Source: Phoronis australis
Lineage: Eukaryota > Animalia > Phoronida
Direction of reading: 5' to 3'
Assembly (NCBI GenBank): GCA_002633005.1
Contig: NMRA01000108.1
Span: 539,006 to 603,005 of the forward strand
DNA length: 64,000 bases
In this document: in pieces, positions 1 through 64,000 of the stretch
Position numbering within the stretch: the stretch's first letter is position 1
How the letters are laid out: every line of letters begins with the position of its first letter
The notes under the pieces: model-generated
Seen by the model: the letters and a program-made list of their open reading frames with translations, nothing else
The model's database searches: none
What the model was told of the DNA's origin: nothing
Translations under genes and position numbers: made by a program

Positions 1-732
1 AATAGATGTTGCAATGCCGCGTAGTTGCCGACGAATAAAAACATAATGTAGTAAAACTAGTAAAACTAAAATGACGAGCGTCGATACTAAAATATATTAA
101 AATATCCCCACGTATCGAGCAATACTAGTTTCCCTATTATTGAGTTATTTGCTCTCTTCCGCTTTAACTCTTGAGGAGAAAGGTTATTTGTGGTATCGTT
201 ATAAGCTTCACTGGTGGTCAAATTCCTCCATAGACTCTATTCACGCGGCGGACATTAAAATCCAAAGCGAGGCTCACTGCGATAAACAAAGCGAAAGTAG
301 ACATTGCGTGAGTTAAATAGCCGGTCTTTCGAGTCCAACCTGGATATTGAATTTTAATATTGTGTCAACAATTAAACCACACAGACGTAGAAAATTACAT
401 TAGATAACATGTTAAGGCGTCAAAGACTTGTCTGACGAAAGGGTTTAATTTTTTTCGGAAAACTAGGTTCGAAACATGAAAAGTAAATATGACCAAATTG
501 CGGCGATCGTAGTGTTACGGATTAGGTATTATGCTGAATGCAGGGTTACTTTTTTCTTGTAAATTGTTGATCAAAATACTTTCTACGCGGACCAGGTCAT
601 CTGCTCGTATTGTTGACGAGTTGAAGACATATTCGACAGTGGTGGCTGTCATGTGCAATTAGTCACATCTGGTTTAATTTGTTGATCAAGAATATTAAAA
701 TCAAGCATAGCCTGATCCTATGCACTCCCTGG

Positions 733-750
733 NNNNNNNNNNNNNNNNNN
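733..750. other. Assembly gap
   Basis: Run of N. Confidence 1.
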
Positions 751-1019
751 CCCCGCCCTGTTGCAAGCTCTCATAGGCTCTGTCTCATTTTAAAGTAGCC
801 TTTTGTGCTCTTAAAAATTGTCACCTGTGTGGTTACAGGTTATGTGAACTCAGAGAGATTTTTCACTAGGGGAATTTTTATGCCTCGTGGGGGGAATTTC
901 GCGTGATATTTCAATATTTTTGAGAGGGGAATAGGGCCAATATTGGGCCCTAAATTTGAGTGATTGAGGGCTCTGTCCTTCTTGGAAACTGAGAAAAATT
1001 ATAATGTTTCAACCCGTAG

Positions 1020-1313
1020 CAGGGGCGGATCCAGGATTTTGAATTAGGGGGAGGGGGGCAGGCACAGGAATAAGCAACATTTCGGCAGATGCGCGCGCCC
1101 AGCCTAAAATCTGGGGATGCAAGGGTTTTGAATTCTTGGGTTTGTGGACCTGTTGACTAAAAAAAAAACGGTAAACGGGGTTCATTCAGCGCCTATGCGT
1201 TGTTTATTCACCCCCAAGACCCCCTGGTTGCGCACGTGTGCTAGTCAGCAATTCGCACCCGAACTCAAAAATGGGATTTGATACAATTTTAGTGCCCCCC
1301 CCTAAATCCGTAG
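1020..1313. mobile_element. G/C-run MITE (CAGGGGCGGATCC family), right end degenerate
   Basis: Starts CAGGGGCGGATCCAGGATTTTG, the reverse complement of the right end of the 19937-20090 element; ends in poly-C + TAAATCCG. Confidence 0.6.
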
Positions 1314-1705
1314 TTATGAAAATACAACCTGGCTGGCCCATTCTCTGATCGTTACTATGATGCTTGACAACTGACCGAGATGCTACAAAATATGATCTAA
1401 CTTTTCGAAAACATTTATTTTACACGGACATATTTTGCTTCGTCGGCGTATGGCAACGACCCAACGCTTCCGAATCTAAACGTCTTCAGAGATTGTGAAG
1501 CGTGTACGTACTTTTTTCTAGCCGTTCGGGGAACAACACGGACTGAAACACAGACTCCTATGCCGATAAGCTAACAGAGCTATCGTAGCGAGCCTCGTTT
1601 TGGAACGCGCCTCCTGTCGGCGTGAATAGGGTCTATGCTTGTGATTACTCATGGTTTTAAAAACTGTTAGCTTGCAGATCTATACTCTCTTCTCTTTCAT
1701 ATGAG

Positions 1706-1868
1706 GTTCGTGGTGACATTGTTCAAGAAAACGTTACCCAGTGCGTGCTGGAAATGCTGTTGGCGGGAACCGACACATCGTCGGTTACGATGTACTACCT
1801 ATTGGTGTCGTTAGCAGAAAAACCGGAAATTCAAGAGAAGGTTGTGGATGAGATAGCTCGGGTCATAG
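1706..1868 (+). CDS. CYP19: CYP19-like exon (equivalent to CYP19A1 exon 8; I-helix)
   Basis: Pyrimidine tract then GAG acceptor at 1703-1705; 163 nt; phase-1 GT donor at 1869; encodes RGDIVQENVTQCVLEMLLAGTDT...RVIG. Confidence 0.88.
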
Positions 1869-4800
1869 GTAAATGTCGGTCTGACGACTGTCACAAAGGC
1901 TGGGTTATTCCCATTTACTGGATGACCGGCTCACGATAAAGTTTCAATGAATGCCCAACGTTACCTGAGAGTGATAATGAAATATGACACCGCCAAAATT
2001 CCGGGACATATTTTAGTTAAGGTATAATTGCTCATGATCATGGCGTGATGGCATTTCCAGTTTTAAAACGTTTGTTATTGGATATATATTTGAAAACTCA
2101 CGAGTACTCTCGGATAAAATAATGCTGTAAATAAGCTGAACACGTAAGCTATGAATACTTATCTAAACCAATGCTCAAAAAACCGCAGTGTCCGGCGTAA
2201 TGTGACACACTATCATGCACTAACAAGTGCAGGTTTTGAAGTGATAATCGATTAAACTTACCACTTAGCAATGCATATTAGTTTGTGTGGATTTACTCAA
2301 TATGAAAGTGACGTGAAATTCAAGACACAATTCCGGACACTTTTGTGAAAGTTAGTCCAGTAGGCTTATTCTATAAGGAGCAGCCAATGACCACAGGCGC
2401 TTGAGTTTATCTGTTCCTCGGTCGCCACTGACGTCACTCACTACTAAGAATGCATGGTTATGAGTCATCGAGAAATTCGAGCGCCTGTGCCAATGACTAG
2501 GTTTCTGCAACACTTTCGACATTTATGTAACAGATAACTAAATAACCTTTCCATGATTCTCTGCGAGCCTCGGTGTAAAACGTCTGCGACCAGGCACAAA
2601 TGTCTTACGGAAGATGACTGTGGACAGCTAGTGCGTTTTTTTTAGTGACACCTATTTGGTTTCGTATGATACTATTGACCGCCTGCGGTAAAACATTTTG
2701 CACTCCCGATATCAACCGGACAAAGTTGTGCTGTGTAACGAGAATGAACGATTTGTTTAGTGATGAACTTACGGTTTTTTACCAGAAGAGGTTTAATCGA
2801 TCTAACTGTCTATGATCATCTACTATATAAAATGCATCGTTTGCACAAACGCCGTCTACCCCGCTCCACTACGGACCTTCGTTGCGCCCGTTTCGGCACC
2901 GCCTTGGTCCCAGGTATTCCACCAGCCACCTATTTGGATTCGAAGTGTCATATTTTGTCTCGCGGGTCGTTTTTCGCGGATGCGGAGGGAGGGTGGCCAG
3001 TTTTGTACTGGCCTTGATGACGTCAGTTCGTCGGCCTAATGGCTTGGGTGACGTCACTCCCTCCAGCTTCTGTCGCGTATATAATTCATCGGGCCTGTCG
3101 CCGCCAAAAGTAATGATCCCTCATTAAAAAATTATTACACTTCCTTAAGTAAACTAAATTATTTACGCTGGTGTTGGAAAATTGGTGTACTTCAGTTACC
3201 GGTATTTTGCTGCTAAATTTGCGATGCGTTCTTTGGCGCCATTGCGTCACCTATTGGCCAATTTCCATGTTAGTTATTCAAATGAGAAGTTGCGTACATG
3301 TCATAACAATCGCAAGAGGTTTAATTTCATTACAAGTTTTTACTATTGTATTATCAGAGGTTTCATTTCATTACAAGTTTTTACTATTGTATTATCAGAA
3401 AACCCAATTTCAGAAAAAAAAACTCTCGAGAGATATCACATTTTTTTTCGGAAATGGCTCGTACATGTACGTGCGCGTGTAATAAGTATGCACTGTTTTC
3501 AAAACGACCACAGATTTTCCTTTGTTACAAAAGGCGGATAAAAAATACATTTATTAGATTGTATATTTACTTCTATAAACGGCTGTAACGGGCAAGGTGA
3601 ATGTCGGTTCATTCCCAGATTCTGCATGCGCCCATGTAGGTTGTTAACTCTAAATTTCACGACGAGGTGACAAGCTGAGCACCGGGGTTGTGTGAAATTT
3701 CGGTCTTTAACGGAGCTCTACACACAGCTACCTACCTGTATGTTGACGATAGTTTTCATACAGCTAGCTGGCTTTCTACCCGTCAGATTGATGATGCATC
3801 TTTTGTAAATACATAAATATATTTTGTGTACGTATAGATTATGACATGGCGAAGTCGTTATCCGCCGTTATCTAGAGCCCGAGTGGATTGTGGAGAATTA
3901 TCGACCGAGGGGCGTTAGACCGGGGGTGATAATTCTCCAAAATCCACGAGGGCTCTAGAAAAGGGGGATAACGAGTGAGAACATGTAATAATCTAGTTAT
4001 ACCACATACTAAACGAGAAACATTGCAATGAATCGATCTACCTTTCTCGACTCGCCTCGGCTTTGTAACCACTTTCTATGTCCGGGTCGGAGGTCGTAAC
4101 CTTTTAAGGAAAACCGAGCTATTTTTGTCAAATAACGGTTTTACTCAAAACCAATTGGAAATTTAAACAAAATAGAAATGAAGTGAATCTATAAATTAAG
4201 GTTTAGCAACTATAGCTTACTACACATTTTATCACGCCAAGCTTCGACCGGGAAAATATCGTCTGCTAAAGTAGGTTACCACTAGTAACTGACTATAATG
4301 CTCAAGTCAAAGGAACCCGACGACACGATACCCGCATTCAAATTGGAGATCGGTGATTTACAAGTGAGAGAATACGAGATAAAAATTTCATAAAATATCG
4401 TTTTTATGGAAATTATGCGTCATATTTTTCATAGCGCATAAATGTCGGTGCAATGCCCTTTGCTGAACATGCGATTGTTGCGCGTGCTGATTTAAGTATT
4501 CTATTTTCACGTTCGATGACGTCAGCCGCTGAGTGGTGTAGTGGTAAAGTCGGCGACTCGAAACTCTTGACGCCCGGGTTTGAATCCGGCCTCGGTTTCC
4601 CGCATAAATGTTATCTCACAAGTGAGATAACTTTATGGGTTATTACACGGTTGTATCTGCCATTCGAGGCTAATATTGTGGTATAGTATACAGTATTTGA
4701 AATGCATTCTTAGTTTTCACTTTAAAGAATATCTGATTACTATACTTTGTGTTACAGCAGTGTCAAATGTTCTGGGAAGAAATTTGTACTGCCTGGGGAA

Positions 4801-6181
4801 AGAATCCCGCAGCCACACACCTTGCCTACTAAAACCTGACAGTGACTGAAATTCTGCTTGAAGGTTTGAACATGGCCTTTCAAGAAGTATTCCCGTTTCT
4901 TGCAATAAACATTAATGTTCACTCCTAGGAGTATCTACATGTACTTCTCTCGGCATTTCCCTCTAACTGTTACCGGCTAGTTCAATACGGCTAAAATAAA
5001 TCACGTGTCTTAGTAGTTAATTTGTGTTTAGATGTTAAGTTTTTAACTCATGACACTTATGCTTTGCATCGTTTTAGGCGACAGAGACGTAACAAAAGCT
5101 GACACGGTTAAGTTATTGTACATGGAGCAAGCTTTAAAAGAATCCATGCGCATCAAACCCGTAGGTCTAGTCGTGCTAAGGAGAGCTCTCCGAGATGACG
5201 TCATTGAGGGCCACGTGATCCCGGCTAACACAAACATCATCTTGAATCTTGCCCAAATGCATAGGCGAGAAGAACACTTTCCCAATGCCGACGTCTTTGA
5301 TCCCGACCATTTTGCGGACAAGGTGAGATATTTATATATTTCAAAAGGCTTGGTATATATTTTTCCCGGTTGGTTACTGGGACCTTACACGGCAGGGCTT
5401 CACTTGCTCCTCCTAGGGGCACCCCATTAATTCATTAGAAATTTGAGCTCTTCCACTGTATCTTACATTTTCTCAGTACATAAGTACCGGAATCGTTAGC
5501 GTCAACGACTCACAATATCACCAACCCAGATCTAAGTTAACTTTTGTGACGCAGAGCAATCATTGCATTATTGATGACTTTACGGACAGTCATAATACTG
5601 CAGGGAACGCTTAACAATGGACAAGATTGGTACTGTCTAAAATCCTCTCTCGTCTGAAAAACTCACGAAACGGGACCTCTTAGTAATGTGTTGCAGTCGG
5701 TCAAGTGTCGGCCAAAACCTCACTGCACAAGCTCGGCGTGTTAGGGAGAAGTCAGTTTACACCCTGCCTGCCCACCCTAGGCGGAGATTAAAAACGGTCT
5801 GCGTTTAACTTTAACACAAAGTCTTAGCAGATTTCAAAACAGATTTAAGTTATACCTGAACTGTTTTCTCCGCGCATACCTTTGGATTGGTCCGGCTTTT
5901 AGTGACTGCCCAGCTTCTATTTCCAGCAATTCCAAGAGGAATTTCTCCCGTTTGGAACTGGGCCCAAAGGGTGCATCGGACAATTTCTAGCCATGATAGA
6001 AATGAAAGCAATTTTGTGTACTTTGCTCCGAGAGTACAAGGTGAAATCATGTGGTCAGACTATCGCGTCAATGGCAACCAGGTGGGACATCGCTCAGCAA
6101 CCAACCGAGCCAAGCTATTTGTTCCTCGTTCCTCGACGACATTTGGTGGAAATTGGATGCAGTACAAAGCTGTCGAATTAA
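1706..6181 (+). CDS. CYP19: CYP19-family (aromatase-like) cytochrome P450, 3' part (three exons; 5' exons lie upstream of the window)
   Basis: Spliced translation of 1706-1868 + 5078-5322 + 5927-6181: VRGDIVQENVTQCVLEMLLAGTDTSSVTMYYLLVSLAEKPEIQEKVVDEIARVIG/DRDVTKADTVKLLYMEQALKESMRIKPVGLVVLRRALRDDVIEGHVIPANTNIILNLAQMHRREEHFPNADVFDPDHFADK/QFQEEFLPFGTGPKGCIGQFLAMIEMKAILCTLLREYKVKSCGQTIASMATRWDIAQQPTEPSYLFLVPRRHLVEIGCSTKLSN*. P450 I-helix, ExxR (ESMR) and heme motif (FGTGPKGCIG) are present. CYP19-specific strings RGD..ENV.QC.LEML, ESMR..PV, RAL.DDVI.G, TNIILN...MHR and MKAIL.TLLR are present. Introns fall at the CYP19A1 positions. Confidence 0.9.
2392..2489. mobile_element. 98-bp MITE with 8-bp TSD (hAT-like)
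   Basis: TIRs CACAGGCGCTTGAGTTT / AAATTCGAGCGCCTGTG; exact flanking duplication CCAATGAC at 2384-2391 and 2490-2497. Confidence 0.85.
3316..3399. repeat. 41-bp tandem duplication
   Basis: GAGGTTT(A/C)ATTTCATTACAAGTTTTTACTATTGTATTATCA occurs twice. Confidence 0.9.
3835..3995. repeat. Long imperfect hairpin (foldback element)
   Basis: Arms TAGATTATGACATG..CGTTATCC..TCTAGAGCCC..GTGGATT..TGGAGAATTATC and GATAATTCTCCA..AATCCAC..GGGCTCTAGA..GGATAACG..CATGTAATAATCTA. Confidence 0.85.
4528..4640 (+). mobile_element. tRNA-derived (SINE-head-like) sequence followed by a palindrome
   Basis: A-box TGGTGTAGTGG, B-box GGTTTGAATCC, acceptor-like pairing GCTGAG/CTCGGT, broken anticodon stem; then hairpin CATAAATGTTATCTCAC-AA-GTGAGATAACTTTATG. 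Confidence 0.55.
5078..5322 (+). CDS. CYP19: CYP19-like exon (equivalent to exon 9; K-helix ExxR)
   Basis: ttttag acceptor ending 5077; GTGAGA donor at 5323; 245 nt; phases 1 to 0 match the neighbouring exons. Confidence 0.92.
5927..6181 (+). CDS. CYP19: CYP19-like terminal exon (equivalent to exon 10; heme-binding Cys)
   Basis: ttccag acceptor ending 5926; FLPFGTGPKGCIG heme motif; TAA at 6179-6181. Confidence 0.92.
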   Translation, partial: QFQEEFLPFGTGPKGCIGQFLAMIEMKAILCTLLREYKVKSCGQTIASMATRWDIAQQPTEPSYLFLVPRRHLVEIGCSTKLSN

Positions 6182-6392
6182 AAGGAGTGGGAGACATCTT
6201 TTGCAACAACTACTTTACTTGGCAATGTCCATGTATTTGTAGAGATAAATACGAGTGGCCGATGACGTGATTTGTCGGTGAGGTTAGAATGTTGAATTAT
6301 GGGACAAAATTCATTGTTTTGCGTTCCATAGGCGAAGGGTACACGCCGCTAGATTCGTGGGTCTACGGAACCCATCCCTGATTACATGAACT

Positions 6393-6398
6393 AATAAA
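6393..6398 (+). promoter_or_regulatory. Candidate polyadenylation signal of the CYP19-like gene
   Basis: AATAAA ~210 nt after the stop, followed by GT/T-rich sequence. Confidence 0.5.
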
Positions 6399-6596
6399 AG
6401 TATTATACAAGTATCAGTCTCTTGATGGACAATGGTTTTAGTCATTTTTTGATGTGATCTAGATAGGGCAGAAGATTGGTCATGTAGGAAGCAATGGAAA
6501 AAAAACGATCCTCAATAGACAGGATGGCCGGATATTTCAGCTTCCTAAAATTTAATTCAGTCATCAAGTTTCTTGTTTCATAAAAACAAAGTCCTG

Positions 6597-7220
6597 ATAT
6601 TTTCCGTTCTGCGTTTGTGCGAAGTCTAAATAAGTGTCTCTTATTCTGTGTTTGGCGAACCTAGGGTTTCCCGGACGTGGATGGCTGTCTTGTTTTAATT
6701 TGCATCTGATGACCTGAGCATTAAAAGTTTTAAACTATAGTGTCCAGTTTGAGATCAAAAATTAAAGTTTTTGGTCGAAATCTCAAGCTTTCTGAAATTT
6801 GAAATCTCGAGGCTAAGGGTTATCAAGTGCAAACTTGAACTAGACACTCACTACTTTCGCATAAAACTAAAACGGAAAATCAAAAATAATTTTTAGATCG
6901 GAGATCTAGGTCGGACTTTTACTTGAGATCGAACTCGAAATTATGTTTGTCATTTCCATTTTACTTTTGTGCGAACTCAAGATGCCTTCTATGCTCGAGT
7001 ACATAATGGCTTACGTAGATAACTGTTCGATCTCAGTTTGCACTTAATGACCCCATAAGTCATTCTGAACTCGAAATACCGAGTATTTACTTGAAATCTC
7101 GAGTTATACTCGATTTTCTGGGCTAGAAACTCATTTACATAAACCACAACGTACTCAAACACAGAATAATAGTCACTTACCTTGAGTACGCACAAAAGCA
7201 GAATGGAAAATGACAGAAAA
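6597..7220. repeat. Degenerate repeat with direct and inverted copies of a ~35-bp unit
   Basis: TTTCCGTTCTGCGTTTGTGCGAAGTC (~6600) and TTTCCATTTTACTTTTGTGCGAACTCAAG (~6953) are direct copies; CTTGAGTACGCACAAAAGCAGAATGGAAAATGACA (~7181) is inverted. Confidence 0.55.
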
Positions 7221-7483
7221 GATTACATCCCTGCCGTAGTCCCCGGGCCCTCGTTCCCTGCTTTGCTAACGGAAAATCGCTCTGTCCTTGTATTCATTGC
7301 TACTCACTCTTTAATGTTTTATTTTAAAGTGGACGAAAGCTCGCTTAACGGTAACACGTGAACTTGTCACTGAACTTTTTTGTCATACCCGCCACTATAA
7401 CCGTTGGAGCACAATTGCGAAGTTGAGGCAATTTCCGGATTTAGTTGTAATGCGCATGCTCGGCCAAAGCACGTTCTGGCGTG

Positions 7484-7636
7484 CGTTCAGTAGACGCTAG
7501 GACCTACGCTAGGACCTACGCTAGGACCTAGCCAAAAGCTAGTCAAGGTCACGTGCTCTTATTTAAAATATACGGCAATATCTCGCGAAATCTCGCAAAG
7601 TTTTGCTTTTAATCTAGGTCCTAGCGTTACTGAACG
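7484..7636. mobile_element. Short MITE, copy 1
   Basis: TIRs CGTTCAGTAGACGCTAGGACCTA / TAGGTCCTAGCGTTACTGAACG; internal GGTCACGTG and ATCTCGCG motifs; homologous to 8601-8741. Confidence 0.8.
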
Positions 7637-8600
7637 GGAGGCTGGATTTTATGGTTAACTTCCTGTACATTCCTTCTCGGCTCCCAAACTATTGTTACTA
7701 CACCCTTTTACAGTGCTACGAAACGAGGTATGGAATGTTGTTTAACATGGATTCTCGTTGGTTAAAGTAATGAAACCGAAGTCATAATATTCAGTCATTC
7801 ATATTGGTTGAAATCTGGGAAACCTTTTCAGTTTACTGTTAGCCTACGCCGTATGGCGACCACCTTTAACTTGAATTGTTGTAATTTATTAAAAAGGGCA
7901 GTGATCGAAGTAAACAAAATCAAGGAAACGCCTATCCAGTGGCTTAAAGTCCTTCTCTCACGCGTTGTTAACCCTTATTACATGGTTAGAAGATGTTATA
8001 AGGATCCAAGAAGTACCTACCTCATAAGTAATACACGATCCGTACTCGAAAACAGTTTAAATGAACTCACCACTCACGATTCGCACCAGAAGAAACACCG
8101 CCATTTTGAACTTGCCGCGAACCCGGAAGTACAATTCATTCAGGAACCCAGGGCGAGAAAACGCCGTCAGTGCGACTGGAGCAGTGCCTGTACTGTTACC
8201 AGCCAGCAAACGGGGATTAAAAAATAGACAGCGCGTCTTAATTTTGATAAAATCAGACTACGGACAATTTTATGGAATTTGCTGAAGAAATGTGGCGAAT
8301 AAATTTTGACAGAAATTATTTTGCCAGACTCGGGACCGCAGCCTATCGGACCCGGTGCGGATCGAGACCAGACACTGGCGAACGGTAAATGCATGCGGTT
8401 GCAAGCTGTTTTGTCGAAGTAAAATGGTCAAATGATAAATGCTGCATATATTCAAGGGTAGTTTCAGATACTTGCATGAAATTACGGGCTGGTTAGTCCT
8501 GTGTAACACTGCCGCGGCAGACTTTAGTTAGCCTCAGTCACCAGCAACCAGTGAAGACTATAGTCAAAATACAGCTTGTTAGTAGGCCTATACAGGCGTG

Positions 8601-8741
8601 CGTTCAGTAGACGCTAGGACCTACGCTAGGACCTAGCTAAAACCTAGTCAAAGTCACGTGTTCTTATTCAAAATACACGGCGAAATCTCACGTATTCTCG
8701 CGAAGTCTTGCTTTTTAGCGAGGTCCTAGCGTTACTGAACG
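8601..8741. mobile_element. Short MITE, copy 2
   Basis: Same TIRs and interior as 7484-7636. More degenerate relatives lie near 13600-13690, 36890-36960 and 40060-40300. Confidence 0.8.
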
Positions 8742-11700
8742 GTAGACAGCTTTGCGCCAAGACTACCCTTAGGCCTAACTGGTCGCTGGCCACAAACACA
8801 AAAAACACGAAAATTGAACAAAGTTTCTTTTTTGTAGCAACGTTTGTCAAAATGTATCAACGTTAAATCTTCACAAATTACAAAGTAGCCGATTGAACAT
8901 GCCTTTCAGTTCAGCAAAAGTCGACATTGTAGGTGCCGCCAGAAATGAGACGAAGTCCAACGGGAATTGTGAGCACATTTATCACTTAATGAGTAACAAC
9001 TGCGAGGCTGAAATTTGGTGAACACTGCTAAATCGTGCAGAATAGTAAGTAAAGATATGTCTAACTAAATTTCACCGTAATTTGTTGGCGAAAACAATTT
9101 ACACAAAGTTTTAAACTCGTAACTCATCCCGCTGTCCTCCAATATGGCCGACGCGATCCAAACAAAGTGACCCAAATTTCGCCACGAAACTTGCAATAAC
9201 TTTACAGTGCTTCCCCCGATTTTGATACTTTTTCGATTTTTACTGAGTAGAATGCACTACCTTTCCGATGATAGCAAAGTACTTTTTCAAAACGAGGAAA
9301 AAATAAAAGCGAAAAAAAAAATTGGTTCGACCCATATTGGTTCCTAGGTTCGACCTGCATACGTAAGGAACTAAACACCAATGCTACTTTAACATACTAA
9401 GTACGCGTAACATTCAAAAAAAAAAACAACGACCACTAACTACAAACTATAAATACACTACATATGCAAACGAATCACAATATATTACTAAGGAAACAAA
9501 ATAATGAAGACTTTTCGAGCAAGCCATAGCACATTCAGTTACAAGGAAAAAATGGCGGCGTTCAGGACAAGTTCCTGAACTGATGAGCCGGAAATGTGGG
9601 AACGGAAATAACCGATGACAACCGGTAATCATACGCTCAGAGAGAAGGGTCAAATACTGTTGAAAAATCGCTTTTGGCAAGAAAGGCGAAAAGAATATAA
9701 TCAAAGGGTGTCGAAAATAAGAATTTATGTAGTAAGTATTTTTGGATACTGGAACCACATGGGCAGTTTGCAAGAAGGACTTTAAGCCCAAACATGTTCA
9801 GTGCATAAAAGGTGTGTGCAAGTGGTGGCGATGCGATCGGTAAACTTCCGACCAAGGATGAGCATTGATGCGCACACACGGAACTCCGTGTGTCGTTCAT
9901 CATGTTTCCACAGGGTCACTTTTCAGTTGTTTCGCTCAAGCCATTGCTTGTGTCTGTAGAACAACTGAGCAAGTACATTTTCATTTGAAGCAGCTATTCG
10001 CTTACCTAAGTGACTAATGACCAGTGACAATTAAAATGGAGATGCAGATAGCATTAGTTCACGCTTCGTTTTTCAGTCACGATATGGTAGTTTTTGATCC
10101 AAACCCCTCGTTTGCGTTACAGAAAACGTTATCAGGCTTTGCTCAAGTCACGTTTTCGCAAAAATCCCATTAGCAATGTGACGCGATGTTTTCTTCACTC
10201 AAACCACTGTTTGTTTGTATAGAATAACAACCGAACTGCACGGGGTAGCAGACCCACTGTCTTTTGCAATTTAAAAGCAATATCATTCCCGAAACATTTT
10301 GAGAAGGTTTCCACATTTCAGTTTTAATTTGAAATGAATATTCTCTTTGCGAATAGATTTTGCGTTCGCGCACTTATTTTCATCACGGTCAAGTTGCACT
10401 CCCTCTTCAGATGTTAAAACATGCTATGTCGACCAAACATAGAAGTCTCTTGTGAACCCCAAAGGTGGCGTTGATCTTATCTTGAAACCATCGTTGAAAA
10501 TAACATTTTACTTCGGGTACTTACAGTGGCCTAAAGATGACATTAAAAACATCAAAGTTTACAGGAAAAATCACTATTCTCTGCAGAAAACCTTAATTTT
10601 CCCAGCGCAGAAAACCTTGCCTCAGTGTTCACAGTTGCTCGGCAACACAGTGTCTCAAAACTTGCTGAATTTACCTGTTATATCCGTTGGTTAGTATATC
10701 AAAATCTTTAGATCATGGTCGGGTAGGCGTTTTCGGCTCTCTTCTTGGTATTAGGCAGAGAAATTTCTTGCAACTTGGCCTATCCTTGTCAAAACACGGA
10801 CCGCTGCTAAGAAATACATATCAACTATACACTTATAGGTACCAGCGACGTCTGCTTAGCTAGAAACGATGTCAATCGGACCCTGTAATGACTTCAAGCA
10901 GCAAACGATCACAGAATTTGGAAAAGTGTACTTTTACCTTTAGCCGAACGAGGGCGAGGGGGAGGACATAATACATTCATTAACTTTATAACATTTAGTG
11001 CAGTAATGTCGTGCATTTAAGAATTGACAATACTGACAAAAATTATTTCATCAAAGTTGCGTTGCGCTTGTTTACAAATTGAACTATACACCAAGGGCAC
11101 CAATCACACATGCGTATCGCTCAATCGTCTTACGAACCGTCACAAGCACGAACCACAGACAGGCTGTTCTTGGTTAGCCGACTCTCGGTCGAACCGGTCT
11201 CGCCACCTGGTGTTAATCACCACGTGTCTGCAAGGAAATCCAGAATTTATTCGTCAATTTTATTTATGTATTGCTGTATATAATTTCCCTTACTTTTGGT
11301 TCTAGTCGAGGAATTCCCTGGGGGGCCCGGAATTGCCATTCGGTGTTAACAAAGTTTGTTTTGTTAAATGAACCGACTACAGATTGCGTTAATCAATGTT
11401 AATAGAAAATACATTATAACAAAGACATAGTTAAGTATTAATGGAATTGCAAATCTGTTACAAGCTTGATGATACATTTATCAACACATTCCTTAGAGGA
11501 AAATTTGAAATAGGTCTTTGTTCTAACACATGAATTCTTAATTGCGAAGTAGGCCTGTCTCTCCTGCTGACTGTTTCTAATGCAAGAAGTGATAGTTCAT
11601 TGATCTGATTTTCAGAAATACCGATTTTAATAATTCACGTTAATTACTCTTTAAACGGAAACGAAAATGGCATTGACAAGTTATTCAAAAGCATTACCGG

Positions 11701-12283
11701 CACCGTATAAGGCCTAACGAATATTTAATTCGACTGGTGATCTAACGTCGCAAACATTTGCGAAAATTCATTTGATTATTATGGCATACTTTTTATAATG
11801 ACCAGAGGTAAACGTTTTGCAAGATTGGACACATTTTCTGGCTTGACCGATTTCCACATATGTAGTCCGTCATGTCTGCATTGCTAAAAAACGTCGATCT
11901 ATTTATATCGTTCAACTATACAACATTGCTTAGGAACATCAATACGGTGACAAGGTTGCTTTTAATTCCTAATGAAACTAATTAACGATTCATCGTGTAG
12001 CGCAAAAAGAGCGCGCATTTTCTTCGCGATTTCATTTATGAGGATACAGCCAGAATATTGATCAGCTAACCATTCGCACATAGAAATATTTCGATACCCA
12101 CTCACAACGACCAAACTGTCGTTATCGCTAAATGTCACTGACAGCAATCGATATATAGCCAGCGCGAGATCTTTCGAGGGCATATAGCGCAGCAAACTAA
12201 AACGTAGGTCACGTGCTCAAAGCAATCCTCCGTCAATCAACCACTCTTGTTTGCAACGGTGAAACTTTCTGGAAAACGGGAAA

Positions 12284-12363
12284 ATGTCTGTTTTGTTGAC
12301 AGCTGCCAAGAATTCTGTACGACCCAAGAGCCGTGCCAAGAGCGCGAAGAAGACCAAAAAACG
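12284..12363 (+). CDS. Putative first coding exon of a small Lys/Arg-rich protein (paralog A)
   Basis: AAA-ATG, in-frame TGA upstream at 12260, MSVLLTAAKNSVRPKSRAKSAKKTKK(R), strong phase-2 donor GTAAGT at 12364; protein-level similarity to 19340-19434. Confidence 0.55.
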
Positions 12364-14670
12364 GTAAGTAGGGGCGAAATTTACACATGAGCTGTTTCTA
12401 AGTATCTGCGATCCATACGTTTGGTAAACATTGAGTGAGGAGACATATTGAATATTTTATATAGCACGTCATGGACAAGGCTACCACTGGCGGTATATTT
12501 GGTTAGTATCTTTGGTTCTATGTAAAACAAATGGACGAAAATTCTACTACTAAGTCTCGTAGCGGACGCCTGTTTCCACGGCAACTAAATCGTCGATCCA
12601 AGTATTAATCTAATAAATACCTTTGAGAATATATCTAGGCTTATACACTAAAATTCATTTACTAATTACTTAAAATTTAATGGAGTTTATGTCCGGATTG
12701 CGTGATGGCTGGGAGTTACAAAATACGGACGGGTCTCGTTAAAACTGGGAAATCTAAACAGATGCAATCGGTCACCTGAAGGAAACAGTCACTGACCCCC
12801 AGTTCACTCATAGTTTATGAATCATTTAAAGCCGCAATTCCTTTTCATTTACTATCAAATATGAAATCAAGATATATGTTAATACGTTTATCAAACTAGA
12901 TAAAACCTTTCTTAGTCACGATAGCATCGATCTCAACCTTCAGTTAGAAATAAGACGACGTCAAGCTGAGTTTGAACAGTCAACTTTTCGAAGGCCTGGC
13001 CGTATGACTTCCGAAGCCGTTCATAATTACTCTATAACGACCGTAATGAGTTTGTGGCCAATGAAATGAAGCCCCATCATGACATGAGGCTTTTTTCAAG
13101 TCTGCTTTTGTGGGAATGAGCTGTTTAGTTTTGATTTTGGTTCTCGGACAGTTTTTAACAGCCCTGGTGTATTTCTGTTTCCCTGTCCTTGCTTTCGATT
13201 GTCGCCCCGTGGTCGGTGCCGTTATGAGCTGCTAAATGGCAAGGGTTGGTGTCTGAACGATAGAAGTGGTGGGCGATTATTAGGCACAATATATTTCAGA
13301 CATTACATATCTACTGCTACCCCTGCCATTAGGAAGCAAATGTACCCACGGAATGTATATGTAACGGACTGTAGTCAATTGAACTGACAAGTCAGAATAA
13401 TGCCTACACACACACAGCTCGGGAAACTGGTGGCAGTGGCGGCACAAATGTGCTAAAAAGGTAAAATAATAAAATCAAGAGCACATAAATATTCTTGGGT
13501 TAGCCTAGAAAAACTAAACCACATACAAGCGCAATGTTCGTTTTGAAGTTTATGCCTCAACATATTTCTAAGCCATCGATTAAAAAATAAAATAAGGTCG
13601 TGTTCCGCAGTCCCAAGACGTTTGCGAGTAAAGCTAATGTGATGACGTTATTTGGTTGTAATGCATGGCGATATCTCGCGAAGACTTGTGTGATTGTGCT
13701 TTTTTGTTAGATTCTTGGGTCGGAGGAGACGACTGCAGGCCACCACACAAAGTATTCCTGTTAATTTTTTTTTGAGAACCACAGTTTTAGCAGGCGTTTG
13801 GGTGTGTTTTCTTCATGTCACAATGTGGGATTGTTTTCTGTTAGGTATTGCAACGGGTAGGTGTGAATTTGTGGTCAGCGAAGTTTCTTTTCCTTTTCTC
13901 TCTACTCCCGGTCACCTTCACTGTTTCACTCCTATGGTGGCCACGTCCTAGGTTATTGAATTTGTTCCAGCTGAAGCAGACTGAACAGTGACAAGGCGGA
14001 TCATTGAGCGCACCTCACTTCTGTGGGGGGGGGAGCTGCGTTTACACCCGTCACGTCCCCTTTACAGTTGGCTGCAGTAATGTTTATACGCTCTCAAAAT
14101 GTAATGCTTTTTCTTGGCTCCTTCGTTATCCCCTAAATAACAAACAGATTATATGTTTTAGTCACTTACCGAGTCTGTGACATCATTGGATAAACAGTTC
14201 AACCAGAAGGGACCCAAATACGGTTTATCTCCGCGTGTATGCATAAATGTATTTATTTATTTATTATTGTAATATTTACATTGAGGGTAGCCCCATCAGT
14301 TCTCACTGTTTTCCATTGGGGGCCCTCTGTAAAAATATACAAAGACCGTGTCGTTGCACGTAACAATGCCATAAATAAAATATAAACACTGACAACGAAG
14401 CAATGTTGTACTTCCTTTACGCTTTTGGGTCAAAAAACAAAACACATTTCCGTTGTTCGAAATAAAACACAACAATTTCGTTGTCTGCGTATGCCTGATG
14501 GTTTTAGTCGAAACTAAGATAACACAGCAATTTTGCGGTCTCTTTATGACCGAGACAAAACATCGTACTTCCGCTGTATTTGTATCACAATACCCAGTGC
14601 CTTTTCTTTCCTTGTGACATCACTCTCCGCCATATTTATAACGTAATGCACATTTAAGTGCAGTCTAAAA

Positions 14671-14826
14671 CAATGCTGTAGTGGTAAAATTAGAGGTAAG
14701 TAGGCACCAAAAGCCCACCGTATCCCCTTGAAGACTGAACGTAATTTATGATGCGTAGGCGCTACGTTCAAATGCCAAAAGATGGTTGGCTGCGCCTACG
14801 TGCGCCTACGCCCCACTACAGCACCG
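14671..14826. mobile_element. MITE
   Basis: TIRs CAATGCTGTAGTGG / CCACTACAGCACCG; subterminal GCGCCTAC / GTAGGC repeats. Confidence 0.65.
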
Positions 14827-15023
14827 TTAAAACACCTTTGTGTCCAAATCCCAGTGATACTAATTTGTGACAAAATACTCCAATAAAATTCAAATACAAA
14901 TAACCCAAGAATTTTTCAGGTAGCAACTTCCTTCAGGTGTCCGATACAAAGCCTAGATTGATCACTAGAAAACACAATTGTGGAACAATGATTTCATAAG
15001 TGCACTACTGTTACTTATCCGGA

Positions 15024-15200
15024 ATACCTCGGGTATTTTCGTAGTCTCGAATTTCCGCTCGGGTGTGAACGTTTTTTTTTGTCTGTGGGAACGTGGGTAA
15101 ACCCCGGGTATTCTGGGTGCACAAGCAAACAACGTTTATCTCAAAGGGTAAAGCTGACGCTACAAAAATTTCAGAGATTTTCTGAAAGCATTTTCCGAGA
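15024..15200. repeat. Dispersed repeat fragment shared with 27488-27645
   Basis: Shared blocks CCTCGGGTATTT..GTGAACGTT and TAAAG..GACGCTACAAAAA..TCTG.AAG. Confidence 0.55.
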
Positions 15201-18200
15201 CATCAACGGTGAAAACAGTCCAAGGACTCTGCTGAGGAGGAACGCTTTTGACATGTTTATCAGTTCTATTAAATTTTGGAAAACATGAAATCAATATCGT
15301 ACCGTTGTATTATTTTAAGTGTATTAAGCCCTAGTGTCAACTGTGCTACCGGATGTCGGAATTAAAAGTCAAATACACGGAGAATTAAGTGAAGACAAAA
15401 TCGCCAACTTCAAACTTAGGGATTTTAATCGAACCCTCAGAACGCTTATCACAGGAGTGGACACTTCACCACTGTCAACCAAACTCCAGCCACGCAAAAT
15501 TTTAGTGAAAAACTCTGTGATGCTTGGTCAGGGTTTTTGTTTTGCAAGTTCCGTCGCTGTAATAAGAGTTCCTCTCCTTGGTAATGGCTCGTAAGCCCTT
15601 GGCACGGTTTAAATTACAACCCTGAACTTTCAACGTTTGTGGTGGTGCATCTAGACACAGAATGTATTTTTGACGAGGTGAAAACTTTATCAGTGAGCGG
15701 ATTTCGCCTACCGCCCGTTTAAAATACACGGGACGAAATTAGTACAGAACGCGATAGAACGTATTGTAGTGCGAATCTGAAGTTCATTTGCCATAACAGC
15801 AATGCTTTTTGGGCATTTTTCGAACTAAACGGCTAAAAACTCGAAGACAATAACAGAATACACTCTGCTACCGTATTGGGCAAATGACCAAACGACAAGC
15901 TTTTGCCCCACTTCCCGTGACGTCACAGTTAAGTCTCATATAATCTCGCGTTATTGTTATAAACTCGCAAAAGGCCTATTAAGTCTGACCAGTGAATCCC
16001 ACTCAGTTCCTAGTAATCAAATATAAAACCAGGAGGCCCAACTCTCCGTATTTACAATCTAAAATGGTTCCCACTGAAGAGATTTTTAAAAATCGTGGAG
16101 AGATGAAATGTCTTCATGGTGGTGTACAGTTCCTATGTTGCTTTTCGTGTGATGTTTCATTTGTGTTTGCAGTAAAAACAATTGATTTTAAAGTGACGCA
16201 CACGTGGCACCATTATGCTTGCTCAACATACTTCTGAAAATCAAACGAAAACGTGAAATCTTTGCTTACTGGTATTACTCATACAACGATCGTGCATATA
16301 TTGCCATATTGATGAAAACAAAATGTCGGTACAAATGCGTTCAATTTGCGACGCTCACTGTCTATCATTCAATACTTCCAATTGTTTATAGGGAGACACT
16401 CATGCGTACAAACATATCAGAATATCAAAAATCGATTGCTACATAAATAGACAAAAGGTTCTTTCAAAAAATCAATTGTGGGGTAAGAAGGATAAATACT
16501 GTACATTAAAAATGCATGAAAATCAATGATATGCCAAAGCACATCAAATGTTTAGTTTTAATATTTTTCTATAAACATCGCCAACGAAGTTGAATTGTGG
16601 GTTTAATCAATGATGTAAACATCGGGAACACAAATGTCTCTCTAATGCAAGCCGCTCACTTTACTGGACAGTACGAACCTACCCAGAGTGCAACTTGTTG
16701 TAAATAAGAAAACAATTTCACGTTTGTTTTATTAGATTTTCGGAGTACTTTCTTGCATAATGGACGATGTTATTGATTTTTTAAGCGATTGTGTGAAGAA
16801 CACCGATAGATGTCACTGCGTTGTTTGGAGTCTCGTTACAAACAGAACTTTGCGTGATGTGAAGACATGCAAACTCCGGAAACGGACTCCTGAAGCCCAT
16901 GAGCGTTCACGTGGCACGTCTTGTTCCTTATTTTAGTAAGATTTAAAAATCTTTCGTTTCAAAGGCGTTTTCAATTTCCCCAGTAATCAGTAAACATACA
17001 GCACACAAAAGGCAAAGTTAAGCGCTGTATTTGGGAATAAAAATCTTAACAGTTAGCCTATTGCTTCATAAGACCTCAAGTAAGCTTCATTCGTGTACCT
17101 TGGTCACACATCGAGCAATGCTCTGCCTAATCGGGATTCAAAGCTTGATCGGGCGATTTTCATTCGACCTAATGACTTTTCCGTGCTAAAAATTGTCACA
17201 CCGAGATTCTTGGTAGCGTTGGCCTGGTAACGGCATCAAACACTTGAAGTAGGCAACGGTGCACTGGAGGATCCAGGAGGCGGTCACAACGCCCAGCGAA
17301 CCATTGTTCGCCATAACCGTAGAGATGGGTCGTCATTGACCAAGAATTCAGTTGGAGGGTCTAAGGCAACCCACAAATCCCTTCTGATGTTAGAACACGC
17401 ATGGCTAATTTTGTTGTTTCTACAATTAAAATCGCGTTGGATCTAATGTTGTTCAGATACAAATTCTGTTGAATTGTTAAAAGCAGAAATGCATCTTGAG
17501 TTCCTTTCTCCTGCTACGTAGCTGCACACCTGAAGAAAGGAGATTGTTTTGACACAACGAACGACTCTTTATCAAGCTTTCAAACAAAAGTTTAATCGTG
17601 TTTTCAACGAAGTTTGTGTCAACAAAGGGCTACTACCGAACTATACTGGCGTGAAGGAGAAAAGAAAGACCGGGTGGCATTTTTGTAAAATTCCACTCAA
17701 ATTACTTTATCGAAAATTGTGAATTTCCCACGGTGAACCGTATACCGCTTCTATTGATCATGATTTTTTAGAATTTAATTAAGACCTCGTGGTGGTAATC
17801 CAGTGATTTTTATATTAATTAAAAAGATGCATCCTCTGTCTGACATTATTGATTATGATTATATTTCAAATGTTCATTTCAAAATGTAATTCCAAACCTT
17901 GTAAATATTGAAGCATTTCCTGTTATCCAATACCACTTAAATGTCACACTTTCGCAACAGAAAATGTCATTTTTGGTAAATACTAAATGTAATACGATTT
18001 GCATTCAAAGCATTGCAATCTTTCACATTGCTACAGTGCACTATAGGTGGCGCTGTGTCAGTGGCTATTAAAGCATGGGAATCAATTTCCGCTTATTGTA
18101 TTCATTATTTTTAGGGTGTAAACTGGATTTAGCACAAAGAAGTCTATATGAAAGCATGCACGTGGACGATTTAGCTATTTTCGCATTCTTTTGGTCACAG

Positions 18201-18467
18201 TCAAAATATGAAATCGAAGTTACTATGCAACCGCCTTCGGCGATTTCGACGTTTTTGAAAACATTAAATTCCGTCTGTAAATTCGTCTACCGTGAAAAAT
18301 AATACGATTTTGACTACTTATCGTTAGGAAATCAATCTCAAATTGCTCCCTAATGAAAATTATTAGGATCTTTTCTGAGCTTGTGGGGAACTGACAGTTC
18401 GCCTTTGCTTGAGACAAAGTTGACTCGTCAAGGTGTGTCATGTTATTCGTCGAACATGGTCTTAAAC

Positions 18468-18705
18468 CATGCGCGCGCCTAGCCTACAATATAAGCGGGC
18501 TCGAATTTTTCGATATGCGAACCTTTTACTGAAAGAAACCAACGACTAAAAACACGGGACCACTAGGCTGAGGCCCACGAACCGTTGCTCCGCTCCTTCC
18601 CTTGGATTTTGTCGACTTTTCTCTCGTTTACTCGGACTTTTTGTTTCACTGAGGCGGACCTTTTTGCCCAATTCGCCAAATTGCCCTCCCCCGGGTGCGC
18701 CCATG
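18468..18705. mobile_element. MITE with 5-bp TSD
   Basis: Ends CATGCGCGCGCC / GGTGCGCCCATG; TAAAC immediately flanks both sides. Confidence 0.65.
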
Positions 18706-19339
18706 TAAACACTAGAGTATTCTAGGTTCTTTGCAAGACCAAAAACAGCTTCTCATCTGTGTAAGGAACAATTTGAGACCAATTTAATTACGGTAAGTTC
18801 TAAATCAAAGATCGCTTCATGGAGGGAACGCGGGTTTGTAGACGCTTTAAGATTTGAATTAGTCCAGTTATGGTCCAGAAAGTCTCTGTTTTACCGCATT
18901 CACAATGGAAGTGTTCCTCAACTGGGGAGGAACTGTGGCTACAGATTGAATATGATACATCTTGGAACTTATCATTTCATTATGCGCTTTCAATGAACTT
19001 TATAATGGATGGAAGAATTCGAATGAGACTGGCAGGTTCCCTTGAGAAGTGGGATTTTGGTACCCTCTAACAGTACATACGAACAAAAACTTAAATTTGC
19101 AGAGACCACACGATTTTGTGCAAATATTAACCCGGTTCGATAAACTTAATCGGTTATCTGTTTTCGAGTGCTTTCGCGAATTCCCTTTCGAGAGCCCCGT
19201 TCTACAAAGAATATTTTATTTATCAATCGATACATAGCGCTTGTGCATTCATTTAAAAGTTTGAGGACGAGACTGACAGGTCATTTATTAATTTTTGAGT
19301 TTGGTTTGTGCGGATTCAGTGTCCTGGCAATATTGAAGA

Positions 19340-20157
19340 ATGTCTGTGGTATTAACAGCGGCGAGGAAAAGCGTACAAAAGCCCAAAAGTCCAAAACCGA
19401 AGAAAAAGACTTCTGTATCGAGCACCGAGCGCAGGTATCGTGTTTCGTCTATTGATGTACTGTATCGGGTTTGTGTTTCTCCTGCCTGAGGGCCATATGG
19501 TCTGCCAAAGTAGGCAATGCTTTTCACGCGTAACAAATTAGTCAATTCTACAAGCAATCTCAACAACGAGGGCAATTATCAGGGCCTGGAAAAATTTGCT
19601 CTCGTAAAACAAGACGTCACAAAACTGTAGTTTTTCTACAATTTTGTGAACTAGCCACGCAGAAGTGCAGCGTGTGCCTTCTGGTTTTTAGCCCCGCGTG
19701 TCGGGTTCACAACTTCGTCAAAATTGAACCAAGTGAATTTTAACATATTTCTTCTTGATTTTAAGTTTCACTTTCGCCTGCGTCTAAGCCGTTCATTTCA
19801 GAGGTTAATTGCGCTAAAATAGAACCTAAGTTCAGTTTGTTTTTAACAACGCTTCCGGGTTCTTCCAATATCACAACTTTTACTAGTTTGCGCACTGTCC
19901 GTTGATCTGAGACAAATTAATTTGTCTCGTTGCTTGCAGTGGCGGAATTAGAGGGGGCCAAGGGGGCCACGCCCCCCCTAAAATTCTCCACGATTATATT
20001 TGACAGTTCGGGGGTGCGAATGTCTGACGGGCAAAATCCTGGCTAATACTCTGCCCGCCCCCCCAACTCAAAATCCTGGATCCGCCCCTGATTTGCTTCC
20101 AGATGTTTTCGGAAAGATCATGAAATCCAGAGACAAATGTATATTGCAAAATATTGA
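19340..20157 (+). CDS. Putative two-exon gene for a 49-aa basic microprotein (paralog B; exons 19340-19434 and 20103-20157)
   Basis: AGA-ATG with in-frame TGA at 19334; MSVVLTAARKSVQKPKSPKPKKKTSVSSTER; phase-2 donor at 19435; candidate acceptor ttccag ending 20102 gives RCFRKDHEIQRQMYIAKY*; AATAAA at 20339. Exon 2 is less certain than exon 1. Confidence 0.5.
19937..20090. mobile_element. G/C-run MITE
   Basis: TIRs CAGTGGCGGAATT / GGATCCGCCCCTG with internal G and C runs. Confidence 0.75.
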
Positions 20158-23100
20158 AAACGACCTTATGGATGTCGAACGTGGGAGAGCACTGTAACTG
20201 TTGAAGCTCAGATGATACTATTCACTATTTTTTTCAATGAAATTCTTGGAAGTTGTAGAGACGACTGTTGTTCACGCTATACAGCGAAAAAAGCCGGAGG
20301 CTTACATACGTATATACAAAAAATTATCATTAACAACAAATAAAAAGCACTATATACATGTATACAGATACCAAATCCATGTGTCATTGACATGAATCAA
20401 GATTTTCAATAATTATATTCTCGGTTGCACGCTTTCACTGGAGTATTTCGGTCGCAGCATTTGGTTAGACCTCCTTAATCCAAAATTGGAAGATAATGTT
20501 ACTTCCTATTCCAAACAAAGTGGCCCGCTGTCCTCTTAAGATGAGCTAGTAAAAATGAAATTTGTCACCTCTGAGAAAATTAGGGTGATCTGAAAAAATT
20601 GTGAATGCTCAAGAAAAAAAAAAACAAAAACACGCGGCTACCCGTCCTAGCATTACATTTTATACAAAACAATACATTTGTTAGGTAATTAAGAATTTAA
20701 AAATCATTTTGTGTTATTGGTTGACAATGCGACATGTGGTAAAATGTGGCCCAAATTATCAATTAATGTCGGACAGTTGTGATAACAATTTTCTCAATTC
20801 TGAATGTTATTTATACAGTTTGCTAAACCCGGTTTTTACGTGTGATCTGGTATGAACAACGGCGCTCCCATCATGCTCTTCAAAATGAGAATCTGTAACC
20901 CTTGCCAACCATAAAGGAGAAGGTCCGAAAACTCGTAACAACGTCGGCAAAACTTACAAGCGTGACTAACAATCTTGGCGAGTTACTGTGGAGAACGGCC
21001 AGCCACCAAGTACGTGAGAGTCCACTTTAAAACGCAATGGACAAGTGTTTTAGTTGACAGTTTTATTTGTCACTAAGGTGTGATACAAATGGTGCGTTAG
21101 CCGGTGACGGAACTATGCTTGACGGAAACCTTGGTCTGAAGTCACCAAAAGAGAGCTTTCTTTTATAGAAGTGGTAACACTTTTTCTTCAATAAAAAAGA
21201 TGTACACATTTGGGATGACTTAGTCTTTGAAACAGCTAAGATAATCCTGCGGAATTTTCAATGAAGGAATTGCCCAGTCACATGCCAACTCTGAGGAAGT
21301 TCGTGATCGTTTGAGAAGAAAAGCGGTACGAGAACAATTCTCAGTTTAATTATGTGTTGCAATCAGTTTTGTTGTCAATTGATACAATGCGTACGGCGAT
21401 CGAAAACCATTTCTGACTTTCTATTCATTTTTATATTTACAGATAACAGTAATCAATGTGTCTCGCGATCGTATTGACTGTGACATAGTTTGTAGTCAAG
21501 TGTGTACACGTGACATTTATTTCCCGTACCATTATTTACGAGTCTGCTGGTCGCTTCTCATTTATACTTGTTCGGATCCGGTCATAATTAGCCTACACTC
21601 TTTCCCAATGCTATGAAAAGGTGAAGACTCGGACTCCGGAATGGTTAAATGGGGGCGCGTTCCGTTAACGCAAGACACAATCGAGGCAGCTGCGGCGAGA
21701 GATTTTCGCTTATAATTGTACGGAAATGGTGAATTCTATCCCACAATTCAACATTCCAGCGTCACCGAACTTTCACTTCTTTGCTAGTGTATGCGGGTAA
21801 GATTCAGAATGACCATAGCGGCGTGAAACATTCGCACTTCACTCGTGATTTTACGTGGTCGCGCGTAACGTAGCGAGAAACTTGGCCTTATGGAACATAG
21901 TCTTGCCATCATAGTCTAATGAACATTTCGAAAACTTGGCCATTTAGTCAGATTTCGACTATAGTAATCTACAGTCTGATTTCATGAATGCATACGTATG
22001 TCGACAATTCAAATTCCTTATAGTTTCTATCATTGTCGATATTTTTTATTCAGTTGCTCGATGGTTTTACTGTGCGCGGCAACTATTTGGATAACCTTTG
22101 ATGGAGATACACATAGACGCACCTTTGTACTGCAAACCAAAACAAAGTGTCATGCTCGAGTGACACCGTGAACAGTGGGCATGGTGATCACAACCCGAGT
22201 TATCTTCTGTATTGACTTAGTTACGCCAATTAAGGCTGTAAAAGCATATTTTTACGTTCAGCTGGTTTCAATAGACCGGTTGACCTAGGTCCTCCTTCAT
22301 TGACCAAGATGCCGGAAAACCAGACGTCAGTAGGTACATTCAGTGTTCACCAAACTCTAAATGCTAAGACAGGCTGGATGGAAACTAACCATGAGAACCC
22401 CGAGTCTACGACACAACACTCTGACATTCCGAATGGTCGGAAGGTAATGTTTGGACGTTCAGTGGTAAGAAGTTGCTGAAACCGTCAGACTAAATCGTCG
22501 AGGGATGCAGTGTCCATCTTCGAATTATGTGACTCCGACTCAAGATTAGAAGGCGTCTAGTAAAACTACAAAATGACGTTTCAAGTACTTTTCGGCTCAT
22601 TCCCGGACCATTTGTTTATGACCAACGTCCAAGTCAGGAGCGGAATTCTGTGTGTTTTGAATCATCCTCGTACGGTGCTACTCTTGTCGGACAGCGCCAC
22701 CGTGTATGTCGTAGTACTCTAAAACTTAGTCTATATTCAACGTAGGCTTGCTGTGACTACTGTACGAATCATAAAAGAAGGTGAATGTCGAAAACTGACC
22801 AACAGTTCGACAGCTTCCCGTTCAAAAGGCGTATTTCTGACTTTTCTTTTAGCGTAATGGCAATAAATAGGGCCCGGCTGGTAAGTGCAAACAGACGCTA
22901 TTCACCGTGAAACTGCACTTGCTCCTTGTGAAACACTCGCGTGACCACGCCAAATTCAGTCAACGAAAGATACAATCCCTCGGAAACACCTTTGGATAGA
23001 TTTCTTCGCTTGCGTGATGCCCTTGTCGTAGTTGATAAATTAACAATATGCTATCTCTCCAACGAGAATACGACGCATACCAACGCCTGTTGTGATGCAA

Positions 23101-24091
23101 ACGTCCTAACACCAGAGTAGACAGATTAAATTAAATTTTAATGATGTTATTAATGGAGACTTATGTCATTATTCCGCAGTAATGCGCGTTTTGTATGCTA
23201 TTAATATTCACGACGGTCCTTCTGTCAATGAACTTTTGTAATAACGACTCAAAACAATCTTCCGACAGCCAAAACAGCAAAGTACCACAACGGTCATTAA
23301 AATCTTAATTTCGTGCAATTTTGAAAAAAGGCACTAACCACTTTTTTCTCTTGTATTATTAAGAAAAGATTAGCACCGTACGCAGCAATAAATTCTTTTT
23401 ATACAAACCACTTCGTCTATTCATTTTCAAAGATATATATTACAGCAAACTATCATTCTGAAAATAAAGTTTATCTTGTTGAAACAACCTTTATAAACTA
23501 TAACGTCGATTTTGGCAAAGACCTCGTTGTCCGAGCAAAGACGCATCTAAAACGCACTCCGTTGGGAATTTATCGAAGTTATAAAGCAGATATGTGCGAT
23601 GACGTAAAAACAGGAGCTATACCCGTGAACGACTTTGTCGTTGCCTTGTACTGGTTTAGTTGACCGTTTTCAAAACTTGTACGCACTCCGTTTCGACCGC
23701 CGCTTTTACATTGAGGAAATTATAATGGACTGTGAAATTATCGGAACTAACGTTTGTGAGTTGACAAATGTCACAGACCATTTCCAGTCAAAGGTGCCTA
23801 ATTTCCTCCAAATACAAACTTCGAATTTTCAATCACCAACGCACCTAGGAGCGGCGCGACCTTGGGCAAGAATTTAGCGAAAAGCCAAGACCACGCGAAC
23901 TGGGGCGAGTGAAAAGCGAGTGTTTTGCGGGTATGCTCCTAGAAAAATGGCGGCCACTAAAGTGCTTGGTCGTGAGGCTGGGATGTCAAATTATGGATAA
24001 AATGGCTGTTTCCGTTCCTGTGCAAGTGTCTTGGAGAGGAAACGAAATCGATGGGCCAGGGGCGCTCTGTTACCTTTCTCTCCGAGTCTTT

Positions 24092-24235
24092 TTAAATACC
24101 TTAAATCATCACCAGGTATGAGTCTTGCTCAACATCATTTCACGATAACAATCAACTTTACACCAAAGTGCATAATACATGTAGAGCATGACTCATACCT
24201 GATGATGATTTAAGCTATTAAGTCGAAACGTTGAC
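24092..24235 (+). mobile_element. Penelope-like terminal remnant: inverted repeat carrying a minimal hammerhead ribozyme motif
   Basis: CTGATGA-T-GATTTAA-GCTA-TTAAGTC-GAAA-CGTT at 24199-24232; 24092-24135 is an inverted copy of 24178-24221. Confidence 0.6.
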
Positions 24236-26747
24236 GTCCTTAGCTTCTTATTATACATCTGGCCAAAAACTAAATGTCGTCACAAGATATTACCAAATAA
24301 TAAGTGCTCCATTCTCTATTCTGAAATTGGTGAGAACAAATAAAACATTTTTTCACCAGAACACACAATGCCCTACAAACTGTTTGTGGTGAAAATAATT
24401 ATTGTTAATTTAGGCCGTGAAATAAATATCCACCCATGCAGATACAAATTAACAGGTTGGTGCGAGTAGAAAGTGGCTTGTGCGAAAATCTATCACAGAC
24501 TGAATTTCGTACTCTGTGAAACAAGAGCCACGGAAGCAAATTTTTTACTCTTAACGATATCTCAAACCTTATTCACTGGATTGGCCGTTTTTACAATATT
24601 TCAAACATGTCTAGCAAAATACCTTATCTTCTTGGTCATAGAATGTTTCAAGATCAATAAAACAAGTGGGAAGCATCCTGACACAGAGTCTTGTGTAAAA
24701 TCGAGGCATTGACGTGGAACATATTCCATTTACCCTATTTATACCCTGATCATTGCTGGAATGTCCAAAGCAAAATTAAAGTCGATCAATGATCATGAAT
24801 GAGGTGCAATTTCGTGATTTCCTTAATTAGTATACACGGCAAAGCGATGTTGTGCTTTCACCATAGATACGAGAATAGTGAACTAGTGGTAGTGGGAAAA
24901 CGGTTACACGGCCAGAAGTTTTGATCAAAGAGTTACACATTTGCAAATATGGACCACGAGTACTTTTAAAGTTGGTTGTCGGTAGTAGAAAATACAAATA
25001 AGTGCGAATTTTACAGAGGAGTTAAGTCTAAGTTGTCTTGTGAAAAGTATTTATGTGAGGAGATGACGCAGCAATAGATATTTTACATAGCGAACATTAG
25101 ATGTTCAACTCACACATTAGAAACTGAAAACGGCTGAAGAAATGGTATTTCCCGCTGTGAAAGAAAATTTGAAATGCAGGAGAAATTGAGAGAGAAGAAC
25201 ATTTCATGTTGCGTTGCCCAGTATTGGTAGATTTAAGAAACAGGTTCTTACCACGCTGCCACTTTAGAAACAATGATATCAGGTCTCTTTTTAACTCGAA
25301 AACAGCCAACACTTTCGAGAACACCTCAATGTATAAACAAAGGGCAATGATGAGCAGAAACGAAGTATTAAATCTTTAATGGCTGTGTACGCATGCATAA
25401 AGTTTGTATAATTACTATTGTGAACTGTGGGCCGGTGGCCTCTTGTTCAAATAAATATGAGTTTACGTAAGTTAGTACGTTCACGGCACAAGAAAACTCA
25501 CATGTATCACAAAAAGAGCATTTGTTGTTATTTCTGATGAAAGCTCGTGCTTAAAACGACTAAAAATCCGCGTTCTGTAGAAAAAAAAGACCTTTCTTTT
25601 GATTTAGACCATTTGCCGCCATAAAAGTGGTCCCGCTTGTTCCATTAATAACTAACATGAAAACTGATTTTAGGTCTTGCAAAGAACAAACAGCTCGTTA
25701 TCGCTCGACACTATGCCGGGCGTCTAAAGTAACAAACCATTTTGTAGAGACTGAGCTCAATCAATAACGAACTGTCAGTTCGCAAGCATAGCTATTTTGG
25801 CTTGGTGACAATATGAGACCAATTTCGTCATGTTAAGGGATCGACATCATAATCGGTTTTGCGACGAACCCGCTTTAAAGCAGAACTCGCAGGCTAATTC
25901 ATTATCTCTGATTGCTTGACCAAATTAGTTAGAAGCACAACATATAGCGACGATGCGAATATAAAGTATGTTGAAAATTTCCAAATGTGAGAACGTGTTT
26001 TGTGGCGCAAATGATCCGCTGCAAATCACTGAACCCTGCCCAGTAAGTATCGTGACGTTGTGCTGGGGAAAAACACAGCATGATGCGGGATATGTGAGCC
26101 CGCGAGGTACGTCATTAGTAGTGCAAAGGTCGCCTATTTGCAGATTTTTTTGTTTTCACATTTACAAATGGTCAGTGAATGCAACTGCACTTTGTTTAGC
26201 GTAAATTGTGTTAGAACAGCATTGTCGTTTAGTTCCTGCTATAAATTAACATAGTTAGGAGCATGCAAATACATCTTTAAATGAAATTCACACTCGATTT
26301 GTTCAGTCTCAATACTGTGTTCAGGTTACCTATAGATACTAATGAAAAGCAAGTACAACTGTCACCGGATGAAGGGGATGGTGCATACATGTACTTGTCG
26401 AAGATCTTTAGCTTTACCTCAGTTTCGGAGAATTTTATAAACTACCTTTGTTCGTACTCTGTGCGTATTCCATAAAGGTAGACACTCGCAAGGCACTTTT
26501 GACGAGAAGTCTTGACTTCAGGAACGGAAGGAGATTTTTAACTTAGATTACAGTTTTCTCCCGTAATTCAATATTCCAGCCTCCCATACCGATAACTTCA
26601 GTGGCGGATATGATTACTTACCCTCGCGGCAAGCCAACACATTTTACTCGTGTGGATCACTACCACCTAAACCTCAGTTTGGTCACTAGAGCGCGTTGTC
26701 GTGGTTTCTAATCCGGGGAAAGAGAGAGCACGTACGCATATATGAGA

Positions 26748-26769
26748 ACACACACACACACACACACAC
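26748..26769. repeat. (CA)n microsatellite
   Basis: Direct reading. Confidence 0.95.
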
Positions 26770-28182
26770 TTAGAGATAACATTTATTGAGACATTTCTAA
26801 CATATCAGATGACGTGTTGGGTAATGAAGGCCTTGGAAAATAGAGCAATAGAGCATTTAGGCGCAGTAGGCGTCCGTTAAAAGATTGCATTTTCAAACGC
26901 ACATTGAGAAAAAGCTACTACACCTTGGGTTTGCGGCCAGCAAGAAGCGTTCAAATGTATCTTCTCTTTTTCGAGTTGTTCTTATTTGAAATGTGTCCAG
27001 TAATTTTGAGATGCTCTGAGTAAAATCTCAACAATTTCTGTGACTTAGCAAGCCACGCACACATGGCTTCGGTTGTCTAATTAGCCACACATCCTACGGA
27101 ATATTATGTGTGACACTACCAAGTCAACCTGCATATTCAATAGCCTTTACGTGACCAAGAGTGTGAGGTACATGGCATTTGGGTCCGCAGCCGCACGTCT
27201 CCTTGTTGTCTAATGATAAATATCTCGATTCACTTGTGGGGTGCATCGTCGCTGACCGTTTGTTCAATTTCGTGTTGAAGTCGACCTTTTGGGGTTCAGA
27301 AGTTTCAATGCAGGACAAGCGCAAATACCAGTGAAGTCTATGGGGTGAAAAGGGAATTGTTTTTCGTATAATCTGTGTGCACGCGCAATTTTTGGCTGCG
27401 CAGTTCTGACATGTTTTGTCGTCTAAGGACGTAAATGGATGCCTGGAGCACAGGTGGTGTGGCTTAGTTGTATATATTCAGCATTGGAACACCTCGGGTA
27501 TTTCGCCTCGGAGGTGAACGTTATCTGCACATTAAGGGCTTATCATTCTCCAGTTTGAAAATCTACACATATGCAGATGCTGTTTTCCTCCCGGGAGGAT
27601 AAAGTCGACGCTACAAAAACATCCGACATTCTCTGGAAGGCGTACTCATGTGTCAGTGTTTCCTGCTACATCCCTCGTCCTTCACAACTTCACTGTGGCA
27701 ATCACGGCTCAACATGTCTATAGCTAACAAGACAAATAGTACGTGTGAATGCAACATATTCCGACGCTTGTTCTATTCAATTAGACAAGTGAACCAATAT
27801 TTTTCTAAGAATGGAAGTCAATTAGTAAATGCATTATCGAAACCTTGATATTTGATAATGGAATCAGTATTCTGGGAATAAGCGGCCCTCGGCACAGCTT
27901 AAAGGACGTTCTCGGCAGAGAACGTAATTTTACAGCAACTCCGCAGTAGCAACCGAATGCTTTGCCGAAGTGTCAGATCCACTAGATAAATATGCATTGT
28001 TTTAAACGCATTTATATGGTAAAGATACTGGACGCGATTTTAACGAATGTCCGGCAGGAAACGTCAAGAATTGGCGATTTGAAATAAAATCAAAGCTGAA
28101 AACGTCAAGACGTCTATTCTAATTAATAATAATCCTAAAAATAATGCGTTTTCCGCTGTTCAACTGTGTTGTGATGATCTCA

Positions 28183-28470
28183 ACCAATCCTCGTTCTGTA
28201 ACCTGCTAATGCATCATTGGCGTCTATCTTGAAAGATAAAATCAGGAATCAATTAAAAATCCATACCCCTATTTAAAAATTGGGTATTATGGTCCTTGGT
28301 CTTTTCCCACCATTGCCGTGTAATTCACGCTTTTCAGTTTAGCAGACTTCAAAAGAGTTGTAATATTTTGCTCCTAACTTTTCAGGGTTGTTGAGGATTA
28401 TAGAGTATTATCTCGTTGCAAAGAACTGGTATCTGTTAATAAGCCCAAACTGGGTTTGATATCCTTTTTT
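28183..28470. repeat. Old dispersed duplicate, homologous to 44561-44915
   Basis: Collinear blocks ACCAATC..TTCTGT..CTAATGCATCATTGGCGTC..CTTGAAAGA.AAAA..AGGAATCA, TTCCCAC..TTGCCGTGT, TTTAGCAGACTT and ATCTGT..AAAC.GG.TT.G.TATCCTT. Confidence 0.7.
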
Positions 28471-29499
28471 AAGTGGTAAGCTTTCAGGTACGCATTTAAT
28501 ATCACCCCAGTTACTGACAATTGACGCGTAACGTAATCACGCGCCTTTGGTAAGAGATTTGTGGGATGTCTGCAATAAATTGTGGGTTTCCAAGCAAAAG
28601 TAAAGCTACTGGAGAACGTGTAGCTACTGTGCATTTGAAGTCAGTAAACGGCAATAAACGTGTATATCCCACATTTTTCTATCCGTACAAATGTTCACTA
28701 ATGGCATCGCTGACGGAGCGTCTTGTCAATCAAAGACTGCGGCGCCACTTAAGTGTTTCAATCGCTTATAGGAGGGCAGAAAATAGTCGTGTAATCTGTT
28801 TACAATGGTCCTTTACGGACCCAGTTTGATTAATTATTCATATCATAATTGAAATATTCTACCGGAGTAGATTTGTTCGCGTGACAGTTAGGGCGCTTAT
28901 GTGCCAATCAGGAAGAGAATTCTCCGGTGACGAGGAAATTGCTCGACCTCAGTTAACATCAAAGATATGATGATCACCGGCTTTGGTCGTGTCAATTGAA
29001 CAAAAAGGCATATTAATGAGATTATAACGCTCTAGAATATTTTATTGAAGTCACCACCAACTCTAAAAAGTGCGACTGTTGTTTAATTTTCAAGCAACAT
29101 TATGTAACTGTATTGACATAGAATGACCCGGCGTAAACAAATGTCATAATATATATTTCATTGAGATTTGAAAAAAATGACGTATCTCGCCGAACCAAAA
29201 TAAAGTAACAACACGTAATCTGATAGTAGTCAGAAGTGCACGTAGCCACTGGTCAGTGTCGTCACGATGTAGTGTCCATCTTCTTCTCCGTGGCTTAAGT
29301 GAACACAGCATTTTGTCACTGCAAAACAAGGAAGAACAATTGCAATAAATTAAAAATTACTTTAGTGGAAGTCACTTCTAATGTCAATTAGTATAGCCTG
29401 GTCGTGAAGGAATGGGGCAGAAAATCAAGGCGTGTCCCGTGCCCCAAGAAGGGAAAACGCCTTATGTTTCACAGGGACGTCGAGAGACGGGGTTGAAGT

Positions 29500-30030
29500 T
29501 ATGAAGCCCAGCAAGCTTTTCGAATATGCAACAGGCCTTGCCGGGGAAAAACGTCATTTTCATCTGATTCTGTAATCTGTCTATAGGGTATATCATAAAA
29601 CGGTGATCTTCTGGTAACCATTCCAGAGTTGAAGACCACTGAACTTTTTCGTATTTGTGAAACATTTTCAGTCTAAAACTTTACGTCTTTGGCTGAGTTG
29701 ACGCCCTTGTAGGGTGTGAAGTCGATTGACCATACCGTTGATGTGCGTCAGAACCTCCTGAGTAGTCCAATGAGCAACTCTCCTCTGTACTGTCTTTGTG
29801 ATAGCTGCGTTATAACATAGAGTAGATGCACATTCCAAGATGGGTCGAACCATAATTTTTTAAGCAAACTCCTGAAACTTGTGGGTCCCTACACGTAAGT
29901 TTCGTCCCGTAGGAAACCCAGAGTTTTATTTCAGTGGTTTCTTTTGGACGGTATTTATCTTATTGTGAGGTCCATCTGAGGTTACGCGAATAGGTAACGC
30001 CCAAGTATTTGACTTCCTTGGCAGACTTCA
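29500..30030 (-). mobile_element. Decayed non-LTR retrotransposon (LINE) reverse-transcriptase C-terminal region
   Basis: Minus-strand fragments with stops and frameshifts: VKYLGVTYSRNLRWTSQ*, NKTLGFLR, MVRPILECAS, VQRRVAHW, RLKMFHK, FFP. These are typical of the CR1/L2-group ORF2 C-terminus. Confidence 0.8.
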
Positions 30031-31798
30031 AAGTGTAGTTCAGTACAAACTCTATACATGTACATGTTGCAATTCAACTGGTATTTGTGTAGCATGCAAT
30101 GTGAGTTTTTTGATACTTGGGACTGTGCATACCTGAAATTTCTAGGGTTACGGCTCGCTGACGCAATAATCGCACCCGCAAGATCATGCGGCAAGATCAC
30201 GCAAAAGCACTACACAACGCACTCCAATTTCTTTGGAACTGTCTTGTCTTCTCATCTTTCTTTCTGTGAATGACATTGTTTTAATCTGATGCATATTACG
30301 CCCGACTTAAGTGGGTCATTTTCATTATGTATAGACTTAGAGTAGGGGCGTATTGGCACGAAAATGACTTCCGGTTGATCCCGAACTCAGATTTGGTGGA
30401 CAGAAAGTTAAGTATTACTCAATGGTCCATTTATTTAAAAACAGGAATAAATTCAACATGACGTGGCTATTTCAAAAGTCGGCCATTGGTTTTCCTAAGT
30501 CACAATCCTCGGTCACTACTCTCTAATAAACAAATAAATGCGGTAGATCAAGGCAGCTGCAGCCCATACAGGTGACCAGTGAGACGTCTGGTGGCGATCA
30601 ACAAGTGTACTTTGGCTAGACCATCTTGTAGACAAATGGACATTCAGTTAGATTCTCCAGGCGGTGCCGGTTAGGCTGTTTCTGCATGACCTTCTACTTT
30701 TGCCCTATATATGATTTATACGTCAACTGTATGTGACTGAATTCTCATGCAGTAAGACACGTCAGATTTTTCCTGTCGGTCCTCGCGTACTTCGTCGAAT
30801 AGCGCACCCTTTCTGAGGGGAGTGTAACACAATAATTGTAACAACTGAAGTGCTTTATCCATTTTTAATGGTTCACCGTGAATTTGAATACCTTTCCAGA
30901 TTGATCAGTATTGTTGTGTTGATGTTTTAACAGAAACATAACACGCCAGTGAATGTCAAAGTCAATATTGTACCACCAGGCGTAATTTGACCCAGGATTG
31001 TCTGCATATATATTGATTAACGTGCTATTACGTATCAATAAGTTATGGCTATGCTTCTGTAGAACGTACTGGTTCCAATAAGAAAAAAAAGAACAACGGT
31101 CATCGAATAAGTCATAAATGTAGATTTTAGTTCTTAATCGAATTATTTAGTTTAGATTTTAGTTCTTAAACGTACGTCGGTCGAAACTACCTAGCAGGAA
31201 CCAAATTTACTTAAAAATGAGAAAAGCCACGACCCAGCTAGATTAGTTCATAATAGGGACCTGGGAATTCCAATCTCCTTTTGACACGTGATTCGTCGTA
31301 CAAACTAGAAAGGCTGGTCCTGGCTTCCGACAAAGATCCATAGAGATTCACTTAAACAAAATCAGCTTTAAATAGCGTATTTACGGTGCTTCGTGAGTGC
31401 TTTTATCAATACGGAAGTAAACATTGAACAACAAGAGCGAGCGAGACTACGGCTCAGCTAATCAGCTTGGTGAACCAACATTTAGTATTTTCTTACGTAG
31501 CCGGCCATATTATCCTCCGCGTAGTATTTTAGACGAAAAAAGCATAACGCATTATCTTTCAGTTGCAATCAGGGCATCAAAGGCAATGCAAAACCATCTT
31601 TTCTGCTTTTGACAATTGGTCTTCTGTTCTCTGCTCCAAATTCCCAATCTCCTAAATCGGAACTAATTTTGAACGTACACACGAAGTGTCTTCGATTACC
31701 ACACGTTGTGAGCAGGTGAGCTGACCTTTGGACGAGACGGTCCCGCCACCTGGTGACTGCAGCCAACCATGTGGCCAGAAATAACTGCACCATGTTCT

Positions 31799-32757
31799 CA
31801 TAGGCGGATTTAGGGGGGGGGGCCCAGGGGGCCCGGCCCCCCCCCTTGGCTGCCGCAAAAAAATAAAACAGCAAGAGCGTAGGGAAATGTTGAGTTTATT
31901 AATTTGCCCCGGTAATTAAAATTATACGGATGAAAAAAGATTTAAATGTGTGCAGTTTTAGCGNNNNNNNNNNNNNNNNNNNNNNNNNNNNNNNNNNNNN
32001 NNNNNNNNNNNNNNNNNNNNNNNNNNNNNNNNNNNNNNNNNNNNNNNNNNNNNNNNNNNNNNNNNNNNNNNNNNNNNNNNNNNNNNNNNNNNNNNNNNNN
32101 NNNNNNNNNNNNNNNNNNNNNNNNNNNNNNNNNNNNNNNNNNNNNNNNNNNNNNNNNNNNNNNNNNNNNNNNNNNNNNNNNNNNNNNNNNNNNNNNNNNN
32201 NNNNNNNNNNNNNNNNNNNNNNNNNNNNNNNNNNNNNNNNNNNNNNNNNNNNNNNNNNNNNNNNNNNNNNNNNNNNNNNNNNNNNNNNNNNNNNNNNNNN
32301 NNNNNNNNNNNNNNNNNNNNNNNNNNNNNNNNNNNNNNNNNNNNNNNNNNNNNNNNNNNNNNNNNNNNNNNNNNNNNNNNNNNNNNNNNNNNNNNNNNNN
32401 NNNNNNNNNNNNNNNNNNNNNNNNNNNNNNNNNNNNNNNNNNNNNNNNNNNNNNNNNNNNNNNNNNNNNNNNNNNNNNNNNNNNNNNNNNNNNNNNNNNN
32501 NNNNNNNNNNNNNNNNNNNNNNNNNNNNNNNNNNNNNNNNNNNNNNNNNNNNNNNNNNNNNNNNNNNNNTTTTTTTTTCCTTTTTTTCTTGGATAATACA
32601 TCAGAAATCAAGGAAAATGCTTGATTTTTAGAGGAAAAAACAGAAAAATTTCCTCCCCCCATTCGGTGCTGTGCGCATCTGCAATCGTGGTTTGCGCAAA
32701 TGCTTACAGCCGGAAAAAATGTTGGGCCCCCCTTGTGATATCCTAGATCCGCCACTG
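31799..32757. mobile_element. G/C-run MITE ends spanning the assembly gap
   Basis: CATAGGCGGATTTAG / CTAGATCCGCCACTG; GTTCT flanks both ends; interior mostly N. Confidence 0.55.
31964..32569. other. Assembly gap
   Basis: Run of N. Confidence 1.
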
Positions 32758-35700
32758 GTTCTTGCCGATGAATGATCTTTCTTTCGCATTTTTGGGGTCT
32801 GAAAACCAGCAAAATGACCTTGGCGAAAGTCATTAAATTATGAAGAGGCATATTTCAAACAAATAAAAGGATTTTTGTTGAGAAACCTTGTCTTCAAGGC
32901 TTAGAAGTAAAAAGACTCAGTCGGCGTCTAGGCAATGCGTCAATGTTCAATTCGTTCATTGTTAATAATGAAATATGTTATTCAAGCTCCGCCTTCTACC
33001 TAAAAATATGCAAAAAGTGATATAAGTTAAGCAATCAATCAAACTGGAGTCAAACTTGAAATTGATTTCATTCAGTCAACAGGATTTGACTGAATATCTG
33101 CAAACACTGAATGAATCATGATTTATGCAGCCCAAGTTGGAAATGCCCCTTTTAAGTAGACCTACGGAATGACATCACGCTTATTTGCTTTTCATTCGAC
33201 ATTTTTTACGTCTCTTATGCACTTCAGTACATTCACATTCTGTCCGCAAGTCCAATGTCTCATGACCTTACGGTTTGAGATTTTAGTGTGACGGTATCTG
33301 TCGTCCACGCCACCTGATGGTTGGAAATGTGGGCGTGTGTTCTCTATTGGTGACTGGACTGCTTTCCGTACTAGACACACGAAACTCTCGAAAACGCAAA
33401 AATCGGCCAAGTCTTTACAAGATATCGCTATGCATTACAAGCGAAGCGCAGGATTACGCTAACTTTTCTTGCAGGTGCCTTAAGTTTACAGAACTGGGCT
33501 CAGTAAAAATAAAGACGACGCAATTCCAGATTTTTGGGCTCTATTTTATCAAAGGTCGCCGGCTGTAGTTAGAACATAGTAGCCTCGTTCGTGAGCGCAG
33601 TATACGACGAATGTGAGCTTATAGAACTGCTGCCGTTACTACTAAGCGGTACCAACAGAAGATGGTGTTTACAAAACCGACACTCACATTGGTGAGTTGA
33701 CCACTCTGTGGCTTTGTAGGGAGGACCATTCTCTAAAAGCGGAGAAATTACGTAGCATTTGATTTTTGACTTTATACCAATCTGCCACTAATTAAGGCAC
33801 GTGACATTGCTTTTTATGGAAATTTACGAAAAAGGGAAAGAACATTCGTAGCTAAAGAATACGTTCAATAACATGATCAAATTTTGCATGACATAAATGT
33901 TCGACATAAAATCTCAAAAAAAACTTTTATAGTTTTTTAAATTATCGTTTCGTTTTCGTTTTATGCAACTTTAATTTTTTTCACAAAATCACCTATTTTT
34001 CATAGCCCTTCATGCAAAAGTGGAACGTTTCAAAACAATTCCTAACGGGGTTTTGGGCAACAGTGCATAGAGCATAGTATCTAAAGGTTGCATGATTATC
34101 CGAATATTCATTTTTGAGATACGATGTTCCCAAGTTGGCCAAACTTGTCATTTTCCTAGGGTCGTTACATAACTTTAAAATCGGAGGGTTTAAGAATGAA
34201 CACGCAATTCAACATAAATTCGAAACCTAAATTCATCTATTCCATTTTCGACATTACAACTAAACTCGGACGTGGGTGCTCGTCCATAAGAAGAAGATAT
34301 TTGGCCTTGGTGATGTCCCTCTTGTAGACCTACCAATGATTAACTTCTCGACGAGTGCCGATATACTGGAAAAAATCTGAGATACGACCTCTGATAAAAT
34401 GGGCCGTTTCCTTTAACCTTATTATTTGTTCTCACAATTTGCATCATATTTTACAGATCGCCGTCCCCAGTGGCTGCAGGACATGTGTCCAAAGACTCTG
34501 TAAAGATGTGGGCTTTCAAAACAGAGGGAACGCATTATGATCTAATATTCCGTGAGTGATCTCATTTGTTACTAAATGTTCAAGTTGATTGCGTTACCGA
34601 GGGCTTGTAATCAGTAATTTCTGAGCCGTGCTTGTTTGGACTTGAATAGCTCAAGTTTTCAGCAAAGATGAATGCGCCAATTTTTCAACGAAAACAAACT
34701 AGTCAATTTAGGATCCCAACTTCATAGTGCTCAATGGTAAACGTCTCAAGCATGCACGGCCGTTTCTTACTTATGCCAAAAATCATCATTATTACGTTTG
34801 CGCTCAGGGCTCGACGCGTAACAATTGCGATCTGGCAAAATTCCCCCTAATTAAGTCGCGAACTGAGCTGACCAAAACAAGGACACTCCATATAGGGGGC
34901 CTTGGCTCCTACATACCACGCATGGTTGGTAACATCCGGAAATGAAGCAAACGAGATAGTACGATATTTGAAGGACCAGGGTATTTGTCACCCGTGTTAC
35001 AAGAAACAATAACGAGCAATTGCGTATCCGTTCAATTTGTTGCGTCTACTCAAATATCTTGTCCTCTCTTGGTGTTAGATGTGACAGTCGCGGTTGAGTT
35101 TAGTAAAAATGAATGTCGCAGTATTTTTCTGCTTAACGGAGGGAACAAATGCTGCGCAATCCACCTGATACAAGACTAATTATTTTACTGAATGTGGACT
35201 TGTCACTGTATTGTGACGCCAATAGGTTACTTAGAATAATCAATTTTTGAAAAATACCTATTCTCTACAGCCATAAGTTAAAAGCGAAAATAGCGAGGTG
35301 TATCAGGGTATTCAACTCACGTGACTTTTCAAATAAGGGAAGACAATACAGTGGGGGAACTAGACTGCATTTTCGGTGCACACGAAGCCGGAACGACGCT
35401 ATCGGCGCACGCTACCTGGGCATGACTCATAAATGGGCCCTTCTGCATTTTCCCGAACTATTCTGACTCCCGTCTGTTTGCTTCCTATGTAGTATTTTCA
35501 GTGCATGCCCGGATGTGTGCGTGGCGACTTCCTGACGACCTGGAATTTTAACAGGTCGCCAAACAGAATTAGTAGTCGCATTCACTGGCGACCTGCAGGT
35601 CGCCAAATAGAGTCCTGTGTCTAAGCTGTGATTGCGTGTTCTTATCCTGGGCTCACAATTAATGTGACTATTACGTTGGCACAAGTACGAGTGTTTGATT

Positions 35701-38190
35701 TTGCGTTTGTCGAAAGTTATGCCAGTTTGGTTCCCAAGAAGGCACTGTAAGCTTACATTTTTTGCTGGGTTTTGCCTGACAGTGCACACGTCACTGGTCT
35801 TGCTGCCCTTTTTACACTCTGTAGCAAACTGTGAGTCGTGTCACATGAAAGCCGCCATTCCTAACCACAGAAACTATATTCTATCCCATATTTTTACCCT
35901 TTAACTTTCACCGAAAAAAAGGTGTCAAAAACGCAAAATTGACAGTTTTCAGCCCAAAAACCACCATTTCCCTGCCAATGCTCGACACCGTGAGCCAACA
36001 TTAGAATCTTAAAGCAAATTTCCCAGGGATTCCACAAATCAGGATGGTCCGGTAAAAGTGCTGTCATTCAATTAGATTTTTGCAATTCTGTGATATTTGA
36101 TGGCTATCTCAGTGAAATCGCAGCAGATACACAACCCATGTATGCTGCAATTCAGCATTGTTATAGGGCCAGGGGCCGCCATTTTGAAGAAAATTGTATC
36201 TGCAGCCGAACTCGTGGTCTGCTTGTACAGTGCATCCGAAATGAGCATCGCCTTATGATATTGAAACCTGCGCCTCGCTGTGCTTAAAAATGTGCTCACC
36301 CGCCCAGTAAGCTCTCAAAAGAAAAAAAAACAATGCCGTCGAAAATAAACACCCTGGTATTATAATTAAAGTAATTCCATCTATTGCTTACAGGAAAAGA
36401 CACAGGACAAATCTGGATTAACGGCAAGGAAGTGCCTTCGGATGACATTTTGGTTAGTTGCACATGATTTTTGGATGTTTGGGAAATGAATTCTAGATAT
36501 ACATGTATTTCCCATCCTACTTTGTTTTGTGACCATTCCTAAAAATGATCTCCATGTTTTGAAGGCTAGCACGTTTCACATATTTTAAAGTTTACAATTG
36601 ATCTGAACATTGCAAAAAATTTGCATAGGTGGCAATTGACGCGAATGCAACAAAGAGAATCCCATCGTTGAGTATAATGCCGATTTATACAAATTTAAAT
36701 TCTAAAAGTACTCATAATCATAAGTGCCATCAATTCTCTTATTAGGTTTAACAGTTTCTTGAACGCTTAGAAGATGAACTGGTTGTCACTGATAATAACT
36801 TAAATCACTAAAGCGGTTGCAGTGCTAGACCCTCGTTCCGTCAAGGAAATCAATTTTCAGTTTTAGAGCATTGATCGTAAGGTAATTGGAGAGCGTTCCA
36901 TAGACTAAGTTTCTCGCGACAAAGCAAGATCTCGCAAGACCTCGCAAAGGCGAGTGCTTCGAGAGTAACCTATTCTAACAAGCAAAGCGGCTGCCATTCA
37001 AGTGACTGATCGGTGTGGCTGAAGTGTTGAATTGTGGCTTTCGATTACTAGTTTTCATTTTATCAGTGAAGATTTTTCGTCTCATGAAGCTGACGTCTTG
37101 CGGTCTACAGAATGCAGCCCCATTCTCGCTTTCATTTTTCCTTATAACTTAGATAAGAAGTCATTGCTGTACTTGGAAAAAGTGACAGTTCATTCTGCTT
37201 GAGAACACGCTCGGCGCATAAAATCACTCGCCGTGACGAGCCAACTTGGCGAGCCTGGTCTAGAAGTAACAACAAACTAGTATCAGTTCTTTCTGAGCCC
37301 AACATAAGTCCGCTTTCATAACGGCAAATGCTCTAAATCAAAAGTTAGTTTTTGGCAGAAAGCGTGTTTATAGCCGCTTCAATAAAGATTTTTGATGTTT
37401 GACGAAAGTTGACATACATTACATTTCAGTGCGACTTCGACAGCAATGGCGAAGGAACTGTGATAAATTTCACAGTAGGAAGTGACAAAGCGAGGATTAT
37501 GGGTAAACGAGGCGGAAAAGGAATAGACCACCAACTCACAGTCAACGGATACCTCATACCAGAGTAGCCCATGTTATCGTTTGCAACACATATAGACTAT
37601 ACAGAGGACACGTTTGGTTGTACATGTTGGTCTAGATCACTGATTTTCCCGAAGAAACCGAAACGGTAAAAACCAACCAGGCTATATCGAAGAATGCGAC
37701 CCCTTTGTCGTCTTCAACCCACCATTCCAGTTTCACATATACTCGTTTTCTTTTCAGTCACAAAACAGGATTTACGTATTTAAGTGAAAAATTAGGTACT
37801 AGACCATATAGAAAAAGGAATTTTAGTTCCTGTAACCTAAATACCTTTGTTGTAATATAATTGTTTTAAAAAGTACACAAAAACGTACGCTCTGAGAACT
37901 TTTTATTGTTACAGAGAGTTGTCAACGTAGTTGGGTGACAACAATAAAATTGTTTTTTCGTTAATTCGTGACAGTTTTACGGCTGCAGAATTGACCGAAG
38001 GGATAATCAATTAATTTACTACTTACAGTCATTGTAACGTGTCAGTTATTTTTCTAGTTGAAGAAGTTGTTTATATTTTATCTCACATATACTCTAACTG
38101 TAAGTTGTTCTTAGCACCGTATGCTGTTATCGTTTAACGGGCAAAGATGAATTGTCCGCACGAGCTAAATTTGTTAGCCAAAGCGACATT

Positions 38191-38216
38191 CTGACGAAGG
38201 CTCAGGCTGAAACGTT
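38191..38216 (+). ncRNA. Minimal hammerhead ribozyme motif (Penelope pLTR type)
   Basis: CTGACGA-A-GGC-TCAG-GCT-GAAA-CGTT; same architecture as the 24199 motif. Confidence 0.5.
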
Positions 38217-38950
38217 CACTGGAAAGGAACGGCCAAGTCCATCAATCGAATTTTTCTACAGCGTTGTGCAATTTCCTGCTGCGATTTCATTAACGTAGTC
38301 TGGCTTGATGTTTGTGTTCCCTATATGTTATGGTTTGCTTAAGACACAGGAATAAGAGTTGTTTATTTAACTGTGATATTCATACGCGTGCACTTCAGTC
38401 TATATCAGTTAAATGCAAAAGTAATACATAGCATTAGTAACAATGGCGAAATAATTTCAAAGCTCTAAATACCCAAATGAACCACTGTGGGATGTATAAA
38501 AGACTGTAGGCTCAATTTGCCCAATCCGTCAAGGTGGAACAGTTTTTCAGAGAGGATGAAATTATTTGAAAAACTCTGAATTAAATTATCTTATTAAATT
38601 CCTTTATTCTACTAGGGCACACCACTTATTTAGATGTGGTCCAAGAGTTGTTTTATTTTTTTACTGTCGAGAACATTTGTTAATAAATAACCTGATTATT
38701 TGTTTACTAACTAATCTTCAAGTGATTAGCACTTTGAGTACCTGTCAATAGATGTATGTCCTTGTGTATATTTATTTTCCATGCAGCTAATAGATGTCAG
38801 GCTTAGGTTTTGATGCCTTAGCGTTCAATGCGAAATGTACACTGAGCAAATTATAGTGTTGGTTTACTAGTTTGTTAGTGTTATTTACTTACGCACAAGC
38901 GAAACCGTGACTACTTCTGGGTATGTTTCTAAAATGTTCTCCAAAAGAAC

Positions 38951-39087
38951 CAGGGCCCAGTTTCGCTAAAATGTCACAACTTCACGAAGTTTTTACACTG
39001 AGACTAAACGCAGTCATACCCTCAATTTTACGAGTAATCAACTCCGTCTAGCGTCGTTAAGTTGCATTACAGTGAAACAGGCCTCTG
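38951..39087. mobile_element. MITE (CAGGGCCCAGTTTC family)
   Basis: Ends CAGGGCCCAGTTTCGCT / AGTGAAACAGGCCTCTG. Confidence 0.6.
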
Positions 39088-42000
39088 ATAACATACATGA
39101 TGGGATACATTTGTTCTGGGGTTAGGTATACTACCAGTTTATCAAGGGTTACACGTTTTTCGACTTGGCATTCCCTCTAATTTAGCTGTGGAAATACATC
39201 CTGTTGACTTACTACTAGACCCGTAAAAACTAGCACTAGGGATCGGAGACGTCTATTTAAAAAACACACGACAATGACAACACAGCCGTTGTTAATGTAG
39301 CTTTTTCAAAGATGTATGGAGCTCCAGGGATGGGTTGTACAAATCTTTAAAGCTTGCCCGCAAGGTTAATTTGAGTGATGCATGCCATCAGATGCTTTGT
39401 GACGTGTGATGATTGGACGTCCATTGCTGCTATCCATAGAAACACTGTGGTCTCCGTGCCTGTGTTGCGCACAAACACATTATTTTACTCTTTGTCTATT
39501 GTTGTTTTCAGCGTATGACTTTTACGCAACCGGGCCTAGGGCCTTTTTCGTGAAAAGTGATTTTATAGCTTTCAGTTTCTGTCTTAAAAGACAGAAAATG
39601 ATTGTCCAGCTCCACACAACTACTTCCGAAAAATAATTTAATCTCACTTAGTAAAGTGTCTTAGAATATATCTAAAATTGTTTAAGTAAAATTACTCAAA
39701 TAATTTCTATAGATTATTGCTAGACAGTTGGCCAGACAAGCACACTGAAACATATTCAGCGATGTGGAAGCGTAAGACAAAATTTCTGACCAAAGCCTTA
39801 AATCACTTTTCGGGAGCGTGTTCCTGGTGTATATTTCTGTATTCTTCGCGATTTTTCTGGTTTACTGAAAAATATGCTGTTTCACTATAAAATCTTGTAT
39901 AGACTGCTTTTGCCTACTTGTACTTATTGTGGACAATGCTTATTTTGACAATTTATTTCATCAATAAAAGCCAATAACTATTTTCTCGTGTTTAGGTTAA
40001 ATTTAGACTCGTGACCTGTCTTTACGACCTTACAGTTGTAAAAAGACGTTTCTCCAGGTGCGCGTTCCGCAGACGCTACTCACTAGCGAGTAACCTTAGC
40101 GTGACCACGTGCTTTTCATGTAGTGCATGGCAATATCTCGCGAATTGTCCCTCGCTTTTCTTAGAAATTGTTTCACGGAACGCAGTTCTAGGTACAGCTC
40201 AACATCTGTTTCGTGACGAGAAAAATCTTGCCAAAATCTCGACTCTCATTGAAAATATACGGCGATATCTGCGGAATCTCACGAGGTCTTGCTTACCTAG
40301 AGAAACACCAGGGTTATTGAACTCGCTCTTGAGCTCAGTGCCTGGCCTGTTTGACTAGTGCCAAAGAGGAATAGATATACGGTCTCTGCTTATAAAGACC
40401 ATCCGCTTCACTTTCGGTGGGATGAACACAATTGAAGCCAGCTAAAGATTGTGTAATGTGCCTCGTTTGTGATGGCGATATCGGTGCACAGATTCACTGT
40501 TGGAATATAAATTAAGCTAGAAATTTAGAATACCCATCCATTTAGAGCCGGACTCGAAAAGAAGACCAATTTCATGATTTGTAGAGAGCTTTTACAGAAA
40601 AGTCACCCGCTGCTCCAGAAGCATCGCCTTATTGTACGGGTTAATTCCGTAAACGCAACTCATTCTTAAGGATTCTTGAACAGGTGAATTTCTAACTCGG
40701 TACGAAAAGACGAACATGGCATGTTGTCAAAAATGTGTAGAGTACTGTAACATAGTTTGCAACCAAAAATTTTAAGAATATATGCAATACCATAAACCCT
40801 TTATAGATGTGTATAGTTGGAAAAGGAGCCTTTTGCTGAATTTCAAAGTGAACTCTTTTTAGGTAATTCAATTCGAAAATCTTCGTTTTGTAGGGAATTT
40901 TGTCAGAAAATCCCCTTCGTAGGAAAAGTGGTCTCGAAAAAGTCCCCCTTGTGCGGCACGTAACGTGTACCTCATTTGAGAAAGTATCCACGTGGTAGAG
41001 CATCGTATGTTCCGCGGACCGTCCCCATTCCTGTTACACCGGTTACCCGACAAGTCCTGTATTCATCGATGAAGTACAAAGACCTGGACACAAAACATCA
41101 ACAGAGAAACGAACAAATTGCAGTCCAGTGCGGGATGGGCAATCCAGACAGCCATTTTCAATCACGTTACCCAGTACTGTTCAAGTAGTAGGATACCTTC
41201 ATCATTAACGCAGTTATTTTTTGCGAATAAAAGTTCTTTTTTCATAAACCGCAATGCCTTCAGAAACATGTTCTGTTCTCTTAAACCGCATTTCGTTTCG
41301 TGACTGACAGGAAGCCCGACATGCATGTGCCGGTATGTCAAATAGGTACACTGTACAACTGGGAACGTCGGTTTATGAGAAAACAATTGTATTTGTGAGA
41401 ATTGAACTGCATTGATGAGAAAATAATGCTGCTAATGAGAGCGCACCCTGCTGTCAAACTGAAATGCACGTGTACACGTGTACACATTTTTCAATATCAT
41501 TTGAATAAAATAAATTTCGGACACGAGCTGTTTCAGACAACTCTTGTGGCGGTTATTCTATACTCATCTTTTCAGAGACTGTATTAACTTTTTGTATTAT
41601 TTACATTGTTATGTCGTTATAGAGTTCCCTTTTCGCCAACTTGACGCTCTCTTTTATGTCTGAAAGCGAAGCTTCGCTTGCACTGACGCACGGTCTATGT
41701 TCATTACTGGACTGAAGCCAAACATAAATTCATCATCAGGCACATAGATTTAATTGCGTGAGGATACTTTTAATATAAATTTTGATTCGAGAGTTAACCA
41801 CGAGTCCCTGATGTGGTTCCTAACTAAATTAAGTAATGCATTTTTTAGATTTTTTTTCAGTGACATGTGGAAATTTGGCGCTTTCTGACCATGAGCCTTG
41901 ATTATCCAGTGTGAAGCTCAGACAGCCAATTAGAACAATGGATCAAAAATGGAGAGAAAATGGGTAGGACTAGGCCAGAAACGGGAAGGAAGATGGAGAC

Positions 42001-43746
42001 ATGGGAAGAATGGATAATTTTTCCAATTTGCTATCTCAGAATATCGCGTTACCGAAAATAATGGTCGTGTGGCGAGTCAAACATTCCGCCCTACAAGGAG
42101 ATGTGGTTTGCCAAGACGGTAACCTCCAGGGGATTTGGCACTCCGTTCAGTCGGTCACCTCACGAATACCTCAGCTAATGCCTGTGCGTCTTTGTGCCAG
42201 CGACCGGATTCCAGACCAAAGTGACCAGAACTCGGGGTTCGAGTCTCTAGTGCACGGGTGGCTGGTAGCTCCTTGGGCGACAAGCCGTCGGTGGAAAGCG
42301 GTACGCAGCCGGTGGTGCAGTTCGCCACCCAGAACCCCGCGTAATTCTCATTCACTGTGGCTGGCGTACGGTCTGTGGGCAGCGGCGTGGGTGACCTGCT
42401 CGCGGCGCGTCAAAATGGAGCCCAGAACCCAGGCCCACCTGCCGTTGCAGTCCAGGCACGACCAGCAGTTCCCTCAGAGTATTAGGTTTCTCGGCACTGC
42501 GTAGTTTTGGGCCACGGCTATTGCTATATGAATTTTGTTTTTCATGCCGGGCCTGCAAGGCAGGCGAGAAGTTGGCTAGAGAAAAAAAATCGCGCCACGA
42601 TAGTAGATTTGGATAGAAAACGATTTTTTCATTCCCGCAAGCAGGGAATTCACTGAAGACACGCAAAAATGTTCATGAGTTCGAGTGTCACGGTCTGCCA
42701 GTGCTATGGTATTACGGAAAGCATACATCCAAGTGTCGAATTACCCGCTGTAGGAGGCGAAATTTGCAGAAATGTCTCTCAGGGATGGCATGGGTGGTTG
42801 GTCAGAGAACGGAATTTTTCGAACCGTGCTTGGAACGGTCTCGTCCGCTCACATAGGGGCAAAAGTGACGACCAATGGGACTTGCATGGGCCCCGGCGGA
42901 TCGATGAAAAATATGCGTCGGTACCAACTACCATGAAATCGTTGTGAATCTCAGGATTTTGGGTCGCTCTTAAACATGTGTTACTCAGTAATCTCCATTA
43001 TTTTGGTAAACAGAGTTGTTGTGTTTTCACCTGCTTTCAGTTTGTACTGTACTGCTGCGGCTGCTACTTAATTAGTACTCTTACACTCTATCACAGTGCC
43101 ACTTTGCAGTATAGGTGGCGCTGTGTCAGAGGGTATTAGTACTCTTGGCGTTAGGACAAGATCAGTGAAACAGTAGCACCACCTTACGGGCGCGGTCTGA
43201 ATTTAGGAATAGAATTCAATGCTTCTCATACAACGTTTGAATTGATTTGATCTACCTTTTATTGTTTCCCATTTGAATTTTTACAGTACGATCTACTATT
43301 CGACTTGAAGGTGCCTTTACCAAATGGAATACTATAATGTTTCTGAATTGAATTTTGACAAGACGGATTTTTTTTAATTCATTTGATCTTCCGAAACTTT
43401 TGTGGAATCGTTTAGACCTAATCTTTATCTGATTTAATTGGCGATGGGAGTCTCCTTCACAAAGACTCACGGATCGAGGTGGCCAGTGTCATTAGAATCA
43501 ACCCTGTGCAGCCTTGCGAATATATTGAGAAAAATCCGTATATCGCCAATACGCGGAACCACTTGCACAAGCCGTGTTAGAGTCTATGTTCTGCTTGTTA
43601 TGGAAATAGAATTTTAATCCTTTCTACGAAGGTTCATGAACCAAATGCTTTACAGACATTATTGGAAAAAGCGCGTTATGAAGTGTCCAAGTCTTTTTGC
43701 TTGACTGAATTCAGATTACGTAGAACCATTGACAAGTATGTGTATA

Positions 43747-44220
43747 GGGCCTTTCATAATAACGTCGACGCGTCGATGGTTTGGGGAGTTGCGGTCAGTA
43801 TGAACGCTTAATTCCGGTCCTGGATCGCAGTTAAGAGCTCCAGTTAACATCGCAGTTAATAGGTGGATTTAAGACCGCTTAACTCCGGTCCAATCGAAGT
43901 TATCGCCAGGTGTCACTGTTATCGTCAACAGTTACAGAGTAGTGCCGTCACTAATAACTACTTATTGTTTGCTTTAATGATAAACAATCGATTTAAAAAT
44001 GAGTTTACTGTCATTTAGCACATTTAAATGTTCCAAATTGTCACATTGAAAAAAATCTTAGCGTGCAGCGCTACCTTGCGATAACTTCGATGACGTCAGC
44101 GTCACCAACCCTTTTCTTCGATGGTCATTAACTACCGAAGCCAGTATGAACGGTCCAGTTAACTGCGCTGTTTACGTCGACGCTCCGCTCAGACCGGAGT
44201 TAAGTCAATATGAAAGGGCC
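43747..44220. mobile_element. PIF/Harbinger-like MITE
   Basis: TIRs GGGCCTTTCATA / TATGAAAGGGCC, WTA flanks, repeated internal TTAACTCCGGTC / GACCGGAGTTAA and ACGTCGACGC motifs. Confidence 0.65.
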
Positions 44221-44560
44221 TTATAAGCCAAGTATTTATAAAACAATAGATTTTATCTCTGTAAAAATATATATTCTGTGAAAGAAGAATGTCGTAGACT
44301 TGATTTTTGTTTTTTGGCCAGATCGACGAATATGTCTTTTTAGTAAACTACAGGGAAAAAGAAAACCAGGCACATTAATGCCAATGGAATATGATCAAAA
44401 TTAACTTTACTTGATAAAAATCTTCAAGATGACGAGATGTCAAAAATGGTACTGCCGAGTTTTCTAACTTTATCTTGGAAAATGTATGCTCAGTATTTAT
44501 GAAGTGTCCAAGTGTTTCTGTTTTATTTAAAGGATACTGAATTCTATCTGTTTACAGTCT

Positions 44561-44915
44561 ACCAATCGTTCTGTCATCTTCTAATGCATCATTGGCGTCA
44601 ACTAACCTTGAAAGAAAAAAGTAGGAATCACTCACTGAAAACTCATCTATACTAGCTCCCCGGCTATAGTCTCACAAACAGGCTGGATTATGGCCTTGGC
44701 GGGTGGTCATTTCCCACAGTTGCCGTGTCGGTAATTCGGCAAAAGCGTAGACCACGCTTGCCCATTTAGCAGACTTTGAAAGGAGTTTCAAATTTTCCTC
44801 CAAACTGTTAAGTCACTCCAGCCGTCGAGGCCGCCGGGTTACAGAATTTGTTTCAGGAGTGGATGGGAAAGTCGTTGTCATCTGTCATACGACAAAACCG
44901 GATTTGGTATCCTTA
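44561..44915. repeat. Old dispersed duplicate, homologous to 28183-28470
   Basis: See 28183-28470. Confidence 0.7.
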
Positions 44916-45203
44916 ATGTTTCTGTACTATTTAGCTTAAAGGGTGTGTTATACCCTGTATCCCACTATTGGTAGACAGAGGGACGGGGGAGACTTGAAGG
45001 ACATTGTGAAACGTAAAAAGGGGCTAGTGCCTGAACTTTAGTGGACTGAGTGCATTCGAGGCTAGCCCTAGTTCAGAGAGGCCACTGTTCACGTGGCTCT
45101 CATGTGATCAATAAAATGTGTTTTTCAATTGTCGAGAGTCGAACATTTATGGAAGCTGAGATTGAATATTTTGGTTGAAAGAAAGATGTAAGAAAATCGC
45201 ACT

Positions 45204-45372
45204 ATGGCCTTGAAATCAATTACTAGAGCCAGTTTAGCGGCTCACTGGAGGCATGTTCGTCAGGACAAGTTAAATCGGTATTTAATGCTGACATCTCGAT
45301 GTTTTACTCAAGATCGACCTGCAGAACGACTGTGGAAGGAATACGAAAATGCCAGGGAAAATATGAATAAAG
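45204..45372 (+). CDS. NT5DC3: NT5DC exon 1 (Arg-rich, mitochondrial-presequence-like N-terminus)
   Basis: [20 protein letters not shown]...LW..YE..R; phase-1 donor at 45373 matches the exon 2 acceptor. Confidence 0.8.
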
Positions 45373-48300
45373 GTAATCGTGTGTTATCATGATCACTAGT
45401 CGATAAGGACACCCTAAAACCTGGTGCTCACATTCCAGAACAATATTCAAAACAATACCTTACGGCCAGGAATTTTAACTACAAAAACCTGCCTGATATT
45501 CCTGATCAGTTTTCGTAAAGCTGCATTTCACATAACCACCTAACCCTGCTAACTGTAGGTGTGTAAGACTTCATGAACATCGAAACACAGCTAGTGAACG
45601 CTGTGGGTAAAAATTTGACACTTTAAGCGAAGCTTGATGACTTATTGCAAGGAGACTTAATCAACATGTAGCATGTCAAACCACTGAGGCACCTTTAATC
45701 AGCCGCTCGTCATGACACTACACTATAGAATGTGTACGAGAGGGATCCAATATGGCCCGTGAGTACTTGCACAAGCGAGTTATTTACCCGTTTGATTAAA
45801 ATTGATGGAACTGTTAAAATACACTTCAAATCTGTTACTTTATGTTCGTTTAGTGAAGACACTCGCAGACAATAAAGACAAATGGAACGATCTGATGTAG
45901 GCAATGTGCCTCAAATTCCACAGCTCGCCGTACTCAGCGATCAAAAGATGCCATGACAGACTAAATAGTTGTGGGTTGAGTGTTTGCTATTAGTGAAGCT
46001 GCAATTGTCTTGGATGAAAGGTTAAAGGTCAATTGAATTCTCATTCCAGTTCAGTCACTCCCTCATAACGTGGACACTTATTCAGTATTTGCAAATAATG
46101 AGTTGGACATGTCGGAAATTGAAGTGTTCGGCTTCGACTACGATTACACGCTCGCCAACTACACCGACAACTTACATTATCTTCTGTATGACTTGGGACG
46201 TGATTATTTAGTCAGCAAATTCAAGGTAAGTCTGTACCTTTTGTTGGTTGTAAGCGCTATGCTTCTGAAACGTAGTCTTTTATTATCACAGTTTGGGTCT
46301 GAAATCCACCATGACCTTGGTGAAAGTCATGTAATATTGAGCTCGTATCATCAAATGAAAAATGGAAACTAGTTTTAATTAATTTTGTAAATTTGTATTT
46401 TTCTTTTCAAGGTTGTCAGAGCTTGTTATGTACCAGCGGTCGTTCTGTGTTTTTGTACGATGAGCCTTTATTGCAGAAAAAAGTTGTTTGAAAATACCCT
46501 ACCCAAGACAACTGAACATGGTTGCCAGACTCCCTCGGTCAGTCGCTGCTATTTTGTTTTGGTATTCTGTTCTATTTATGTGACTTAGTACAGTGGAAGC
46601 CAAAAGTATTCAAGACCAAATGATCTGGAATTTCCCATTATGGTCTTTGGGCAAAAGAGGCATTCATTTGTGAGTGAAGCTGTCTCTCATGACTGAGAAT
46701 GAAAGGGAATTAAAAGGACATGTAGGAAGGTGGATAAACCATTCTGCTGAAGCGTGCTGCTTAATAGTCATTTTTGTTGTGTTAACACAATTAGCCATCA
46801 TGACGTGGAAATGGTATTTTGTCTGATTACTTTTGTAAGAGACTGTACGATTTGCTGGTTATCTTAGAACCCATTTTAATACTAATACTTTTTGCAGTAT
46901 CCAGAAGAAATTGTCGATCTACCTTTTGATCCCAAGTTTTCTGCCAGAGGACTACACTTTGACGTGCAAGAGGTAAGACTGAGAGGACAAATCACCTTTT
47001 TGTTTTATAGGTGACTTGTTTACTTGTAGCTCAGGGGTTTTGAAAGTTAAATGGTTCTTTCGATAAAATTATGCCTCTACTGGAGATGTTTCTTGGTGAG
47101 AAAGTTGCACCAAACAAACAATAATTAATGTAAAGAAAACAAGAAACATGGTTTCTTACCTTTGTCAGAGTTGGAACATTCGTGGGTCTGAGGTAGTAGT
47201 CAGCAGATGGATAATAATAACCTTTATGGGATTCTATAATTTGGATTACGTGATAGCTTTATTGTCTATTGGATGTCATTGACCTTCCAGTTTGTGTATT
47301 GAGTATCTTCGAGAAATGGAAAAAAACAGCAAACCTGTTTGCTTTCACAGTGTACAAACAGTAGCAGGTCTGGAGAACATTATCAGGAAAGACAACTATT
47401 TTGGTGTATGTATAATTTGTACATGCTTTGAATGTGATTTTAAAATGAAACTGCTGTCAGTAATCTAACCATTGTAATAATGTAAATTTGAAGTCTTACA
47501 ATATCACACCAATTCAGTCCCTGCAGGTTGCATATTAGTGGTGCTGGGAGTTTTCAAAACGATATGTTTCACCCTTACAAATGAGAGTTCTGTCAGGGCA
47601 AAAACCCAGGCATAAGCTTTGTGAACTGTGACCTCATCAATTAACTGATGTTCTCTGATTGGTCGTTTCTTCACCATGCTCATTCTGAGCTTATTGACTC
47701 TTTAGTCAATGTGTGACAGAAAAATGAATGTTTTATCAATACACATCGTCTTTTGAATAGGTTTCAGGTAAACCACAAATATTACGCCTATACCGTACCC
47801 TAATGATATTATCTTTGGGTCAAACAAGCTGATGCAGATTTCAGAAACTTTGCTGGGATAATTTTGTGATATTTGACATAGATAACAGCTCCATCTATAC
47901 ATCAACAGCGTAATTGGGGCTTAATCCTTTATAACTTGTAAATCATTGGACAAAGAAACTTTTCATATTCCGTGTACAGAGGTCTACGTTTCTAATGGCA
48001 TAAATTATTGTTAAGTTCAATAGTACTTCTGCAATTACTTTTGGAAAAATGCTAATAAGAATCATTGTTTTGCTGCTTGACCTTGATGGTAATATCTTCC
48101 TGCAACAGATAATTTTGCAGAATATCTAATGATGGCTTTTGAAATAATGTTACGATCGAAATGGATAACAATTAGGTTTTCTTTCCCAGCCTTCTACACT
48201 AGCAGTATGCATGAATTTTCAATTTCGAGCATGGTCTGCGAACATCAGCGTCCAGTGTCTGTTGCATGAAAAGTGACACTTAAGACAGGGCGCTTCACAC

Positions 48301-51300
48301 AACTATTACTGGAAAATAATTAAAGTTCACATGACCAAAAGTGCAAAGTCTCTAAAAATATACGCATAACTGCTAGTTACCGACTGAGGTAATTTCTACA
48401 AATTATTTCTAGACTGTGATGCACTCATAATCATTTTGTCTAATTTAAAATCTTTTTTAAGCAATTATAAAGTGTGAGCATAAGACTACCGGTAATTTTC
48501 TGTCTTAAGTCACTTTCATGAAACGGGCTGCAGGCCTGCATCTTGTGCAGGAGATTGTGGACCTTCTTATGTGCTGACTCGAATCACTCATGGACTCACT
48601 ACTAACTACCAACACCGTGGAACAATATACAGGACACACCTAAAGTATTCAGACAAAAAGACTGGGAATTCCCGTCATGGCGGCTGGGCGGAAGCGGAAT
48701 TCATAGTCTGAGTAGCTTTCCGTAATGACGTAGAGTGAAGGGTACTTAACAGGAAAAATTGACCAGGAGTAAGCCATTCTGCTATTGTAAGTTTGCTGCC
48801 ATAAATGCCATTACCAGGCATTTTTGCTGTTCATAGAATTTGACGTCATGACGAGGAAATTGTATTTTGTCTGCCAGTAGTTTCTCTGCGTAGGATAATG
48901 TGTACCACCATAAGTATAGATAAATAAGTTAGTTTCGGGACTCAATTTTTATTGGTTCATTTCTGGGAAATGGTAATGAATTCTAGAGCAAAATGTGAAC
49001 TCGTGTGTTTTTCAGGGTAATCTTTTGAAGATTGATGCTTTTCACACCATCCAGATGGGTACAGTGTTCAAAGGACTTCATCCTGTCTCTGATAAAGATG
49101 TCCTGGAGACATATAATGGCATACATGTACCACTTGACATTATGAGTGGTTTCCATGGCAAAGTGAGTCTTGCTAAAGCGTAATTGTTGATGTCTCCAAA
49201 ATCAAGATGAATAATTAATCAATAGTCAAATTATTAATTATACATTTTTTCAAGAAATATTGCCAGTGACATCATATACAGACATGTGAATGAATGCATG
49301 ATTATTTGACACATACACATACGCACAAACATAAACGCACATAGACGCGCACACAAACACTCATTTCAAGACCAGACATCAAATTTTAACACTAGATAAT
49401 ATTCAAAGAAACGAAAGAGTCAAAGAGGACCATATTTTACTGAATTTTTCATATTCACAGTTTGAAAGTAATGCAACATCTTTCTAAAAAGTTTAAATGA
49501 ATAAGAAGACAACTGCGATCTCAATAATTTAACGTAAAGCATCTAGCGCAACCTGTCATTATGCGCAAGAACAACGTCAAGAAATGCATACGATGTCATC
49601 AAATAATGGGTATGACATCATCAAACTTTGGGTGTGACATCATCAAACAATGGGGGTGACATCATCAACATTATACCCAGGGTGTGTGCATGGGGTGGTT
49701 GATGAATCCAGTATACTGACTGAGTGTGTTTGTGTGGGGGGGAGGGTTTGAATCCAGTAGTGAGTCTTTTTATTTGCTTTTCTCAGGGTCCACGTATGTA
49801 TCAGCTGATGGATCTCTTTGCCTTGCCTGAAATCACACTGCTGGCAAACGTCACAGAGGTATAGTGTATAACTAATATTAGCATTACCTTGGTGTTTTTT
49901 TCATGATTGAGATGATATATGGTAAGAATTCCTAAATTTTGGTGCTGAAAAATTCACAAAGAAATTTTTCCTAGAAATTATGAGCAAATGAGAAATTTTC
50001 CCATTAAGGTTAATTTGATTTGTTTGTGAAATTTCGGAAATGATTCTGTAAGAAAATGGCTTCTTCTGTAAAAACTGTGCGGGAATTGTTTGTACCCTAA
50101 ATCTTATCACTGACATCGGTTATAGAATTTTTACCATGATAAACAATTTGAAGGCATTCATCAGTAAAGTGCATCTCCCATGACTAAAACTATCTTGTCA
50201 GTGAAATCAGCATAATATGGTCTAATAACCAGAGGTGACCAAATGCACTCAGCGATCAGACAAAAGAATGCTGTGTCACCTGATGATGGACAAAACAATA
50301 AAATGAAGTTGTAATTTAGTGAATTTTGATGGTACTTTTTATTAATTATGTTTTATTGATCTCTGATTACAGTTCTTTGAGAGAAACAGTATCCCATACC
50401 ACCCTGAGAATCTTTTTCGTGACGTCACCACAGCTATTCAGTCTATTCATAAGAATGGTGAACTGCACCAAGCAATTATGAATGACTTGGGTAAGGTTAA
50501 GTAGTATTCTATCCCTTCATTCAAAATTCCACCTTCGCTGACCAATCATTTCAGTGGCCGCCTATTTGCTACGAAAAATGTGCGCTTGTAAGGTACCGAG
50601 TGTACTCGCCAAGAATTCACCTTTCACTCATGTAATTTTGCCTGATCTTGCATGATCAGTATTTCCTCTGTGGGTAAAAATCTGAGCAGCCAGCTACAGT
50701 CCTTTTTGACCCCGCTACTTGTAATCTTGCCCAAATTGACTGCCACACTCCCTAGTCTGACAAGAAAACTTTCACCGCCGAGCAAAAATCTTTAGTAAAA
50801 TTGAATATGCAACAGACAAGTTACTCAGCTACTGTCAATGTTTGTGGATCGAAGGGAAAAACATTTTAAAATCAGATTTTGAACTTTTCCCCTTGTTAAA
50901 AGTAATCATTTTATTCCTTTTTCCTAGCGTTCGCTCAGTGACAAACGATGCACAGTTATTGAATGTAGTCAGGGACCAGGCAATGACCTTGACATTAGTT
51001 TTCTAAAATGGCCAAGCACCAGTGAACACAGATGAAATGGGTGTTTACGATTACAATTAAAGAAGTCGTGCAAAAATGTGATTTTTATTGCAGAGAATAG
51101 TCAACAGTGAATCATAGACCTATCAAGTTATCTTAGTAGTTGTCTGCACTGAATGGATAAATAAATCTTCTGCTAATTAATCCAATTGATTTACATTAAG
51201 CAAGAATATAAACGATCTCATACCAGTTAGTCAATCAGCTCTAAACAGGTTTGATCATGTTTATTGTTTGATGTACTAGTACATGCATAGAGCTGGAGAA

Positions 51301-54300
51301 TTCACTTTTAATGAATGGTCTGAAGCTTGCTGGCATGTCTGCTTCCTATTGCAACTTTAATTGGTGATTAAAATATACTTGAATGATACAAAACTCTTCA
51401 TACTCTGAGATCACTCAATGACACTTCACTGCGGCGTCGGTCTCGGCATCCACTGAGACCATTCACTACCACGCTCTTTTCGAAAATCTAGAGAACACTG
51501 GTGATCTTAGTGTTTTGTGAGTATTTTGCATCTCCCCAACGCACCCCTTAATACTATGTTCAATTTCCACACCTGATAACTTTGTGGGCATTCATTTAGG
51601 GTGTTCTTTCTCCAAACAGCGATGAAGAACTATTTGAATTAACCCGGAGTCGTGTTTCAAATCTTGAGCCGTGTCTGAAAAGCTTCGGCCTTTTCTGGTT
51701 CATGGTGGAAATGTCTTGATTGAAATGGCATTGGATATTGGCAAGTGCCAATTGCTTTTGTGTGGATTGGCAAAAAGAACACGATGCTTAATTTGCATTA
51801 GTAACTCCTCAATAGATTTGTACCAGATGGCGCTGTGACAAGAAGCCGGTTAATCAGGAATGCTGATTTGGGGCCCTTGTGTGAGGAGCAGTGCAATTTT
51901 GTGAGGAGCAATGCAATTACTGCATTGGTCATGATTTCACAGCAATAAAGCACACTGTATAATTTAAAAATAAACTGATTTACCATTATGTGAAACTGTT
52001 GATTGTTCGAACTATTTGGTATCTAAAATTAAACTCCTTGTGAAAAGCTTGGTTAAGGGACTCATTTTTTGCCCGTACAAATGTGATACAGATTAGCCAA
52101 TAATTGCGTTAGGTTTCACTTCTTTGATTCCCAGTGATGAGAATAGCCGAATTTGATTCTAGTTATTTTTTTTAATCACGATGGTAGATAATTGGCCTAC
52201 ACATCGTGATGGCAGACAAAAAACGTAGGATCGCTCAAGAGTTGACTTAGATTTAGTCTCGATTTGTGAACTGTTGTCGTCTGGAGTTGAAACCAAATAG
52301 GAGGTTTTTGTAATTGAGCCATGCTTGTAGTTTTGCCTTTTGAGAACACCAATAATGTGCACAGAAAGTTCTTTGTGAAGCGTTGATTTATAACTGACTG
52401 CCATAACAAACTGTTTCAACACTTTTTGATGTATAGATGATGTACGATATGTGTTTGATAATTGCATGATTCAATCTTAAATTGTTAGCATTATGCACAA
52501 TGATTTTTGCTGATTGGCCCATCAGCTGATTGCTATCCCACAATTCCTCCATCTTTTTGATTGACAGTTCATGCTGCGTGAAAGATGTGCCAAATTGGCT
52601 ATTGATTTTTTAAAGAAATGTCAATAGGCTGTCACCATCATGGAATTCTTGATATAAAGGTTTTGAGTAGGTGGCGATATTTTTGCCATGGTTCCATGCA
52701 GCGCACCACTCCATTTGTCATTGATCACTTACTTCATCCAGATGTGTCGTACGGCAGCTTTACAAGAAATGTGAAATTCCATAAATCGTAACAAGTCTGG
52801 ATTACGTATGAGATTCATTGCGAGAAACATCAATGGTGAAATCTCACCTATTTAGGACACAATATGGCTGACAATTGTATTTTTTCTCATGTTTTTGTGT
52901 GAAAGATATGCGGCACCAAATTAATGCCTTCCTGTGTACCGTTCAAAGTCTGTACCAGGCAATGTTTTGAAAAATACTGTGCGTTCACAACAAAGTAATT
53001 ATGAAGACGTTGGAAAATGGGAACGGCATTTTTAGCAATATTTTTTGTCTGAAATTGATGGCCTTTTACCATATTGGATGTTGAGCAATGAAACATTGAT
53101 TTTGGCTCAGTACCAACAGTGGGTATTAAATCTTTTTTTCCATTAAATGTATAATTAATAATGGAACTGTCTATCACACACACACACACACAGCTGGCCT
53201 CAGTCTGTTATAATAGGTATCAGGCTGTGGTGGTACTATACTAGAGCAATAATACAATTTGCTGCCAATTTGACTCCTGTGGATATCTCGTGAGAAAAGC
53301 ACAGCACGCATTACCAACACAGTTGTTGTTGGTTAGCTTCATAGGCTGTCTATATTAATATTCTTTCCATGTTAGCATTTTTAATAAAGGTTCTAGATGT
53401 TTCCGTTTAGCATTACCTCAATTCTATGTTCCTTTGTATTTATTATGTATTTATGAGTATACGTAGTGGCATACGGTGTATGTATTATGTATGTTACCTT
53501 ATGTATTACTGTATATATTATGTATGTCACCTTATGTATTACTGTATATATTATGTACGTCAACTTATTTATTACTCTATATATTATGTATGTCACCTTA
53601 TGTATTACTGTATATATTATGTACGTCACCTTATGTATTACTGTATATTCCTTAGTTATTACTTGAGTCTGCTCCATGTTGGCTTTGTACTCATCTTAAT
53701 TTTACGTTACTCTCATTTTGTCCCCTTGTTGTGTCTTGTATATATTTTTATATTGTCATGTTAACCAGCTGTTCCACTCCATGTTAGCATTTTTCGTATA
53801 GTCATAGCTACTGTTACTCTATTTCACTCAATGCCTCACTCACTCTCCCTTGAATGGGCGGATGCATCCTTCTGCTGCACATGTGGCAGATTGTCACCCA
53901 CCTTTGTATCTCAACATATTGTTAATATAACTTTTGTAGTTATCGATATCTGTAGTAGTTTAGTTTGTCATAATATGTATGACCTTTTATGTCATCCAAA
54001 TGAGTTGTTTCACTGTAAACTAGCTCTGGTATCGCTTAGCAGTTAGTGCATGTAAGGTCTGATACTTTGTTTCATAAGATTAACACTGTTTTTAGTTTTG
54101 GTTTGGGACTTATTATGACTTATCACTTAATTTGGTTTAGTGTCTAAGTGTGGCTTAGTGACTAAGTGTGGCTTAGTGACTAAGTGTGGCTTAGTGACTT
54201 AAGTGTGGCTTAGTGACTAAGTGTGACTTGTTTACTTAGCAGCCATAATGTTCTCCTTTCTAGAGACCTATCTTTGCAAAGAAGATGGCCAGATGATTGG

Positions 54301-57300
54301 GAAATTATTGAAAAAACTCTCAGATGCTGGAAAGAAGCTCTTCCTTATTACAAACAGTGGCTATCCTTTTGTGTAAGTGATTGATGTAGTCTAACTCGGC
54401 GTGATTAACACGATTATTGCAGCATTGCGGACTATACATTGCTTTCACACCTCTTCTAGTTTGGTTACCTTTTACATGATTTACCGTAGATCAGATCCAG
54501 AATTTGGCAAAATCATTCTCAGCCATTTTGACACTCATCAGTAAGTGTTTCTGGAATTTAGAGAATGCGAAATTTACTTATTTGATAAATGCGTTTAGAA
54601 TACGTCACCCTTGGTATTTTCCAAAGGTAATATAAAGCGTCTCATAATGGTTGTCTGTAGTGGCCAATTAAATGTTTGTGACTTGCTTAGAACAGAAAAA
54701 ATTTGTTTGAAGGAATAAGGGAATGAGCTTCATGGTTGGTGAGGATTGGAAAGATCTATTTGATGTCATCGTAGTCTCCGCAATGAAACCCCAGTTCTTC
54801 ACTGAATCTTCCAGNCAGCCATAATGTTCTCCTTTCTAGAGACCTATCTTTGCAAAGAAGATGGCCAGATGATTGGGAAATTATTGAAAAAACTCTCAGA
54901 TGCTGGAAAGAAGCTCTTCCTTATTACAAACAGTGGCTATCCTTTTGTGTAAGTGATTGATGTAGTCTAACTCGGCGTGATTAACACGATTATTGCAGCA
55001 TTGCGGACTATACATTGCTTTCACACCTCTTCTAGTTTGGTTACCTTTTACATGATTTACCGTAGATCAGATCCAGAATTTGGCAAAATCATTCTCAGCC
55101 ATTTTGACACTCATCAGTAAGTGTTTCCGGAATTTAGAGAATGCGAAATTTACTTATTTGATAAATGCGTTTAGAATACGACACCCTTGGTATTTCCCAA
55201 AGGTAATATAAAGCAACTCATAATGGTTGTCTGTAGTGGCCAATTAAATGCTTGTGACTTGCTTAGAACAGAAAAAGTTTGTTTGAAGGAATAAGGGAAT
55301 GAGCTTCATGGTTGGTGAGGATTGGAAAGATCTATTTGATGTCATCGTAGTCTCCGCAATGAAACCCCAGTTCTTCACTGAATCTTCCAGGTAGGTTGCA
55401 TGCTAAGTCAAGACTTCAGCCCTCGAGCTCAAAACTTTTCCTGAGGCTATACTGAAAATTGACCAATCACGTCACGTGAAATATAAAATGGTTCAAATGT
55501 GTTTCTCAATTGCTAACTGTGATTTGGTTCTGAGTAGTTGGGATTTGAGTAGCACTAACCAGATACGTTTTTAGTTTTATAACCATCATCTTTTTTGGGG
55601 GGTAGGGGGTGACTTGGGAACAGAGATGACTCATTACGTCATTATGGCATTCTCCTGTTGGGTCTAACTTGCTCGGTTGTGTAGCATAACAAGTTGGGTG
55701 GATGACTGCTGTACCCAATATCTTGCATGACTGATAAGTCCATTCTGGCAGTCATGGTTGGACGGTCAGCTCTCTTATGTTCAATAATTGATCTAATCTT
55801 CGATAAGATCCTATCTAGCCTGACTGGGCTGTGCCGTGAAAAATAAAATTTCTGTTTTAAAATGTTTGAACATAAGTCAATAACATTATTTTCTGGATTC
55901 CTCGTCAAATGCTGATTTTGTTAAGTTTTTGAATCACCAAAACCGCCTAACTACAACCAATCTATTCTTACCGAACGTACCAACGCACTGGGTTTGACTG
56001 TGTTCCCACATGGTCTGTAATAAGTCTTGTACTGGCCTTCCTGTTGCCACAGGAGACAAAAGACTTTGCTGGGCAGTTAACAAAGGAGCTAGATGTTATC
56101 ACTTCCTGACATCCACTCTGTGTCTGGTAAAGTCACTGAACTGGAGAATGCCCTAATGTGGTAACACTAACATTGTCTGCATTCTTTACATATTAATAGA
56201 CTGGTTTGCATTGTGCACATGTGATAGCACAATTAGAATAGTTATCCTAACTAAATACCTCTAGAGAATTTGGAGTTATTTGAATAGAGGTTCGTCTTAC
56301 ATTTTGAACCATGTCATGTGATATGTTGATATATTTAAAAGTTTTAGTAAAAAGTGATGAACTTAGGTCCTGGTGCTCAGATTCAATGCACCTAAAGTTG
56401 TCTAAAATTGGCTACTTGAACTTCTGAACTGTGTATCTGATGCAACAGTCACTGTTGTGGCTTTTTGGATTTGAGGCCCTAGAGAAAATAATTTTTAGTG
56501 ATGTTCTTAATTTGTCTATTCCCTTATTTTTTGGACTCCATTCTTGCAACTACTGATAACGATGTTGAGGGACAGCCTACTTTTTGAAGCGTTGAATGTT
56601 TTGGGCTGTGCCTCGTCATGAAGTCTTCACAAGATAAAAGAGCGGTAAAACGTATAATATTGTTGTTGATCTTTCAGGTGCATTTTGTTCTGTCACACCC
56701 AGAGGTCATATTAAAGTTTTATTTCAGACCATTCAGAATGTATAGTGAAGAGATTGATTCTTTATCGTATGACCGCGTGCGGACTTTAAAGAAAGACAGT
56801 GTTTATAGAGAGGTACGTCTTCCAACGGTTGTTAGCTGGTTTTCCTGCCATCTGAAAATCTACTTTTTGATGTAGTTTAAAAAATACATAGCGCTCTTAT
56901 TAAGAGACATTGGCCAATACTACTACATGCATGTAAATCTTTGCAGCGATCGTAGGAGACTCGGTACTTGCTAGGTGGTCTTGGTAAAAGACGAAGCTTC
57001 TTTTTATTTTATCTGATTAAAGTATGATTAGAAAACTGTTCACCAGCATAGGGTTTTTGGGATAAGTGTCCCACATGTACCTCAGCATGTGCATTTATTC
57101 AGGTAGGCAGTAGTTTTAACAGTGCCACCTAGTGGACTTTGAGCTTCTTATCAGGTTGTCAAAAGTTCCACTTTGGAGTGGAGAATACATTTAGATTTAG
57201 CTATGGAACCCATCTTTTATCATAAGTGTAATAGACTGGTTATACCATAGTTTGAAGCAAGGATCCAATAAACAATTGGGTCCTAGTTTGAAGTAACTCA

Positions 57301-60300
57301 AAATGTGCTCCAAAAGTTTTTAAAATGTCATGTAGTGTTAGACTTTCACTGGGTAAACATGTTGAGTATTTTAAGCAAATCTCTTCATTAGTGGATTGCG
57401 TATGACATCTCTTGTTTCCTGGATGTGATATATTAGTATGCTATTGTTACAGGGAAATATCAACGAGTTCCAAAGACTGACTTCATGGTATGGGAACAAA
57501 GTTCTATATTTTGGAGACCACGTCTACAGTGATCTAGCTGTAAGTTTGTATCAATTGTCAAGAGCATAAAGGACCAAAAGTGGGCTGGTAAATTGTAGCT
57601 ATGACTATCATGTCATTGTGTTGTATAGGCACACTGTTCATCAAAGATCTTAACGAAGATGGTCATTACATGAGGATACAGACAAATAGTTAAATTAGTG
57701 TTTGTTGCAGTGTTTTGTTCATATAAATATGCTACATCAGGACGGTATAGTGGGTGTTTGGAAGCCAGGAACTGTAAAAACAGTGCATTATTTTACTATT
57801 TATGAATTAAGTAGAAACAACACATATATCTCTCCATCCCTTTCAATGTTAGACAATATCTTAAGATGTTGGGAAGTTTTCATTGGGTGGAAGCACCTTG
57901 CTGGCGGTAAACAAAATGTTTTCCTGAAACTTGAATGTCAGAAAAATGGGTAAATTTACAATTTTTACTGGACCTGAGTTTGCCAAATAGGATGGTTGAA
58001 TTTCAAAACTAAATTCCCAATTTTTCATGTTATAGATTGAAATGAATCATATTCTTTGATTCAGATACAAAAAATACCCGAAGCCACATGTCTGCTTTTC
58101 TAACAATAGTCATGGAAAATTGAATGGAGGTGATGAAAATGTTTCAATTATTTTATGTGTTTTTATTTTACATTTATCGTTCTCACCAAATTGGTTTCGT
58201 AATTTTAATTATATCCACTACATTTAAGAGTGTATTAACTTGAATTAGATGAAAAAAATTTCGATTGACTGTTTGTCTTTGTTGACAGATGCCACCCCCT
58301 GTTGGCCAGCTGTCTCAAGAACTTGCCAAAAGTTTACCTGTCAATAATTTATACAGTATCCGCGACATAAACTGGGTTACTGTTGTGTTTTCATGTTTCA
58401 TACAGTTTAATTTTGTTAAGTGCTATGTTCTTTTGATAACAGGTTTTATTTCTCTGTGTTCAATTGTGAACTTTTATTAGACATATTGGCCTGTCTAATC
58501 AGAAACTAACTCAGCTGCTTTAAACTACGTAGTATTCACAATTAAGGCATCCTGTTGCCCAACTTATGACTAATTAGCATAAAATTAATATTCCGGCCAT
58601 TCGTGTGCGATAGTCATGAACAATCAGAGCCCAACCCCAAGTTCGCCATTGAAATGCAGGCTTTTGACAGTTACAACTAAGGCAAATATTTTGTCTGAGG
58701 AGCATTCATAAGTGAATTTATTTTAGATCTTAGACCAGGCGTCTAATCTTTCATCCAATCATATGGTATGTGAAAGCTAATGTTGATTTGCATTTCGTAC
58801 TGAATTACAATAAGATTGGTACAAAAACGATCAATGTTTTAATGTAGCTTTAGCCATAATATGTAAACCCATTTGCTACAGTCTGTTTGAGTCATTTCCT
58901 GTAAGTACCTTTTAGTATGCCACTAGAGACCCCCTATTTGTGTTTATAGGATGCAACTCTTCGCCATGGCTGGAGGACTGGGGCAATAATACCTGAATTG
59001 GAGGTAAGGTTTCCAAAAATTCGAAAATAGCTTATAATGATGAAATTTTCTTTTTCCATTTTCCAAAAGCTCAGGTTACCTTGTGATGGCTGTCGATGGC
59101 AGAGCATTGCCAACTGTGGTAATAATGAAGTAAATAATTTTCTGTTTATTTTTGTCTGAGAAACATGGCAGCTGAAGTAAAATATCACTGTTCCACCATA
59201 TCTAGTTAGCTTTTATGTAACTATGTGATAAACTTTGAAAAATTAAAATTGTGTCAAAATCATATGTTCAGTCATCTAAAAGAAATGAATTTTAGATATT
59301 CTCCTGACGTTGTGGTCAATTCAGCAGCTCAAAATTCCAAGTCCTGTTCAATCTTAAATTTCCTGAAAATATCCTCCACAGACAGAAATATCATCTACTG
59401 ATTCCCAATCTACAAAAATATGGAGCCAGCTTATATTTTTATATAAAAATAATTTTCTACGCAATCATTTAAAAATGTGCCCACTTACTTTAAGTTGAGC
59501 CGAAATTTCTGGTGTCAACAAGTTCTGAGTATTAACTAACTTTTTTGACGATTATTTACTAATTATTACTTGGTGTTTTTAATGATTAAGTTAATAAGCC
59601 ATTCTAACTTTGGCTGCGTCTTTATCTGTCATCTCCGAGCAAAAGTCAATATCATATAACTTCCTTATGTCATCTTTTTGTTGATGTTTCTCTCGTCTCA
59701 TTTTAGGACGAGTTTCAATTGTGTTATCTCTTTGTTGTCATGTCTTGCATCTCATTATAGGATGATATCTTAGAGAAGTTCCTAATGTCTTTTCTTTGTT
59801 GTATGAATCTTGGATGTCATTTTAACATGAACTACTGAAATTCCTATGTCAAGTCTTTGCTATTGACAGTGTCTTATATCTCGTTTTGAGCAAGTTACCA
59901 ATCAGGTGATATTTATTGTACTACTTTGGGATGGAATCCTAGAGATGTTCTTAGAATTCTATGTCATCTTTTCATTGACATATTTTGCATCTCATTTTAG
60001 GATGAGATCCAAGTTCTCAACAGTGACCAGTACAAGTCAAGCGTAATGTGGTTGGTCATGCTTCAGGATCTGATCGAAAAATCTCAAGTTTACAACGATG
60101 AAGAATCTCGAGAGGTCATCAGCCAGTGGTTGGCAGAGAGGAACGAGTTAAGGCAAGTTCTGTTAAAGTCGCATACACAGCGCATCCTTGCAAACTGTTT
60201 TTTAATGTCTGGAATATAGTTAAAGTTTTATTTAACATACTACTAAGATAGTTTTTTAACTTTTCACAATTTAAATGTGAATTGAATGGAGTTCACTGAA

Positions 60301-60992
60301 TCCAGTCTAAGTTTGTCTACAATCATTATGTAGGTTGAAGTTCAGCACTGCACCTTCTCTTGTTTATGAACACAATCTACTAAGATTTTGTCGAAGCTTT
60401 TATTCAGTCACCAGAAGACAAAAGTTGTTTCTGGTTAAAAACGTTCATCGTTGTCTCCTGTGATGATAGTAAAAACGTTACTTATACTAGGAGACATTTA
60501 GATAGTTGAGCATAACGTTTTTGCGGGGCATGACGGAGCTGCAAGCTTGAAATGATATGCTCAACTAACTATATGTCTCCTAGTAAGTAACTTCTCTCGT
60601 TTTTACCATGTTCTATCCTAAAATTTCTATTACCAAAGCCTTTGTCAAAATGTTCTCATTTTTGTTTACAGAGCTGTAATGTTTTATAAATTAGTGCACA
60701 ATCTATTTAGTTAAAACAGTCAAGTAAATAAAAATGTATAAAGCCAATTTTTTAATAAAATTTTATCTCCTGTAGGCAAATAACCAAGAAAGTTTTCAAC
60801 AAGCAGTTTGGCAGTGTATTCAGGACGTACCACAACCCGTCTTACTTCACCCGTCGTCTCTGTCGCTTTGCCGACATCTACACCTCGTCCATAGTCAACT
60901 TGCTCAACTACCAACTAACTCACACGTTCTACCCTAGGAGGGCAGCACTGCCTCATGAGATGAATTATTCAGTTGTTTTGCCAACATCCTAG
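45204..60992 (+). CDS. NT5DC3: 5'-nucleotidase domain-containing protein (NT5DC2/NT5DC3 family, HAD superfamily), 13 exons, ~520 aa
   Basis: Exons 45204-45372, 46050-46225, 46898-46972, 49016-49162, 49787-49858, 50373-50490, 54264-54372, 55289-55390, 56728-56812, 57453-57539, 58950-59003, 60001-60152 and 60776-60992 join in frame (1563 nt). HAD motifs [17 protein letters not shown] and [10 protein letters not shown]; family strings [43 protein letters not shown] and HTFYPRR. Likely a single invertebrate pro-ortholog of NT5DC2/3. Confidence 0.95.
46050..46225 (+). CDS. NT5DC3: NT5DC exon 2
   Basis: [23 protein letters not shown]; ccag acceptor, GTAAGT donor. Confidence 0.92.
46591..46845. mobile_element. 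Tc1/mariner-type MITE with TA TSD, copy 1
   Basis: TA-CAGT.....CAAAAGTATTCAAGAC ... GTCTGATTACTTTTG.....ACTG-TA; collinear with 48630-48902. Confidence 0.75.
46898..46972 (+). CDS. NT5DC3: NT5DC exon 3
   Basis: [25 protein letters not shown]; tgcag / GTAAGA. Confidence 0.92.
48253..48530. mobile_element. MITE
   Basis: Inverted ends GTTGCATGAAAAGTGACACTTAAGACAG / CTGTCTTAAGTCACTTTCATGAAACGGGCTG. Confidence 0.7.
48630..48902. mobile_element. Tc1/mariner-type MITE, copy 2 (more decayed)
   Basis: Shares AAAGTATTCA.AC, GGAATT.CC, CCATTCTGCT and TCATGACG.GGAAAT.GTATTTTGTCTG with 46591-46845. Confidence 0.65.
49016..49162 (+). CDS. NT5DC3: NT5DC exon 4
   Basis: [20 protein letters not shown]...FHGK; ttcag / GTGAGT. 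Confidence 0.92.
49592..49670. repeat. ~23-bp minisatellite, ~3.5 units
   Basis: TGACATCATCAAAC(A/T)(A/T)TGGG.G repeated. Confidence 0.85.
49787..49858 (+). CDS. NT5DC3: NT5DC exon 5
   Basis: [24 protein letters not shown]; ctcag / GTATAG. Confidence 0.92.
50373..50490 (+). CDS. NT5DC3: NT5DC exon 6
   Basis: [39 protein letters not shown]; tacag / GTAAGG. Confidence 0.92.
53482..53648. repeat. 33-bp AT-rich minisatellite, ~5 units
   Basis: TATTATGTA(T/C)GT(C/T)ACCTTATGTATTACTGTATA repeated; explains the periodic ORFs. Confidence 0.95.
54127..54230. repeat. 18-bp minisatellite, ~5 units
   Basis: TAAGTGTGGCTTAGTGAC repeated. Confidence 0.95.
54264..54372 (+). CDS. NT5DC3: NT5DC exon 7 (first copy)
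   Basis: [37 protein letters not shown]; tctag / GTAAGT. Confidence 0.85.
54713..54814 (+). CDS. NT5DC3: NT5DC exon 8 (first copy; donor replaced by N at 54815)
   Basis: [33 protein letters not shown]. Confidence 0.6.
54840..54948 (+). CDS. NT5DC3: NT5DC exon 7 (second copy)
   Basis: Reads identical to 54264-54372. Confidence 0.6.
55289..55390 (+). CDS. NT5DC3: NT5DC exon 8 (second copy, intact donor)
   Basis: Reads identical to 54713-54814; tgaag acceptor, GTAGGT donor. Confidence 0.85.
56728..56812 (+). CDS. NT5DC3: NT5DC exon 9
   Basis: [29 protein letters not shown]; ttcag / GTACGT. Confidence 0.9.
57453..57539 (+). CDS. NT5DC3: NT5DC exon 10
   Basis: [29 protein letters not shown]; tacag / GTAAGT. 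Confidence 0.93.
58950..59003 (+). CDS. NT5DC3: NT5DC exon 11
   Basis: [18 protein letters not shown]; tatag / GTAAGG. Confidence 0.93.
59665..60015. repeat. Degenerate ~55-60-bp tandem array built on the exon 12 splice acceptor
   Basis: Units TATGTCATCTTT..TTG...TCTCATTTTAG|GA(C/T)GA; AG at 59705-59706 and 59759-59760, and the true acceptor at 59999-60000. Confidence 0.75.
60001..60152 (+). CDS. NT5DC3: NT5DC exon 12 (GC donor)
   Basis: [51 protein letters not shown]; tttag acceptor, AG|GCAAGT donor. Confidence 0.88.
60468..60606. repeat. Hairpin / foldback in the last NT5DC intron
   Basis: GTTACTT..ACTAGGAGACAT.TAG.TAGTTGAGCATA versus TATGCTCAACTA.CTA.ATGTCTCCTAGTAAGTAAC; outer GTAAAAACG / CGTTTTTAC. 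Confidence 0.85.
60776..60992 (+). CDS. NT5DC3: NT5DC exon 13 (terminal)
   Basis: [61 protein letters not shown]...PTS*; TAG at 60990-60992. Confidence 0.93.
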
Positions 60993-63507
60993 AGATAGGC
61001 ACTTTATATTGTGGTGTGTGAGGTAGTCTGTAGTTTTATTACTTTGAATTATGGGATATTCTTCTACTTGCCACTAGGTGGCTGGACAATTGTAATGAGT
61101 TATGGTGGGGTGATTTCCCACAATCCATTATGCATTCAACATCTGCCTCAGTCTGTTACGAGAAAGAATGTTCAGACACAGGTGTGTTAATTAGTGGATT
61201 TTGGGAGATTCGTCCTGTCAAAAATCTGTCTGGCTCATATTTAAACAAGTCTAGTTGTCATGTTTCTGGGGACTGGTCAGAAAACTGTACCTACTTCATA
61301 TTTGAGACAGCGTGATCAGTAGAAAGTCAGGACATGTTACCAAGATCAAACATAAGGATAGATGGCAGTAGCGCATATTGGCACTGTACCAAATTTTGCA
61401 TTAGCGAGCTAATGGTGAAAGGTTAGATTATTCCTTATGTCTGAATCAGTTGTACTTTGGAAATTAGTTGTTGCCAATTTACAATTCTATGGTTATCTTG
61501 ACATAAATTCCGTGAATTACATTGAACTACTAGTTGGAATCTACCTCACATGTTGTAGTTATGTGGAAACTACATTTTACTATTTGGTTTTAATTAATCA
61601 AAACAATTATGGAAACTCACCATTTATTTTAATGTTTTGGAGCTGCAATTGTTAACTAGTCACAGTTTTAGTCTGAATATCAAAATACGGCCCTTGCAAC
61701 AGTTTTCTGCTTCGTGTTTTTCTCTAGATCCTGGTCACGTTCTCAAACGAGTTCTCTGAAGTATGTAAGAAAATTTCAGGTATTAAAATCAAATTTGCAC
61801 TGCAGGTTTCAAACACTGCCCGGCGCCCATCCTTGAATTTCAGTTTTGATTTTATGAACGCGTGTGTTTTTAGGAAAATTTTAATTGTTAAAAATTCATC
61901 TGAACAAATTGTACAATTGTGGCATTACAAAAGGTTTTATTTGTTACTGTTGATGTGTTATGGATTTCTTGGTCTTTTATATTTTGTTTAAGGCAGTGCA
62001 AAAATGGTTGCGAACAAACAATTTTAATTTATAGATGTTTGGCCAGTGAATTTTTGTACCGGTAACTATTCATTTATTAGTATCACTAGACAGAATGTGT
62101 TTTTTGTTAACTTTCAGGTCAGCAGTAATGTGTAATCATAGTAAAAGAAATGAAATGTTATAGGCAACATTTAATTCCGATTTATTTACTATTCAGATCC
62201 AATGGTAATAAATTACTACAACCTTTTGAAACAGAAAATGAAAATCATCAACTGGTAACACCTTGGCACAATGTAAAACAAGGCTCTAGAAATATTCTAC
62301 CAAAAATACACCGTACTTGGTTTTTGTTGATTTTCAAAAACACTGTCAAAAATGGACGGATAAAATGATTCAGTTTCCAGACATTATAGTCATCACCATT
62401 CATTAATTGCTTACTCACTTCTCCAGTATATTTATCAAACAAGTATTTGTATTTGATGAACACTTCCTAGTGCTTTTATTTGTTGTTAACCATGCAACAG
62501 AGACTATAAACGAGTTGCTTCTGTGAGCACTAGTTTGATATGACCTATGCCCATGTCACAATCACTAAGTTGTGTATTCCTCAGAACAAAGCTCAAAACA
62601 TCAGCAACCTACATCTCTCAAAAATGACTACAGCTCATCTGTCTCTCACTAACAGGGTGCTGAGTGTGAATGAAACTAAATTAACCAAGTAAACTCATCA
62701 ATGAGCAGTTTTGTTACTTCATGCACGACAGTTAATATTTGTATGTTGAGCTGGTCGACTGCTTCTCAACAAAGTTAAAGAGAGGATGGAACCAGCGGAT
62801 ACAAACTTAGATTTCTTTAGCTGAGTTAAGCAGAACTGCATATTGTGATTTTCAATCTTTTATAAGAGATATTGCATTCTACAAAGTTAACCTAGTCAAC
62901 TTACAAAAAAAACCCAGCAAATTAGCAACTCCTTTCGTAGAACAACGAGAGATACAACCCATTATGCTCTCAACAAACCAATCCCACTTACTAATTTGCA
63001 AATGGCTGACAGAGGGTATGGTCACACAGAAATTATTTCTGCCTCCACTTGTCCCAAAAGCAACATGTTGATTCACAAATTAATAACTTCGGTATTTACT
63101 TCATACTCTTTTGACAAAACTCTTAACTTCAATACCCAGACCATGGATCTGTTCACAATTTTAACTGTCCATCTCCAGCCCCAGGAGAGTATGCAAAACG
63201 TACAATCAGCTGTTAACGCACAGGCATCACCAATGCTTATCAGTGACGCGACATTCACTCTCTTTGCCAAGTACTCATCGCCTGGGTAAAGTTTGAGACG
63301 AGAGCACCTATCGACCCTCATCCCACACATTATACGGGAATGATTAACTACTTCTCCACCAGGTGGCTCTTAATCACATAGTGTTGCTGTGTCGGTGCTG
63401 CCTGCTGTAACTGTGTAAACATTGTCAGCACACCAAACCAAGATCATCTCTTTTGATGGACGTCACATCCTTCACCAAAGCAAACACGACATATGCCACA
63501 CTACCAT

Positions 63508-63644
63508 TTACATGGCATTTTGAAAGAAGTCCACTAGAGTTGGCAGGTCATAGTTGTCCAGACATTCCAGCAACACAGGCACTTTGCTCTTGACATTTTG
63601 ACCTTTAAACTTGAACTTGTCAATAAATAGGTCAGTGATCATAC
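63508..63644 (-). CDS. Probable terminal coding exon of an unidentified convergent gene extending beyond the window
   Basis: Minus-strand acceptor ttcaactttttcccag (AG at 63646-63645), then [45 protein letters not shown]; protein-like composition; minus-strand AATAAA at 62480-62475. Family not recognised. Confidence 0.6.
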
Positions 63645-64000
63645 CTGGGAAAAAGTTGAATGAAGAAATATTATAATTACCGTGAACTGCAAAACGGTGA
63701 ATTTCACAAACGCTGACTACTGTCTTATTTAATGGCAACTGTAAATAAGGAATGCAAGGCAAAAATGTTCGACTTGCTAGGAAATGTTTTAAAAGTATGA
63801 TGCATAGTTTCGAATTGCAGTGGTACCCAACAAAAATCTTTTACAAACTGAGGTTATTAAAACTGGACATAGTGTGCAGTCACTTAGTCAGGTTTTTACC
63901 TCAACTGGAACAGAGAACATTGCAACTACAAAAGCATTCCAACACTATCTAATCAAATTAATTCTCAATGCAATTTACATGTGCAATTTCCATACATTAC

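Follow-up and report, generated by a model that had tools for sequence, protein, structure and literature searches.

A partial gene of the aromatase-like branch of the CYP19 clan in an invertebrate genome, likely encoding a sterol or steroid oxidase rather than an androgen aromatase

Introduction

The P450 enzymes closest to the gene described here fall into two groups. One comprises the true aromatases, vertebrate CYP19A1 and amphioxus Cyp19-like2. All 365 aromatases analysed in PMC7827799 have Pro308, which was found in no other proteins, and V370, M374 and L477 are among their most conserved substrate contacts (PMC7827799); PMC7159065 lists V370M for an aromatase-deficient patient. The other group includes amphioxus Cyp19-like1 (XP_035672840, XP_019626033), for which PMC11047327 has already shown clustering with one crinoid and one hydroid protein. 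The hydroid 'aromatase-like' protein, Hydractinia XP_057290659, is known here from Table S1 of PMC11047327. RefSeq likewise names the crinoid (Anneissia XP_033105836, Antedon XP_071943715) and sponge (Corticium XP_062511026) proteins 'aromatase-like'.

CYP19 or clan 19 has been stated to be restricted to chordates (PMC4229089, PMC8110760, and a passage of PMC5375646), and this view underlies the debate on invertebrate estrogens. We analysed a 64-kb stretch of DNA, hereafter the window, in which a sequence-only reading had proposed a CYP19-family gene with CYP19A1-like introns in a non-vertebrate context.

Results

The window contains the 3' part of a cytochrome P450 gene (Table 1). Its three exons, of the lengths given by the sequence-only reading, join at AG/GT ends into a single open frame of 220 codons plus a stop; the first has a GAG acceptor, a GT donor and phase 1. 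Each exon scores above the cut-off for Pfam p450 (PF00067), and the protein carries the hallmarks of the superfamily, namely the I-helix acid-alcohol pair, an intact ExxR motif and the heme-Cys motif. An Rfam scan gave no matches. RNA confirms the splicing: joint 5322>5927 is supported by five X6 reads and one X5 contig, joint 1868>5078 by loose ends in three X7 reads and the X5 contig, and three X6 reads, eight X7 reads and the X5 contig connect position 1706 to an upstream exon. The upstream exon carried by these reads was sought in the 64-kb window and is absent from it. All 19 raw reads on the first exon have their first mate on the minus strand, which indicates sense RNA given the usual stranded protocol; run X8 gave no reads on that exon. 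The gene is expressed and spliced, and with its frame open and its RNA spliced a pseudogene is unlikely.

Table 1. Coordinates of the features traced in the window.
Feature	Position	Strand	Details
Part of intron 7	1..1705	+	earlier exons upstream of window
Exon equivalent to CYP19A1 exon 8	1706..1868	+	163 nt; I helix, AGTDT
Exon equivalent to CYP19A1 exon 9	5078..5322	+	245 nt; K helix ExxR, SRS-5, meander
Last coding exon	5927..6181	+	255 nt; heme-ligand Cys motif, SRS-6 'WDIAQQP', stop
3' untranslated region, start	6182..6337	+	RNA X5 contig reaches 6337
NT5DC3 neighbour gene	46051..60992	+	12 exons traced

Human CYP19A1 is the best PDB match of all three exons, with E-values of 8.5e-12, 2.1e-14 and 3.5e-11 in exon order against 1.6e-5, 9.6e-10 and 3.1e-6 for the next-best P450; for clans 2, 20 and 46 the comparison with the window exons was by PDB score only. 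In a gap-free alignment of the first exon to human residues 288-340, 25 of 53 positions are identical by direct count, which agrees with the earlier estimate of about 26 of 55 once the split Gly is added. In trees whose outgroups, labelled by motif, were CYP3/CYP4-like and bacterial P450s, the CYP19 clan including the window protein, which covers only the C-terminal 44% of alignment columns, is supported at 100/100 (36 clan rows versus 8 outgroup rows), and a second, full-length tree gives the clan 100/99 (31 versus 7 rows). By sequence, then, the window gene is a CYP19-clan P450. Over the C-terminal part alone, which is conserved, its identity to named CYP19 proteins is 37-41%, beside a nomenclature threshold for the family of at least 40% (PMC4229089). 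ESM Atlas matches comprised aromatase-like and other P450 clusters. A word-based search with the second exon alone gave 43 candidates, none at E 1e-8, whereas profile searches did find relatives.

Within the clan, sequence comparison favours a place for the gene on the sister branch over one among the aromatase orthologues. Over about 210 residues the protein is 58.5-59.4% identical to like1, 56-58% to the crinoid proteins, 52% to the sponge protein and 37-41% to true aromatases; the 56-59% to like1 or crinoid proteins, again for the C-terminal part only, lies above the subfamily level of at least 55%. At 14 columns that separate five aromatases from 30 other clan rows it is like1-type in 13 and aromatase-type in none, the remaining column having changed from Pro to Leu, which is neither type. 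In both trees it stands apart from the starred clade that unites vertebrate CYP19A1 and amphioxus like2, and it belongs to no starred subgroup; an AU test did not reject a single clade of the window protein and the true aromatases (p 0.19). The claim of a CYP19-family gene was right as to the clan and misplaced in emphasis in so far as it implied an aromatase orthologue.

Comparison with individual relatives gives the same picture. The AGTDT, KPVG and WDIAQQP motifs are common to the window protein and amphioxus Cyp19-like1, from which the window protein differs in having Leu for an elsewhere invariant Pro (D371 position), Leu for Met374 and Glu at 483. Anneissia, Antedon and Corticium share its diagnostic residues at 52-58% identity. 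Bdelloid rotifer, fungal and diatom clan proteins have the same pocket motifs at 39-45% identity; one locus of that group (L002) is intronless, unlike the window gene, which also lacks the AAA_28 fusion of some fungal members. With CYP19A1 and amphioxus Cyp19-like2 (PDB 3EQM) the window protein shares clan, fold, introns, D309/T310, E483 and the heme Cys, whereas Pro308, Val370, Leu372, Met374, Leu477 and His480 are replaced.

The active site combines an intact catalytic core with a like1-type pocket. The equivalents of D309, T310 and C437 are all kept, as is E483. The position of human Pro308, which is Pro in five of five aligned aromatases, is a Thr codon (1769-1771). SRS-5 has Gly at V370, Leu at D371, Val at L372 and Leu at M374, and the third substrate contact, L477, is Ile in an SRS-6 of like1 type. 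In the alignment the relatives keep I133, F221, W224, M303, A306, D309 and T310, and at position 134 they carry Trp where aromatase has Phe; the columns for I133, F134, F221, W224 and R192 are in part those that we take to bear these numbers. The pocket motifs hardly vary from diatoms to animals, which is what a fixed endogenous substrate would lead one to expect. When amphioxus like1 is modelled, the aromatase crystal structure is its best structural fit (TM 0.87/0.96, rmsd 1.6).

The CYP19A1-like intron positions claimed for the gene are borne out for introns 8 and 9. Intron 9 falls at human c.1263+1 (codon 421, phase 0; PMC7159065). Both introns also coincide with the ends of read-through ORFs P0166, P0169, P0171, P0195, P0204 and P0209, single-exon ORFs whose best-scoring match is pig or eel aromatase. 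Intron 7 lies at what we take to be the human position. In a sponge, read-through ORF P0132 is an exact match to Corticium residues 321-402, and its ends coincide with the two boundaries of exon 9, so the sponge gene appears to have introns 8 and 9 like the window gene, and a 163-nt exon with AG/GT ends occurs in all six animal-type loci (L012-L017). These comparisons mark the shared introns as ancestral to the animal clan members. They are not diagnostic of true aromatase, because like1-type genes have them too.

The flanking sequence points to an invertebrate. Observed/expected CpG is about 1.0 over 1-45000 and 0.51 over 45001-64000, the segment that holds the NT5DC3 gene body; this is an invertebrate mosaic pattern, in line with the non-vertebrate context first proposed. 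Vertebrate contamination is ruled out by the CpG ratio, by identity and by expression in RNA runs labelled with the same organism. NT5DC3 is nearest to a brachiopod (59%) and a chiton (57%), with a best single-exon match of 83%. AU tests on its trees (17 and 11 rows, composed of taxa other than chordates, cnidarians, annelids and phoronids) did not reject a lophotrochozoan placement (p 0.39-0.44), found Ambulacraria borderline (p 0.058) and rejected crinoid (p 0.01) and echinoderm (p 0.03) placements. The host is probably a lophotrochozoan, and in any case an invertebrate other than Branchiostoma.

That the gene is instead cyp19-like1 of a cephalochordate has a very slight chance of being right. 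A clade of the window protein with amphioxus like1 was not rejected (AU p 0.44), and the NT5DC3 comparison set held no cephalochordate. Yet the window protein is 59% identical to Branchiostoma like1 and the crinoid protein 63%, two Branchiostoma species being 95% alike, and the window protein joins amphioxus in neither tree, with NT5DC3 closest to brachiopod and chiton. A vertebrate host, for which the sequence-only reading had allowed, is set aside, and so is Branchiostoma.

Discussion

We consider it reasonably likely (probability about 0.6) that the window holds the 3' part of a gene of the 'aromatase-like' branch, that of amphioxus Cyp19-like1, encoding a sterol or steroid oxidase and not an androgen aromatase. 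A sterol or steroid substrate for like1-type enzymes is likely by kinship. The enzyme would be microsomal and oxidise an endogenous sterol or steroid, with an N-terminal membrane anchor and O2 activation driven by P450 reductase, as in full-length relatives. Its cavity would be hydrophobic and steroid-shaped, since the relatives keep I133, F221, W224, M303, A306, D309 and T310. With Thr in place of Pro308, the I-helix shift that seats the androstenedione 3-keto group at Asp309 would be lost. The site would be reshaped by the Gly at Val370, by WDIA in the L477-S478 loop and by the Trp that relatives carry at Phe134. The pocket argues, at the level of its residues, against the androgen reaction. 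Asp309, Thr310 and Glu483 are kept, which counts against a non-aromatase reading, as does expression of amphioxus like1 in gonad primordia besides gill (PMC11047327). In the searches made, no like1-type protein turned up with a measured activity.

That a non-chordate has a functional androgen aromatase, as the sequence-only reading implied, seems highly improbable: the CYP19A1 matches, the introns, the catalytic residues and the AU result speak for it, but none of the diagnostic columns is aromatase-type, Pro308 and Val370 are missing, both trees place the protein outside the starred aromatase clade, and PMC5375646 argues that side-chain-cleaved steroids are vertebrate-specific. It is unlikely, if worth entertaining, that the enzyme is a sterol aromatase, performing C19 removal and A-ring aromatisation on side-chain sterols (paraestrol-type), a reaction ancestral to that of androgen aromatase. 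PMC5375646 infers that aromatisation acted first on side-chain sterols, cites aromatised long-chain steroids from sponges and cnidarians, and suggests that in non-chordates a paralogous CYP may do this work; the like1 branch is the closest paralogue found, is present in a sponge and a hydroid, and keeps D309, T310 and E483. Against this, Pro308 is missing, fungal and diatom members have almost the same motifs, the named matches among 60 proteins include no mollusc, a group for which aromatisation is reported, and CYP19 is absent from four cnidarian genomes (PMC8110760). We would regard as doubtful the corresponding scenario, in which the branch, with aromatase's introns retained from sponges to this probably lophotrochozoan host, is the non-chordate aromatising P450, makes side-chain sterols with an aromatic A ring (paraestrols), and gave rise to chordate aromatase by T308P, G370V, W134F and changes in the 476-480 loop. 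Rather improbable, too, is that the branch acts on a small molecule other than a sterol, within a pathway that also requires P-loop kinase-like activity, with descent alone behind the likeness to aromatase. P450-AAA_28 fusions occur in a chytrid, Glomeromycota and other eukaryotes, the distribution across eukaryotes is patchy, and amphioxus like1 is expressed most highly in gill (PMC11047327); yet several steroid-contact residues of aromatase are kept throughout the branch, the animal members found are unfused, and no such substrate could be named.

To return to the putative sterol or steroid oxidase of the like1 branch, vertical inheritance of its gene, as originally claimed, is very probable. 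Prokaryote genomes yielded no clan member, the 15 loci recovered there all being P450s with 21-33% identity; one viral locus has 22%, and no bacterial or viral source was found. An intron-bearing gene may have been present in the animal ancestor and then lost many times, and true aromatase may have arisen on the chordate line from a duplicate of a like1-type gene with introns, which would account for the presence of both genes in amphioxus and for their matching introns. In the full-length tree aromatases are nested among animal like1-type rows, with weak support (81/24). The deeper bilaterian origin put forward by the sequence-only reading is not new, a pre-chordate CYP19-like branch having been published (PMC11047327) and the crinoid and sponge proteins named in RefSeq. 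Profile searches also found clan members in rotifers, fungi, diatoms and an alveolate, which makes the clan older than Bilateria. An AAA_28 P-loop domain is joined to the P450 in fungal and certain other members, a fusion that a sterol role leaves unexplained.

If the host is a lophotrochozoan, the gene is an intron-conserved protostome member of the clan, bdelloid rotifers being the only named protostomes among the matches. CYP19-like genes have reportedly been found in springtails and a fungus gnat. The chordate restriction of androgen aromatase is not overturned by the window gene: 'aromatase-like' invertebrate matches are members of an ancient sister branch whose pocket is fixed and distinct, and so should not be read as estrogen synthesis. 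The branch provides a candidate for the sterol-aromatising enzyme that PMC5375646 proposes for non-chordates and that is still missing, and offers a concrete enzyme family with a short residue list for testing the origin of aromatase and of non-chordate aromatic sterols. One residue sets the window protein apart: codon 5167-5169, at the D371 position, encodes Leu in this protein alone and Pro in all 30 other like1-type rows, and may reflect allelic variation, an error or a change of function.

Gene structure and transcription

The three exons of the host P450, equivalents of human CYP19A1 exons 8 and 9 and the last coding exon, join in a single open frame of 220 residues. Each exceeds the Pfam p450 cut-off, and each finds human CYP19A1 as its top match among 177,635 PDB sequences, the E-value of the next P450 being 10^3 to 10^6 times higher. 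RNA runs labelled as the same organism give thin, sense-strand coverage of the exons: the last intron is spliced in five reads and one contig, and exon 1 is spliced both to the exon at 5078 and to one lying upstream, beyond the window, with zero reads on exon 1 in one of the three raw runs (X8). The AG/GT ends, open frame, domain and PDB matches and spliced RNA confirm the sequence-only reading of three CYP19-like exons; the host P450 is a real gene and adds a member to a branch that is already known but has been little studied. No further CYP19-clan exons were found in the 64-kb window.

Features of the P450 and NT5DC3 genes (window positions)
Feature	Position	Strand	Remarks
P450 exon 1	1706-1868	+	AG/GT ends, 163 nt
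P450 exon 2	5078-5322	+	AG/GT ends
P450 exon 3	5927-6181	+	AG/GT ends
Repeats, P450 introns and flanks	760-1660; 2335-2560; 3685-4810; 3865-3965; 6594-7216		
Candidate NT5DC3 5' exon	near 45315-45372		
NT5DC3	46051-60992	+	12 exons traced, one open frame
Duplicated block in NT5DC3	54240-55390		single N joins at 54815

The exon 1 acceptor (1703-1705) is GAG, an uncommon form, with read-supported splicing subject to a three-letter ambiguity. The codon at 5167-5169 specifies Leu where every one of the 30 other like1-type rows has Pro, which could be an allele, an assembly error or a real change. The introns and flanks are rich in dispersed repeats; many RNA reads from other repeat copies fall on these repeats, among which are two MITE-type inverted-repeat pairs.

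Placement within the CYP19 clan

Amphioxus has two Cyp19 genes, of which like1 groups with proteins of hydroids and sea lilies and like2 with those of vertebrates; the sections of that study consulted for these genes give expression data and no activity data (PMC11047327). Other studies regard CYP19 as restricted to chordates or as missing from annelid and mollusc genomes and those of four cnidarians (PMC4229089, PMC8110760, PMC12965858, PMC5375646).

We built trees from 43 proteins hand-chosen from the P450s found; short pieces and most near-duplicates were excluded. On the 212 host-covered columns the CYP19 clan has 100/100 support, and a starred clade (100/98) unites vertebrate aromatases with amphioxus like2 and leaves the host out. 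The full-length tree, on 38 rows after removal of six (a long branch and near-duplicates among them), has the aromatases nested in a weakly supported animal group (81/24) alongside the host, crinoids, sponge and amphioxus like1; there the host pairs with a protein from our searches, P0130 (88/85). Because AU tests reject neither a host + aromatase clade (p 0.19) nor a host + like1 clade (p 0.44), the trees by themselves leave orthology unsettled.

At the level of sequence, individual residues give a clearer picture of the host's branch than the trees do. We defined 14 diagnostic columns by a residue common to at least 80% of the 30 other clan rows and found in none of the five true aromatases; here the host carries the like1 residue at 13, a third residue at one and the aromatase residue at none. 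Its identity is 52-63% to like1-type rows of the animal group versus 37-41% to aromatases, and 59% to Branchiostoma like1 versus 95% between two Branchiostoma species, which rules out Branchiostoma as the host. When exon 2 was searched against 1.84 billion representative proteins, pieces at 55-77% and the 'aromatase-like' protein of the crinoid Anneissia (61%) ranked above amphioxus true aromatase (44%).

Intron positions

The host intron that precedes exon 1 would correspond to human intron 7. The host phase-0 intron corresponds to human intron 9 by PDB alignments, and the middle-exon boundaries coincide with the ends of single-exon read-through ORFs scoring best against pig or eel aromatase. 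Human intron 9 falls after c.1263 (PMC7159065). Both middle-exon boundaries, as deduced from protein, recur in an ORF (P0132) with complete identity to the Corticium (sponge) protein over residues 321-402. Of 28 metagenome loci, six (L012-L017, with five distinct exons between them) carry the I-helix exon alone, and in 6/6 AG and GT lie at exactly the boundaries of the host's 163-nt exon. Since the sponge ORF and these loci share boundaries with the host, the positions are not specific to aromatase; the match proposed for CYP19A1 introns 7-9 holds for introns 8 and 9 (aromatase ORF ends; c.1263), without marking the gene as an aromatase. L012-L017, and likewise L021-L028, are like1 loci of animal type that contain introns and lie on metagenome contigs.

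Pocket residues and proposed function

Pro308 is present in 365 of 365 aromatases analysed, two of them from amphioxus, and is held responsible for a shift of the I helix by which Asp309 can bind the 3-keto group; V370, M374 and L477 rank with the best-conserved contacts (PMC7827799). The host keeps D309, T310, C437 and E483 of aromatase, but has Thr for Pro308, Gly for V370, Leu for M374, Ile for L477 and Gln for His480. Its full-length relatives keep I133, F221 and W224, with mostly Trp for F134. The amphioxus like1 model (pLDDT 90.6) has aromatase 3EQM as its best structural match (TM 0.87, rmsd 1.6).

The proposal of a CYP19-family gene in an invertebrate was partly supported: the gene belongs to the CYP19 clan, but none of the 14 columns is of aromatase type, Pro308 is absent, and the gene lies outside the starred clade. 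On present evidence, the host P450 is not a non-chordate aromatase. The constancy of motifs from diatoms to animals points to one endogenous substrate. We suggest that the host enzyme would oxidise a sterol or steroid through the usual P450 chemistry driven by a reductase, rather than carry out the androgen reaction; this putative substrate is the weakest step of the argument. That the enzyme is a sterol aromatase seems unlikely. For non-chordates, a CYP paralogue that works on sterols with a side chain has been predicted (PMC5375646). The host gene offers a direct way to test how aromatase, and the aromatic sterols of non-chordates, originated. Our literature search, with subscription papers and bioRxiv supplements outside its scope, where such work may exist, returned nothing on the residue contrast between the like1 and aromatase branches, on intron sharing with sponge or on like1-branch enzyme activity.

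Distribution of relatives

A word-limited profile search scored 7,995 candidates, of which 60 proteins passed at E 1e-40, from crinoids, amphioxus (like1), the sponge Corticium, bdelloid rotifers, a chytrid, Glomeromycota, diatoms, lungfish and eel (aromatase) and many others; molluscs, annelids, sea urchins and insects are not among the named matches, which in such a search is weak evidence of absence. Arthropod CYP19-like genes have reportedly been described. Prokaryote genomes gave 15 P450 loci, all at 21-33% identity; a single locus, at 22%, came from viral contigs. The bdelloid proteins group apart from other animal clan members and resemble, by eye, an intronless CYP19-clan gene in an AT-rich eukaryotic metagenome contig (L002:3572-5281), a possible horizontal gain or retroposition. 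In five CYP19-clan P450s from chytrid, Glomeromycota and other eukaryotes (P0288, P0299, P0312, P0319, P0322) a C-terminal AAA_28 P-loop is fused, which may hint at an ancestral pathway; P0325 and P0329 end, by eye, in a similar P-loop.

The NT5DC3 neighbour

The downstream NT5DC3 is 59% identical to Lingula, 57% to chiton, 55-56% to hemichordate and spider, 53% to echinoderms and 52-54% to insects. In a set that lacked NT5DC3 of chordates, cnidarians, annelids and phoronids, crinoid (p 0.01) and echinoderm (p 0.03) placements are rejected by AU tests, Ambulacraria is borderline (p 0.058) and a lophotrochozoan position is allowed. We judge the host to be probably a lophotrochozoan and very unlikely to be a cephalochordate.

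The CpG observed/expected ratio lies at 0.97-1.07 in 1-45000 versus 0.51 in 45001-64000, the depletion being confined to the part holding the NT5DC3 gene body. This pattern fits invertebrate gene-body methylation and suggests mosaic methylation with the P450 gene unmethylated. The last NT5DC3 intron starts with GC (60153). A 575-nt block with two NT5DC3 exons occurs twice head-to-tail (568/575 identical), probably an assembly overlap of two haplotypes.

Follow-up and report, generated by a model that had tools for sequence, protein, structure and literature searches.

A phoronid P450 gene of the CYP19 clan has threonine in place of the aromatase I-helix proline

In aromatase, P308 shifts helix I by 3.5 Å, which allows D309 to reach the substrate's 3-keto oxygen (PMC7696276), and this contact positions C19 of the substrate and aids enolisation (PMC9366932). 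The D309N variant forms less 19-OH product and less oestrone (PMC9366932, Table 1). All 365 aromatases compared in PMC7827799, two of them from Branchiostoma, have P308, and P308, V370, M374, L477, F134, and R435 are near-invariant in that set. Because inhibition of the human P308F variant could still be assayed (PMC7063143), loss of the proline alone does not abolish aromatisation. Two Cyp19 genes are known from amphioxus, with a biochemistry described as needing confirmation (PMC3184775), and the pair has been worded as an amphioxus-specific duplication (PMC3184775, PMC11047327). One of them, cyp19-like1 (Branchiostoma floridae XP_035672840) of Wang et al. 2024 (PMC11047327), clusters with proteins from a hydroid and a crinoid, has been termed more primitive, and is expressed most highly in gill without a difference between the sexes; a Hydractinia protein is listed with this kind in Table S1 of the same paper. 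The text sections of PMC11047327 make no mention of an activity test for like1 or of a Pro/Thr difference, which its alignment figure would show. CYP19 has been reported as lacking outside the chordates and in four cnidarians (PMC13666137, PMC8110760).

In a 64,000-nucleotide stretch of the Phoronis australis genome, referred to here as the window, we found the three final exons of a P450 gene that is transcribed and spliced and that falls in the Thr-type (cyp19-like1) branch of the CYP19 clan. Judged from its protein sequence, the gene almost certainly belongs to the CYP19 clan family. The following features were identified.

1706..1868, plus strand: third-last coding exon, 163 nt, encoding the end of helix H, helix I, and helix J; starts in phase 0 and ends in phase 1
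1763..1777, plus strand: I-helix motif AGTDT, corresponding to human A306-T310, with the Thr codon (P308 equivalent) at 1769-1771
1869..5077, plus strand: intron, GT..AG, rich in dispersed repeats, marked by loose ends of RNA reads
5078..5322, plus strand: second-last exon, 245 nt, with ExxR at 5140-5151, SRS-5, and the meander; Pfam p450 E 1.5e-22
5158..5181, plus strand: SRS-5, PVGLVVLR, placed by alignment to human aromatase
5323..5926, plus strand: intron, GT..AG; joint 5320-5925 (cut +2) in a contig of run X5 and five reads of run X6
5927..6181, plus strand: last coding exon, stop at 6179-6181; Pfam p450 E 7.4e-14
5966-5968 and 5972-5974, plus strand: heme motif in the last exon, with Lys at human R435 and the Cys
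6083-6109, plus strand: SRS-6, WDIAQQPTE, in the last exon

Spliced together, the three exons encode 220 amino acids with a single terminal stop, and each scores above the Pfam p450 cut-off of 22.8 bits (50.6, 80.5, and 51.8 bits; E 1.7e-13 for the exon at 1706..1868, which is flanked by AG and GT). The best match among PDB chains for each exon was human aromatase, with an E value of 3.9e-12 for the I-helix exon (phmmer; next family 1.7e-5) and 4.5e-16 for the second-last exon. The acid-alcohol pair D309/T310 of the I-helix, the ExxR motif, and the heme Cys, which are hallmarks of the P450 superfamily, are all intact. The N-terminal ~285 residues are encoded upstream of the window, and the states at F134, R115, R192, and W224 are inferred from relatives. 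Four RNA runs (X5-X8) carry the same species label as the window. Read depth at the I-helix exon was restricted to 1703-1869, with loose read ends on both sides; where these extend past 1869, in runs X5 and X7, their sequence is that of the window at 5079 onward, which defines the intron 1869..5077, and some multi-locus reads fit this intron in part. The junction from the second-last to the last exon was found in X5 and X6. Depth was low on the I-helix exon (about six reads in X6, about seven in X7, and none in X8), and the first mate of every read on it lies on the minus strand, which is the pattern that most stranded libraries give for a transcript from the plus strand. An assembly error or a pseudogene was ruled out by the spliced reads and the open frame. 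The acceptor of the I-helix exon is GAG at 1703-1705, which is uncommon, and 1706 is the sole start after an AG that fits the reads. At position 1822, five of seven X6 reads and two of five X7 reads have T in place of A (Lys to Asn), which is most likely an allele; RNA variants at 1762, 1801, and 1813 are silent.

The exon borders are presumably those of human CYP19A1 exons 8-10, with introns at the same three places. A search of metagenomes retrieved 32 loci, and the 12 intron-bearing ones examined have the exon borders of the window; the borders of the I-helix exon agree in 6/6 loci examined, as do those of the following exon in the six examined. Intron-bearing Thr-type genes with a window-like exon layout were seen on the metagenome contigs of L012, L013, L015-L023, L025, and L027-L032.

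The sequence-only reading of this DNA had reported that the P308 equivalent is missing from the I-helix, and both the translation and an ungapped alignment of the exon to residues 286-340 of human aromatase confirm this. The alignment retains E302, A306, D309, and T310 and replaces A307 with Gly and P308 with Thr. The X5 contig, about six X6 reads, and seven X7 reads over 1763-1777 agree, with no other letters listed, which rules out an assembly error as the source of the Thr codon. The roles that the reading gave for P308 (a kink in helix I) and D309 (enolisation) are likewise borne out by PMC7827799, PMC9366932, and PMC7696276. The generic P450 I-helix consensus is [A/G]GX[D/E]T[T/S] (PMC4229089), and among the unrelated P450s returned by our second search, AGTDT ranked second in frequency, with 12 occurrences. 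The motif by itself is thus generic and is informative only since the gene belongs to clan 19; D309 and T310 are present as in aromatase, and this pair too is generic to P450s. Of the two changed residues that the reading had named, Thr at 308 is distinctive, whereas Gly at 307 is not, as amphioxus like2 reads AGPDT. The aromatase-branch gene of amphioxus has AGPDT and not AGTDT, so that the condition which the reading had set for its own refutation, AGTDT in a proven aromatase such as that of amphioxus, does not hold. The absence of the proline is not peculiar to the window gene: within the CYP19 clan, a whole second branch lacks it.

That second branch includes the cyp19-like1 proteins. Amphioxus cyp19-like1 and the proteins labelled 'aromatase-like' from Antedon, Anneissia, and Corticium have the I-helix AGTDTSS as in the window, together with Gly at V370, the heme motif GPKGC, and WDIA in SRS-6. 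They lie in the same tree neighbourhood and are, over the visible part, 59-61% (like1 and crinoids) or 52% (Corticium) identical to the window protein. The window protein differs from this kind in reading PVGL instead of PVGP and in keeping Glu at E483, and it is 60% identical to like1, whereas the Branchiostoma like1 proteins are 93% alike. Proteins of the CYP19A type (human 3EQM, hagfish, and amphioxus like2 ADU57448/ABA47317) share E302, A306, D309, T310, V369, R375, C437, and E483 with the window but differ from it by P308T, M311S, F317Y, V370G, M374L, R435K, L477I, and S478A. The heme motif of the window is FGTGPKGC, as opposed to the aromatase consensus FGFGPRxC with R435. The features of the Pro branch, that is of aromatase, that the window lacks are Pro308, the androgen-pocket residues V370, M374, and L477 (here Gly, Leu, and Ile), and R435.

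To establish the range of the Thr-type branch, relatives were collected in several searches. The I-helix exon alone gave six matches, all with AGTDT, which include two crinoids, amphioxus XP_035672840, and a chytrid. A profile search gave 60 proteins, from sources such as a sponge, bdelloid and monogonont rotifers, Glomeromycota, a chytrid, and diatoms; 56 of these have AGTDT, one each has AGVDT, AGIDT, or ASADT, one lacks the motif, and none has Pro. The second search added members from amoebozoans, Mesostigma, chlorophytes, and Digyalum, as well as the Pro-bearing proteins of amphioxus (like2, AGPDT), hagfish, fish, and pig. Among 67 aligned relatives, Pro occupies position 308 in 10/10 rows of the aromatase branch, a set made up mostly of fish, and in 0/57 others, 50 of which have Thr. 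Over ~205 columns, the window protein is 59-64% identical to amphioxus like1, the crinoids, and P0002, which are its nearest relatives by both identity and tree, and 35-43% identical to amphioxus like2, hagfish, fish, and pig. The naming rule for the CYP19 family is at least 40% identity to CYP19A (PMC4229089), a value that the 35-43% straddles over the C-terminal 205 columns only. The P450s of the rotifers, Glomeromycota, chytrid, diatoms, chlorophytes, Mesostigma, amoebozoans, and Digyalum have the I-helix, SRS-5, heme, and SRS-6 signatures of the window at 41-51% identity (four rows scored). NCBIfam and the ESM Atlas returned generic P450 matches only, with an aromatase cluster as the top Atlas match. 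Pattern scans, which are weak evidence, confirmed 0/19 stretches from prokaryote genomes and 0/39 from viral contigs as relatives. We found no paper on the fungal, algal, and rotifer clan-19 proteins in a literature search whose scope excluded most subscription papers and nomenclature lists, and which is therefore weak evidence of novelty; the cyp19-like1 type itself is already described, and what this search did not return is its range across eukaryotes and the small set of pocket changes given below.

Many of the protist and fungal members carry an AAA_28 domain, and the window gene has none at its C-terminus. Such fusions of clan-19-like P450s to AAA_28 (NadR kinase-like) were seen in fungi, chlorophytes, amoebae, and others (P0005, P0010, P0033-P0041, P0049, P0114, P0156, P0166, and P0179), with the domain C-terminal in most and N-terminal in P0166. 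They are a clue to the pathway of the family, and a sterol role does not explain them. The Brachionus copy P0057 groups with Glomeromycota (support 98-99) and the bdelloid copies P0018-P0031 stand apart from the other animal copies, placements for which transfer or contamination is possible.

We then compared the two branches position by position, with human numbering taken from an alignment of like1 to 3EQM and pocket positions taken from Table 1 of PMC7827799 plus P308. Among the 412 columns scored, both branches are fixed for the same residue in 36 and for different residues in seven (F134W, P308T, F317Y, V370G, R435K, L477I, and S478A). The window protein has the Thr-type residue at all six of the diagnostic positions that it covers (T308, Y317, G370, K435, I477, and A478), W134 being outside the window. 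Diagnostic positions make up 5/18 pocket columns and 2/394 other columns. P308 was chosen by the finding itself, and S478 is not diagnostic, since many functional aromatases of tetrapods have Ala there (PMC7827799, Table 1); with both dropped, the counts are 3/16 and 2/394 (p 0.0005), and the enrichment has a p-value of 0.08 if only doubly fixed columns are considered. R435K is not absolute, since several metagenome loci read GPRGC in the heme motif, with the aromatase-type Arg. Conservation within the Thr branch is 0.85 in the pocket versus 0.45 in the rest, and R115, I133, R192, F221, and W224 are common to the Thr-branch relatives and aromatase. P308 is thus one among several pocket changes. 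Close relatives of the window have Trp at F134, a substitution that fills the pocket and does not open it. SRS-5 of the window has Gly at human V370, Leu at D371, and Leu at M374. The Leu at D371 (PVGL, 5167-5169) contrasts with Pro in 56/56 other Thr-type proteins with a residue there; its codon is one base from Pro, rare departures from PVGP also occur in L006, L014, and L017, and it may be a real change, an allele, or an assembly error. As a stand-in for the partial window protein, the AlphaFold model of amphioxus like1 (pLDDT 90.5) was compared with solved structures and matched aromatase 3eqm best (rmsd 1.7 Å), a predicted fit that may echo the solved aromatase structure.

Phylogenetic trees were used to place the gene and to assess the direction of the change. 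A FastTree of 89 rows puts the clan-19-like proteins, with one exception, in a single clade with the window and aromatase (support 100), apart from 20 other P450 domains. Trees of 14 rows, which left out six rows of a 20-row set (four long branches and two near-duplicates), were calculated under LG+G4 and a mixture model after the five motif columns had been dropped. Like2, hagfish, fish, and pig form a clade under both models (100/99), and the window lies outside this Pro branch in every tree. Under the mixture model, the Pro branch nests with the window, P0002, the crinoids, and like1 (90/94), and the sponge is outside. Forcing the Thr-type animal rows into one clade without the Pro branch gave p-AU 0.20 under LG+G4 and 0.017 under the mixture model, so nesting of the Pro branch among these rows is favoured but model-dependent. 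The window as sister to the aromatase branch was not rejected (p-AU 0.19 and 0.26), and the best tree would make the window gene a pro-orthologue of like1 and like2 alike (support 64/35). The grouping of like1 with like2 (P0004 and P0062) as an amphioxus-only duplication, the wording of PMC3184775 and PMC11047327, was rejected under both models in AU tests on the 14 rows (p 6e-5 and 7e-4). One state change is enough to explain Pro on the tree, and other P450 clans have no Pro there; Thr at 308 is therefore ancestral, and Pro is derived and arose once. The sequence truly between both states is that of amphioxus like2, in which G307 occurs with P308.

These results support in part the proposal of the sequence-only reading that the gene encodes a pre-aromatase CYP19 with another substrate: such an ancestry is reasonable, as Thr is ancestral and the gene ranks with the aromatase branch's nearest relatives, but a halfway enzyme is not supported. 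With the ancestral residue at 6/6 diagnostic sites, the same pocket from diatoms and fungi to amphioxus, and both genes kept in amphioxus, an evolutionary intermediate finds no support.

The explanation that we prefer, with odds that we put slightly better than even, is that this is a Thr-type gene with a likely ancestral pocket whose product would oxidise a non-androgen, probably sterol-type substrate. That the product is not an efficient androgen aromatase is a considerably firmer expectation from its residues. The enzyme would be an ordinary membrane-anchored (microsomal), reductase-fed monooxygenase; as helix I would not be shifted by P308, it would use D309 for oxygen activation alone and would not bind a 3-keto group with it. 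Gly at V370, Pro or Leu at D371, a variable residue at M374, Ile at L477, and Trp at F134 (the last as seen in relatives) would give the androstenedione-binding part of the pocket another shape. Lacking the shift of helix I and with SRS-5 and SRS-6 rebuilt, the enzyme would hold androgens poorly, and another compound with a steroid nucleus, for example a side-chain-bearing sterol, would fit. Conservation of the rest of the pocket suggests a related steroid-nucleus substrate, and a Thr-type pocket frozen across eukaryotes points to a long-stable function; a sterol is probably the substrate in view of the pocket likeness and of sterols being common to the carriers. A duplicate of a Thr-type gene would have become aromatase, by the time of the chordate ancestor, via a handful of pocket changes. 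A bolder version, which we hold as speculative and improbable, is that aromatase did not arise de novo in chordates but branched off late from an unstudied clan-19 family found across eukaryotes, that the Thr-type members of this family, the window gene among them, act at C19 or on ring A of sterols that bear a side chain (the 'paraestrol' chemistry put forward by Markov et al. 2017), and that about five pocket changes (F134, P308, V370, L477, and, on the heme side, R435) gave the androgen aromatase from one duplicate.

The substrate could instead be a non-steroid small molecule, such as a fatty acid, an aromatic, or a nucleoside-type metabolite, with the likeness to aromatase due to descent only. 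The recurrent AAA_28 fusions in fungi, chlorophytes, amoebae, and others and the patchy occurrence across eukaryotes would fit such a role, as would a smaller cavity suggested by Trp at F134 and the gill peak of like1 with the sexes alike (PMC11047327). Most steroid-lining residues of aromatase are nevertheless conserved across the Thr branch, and recruitment to androgens would be easiest from a steroid-shaped substrate, and we regard a non-steroid substrate as unlikely. Somewhat more doubtful is a true aromatase, which would strip C19 from androgens or from 3-keto-sterols with a side chain and aromatise their ring A, with P308 only tuning efficiency. The window has equivalents of E302, D309, T310, and E483, and relatives have that of R192. 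To our knowledge, however, androgens are not expected in diatoms and fungi, where the family is conserved. A retained, assayable activity of P308F (PMC7063143) agrees with a true aromatase, and aromatisation has been reported in cnidarians, molluscs, and echinoderms, along with an aromatised C27 sterol in coral (PMC5375646, PMC7838161). The reported aromatisation does not track a clan 19 gene, however, as four surveyed cnidarian genomes are without one (PMC8110760), and five of the six positions near-invariant in 365 aromatases (PMC7827799) differ in the window.

An intermediate that 19-hydroxylates androgens and cannot finish aromatisation appears very unlikely. In the tree, the gene is a neighbour of the aromatase branch, and the geometry of P308-D309 is linked with enolisation and with the 3-keto contact; both points would suit such an enzyme. 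Against it, the window has the aromatase state at 0/6 visible diagnostic sites and its pocket is common to fungi and diatoms. As the same contact positions the substrate for the attack on C19 itself and D309N lowers both 19-OH product and oestrone (PMC9366932), its loss would not selectively spare the first step, and the suggestion in the sequence-only reading of 19-hydroxylase activity alone finds no support.

With nearly all of the aromatase pocket in place, the little-studied Thr-type sister family would offer both an ancestral form and a few substitutions for testing, and the two forms could be compared directly in amphioxus, which has both. The residue alone is ordinary; it is the family context that makes the origin of aromatase testable. 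The 'aromatase' labels that databases attach to Thr-type proteins are unproven.

Two other genes were noted in the window. A multi-exon gene for a 5'-nucleotidase domain-containing protein (NT5DC3-like) occupies 46037-60989 on the plus strand, and its last exon is 73-78% identical to proteins from a brittle star, a brachiopod, and a crinoid and to one further protein. Two of the NT5DC exons and their intron are tandemly doubled at 54241-55390 with a single N between the copies at 54815, and the tandem copy is probably a scaffolding artefact. On the minus strand, 63511-63840 contains an exon that matches the BBS7 hairpin domain (E 2.2e-16).

Follow-up and report, generated by a model that had tools for sequence, protein, structure and literature searches.

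The window (the whole 64-kb stretch of DNA that was analysed) likely contains an overlooked FAIM-like gene, which would encode only FAIM's C-terminal domain and has two duplicated, likely alternative first exons, A and B, that encode basic tails. Four short exons, with 59–138 coding nt each, are spread across 25 kb, which makes this an example for annotation of a gene missed by an open-reading-frame track. An NT5DC-like gene and a CYP19-like gene neighbour the locus. Its features are as follows.

12145..12159, + strand: upstream motif of the putative promoter A, 139 nt before the ATG; contains ATCGATA
12220..12363, + strand: first exon A, 5' leader and coding part (coding 12284–12363); leader start approximate
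12364..34456, + strand: first intron of isoform A, 22,093 nt long, GT..AG; read consensus equals 34457–34486
19224..19238, + strand: upstream motif of the putative promoter B, which precedes the ATG by 116 nt
19340..19434, + strand: first exon B, coding part; homologous to exon A and likely used by this gene as an alternative first exon
34457..34551, + strand: exon 2, 95 nt, entered in phase 2 and left in phase 1; 5' end from reads, 3' join predicted
36394..36452, + strand: predicted exon 3, 59 nt, entered in phase 1 and left in phase 0; W-x-N-G motif
37430..37567, + strand: exon 4, coding part, 45 codons plus the stop; five beta strands predicted, corresponding to the final part of the FAIM C-terminal domain
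37943..37948, + strand: candidate poly(A) signal AATAAA, the nearest after the stop codon

Exon A is transcribed from the + strand. In the RNA run X3, where read placement covered 19% of the run, 23 reads fall on exon A, all oriented as + strand RNA, and depth around the exon is restricted to bins 12185–12412. The reads begin near 12220, with none upstream, and a sequence scan of the leader found no upstream ATG. Fifteen of the 23 reads extend beyond 12363 with a consensus agreement of 1.0. This consensus is identical to 34457–34486, a single-copy sequence in the window that is preceded by a canonical acceptor and continues in a phase that keeps the frame open. Exon A is therefore spliced over 22,093 nt, beyond exon B and beyond the acceptor at 13710, which is located where a repeat copy ends and had been proposed for exon A from a reading of the sequence alone. 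The same run-on reads rule out a join of exon A to 13711, and likewise a transcript in which B follows A as a cassette exon. Exon A was found in one of the three raw-read RNA runs, and the junction comes from that one run, X3. Exon 2 lies 14 kb beyond the end of the region first noted. Within the intron lie exon B and several repeats, together with an N gap, nominally 31964–32569, which might conceal further exons.

The joins of exons 2, 3 and 4 are predicted from splice sites and reading frame. Exon 2 likely encodes a Ser/Pro linker and the first strands of the FAIM-type domain, and its donor GTGAGT is the sole strong donor ahead of the stop in this frame. Of the four candidates for exon 3 that lie between exons 2 and 4 and keep the frame, the one chosen has the best acceptor tract, and its omission breaks the frame; exons 2 and 3 contribute ~40 residues ahead of exon 4. 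The predicted products are 123 residues long when starting from exon A and 128 when starting from exon B, and would be alike except for their positively charged tails; in each model the only stop is the one that closes exon 4. In the exon A model 96 residues follow the basic tail, the domain, 86 residues in all, has a pI of 5.6, and Lys and Arg make up 17% of the whole product.

The FAIM identity was proposed ahead of the profile and structure tests. Exon 4 alone matches positions 131–171 of the 172-position Pfam FAIM1 profile (PF06905) with 17.3 bits, the cut-off being 22, and with E=0.0041, a value close to the best chance matches among 250 intronic frames (E=0.0076 and 0.0086); exons 2 and 3, each alone, gave no match to this profile. 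The predicted structure covers the 45-residue piece only and has a pLDDT of 77, and Foldseek places the FAIM structures 2kw1 and 2kd2 at ranks 1 and 3 (TM by query 0.75 and 0.80), with E-values of 0.12–0.15 and a phage baseplate chain tied at rank 2. The model superposes on FAIM residues 129–176 at 1.5–2.1 Å with 29–33% identity. VIA Z scores against the FAIM structures are 6.4 and 4.9, with 45/45 residues aligned and 2kd2 residues 129–176 covered, and the score of 6.4 is within the range that VIA calls common. With scores that are modest, the modelled last 45 residues are likely of the FAIM C-terminal type.

A phmmer search of exon 4 against the PDB gave 0 matches; against longer proteins there were six candidates, none at E≤1; and against 1.84 billion representatives there were two matches, both rejected as long repeat proteins scoring 5–7 bits per repeat. 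The unspliced B frame has no relatives in protein collections at 26–86 aa, and an atlas search for exon 4 and exon B yielded no usable lead. Since a control search with an exon of the neighbouring CYP19-like gene was equally blank (108 candidates, none of which reached E≤1e-15), these empty searches are uninformative on novelty.

Exon A joins exon 2 directly, no FAIM N-terminal exons were found in the intron, and a scan of all 250 intronic + strand frames with at least 28 aa gave no FAIM1 profile match, so the N-terminal beta-sandwich domain of FAIM appears to be absent from this gene. A second copy of the FAIM-type domain was not found in the sequenced part of the window. The gene is classed here as a homologue of the FAIM C-terminal domain rather than as a canonical FAIM. 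The Asn of the W-x-N-G motif in exon 3 presumably corresponds to FAIM Asn123, and Arg110 would be replaced.

Judged from their sequence, exons A and B are homologous 5' coding exons, arranged in tandem and equal in phase. The ATGs at 12284 and 19340, both on the + strand, have A at –3 and an in-frame TGA upstream (24 nt in exon A, 6 nt in exon B). Both exons end in phase-2 donors, GTAAGT after 12363 and the weaker GTATCG after 19434. These features, as well as the synonymous codon pairs earlier listed for the two exons, were all confirmed. The coding part of exon A consists of 26 codons and 2 nt, is Lys/Arg-rich and has a pI of 12, and that of exon B consists of 31 codons and 2 nt, is Lys/Ser/Pro-rich and has a pI of 11.8. 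Eight of the 11 residues after Met are identical, and the similarity is concentrated in the first 12 codons. A pair of ATG heads at 8/11 identity was the best pair in 3 of 200 Markov-simulated windows, and a BLOSUM score of at least 36 was reached in 31 of 200; taken alone, the likeness of the peptide heads is only moderately above chance. An excess of synonymous change, which the sequence-only reading had taken as a pattern of purifying selection, is seen in codons 2–12 (pS 6/9, or 0.67, versus pN 5/24, or 0.21; Fisher p=0.02), in a comparison biased by the choice of the pair for its peptide likeness. No third copy of the segment was found in the 64-kb window.

The flanks, described earlier as showing no similarity, share a 15-nt motif with 14 identical positions. 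Its 9-nt core occurs in the window only at these two upstream sites, both strands having been searched, and an identity of 14/15 was matched by 3/3000 and 4/3000 random stretches. The ATCGATA of the promoter A copy is DRE-like. When aligned with gaps, the 160-nt upstream regions were no more alike than expected by chance (761 and 1215 of 3000). The shared motif is a putative promoter element of both first exons.

The locus probably represents a single gene, in which exon A starts a FAIM-like transcript spliced over 22 kb to 34457, exon B likely serves as an alternative first exon that arose by duplication, and the shared exons encode a predicted beta-sandwich of the FAIM C-terminal type. Promoter and first exon would have been duplicated as one unit, and while the remainder drifted, codons 1–12 were presumably retained along with one upstream motif.

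The tail is likely a targeting signal, and its use as an address for the acidic FAIM-type domain may be put forward tentatively. The basic, probably disordered tail would stand in place of the FAIM N-terminal domain and could direct the acidic domain to the nucleus or to an acidic polymer, e.g. chromatin or microtubules, with the Ser-Pro sites next to the basic cluster as likely phospho-switches. At its destination the domain might act as a protein-binding, anti-aggregation module, as FAIM does, and two promoters would let different cells pick a tail. With the same gene structure, the tail could also be a presequence of mitochondrial type, or else an amphipathic helix that binds membranes. The conserved part is indeed the head, uncharged and then basic, the tail of exon A is free of acidic residues, and the hydrophobic moments over 11 residues (0.55 and 0.54 for the two tails) resemble the 0.49 of the first exon of the NT5DC-like gene. 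This is nevertheless unlikely, as Lys outnumbers Arg in the first 30 residues (7 to 3 and 7 to 1) and the Lys clusters are dense, a feature more typical of nuclear signals. Extending the address reading, the product could be a natural half-FAIM with an autonomous C-terminal domain, in which a histone-like tail from either of two promoter-exon cassettes targets it to chromatin or cytoskeleton in one tissue, e.g. the gonad; this is a rather long shot. If true, it would mean a lineage-specific nuclear or germ-cell chaperone, and the FAIM C-terminal domain would be shown as an autonomous functional unit.

Exon B is probably transcribed at a lower level. Its bin, 19222–19572, has a depth of 1.64 in X3 and 0.31 in X1, with only + strand RNA orientation and zero depth in the bins on either side. 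This amounts to ~575 letters in X3 and 110 in X1 over 351 nt, in X3 about one third of the read letters of exon A. The join of exon B to 34457 is predicted, as it fits in frame, and no read across it was found in the RNA runs; of the two junctions suggested for inspection, that from 12363 was recovered (in X3), and none from 19434 was found among the 15 joints listed of 16.

It is very unlikely that exon B is instead a separate small gene within the intron of A, encoding a basic microprotein of 49 aa, whether spliced to 20103 or unspliced. The acceptor at 20102, the open frame, the 49-aa model and the AATAAA at 20339, all noted from the sequence, do exist; the splice join was not confirmed. 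The joint 19434–20103 is absent among the 15 joints listed of 16, which is weak evidence given the few B reads, and 20103–20274 falls in one bin together with a repeat. Against such a gene, depth is zero at 19573–19923 and 20275–21678 in four of four runs, no B-specific exon was seen in the RNA runs up to 22000, the acceptor at 20102 adjoins a repeat end, and exon A, to which B is homologous, is joined to 34457 with equal phase. A stand-alone Lys-rich microprotein, as the sequence-only reading had it, is excluded for exon A by the reads continuing to 34457 and is unlikely for exon B. The same holds for its protamine-like, antimicrobial or ciliary peptides, refuted for A and unlikely for B, whereas its bracketed option of alternative first exons fits, A by its reads and B as the likely case. 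A link of FAIM to cilia was looked for and rejected; text matches to the name referred to FAIMS, a mass-spectrometry device.

That exon B is a decaying duplicate, weakly transcribed and no longer giving a useful protein, would agree with its lower read content, its weaker donor and a likeness confined mainly to the first 12 codons, but it is highly improbable, as the frame is open, the phase intact, the synonymous excess evident and the upstream motif retained. Equally remote is a second, paralogous FAIM-like gene opened by exon B and nested in the first intron of A, with its other exons inside the N gap: the gap does exist and genes are commonly duplicated whole in tandem, but the sequenced part bears no trace of a second set of exons 2–4, and the A transcript would have to bypass a near-copy of its own exons.

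A false lead is also removed, there being no evidence here that basic microproteins form a new family. According to 10.1101/569988, FAIM is an old, conserved protein whose molecular function long remained unclear. A natural FAIM form reduced to the C-terminal domain, its N-terminal domain replaced by one or the other basic tail, would make it possible to ask in which half the activity resides and how location is determined by 5' exons.

In comparison with FAIM (PF06905; 2kd2, 2kw1), exon 4 matches the last 41 positions of the FAIM1 profile; the N-terminal beta-sandwich is missing, and a basic exon of ~27 codons joins the exon that opens the C-terminal domain. The predicted size is ~123–128 aa versus 179 in FAIM, and two homologous first exons lie 7 kb apart. 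PMC6628066 describes the two FAIM domains as folding independently, the C-terminal one as a monomer, with Glu38, Arg110 and Asn123 as inter-domain residues and a contact that matters for anti-apoptotic activity; a one-domain form may therefore act differently. Glu38 belongs to the domain missing here. By the same account the N-terminus of vertebrate FAIM varies via alternative 5' exons, and some isoforms are nuclear. Rodents have a duplicated, testis-restricted FAIM gene, as PMC7056718 states, and FAIM is described in 10.1101/569988, PMC7056718 and PMC10358651 as blocking protein aggregation or cell death. No one-domain or invertebrate FAIM paralogues were found in the literature searched, which does not prove their absence from print.

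Protamine-like sperm nuclear basic proteins likewise have a basic Lys/Ser/Ala/Pro-rich stretch with Ser-Pro motifs, whereas here the basic part is a tail of 27–32 residues on an acidic folded domain. The literature searched yielded no paper about such proteins in lancelets. The product of exon A is not a stand-alone protein that is basic throughout, because it continues into a 96-residue part with a domain pI of 5.6. The duplicated-first-exon architecture itself is already well known: duplicated 5' coding exons with alternative promoters form a class with 39 human cases, the tandem exon duplication-derived N-terminal substitutions outlined in PMC8373072, which have homologous N-termini, as here, together with their own promoters and shared downstream exons, as proposed here. 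Compared with that class as outlined there, the present case concerns an invertebrate-type genome and a FAIM-like gene, with the second exon presumably in use.

The two basic coding segments of this window, exons A and B, are assigned to an overlooked FAIM-like gene (FAIM, Fas apoptotic inhibitory molecule), which encodes one domain and has a duplicated pair of basic first exons, likely used as alternatives. The window is animal DNA; its exons are short and small repeats are numerous. The following features were located:

1661–6181, + strand: multi-exon, CYP19-like cytochrome P450 (tested exon closest in the PDB to CYP19A1, aromatase, E 3e-16)
12284–12363, + strand: exon A
19340–19434, + strand: exon B, candidate alternative first exon
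34457–34551, + strand: exon 2
36394–36452, + strand: exon 3, predicted
37430–37567, + strand: exon 4, predicted, terminating in a stop
from 45204, + strand: gene for an NT5DC-like 5'-nucleotidase, first exon of its own at 45204–45372 (Pfam 5_nucleotid, E 2e-14, exon at 46055)

Elsewhere, repeat copies at 7478–7640 and 8595–8745 (82% identical) lie on either side of a 153-codon frame (7766–8227) that has no credible Pfam match, and a short tandem repeat at 53477–53648 has copies 66 nt apart with about 92% identity. A direct duplication of 575 nt at 54240–55390 (98.8% identity, a single N at 54815 between the copies) probably arose where two haplotypes were joined in the assembly.

Inspection of the window confirmed both segments where the sequence-only reading had placed them. 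Each opens with ATG, with A at –3 and an in-frame TGA 24 nt (A) or 6 nt (B) upstream; their GT donors, which follow 12363 and 19434, interrupt a codon after its second base. After the Met, 8 of 11 residues are identical; the codons agree at 9/11 first, 9/11 second and 4/11 third positions, giving pS 6/9 and pN 5/24 (Fisher p=0.02, a value biased by the picking of the pair). By tblastn the two match with E about 1e-6, and no third copy is found within the window. The best pair of ATG heads reached 8/11 in 3 of 200 simulated windows, and a BLOSUM score of at least 36 in 31 of 200, so the likeness of the heads on its own is suggestive, not decisive. Among the 110 candidate stretches between 6.2 and 45 kb that run from an ATG to a phase-2 donor, A and B rank second and third in Lys+Arg content.

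RNA was available as four runs bearing one common species label. Almost all depth in 11500–22000 comes from repeats, the reads of which continue into other loci. In each of the four runs, hundreds of reads on short repeats (14674–14824, 18520–18790, 19940–20090 and others) stem from transcripts of other loci and can pass falsely for local expression. The bin of exon A (12202–12552) has a depth of 5.33, in run X3 only, and that of exon B (19222–19572) 1.64 in X3 and 0.31 in X1, the sole orientation in both being that of + strand RNA. Within 11900–13580, X3 yielded 23 reads of 11.0 million records, 16 at ≥99%, all within 12185–12412; X1 gave two intronic reads of opposite orientation and X2 none. 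Fifteen X3 reads continue past 12363 with an agreement of 1.0, and their consensus equals 34457–34486, which occurs once in the window, is preceded by a canonical acceptor and opens an exon marked as a candidate ahead of the read test. One of the three raw-read runs thus shows exon A as part of a + strand transcript spliced to exon 2, and intron 1 therefore spans 22,093 nt, with copy B inside it. X3 differs from the assembly on exon A only at 12226, 12241 and 12246, by two substitutions and one 1-nt deletion, all in the 5' leader and none in the coding part. Intron 1 also holds 606 N (31964–32569), where the actual gap size may differ.

The sequence-only reading had taken A and B for separate microprotein genes (or alternative first exons), with A possibly spliced to an acceptor at 13710 and B to 20103. 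Neither 12363–13711 nor 19434–20103 is among the 15 joints listed of 16 in 11500–22000, and depth is zero over 20275–21678 in all four runs. The microprotein interpretation fails for A, the reads of which join exon 2, and is unlikely for B; most of the observations behind it stand.

Copy B has the phase of A, fits exon 2 in frame and carries same-strand reads, mostly from X3; it quite probably splices to 34457 as well. The flanks, described earlier as dissimilar, have in common a 15-nt motif (14 identical) at 139 nt (A) and 116 nt (B) before the ATG, which resembles the DRE element. Its 9-nt core has no other occurrence in the window, and its likeness was equalled by 3/3000 and 4/3000 random stretches; a gapped alignment of the entire upstream regions was not above chance. 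The common motif points to a joint duplication of promoter and exon.

Downstream, exon 2 has a single strong donor ahead of its frame end, and exon 3 has the best acceptor tract among four frame-compatible middle exons, its omission breaking the frame; joins 2–3 and 3–4 are predicted from frame and splice sites. The predicted products have 123 (A) and 128 (B) residues with one, terminal, stop each, the Lys-rich N-terminal tails having a pI of about 12 and the 86-residue domain 5.6. A stretch at about 33630–33693 (+), 760 nt upstream of exon 2, is closed by a strong GTGAGT donor and has no Pfam match; the short frame there does not continue in phase into exon 2, so that the stretch could serve as a third first exon without coding sequence, with translation starting at a Met within exon 2 to yield a tail-less form.

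Exon 4 matches positions 131–171 of the 172 of Pfam FAIM1 (E=0.0041; 17.3 bits, under the cut-off of 22), a match weak by itself because chance matches among 250 intronic frames went down to E=0.0076. Its single-sequence model has five strands (pLDDT 77). Among 350,542 PDB chains, Foldseek placed 2kw1 (“Solution structure of CTD”), which we take to be human FAIM, first and 2kd2 (FAIM-CTD) third, with rmsd 1.8 Å over 46 columns, 30–33% identity and E 0.12–0.15; a phage baseplate chain (17% identity) came second and FAIM-NTD 39th. VIA also put 2kw1 and 2kd2 on top (Z 6.4 and 4.9; 45/45 residues, FAIM residues 129–176), the next row having Z 4.9 as well. Profile, fold, identity and C-terminal position, each modestly, concur on a FAIM C-terminal domain for the modelled exon. 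FAIM has 179 residues and two independently folding domains (PMC6628066), whereas the N-terminal domain is missing from the transcript read from exon A into exon 2, and none of the 250 intronic frames, covering the sequenced intron outside the N gap, gave a FAIM1 match. The product is therefore called a FAIM C-terminal-domain homologue rather than canonical FAIM. Protein collections gave no relatives of exon 4 or exon B; they probably lack this animal's proteins, since the CYP19-like control exon was equally blank. A limited literature search found no paper on a one-domain FAIM.

The protein would be a small β-sandwich with a basic tail. Given the Lys clusters and Ser-Pro sites of the tail, its likeliest role would be targeting to the nucleus or to an acidic polymer, in a way that phosphorylation could tune; the domain would then bind proteins or counter aggregation, a tentative proposal by analogy with activities reported for FAIM (10.1101/569988, PMC7056718, PMC10358651). 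The main rival, a mitochondrial or membrane signal, draws on the hydrophobic moment of the tail (0.55). Contact between its two domains is reportedly important for the anti-apoptotic effect of FAIM (PMC6628066), which counts against simple transfer of function to a one-domain form.

Rodents have a FAIM copy restricted to the testis (PMC7056718). Reads of exon A in a single sample, whose tissue label is coded, would suit a tissue-limited paralogue of this kind, though X2 may be no valid negative. The A/B pair itself is like the known class of duplicated 5' coding exons, for which PMC8373072 gives 39 human cases.
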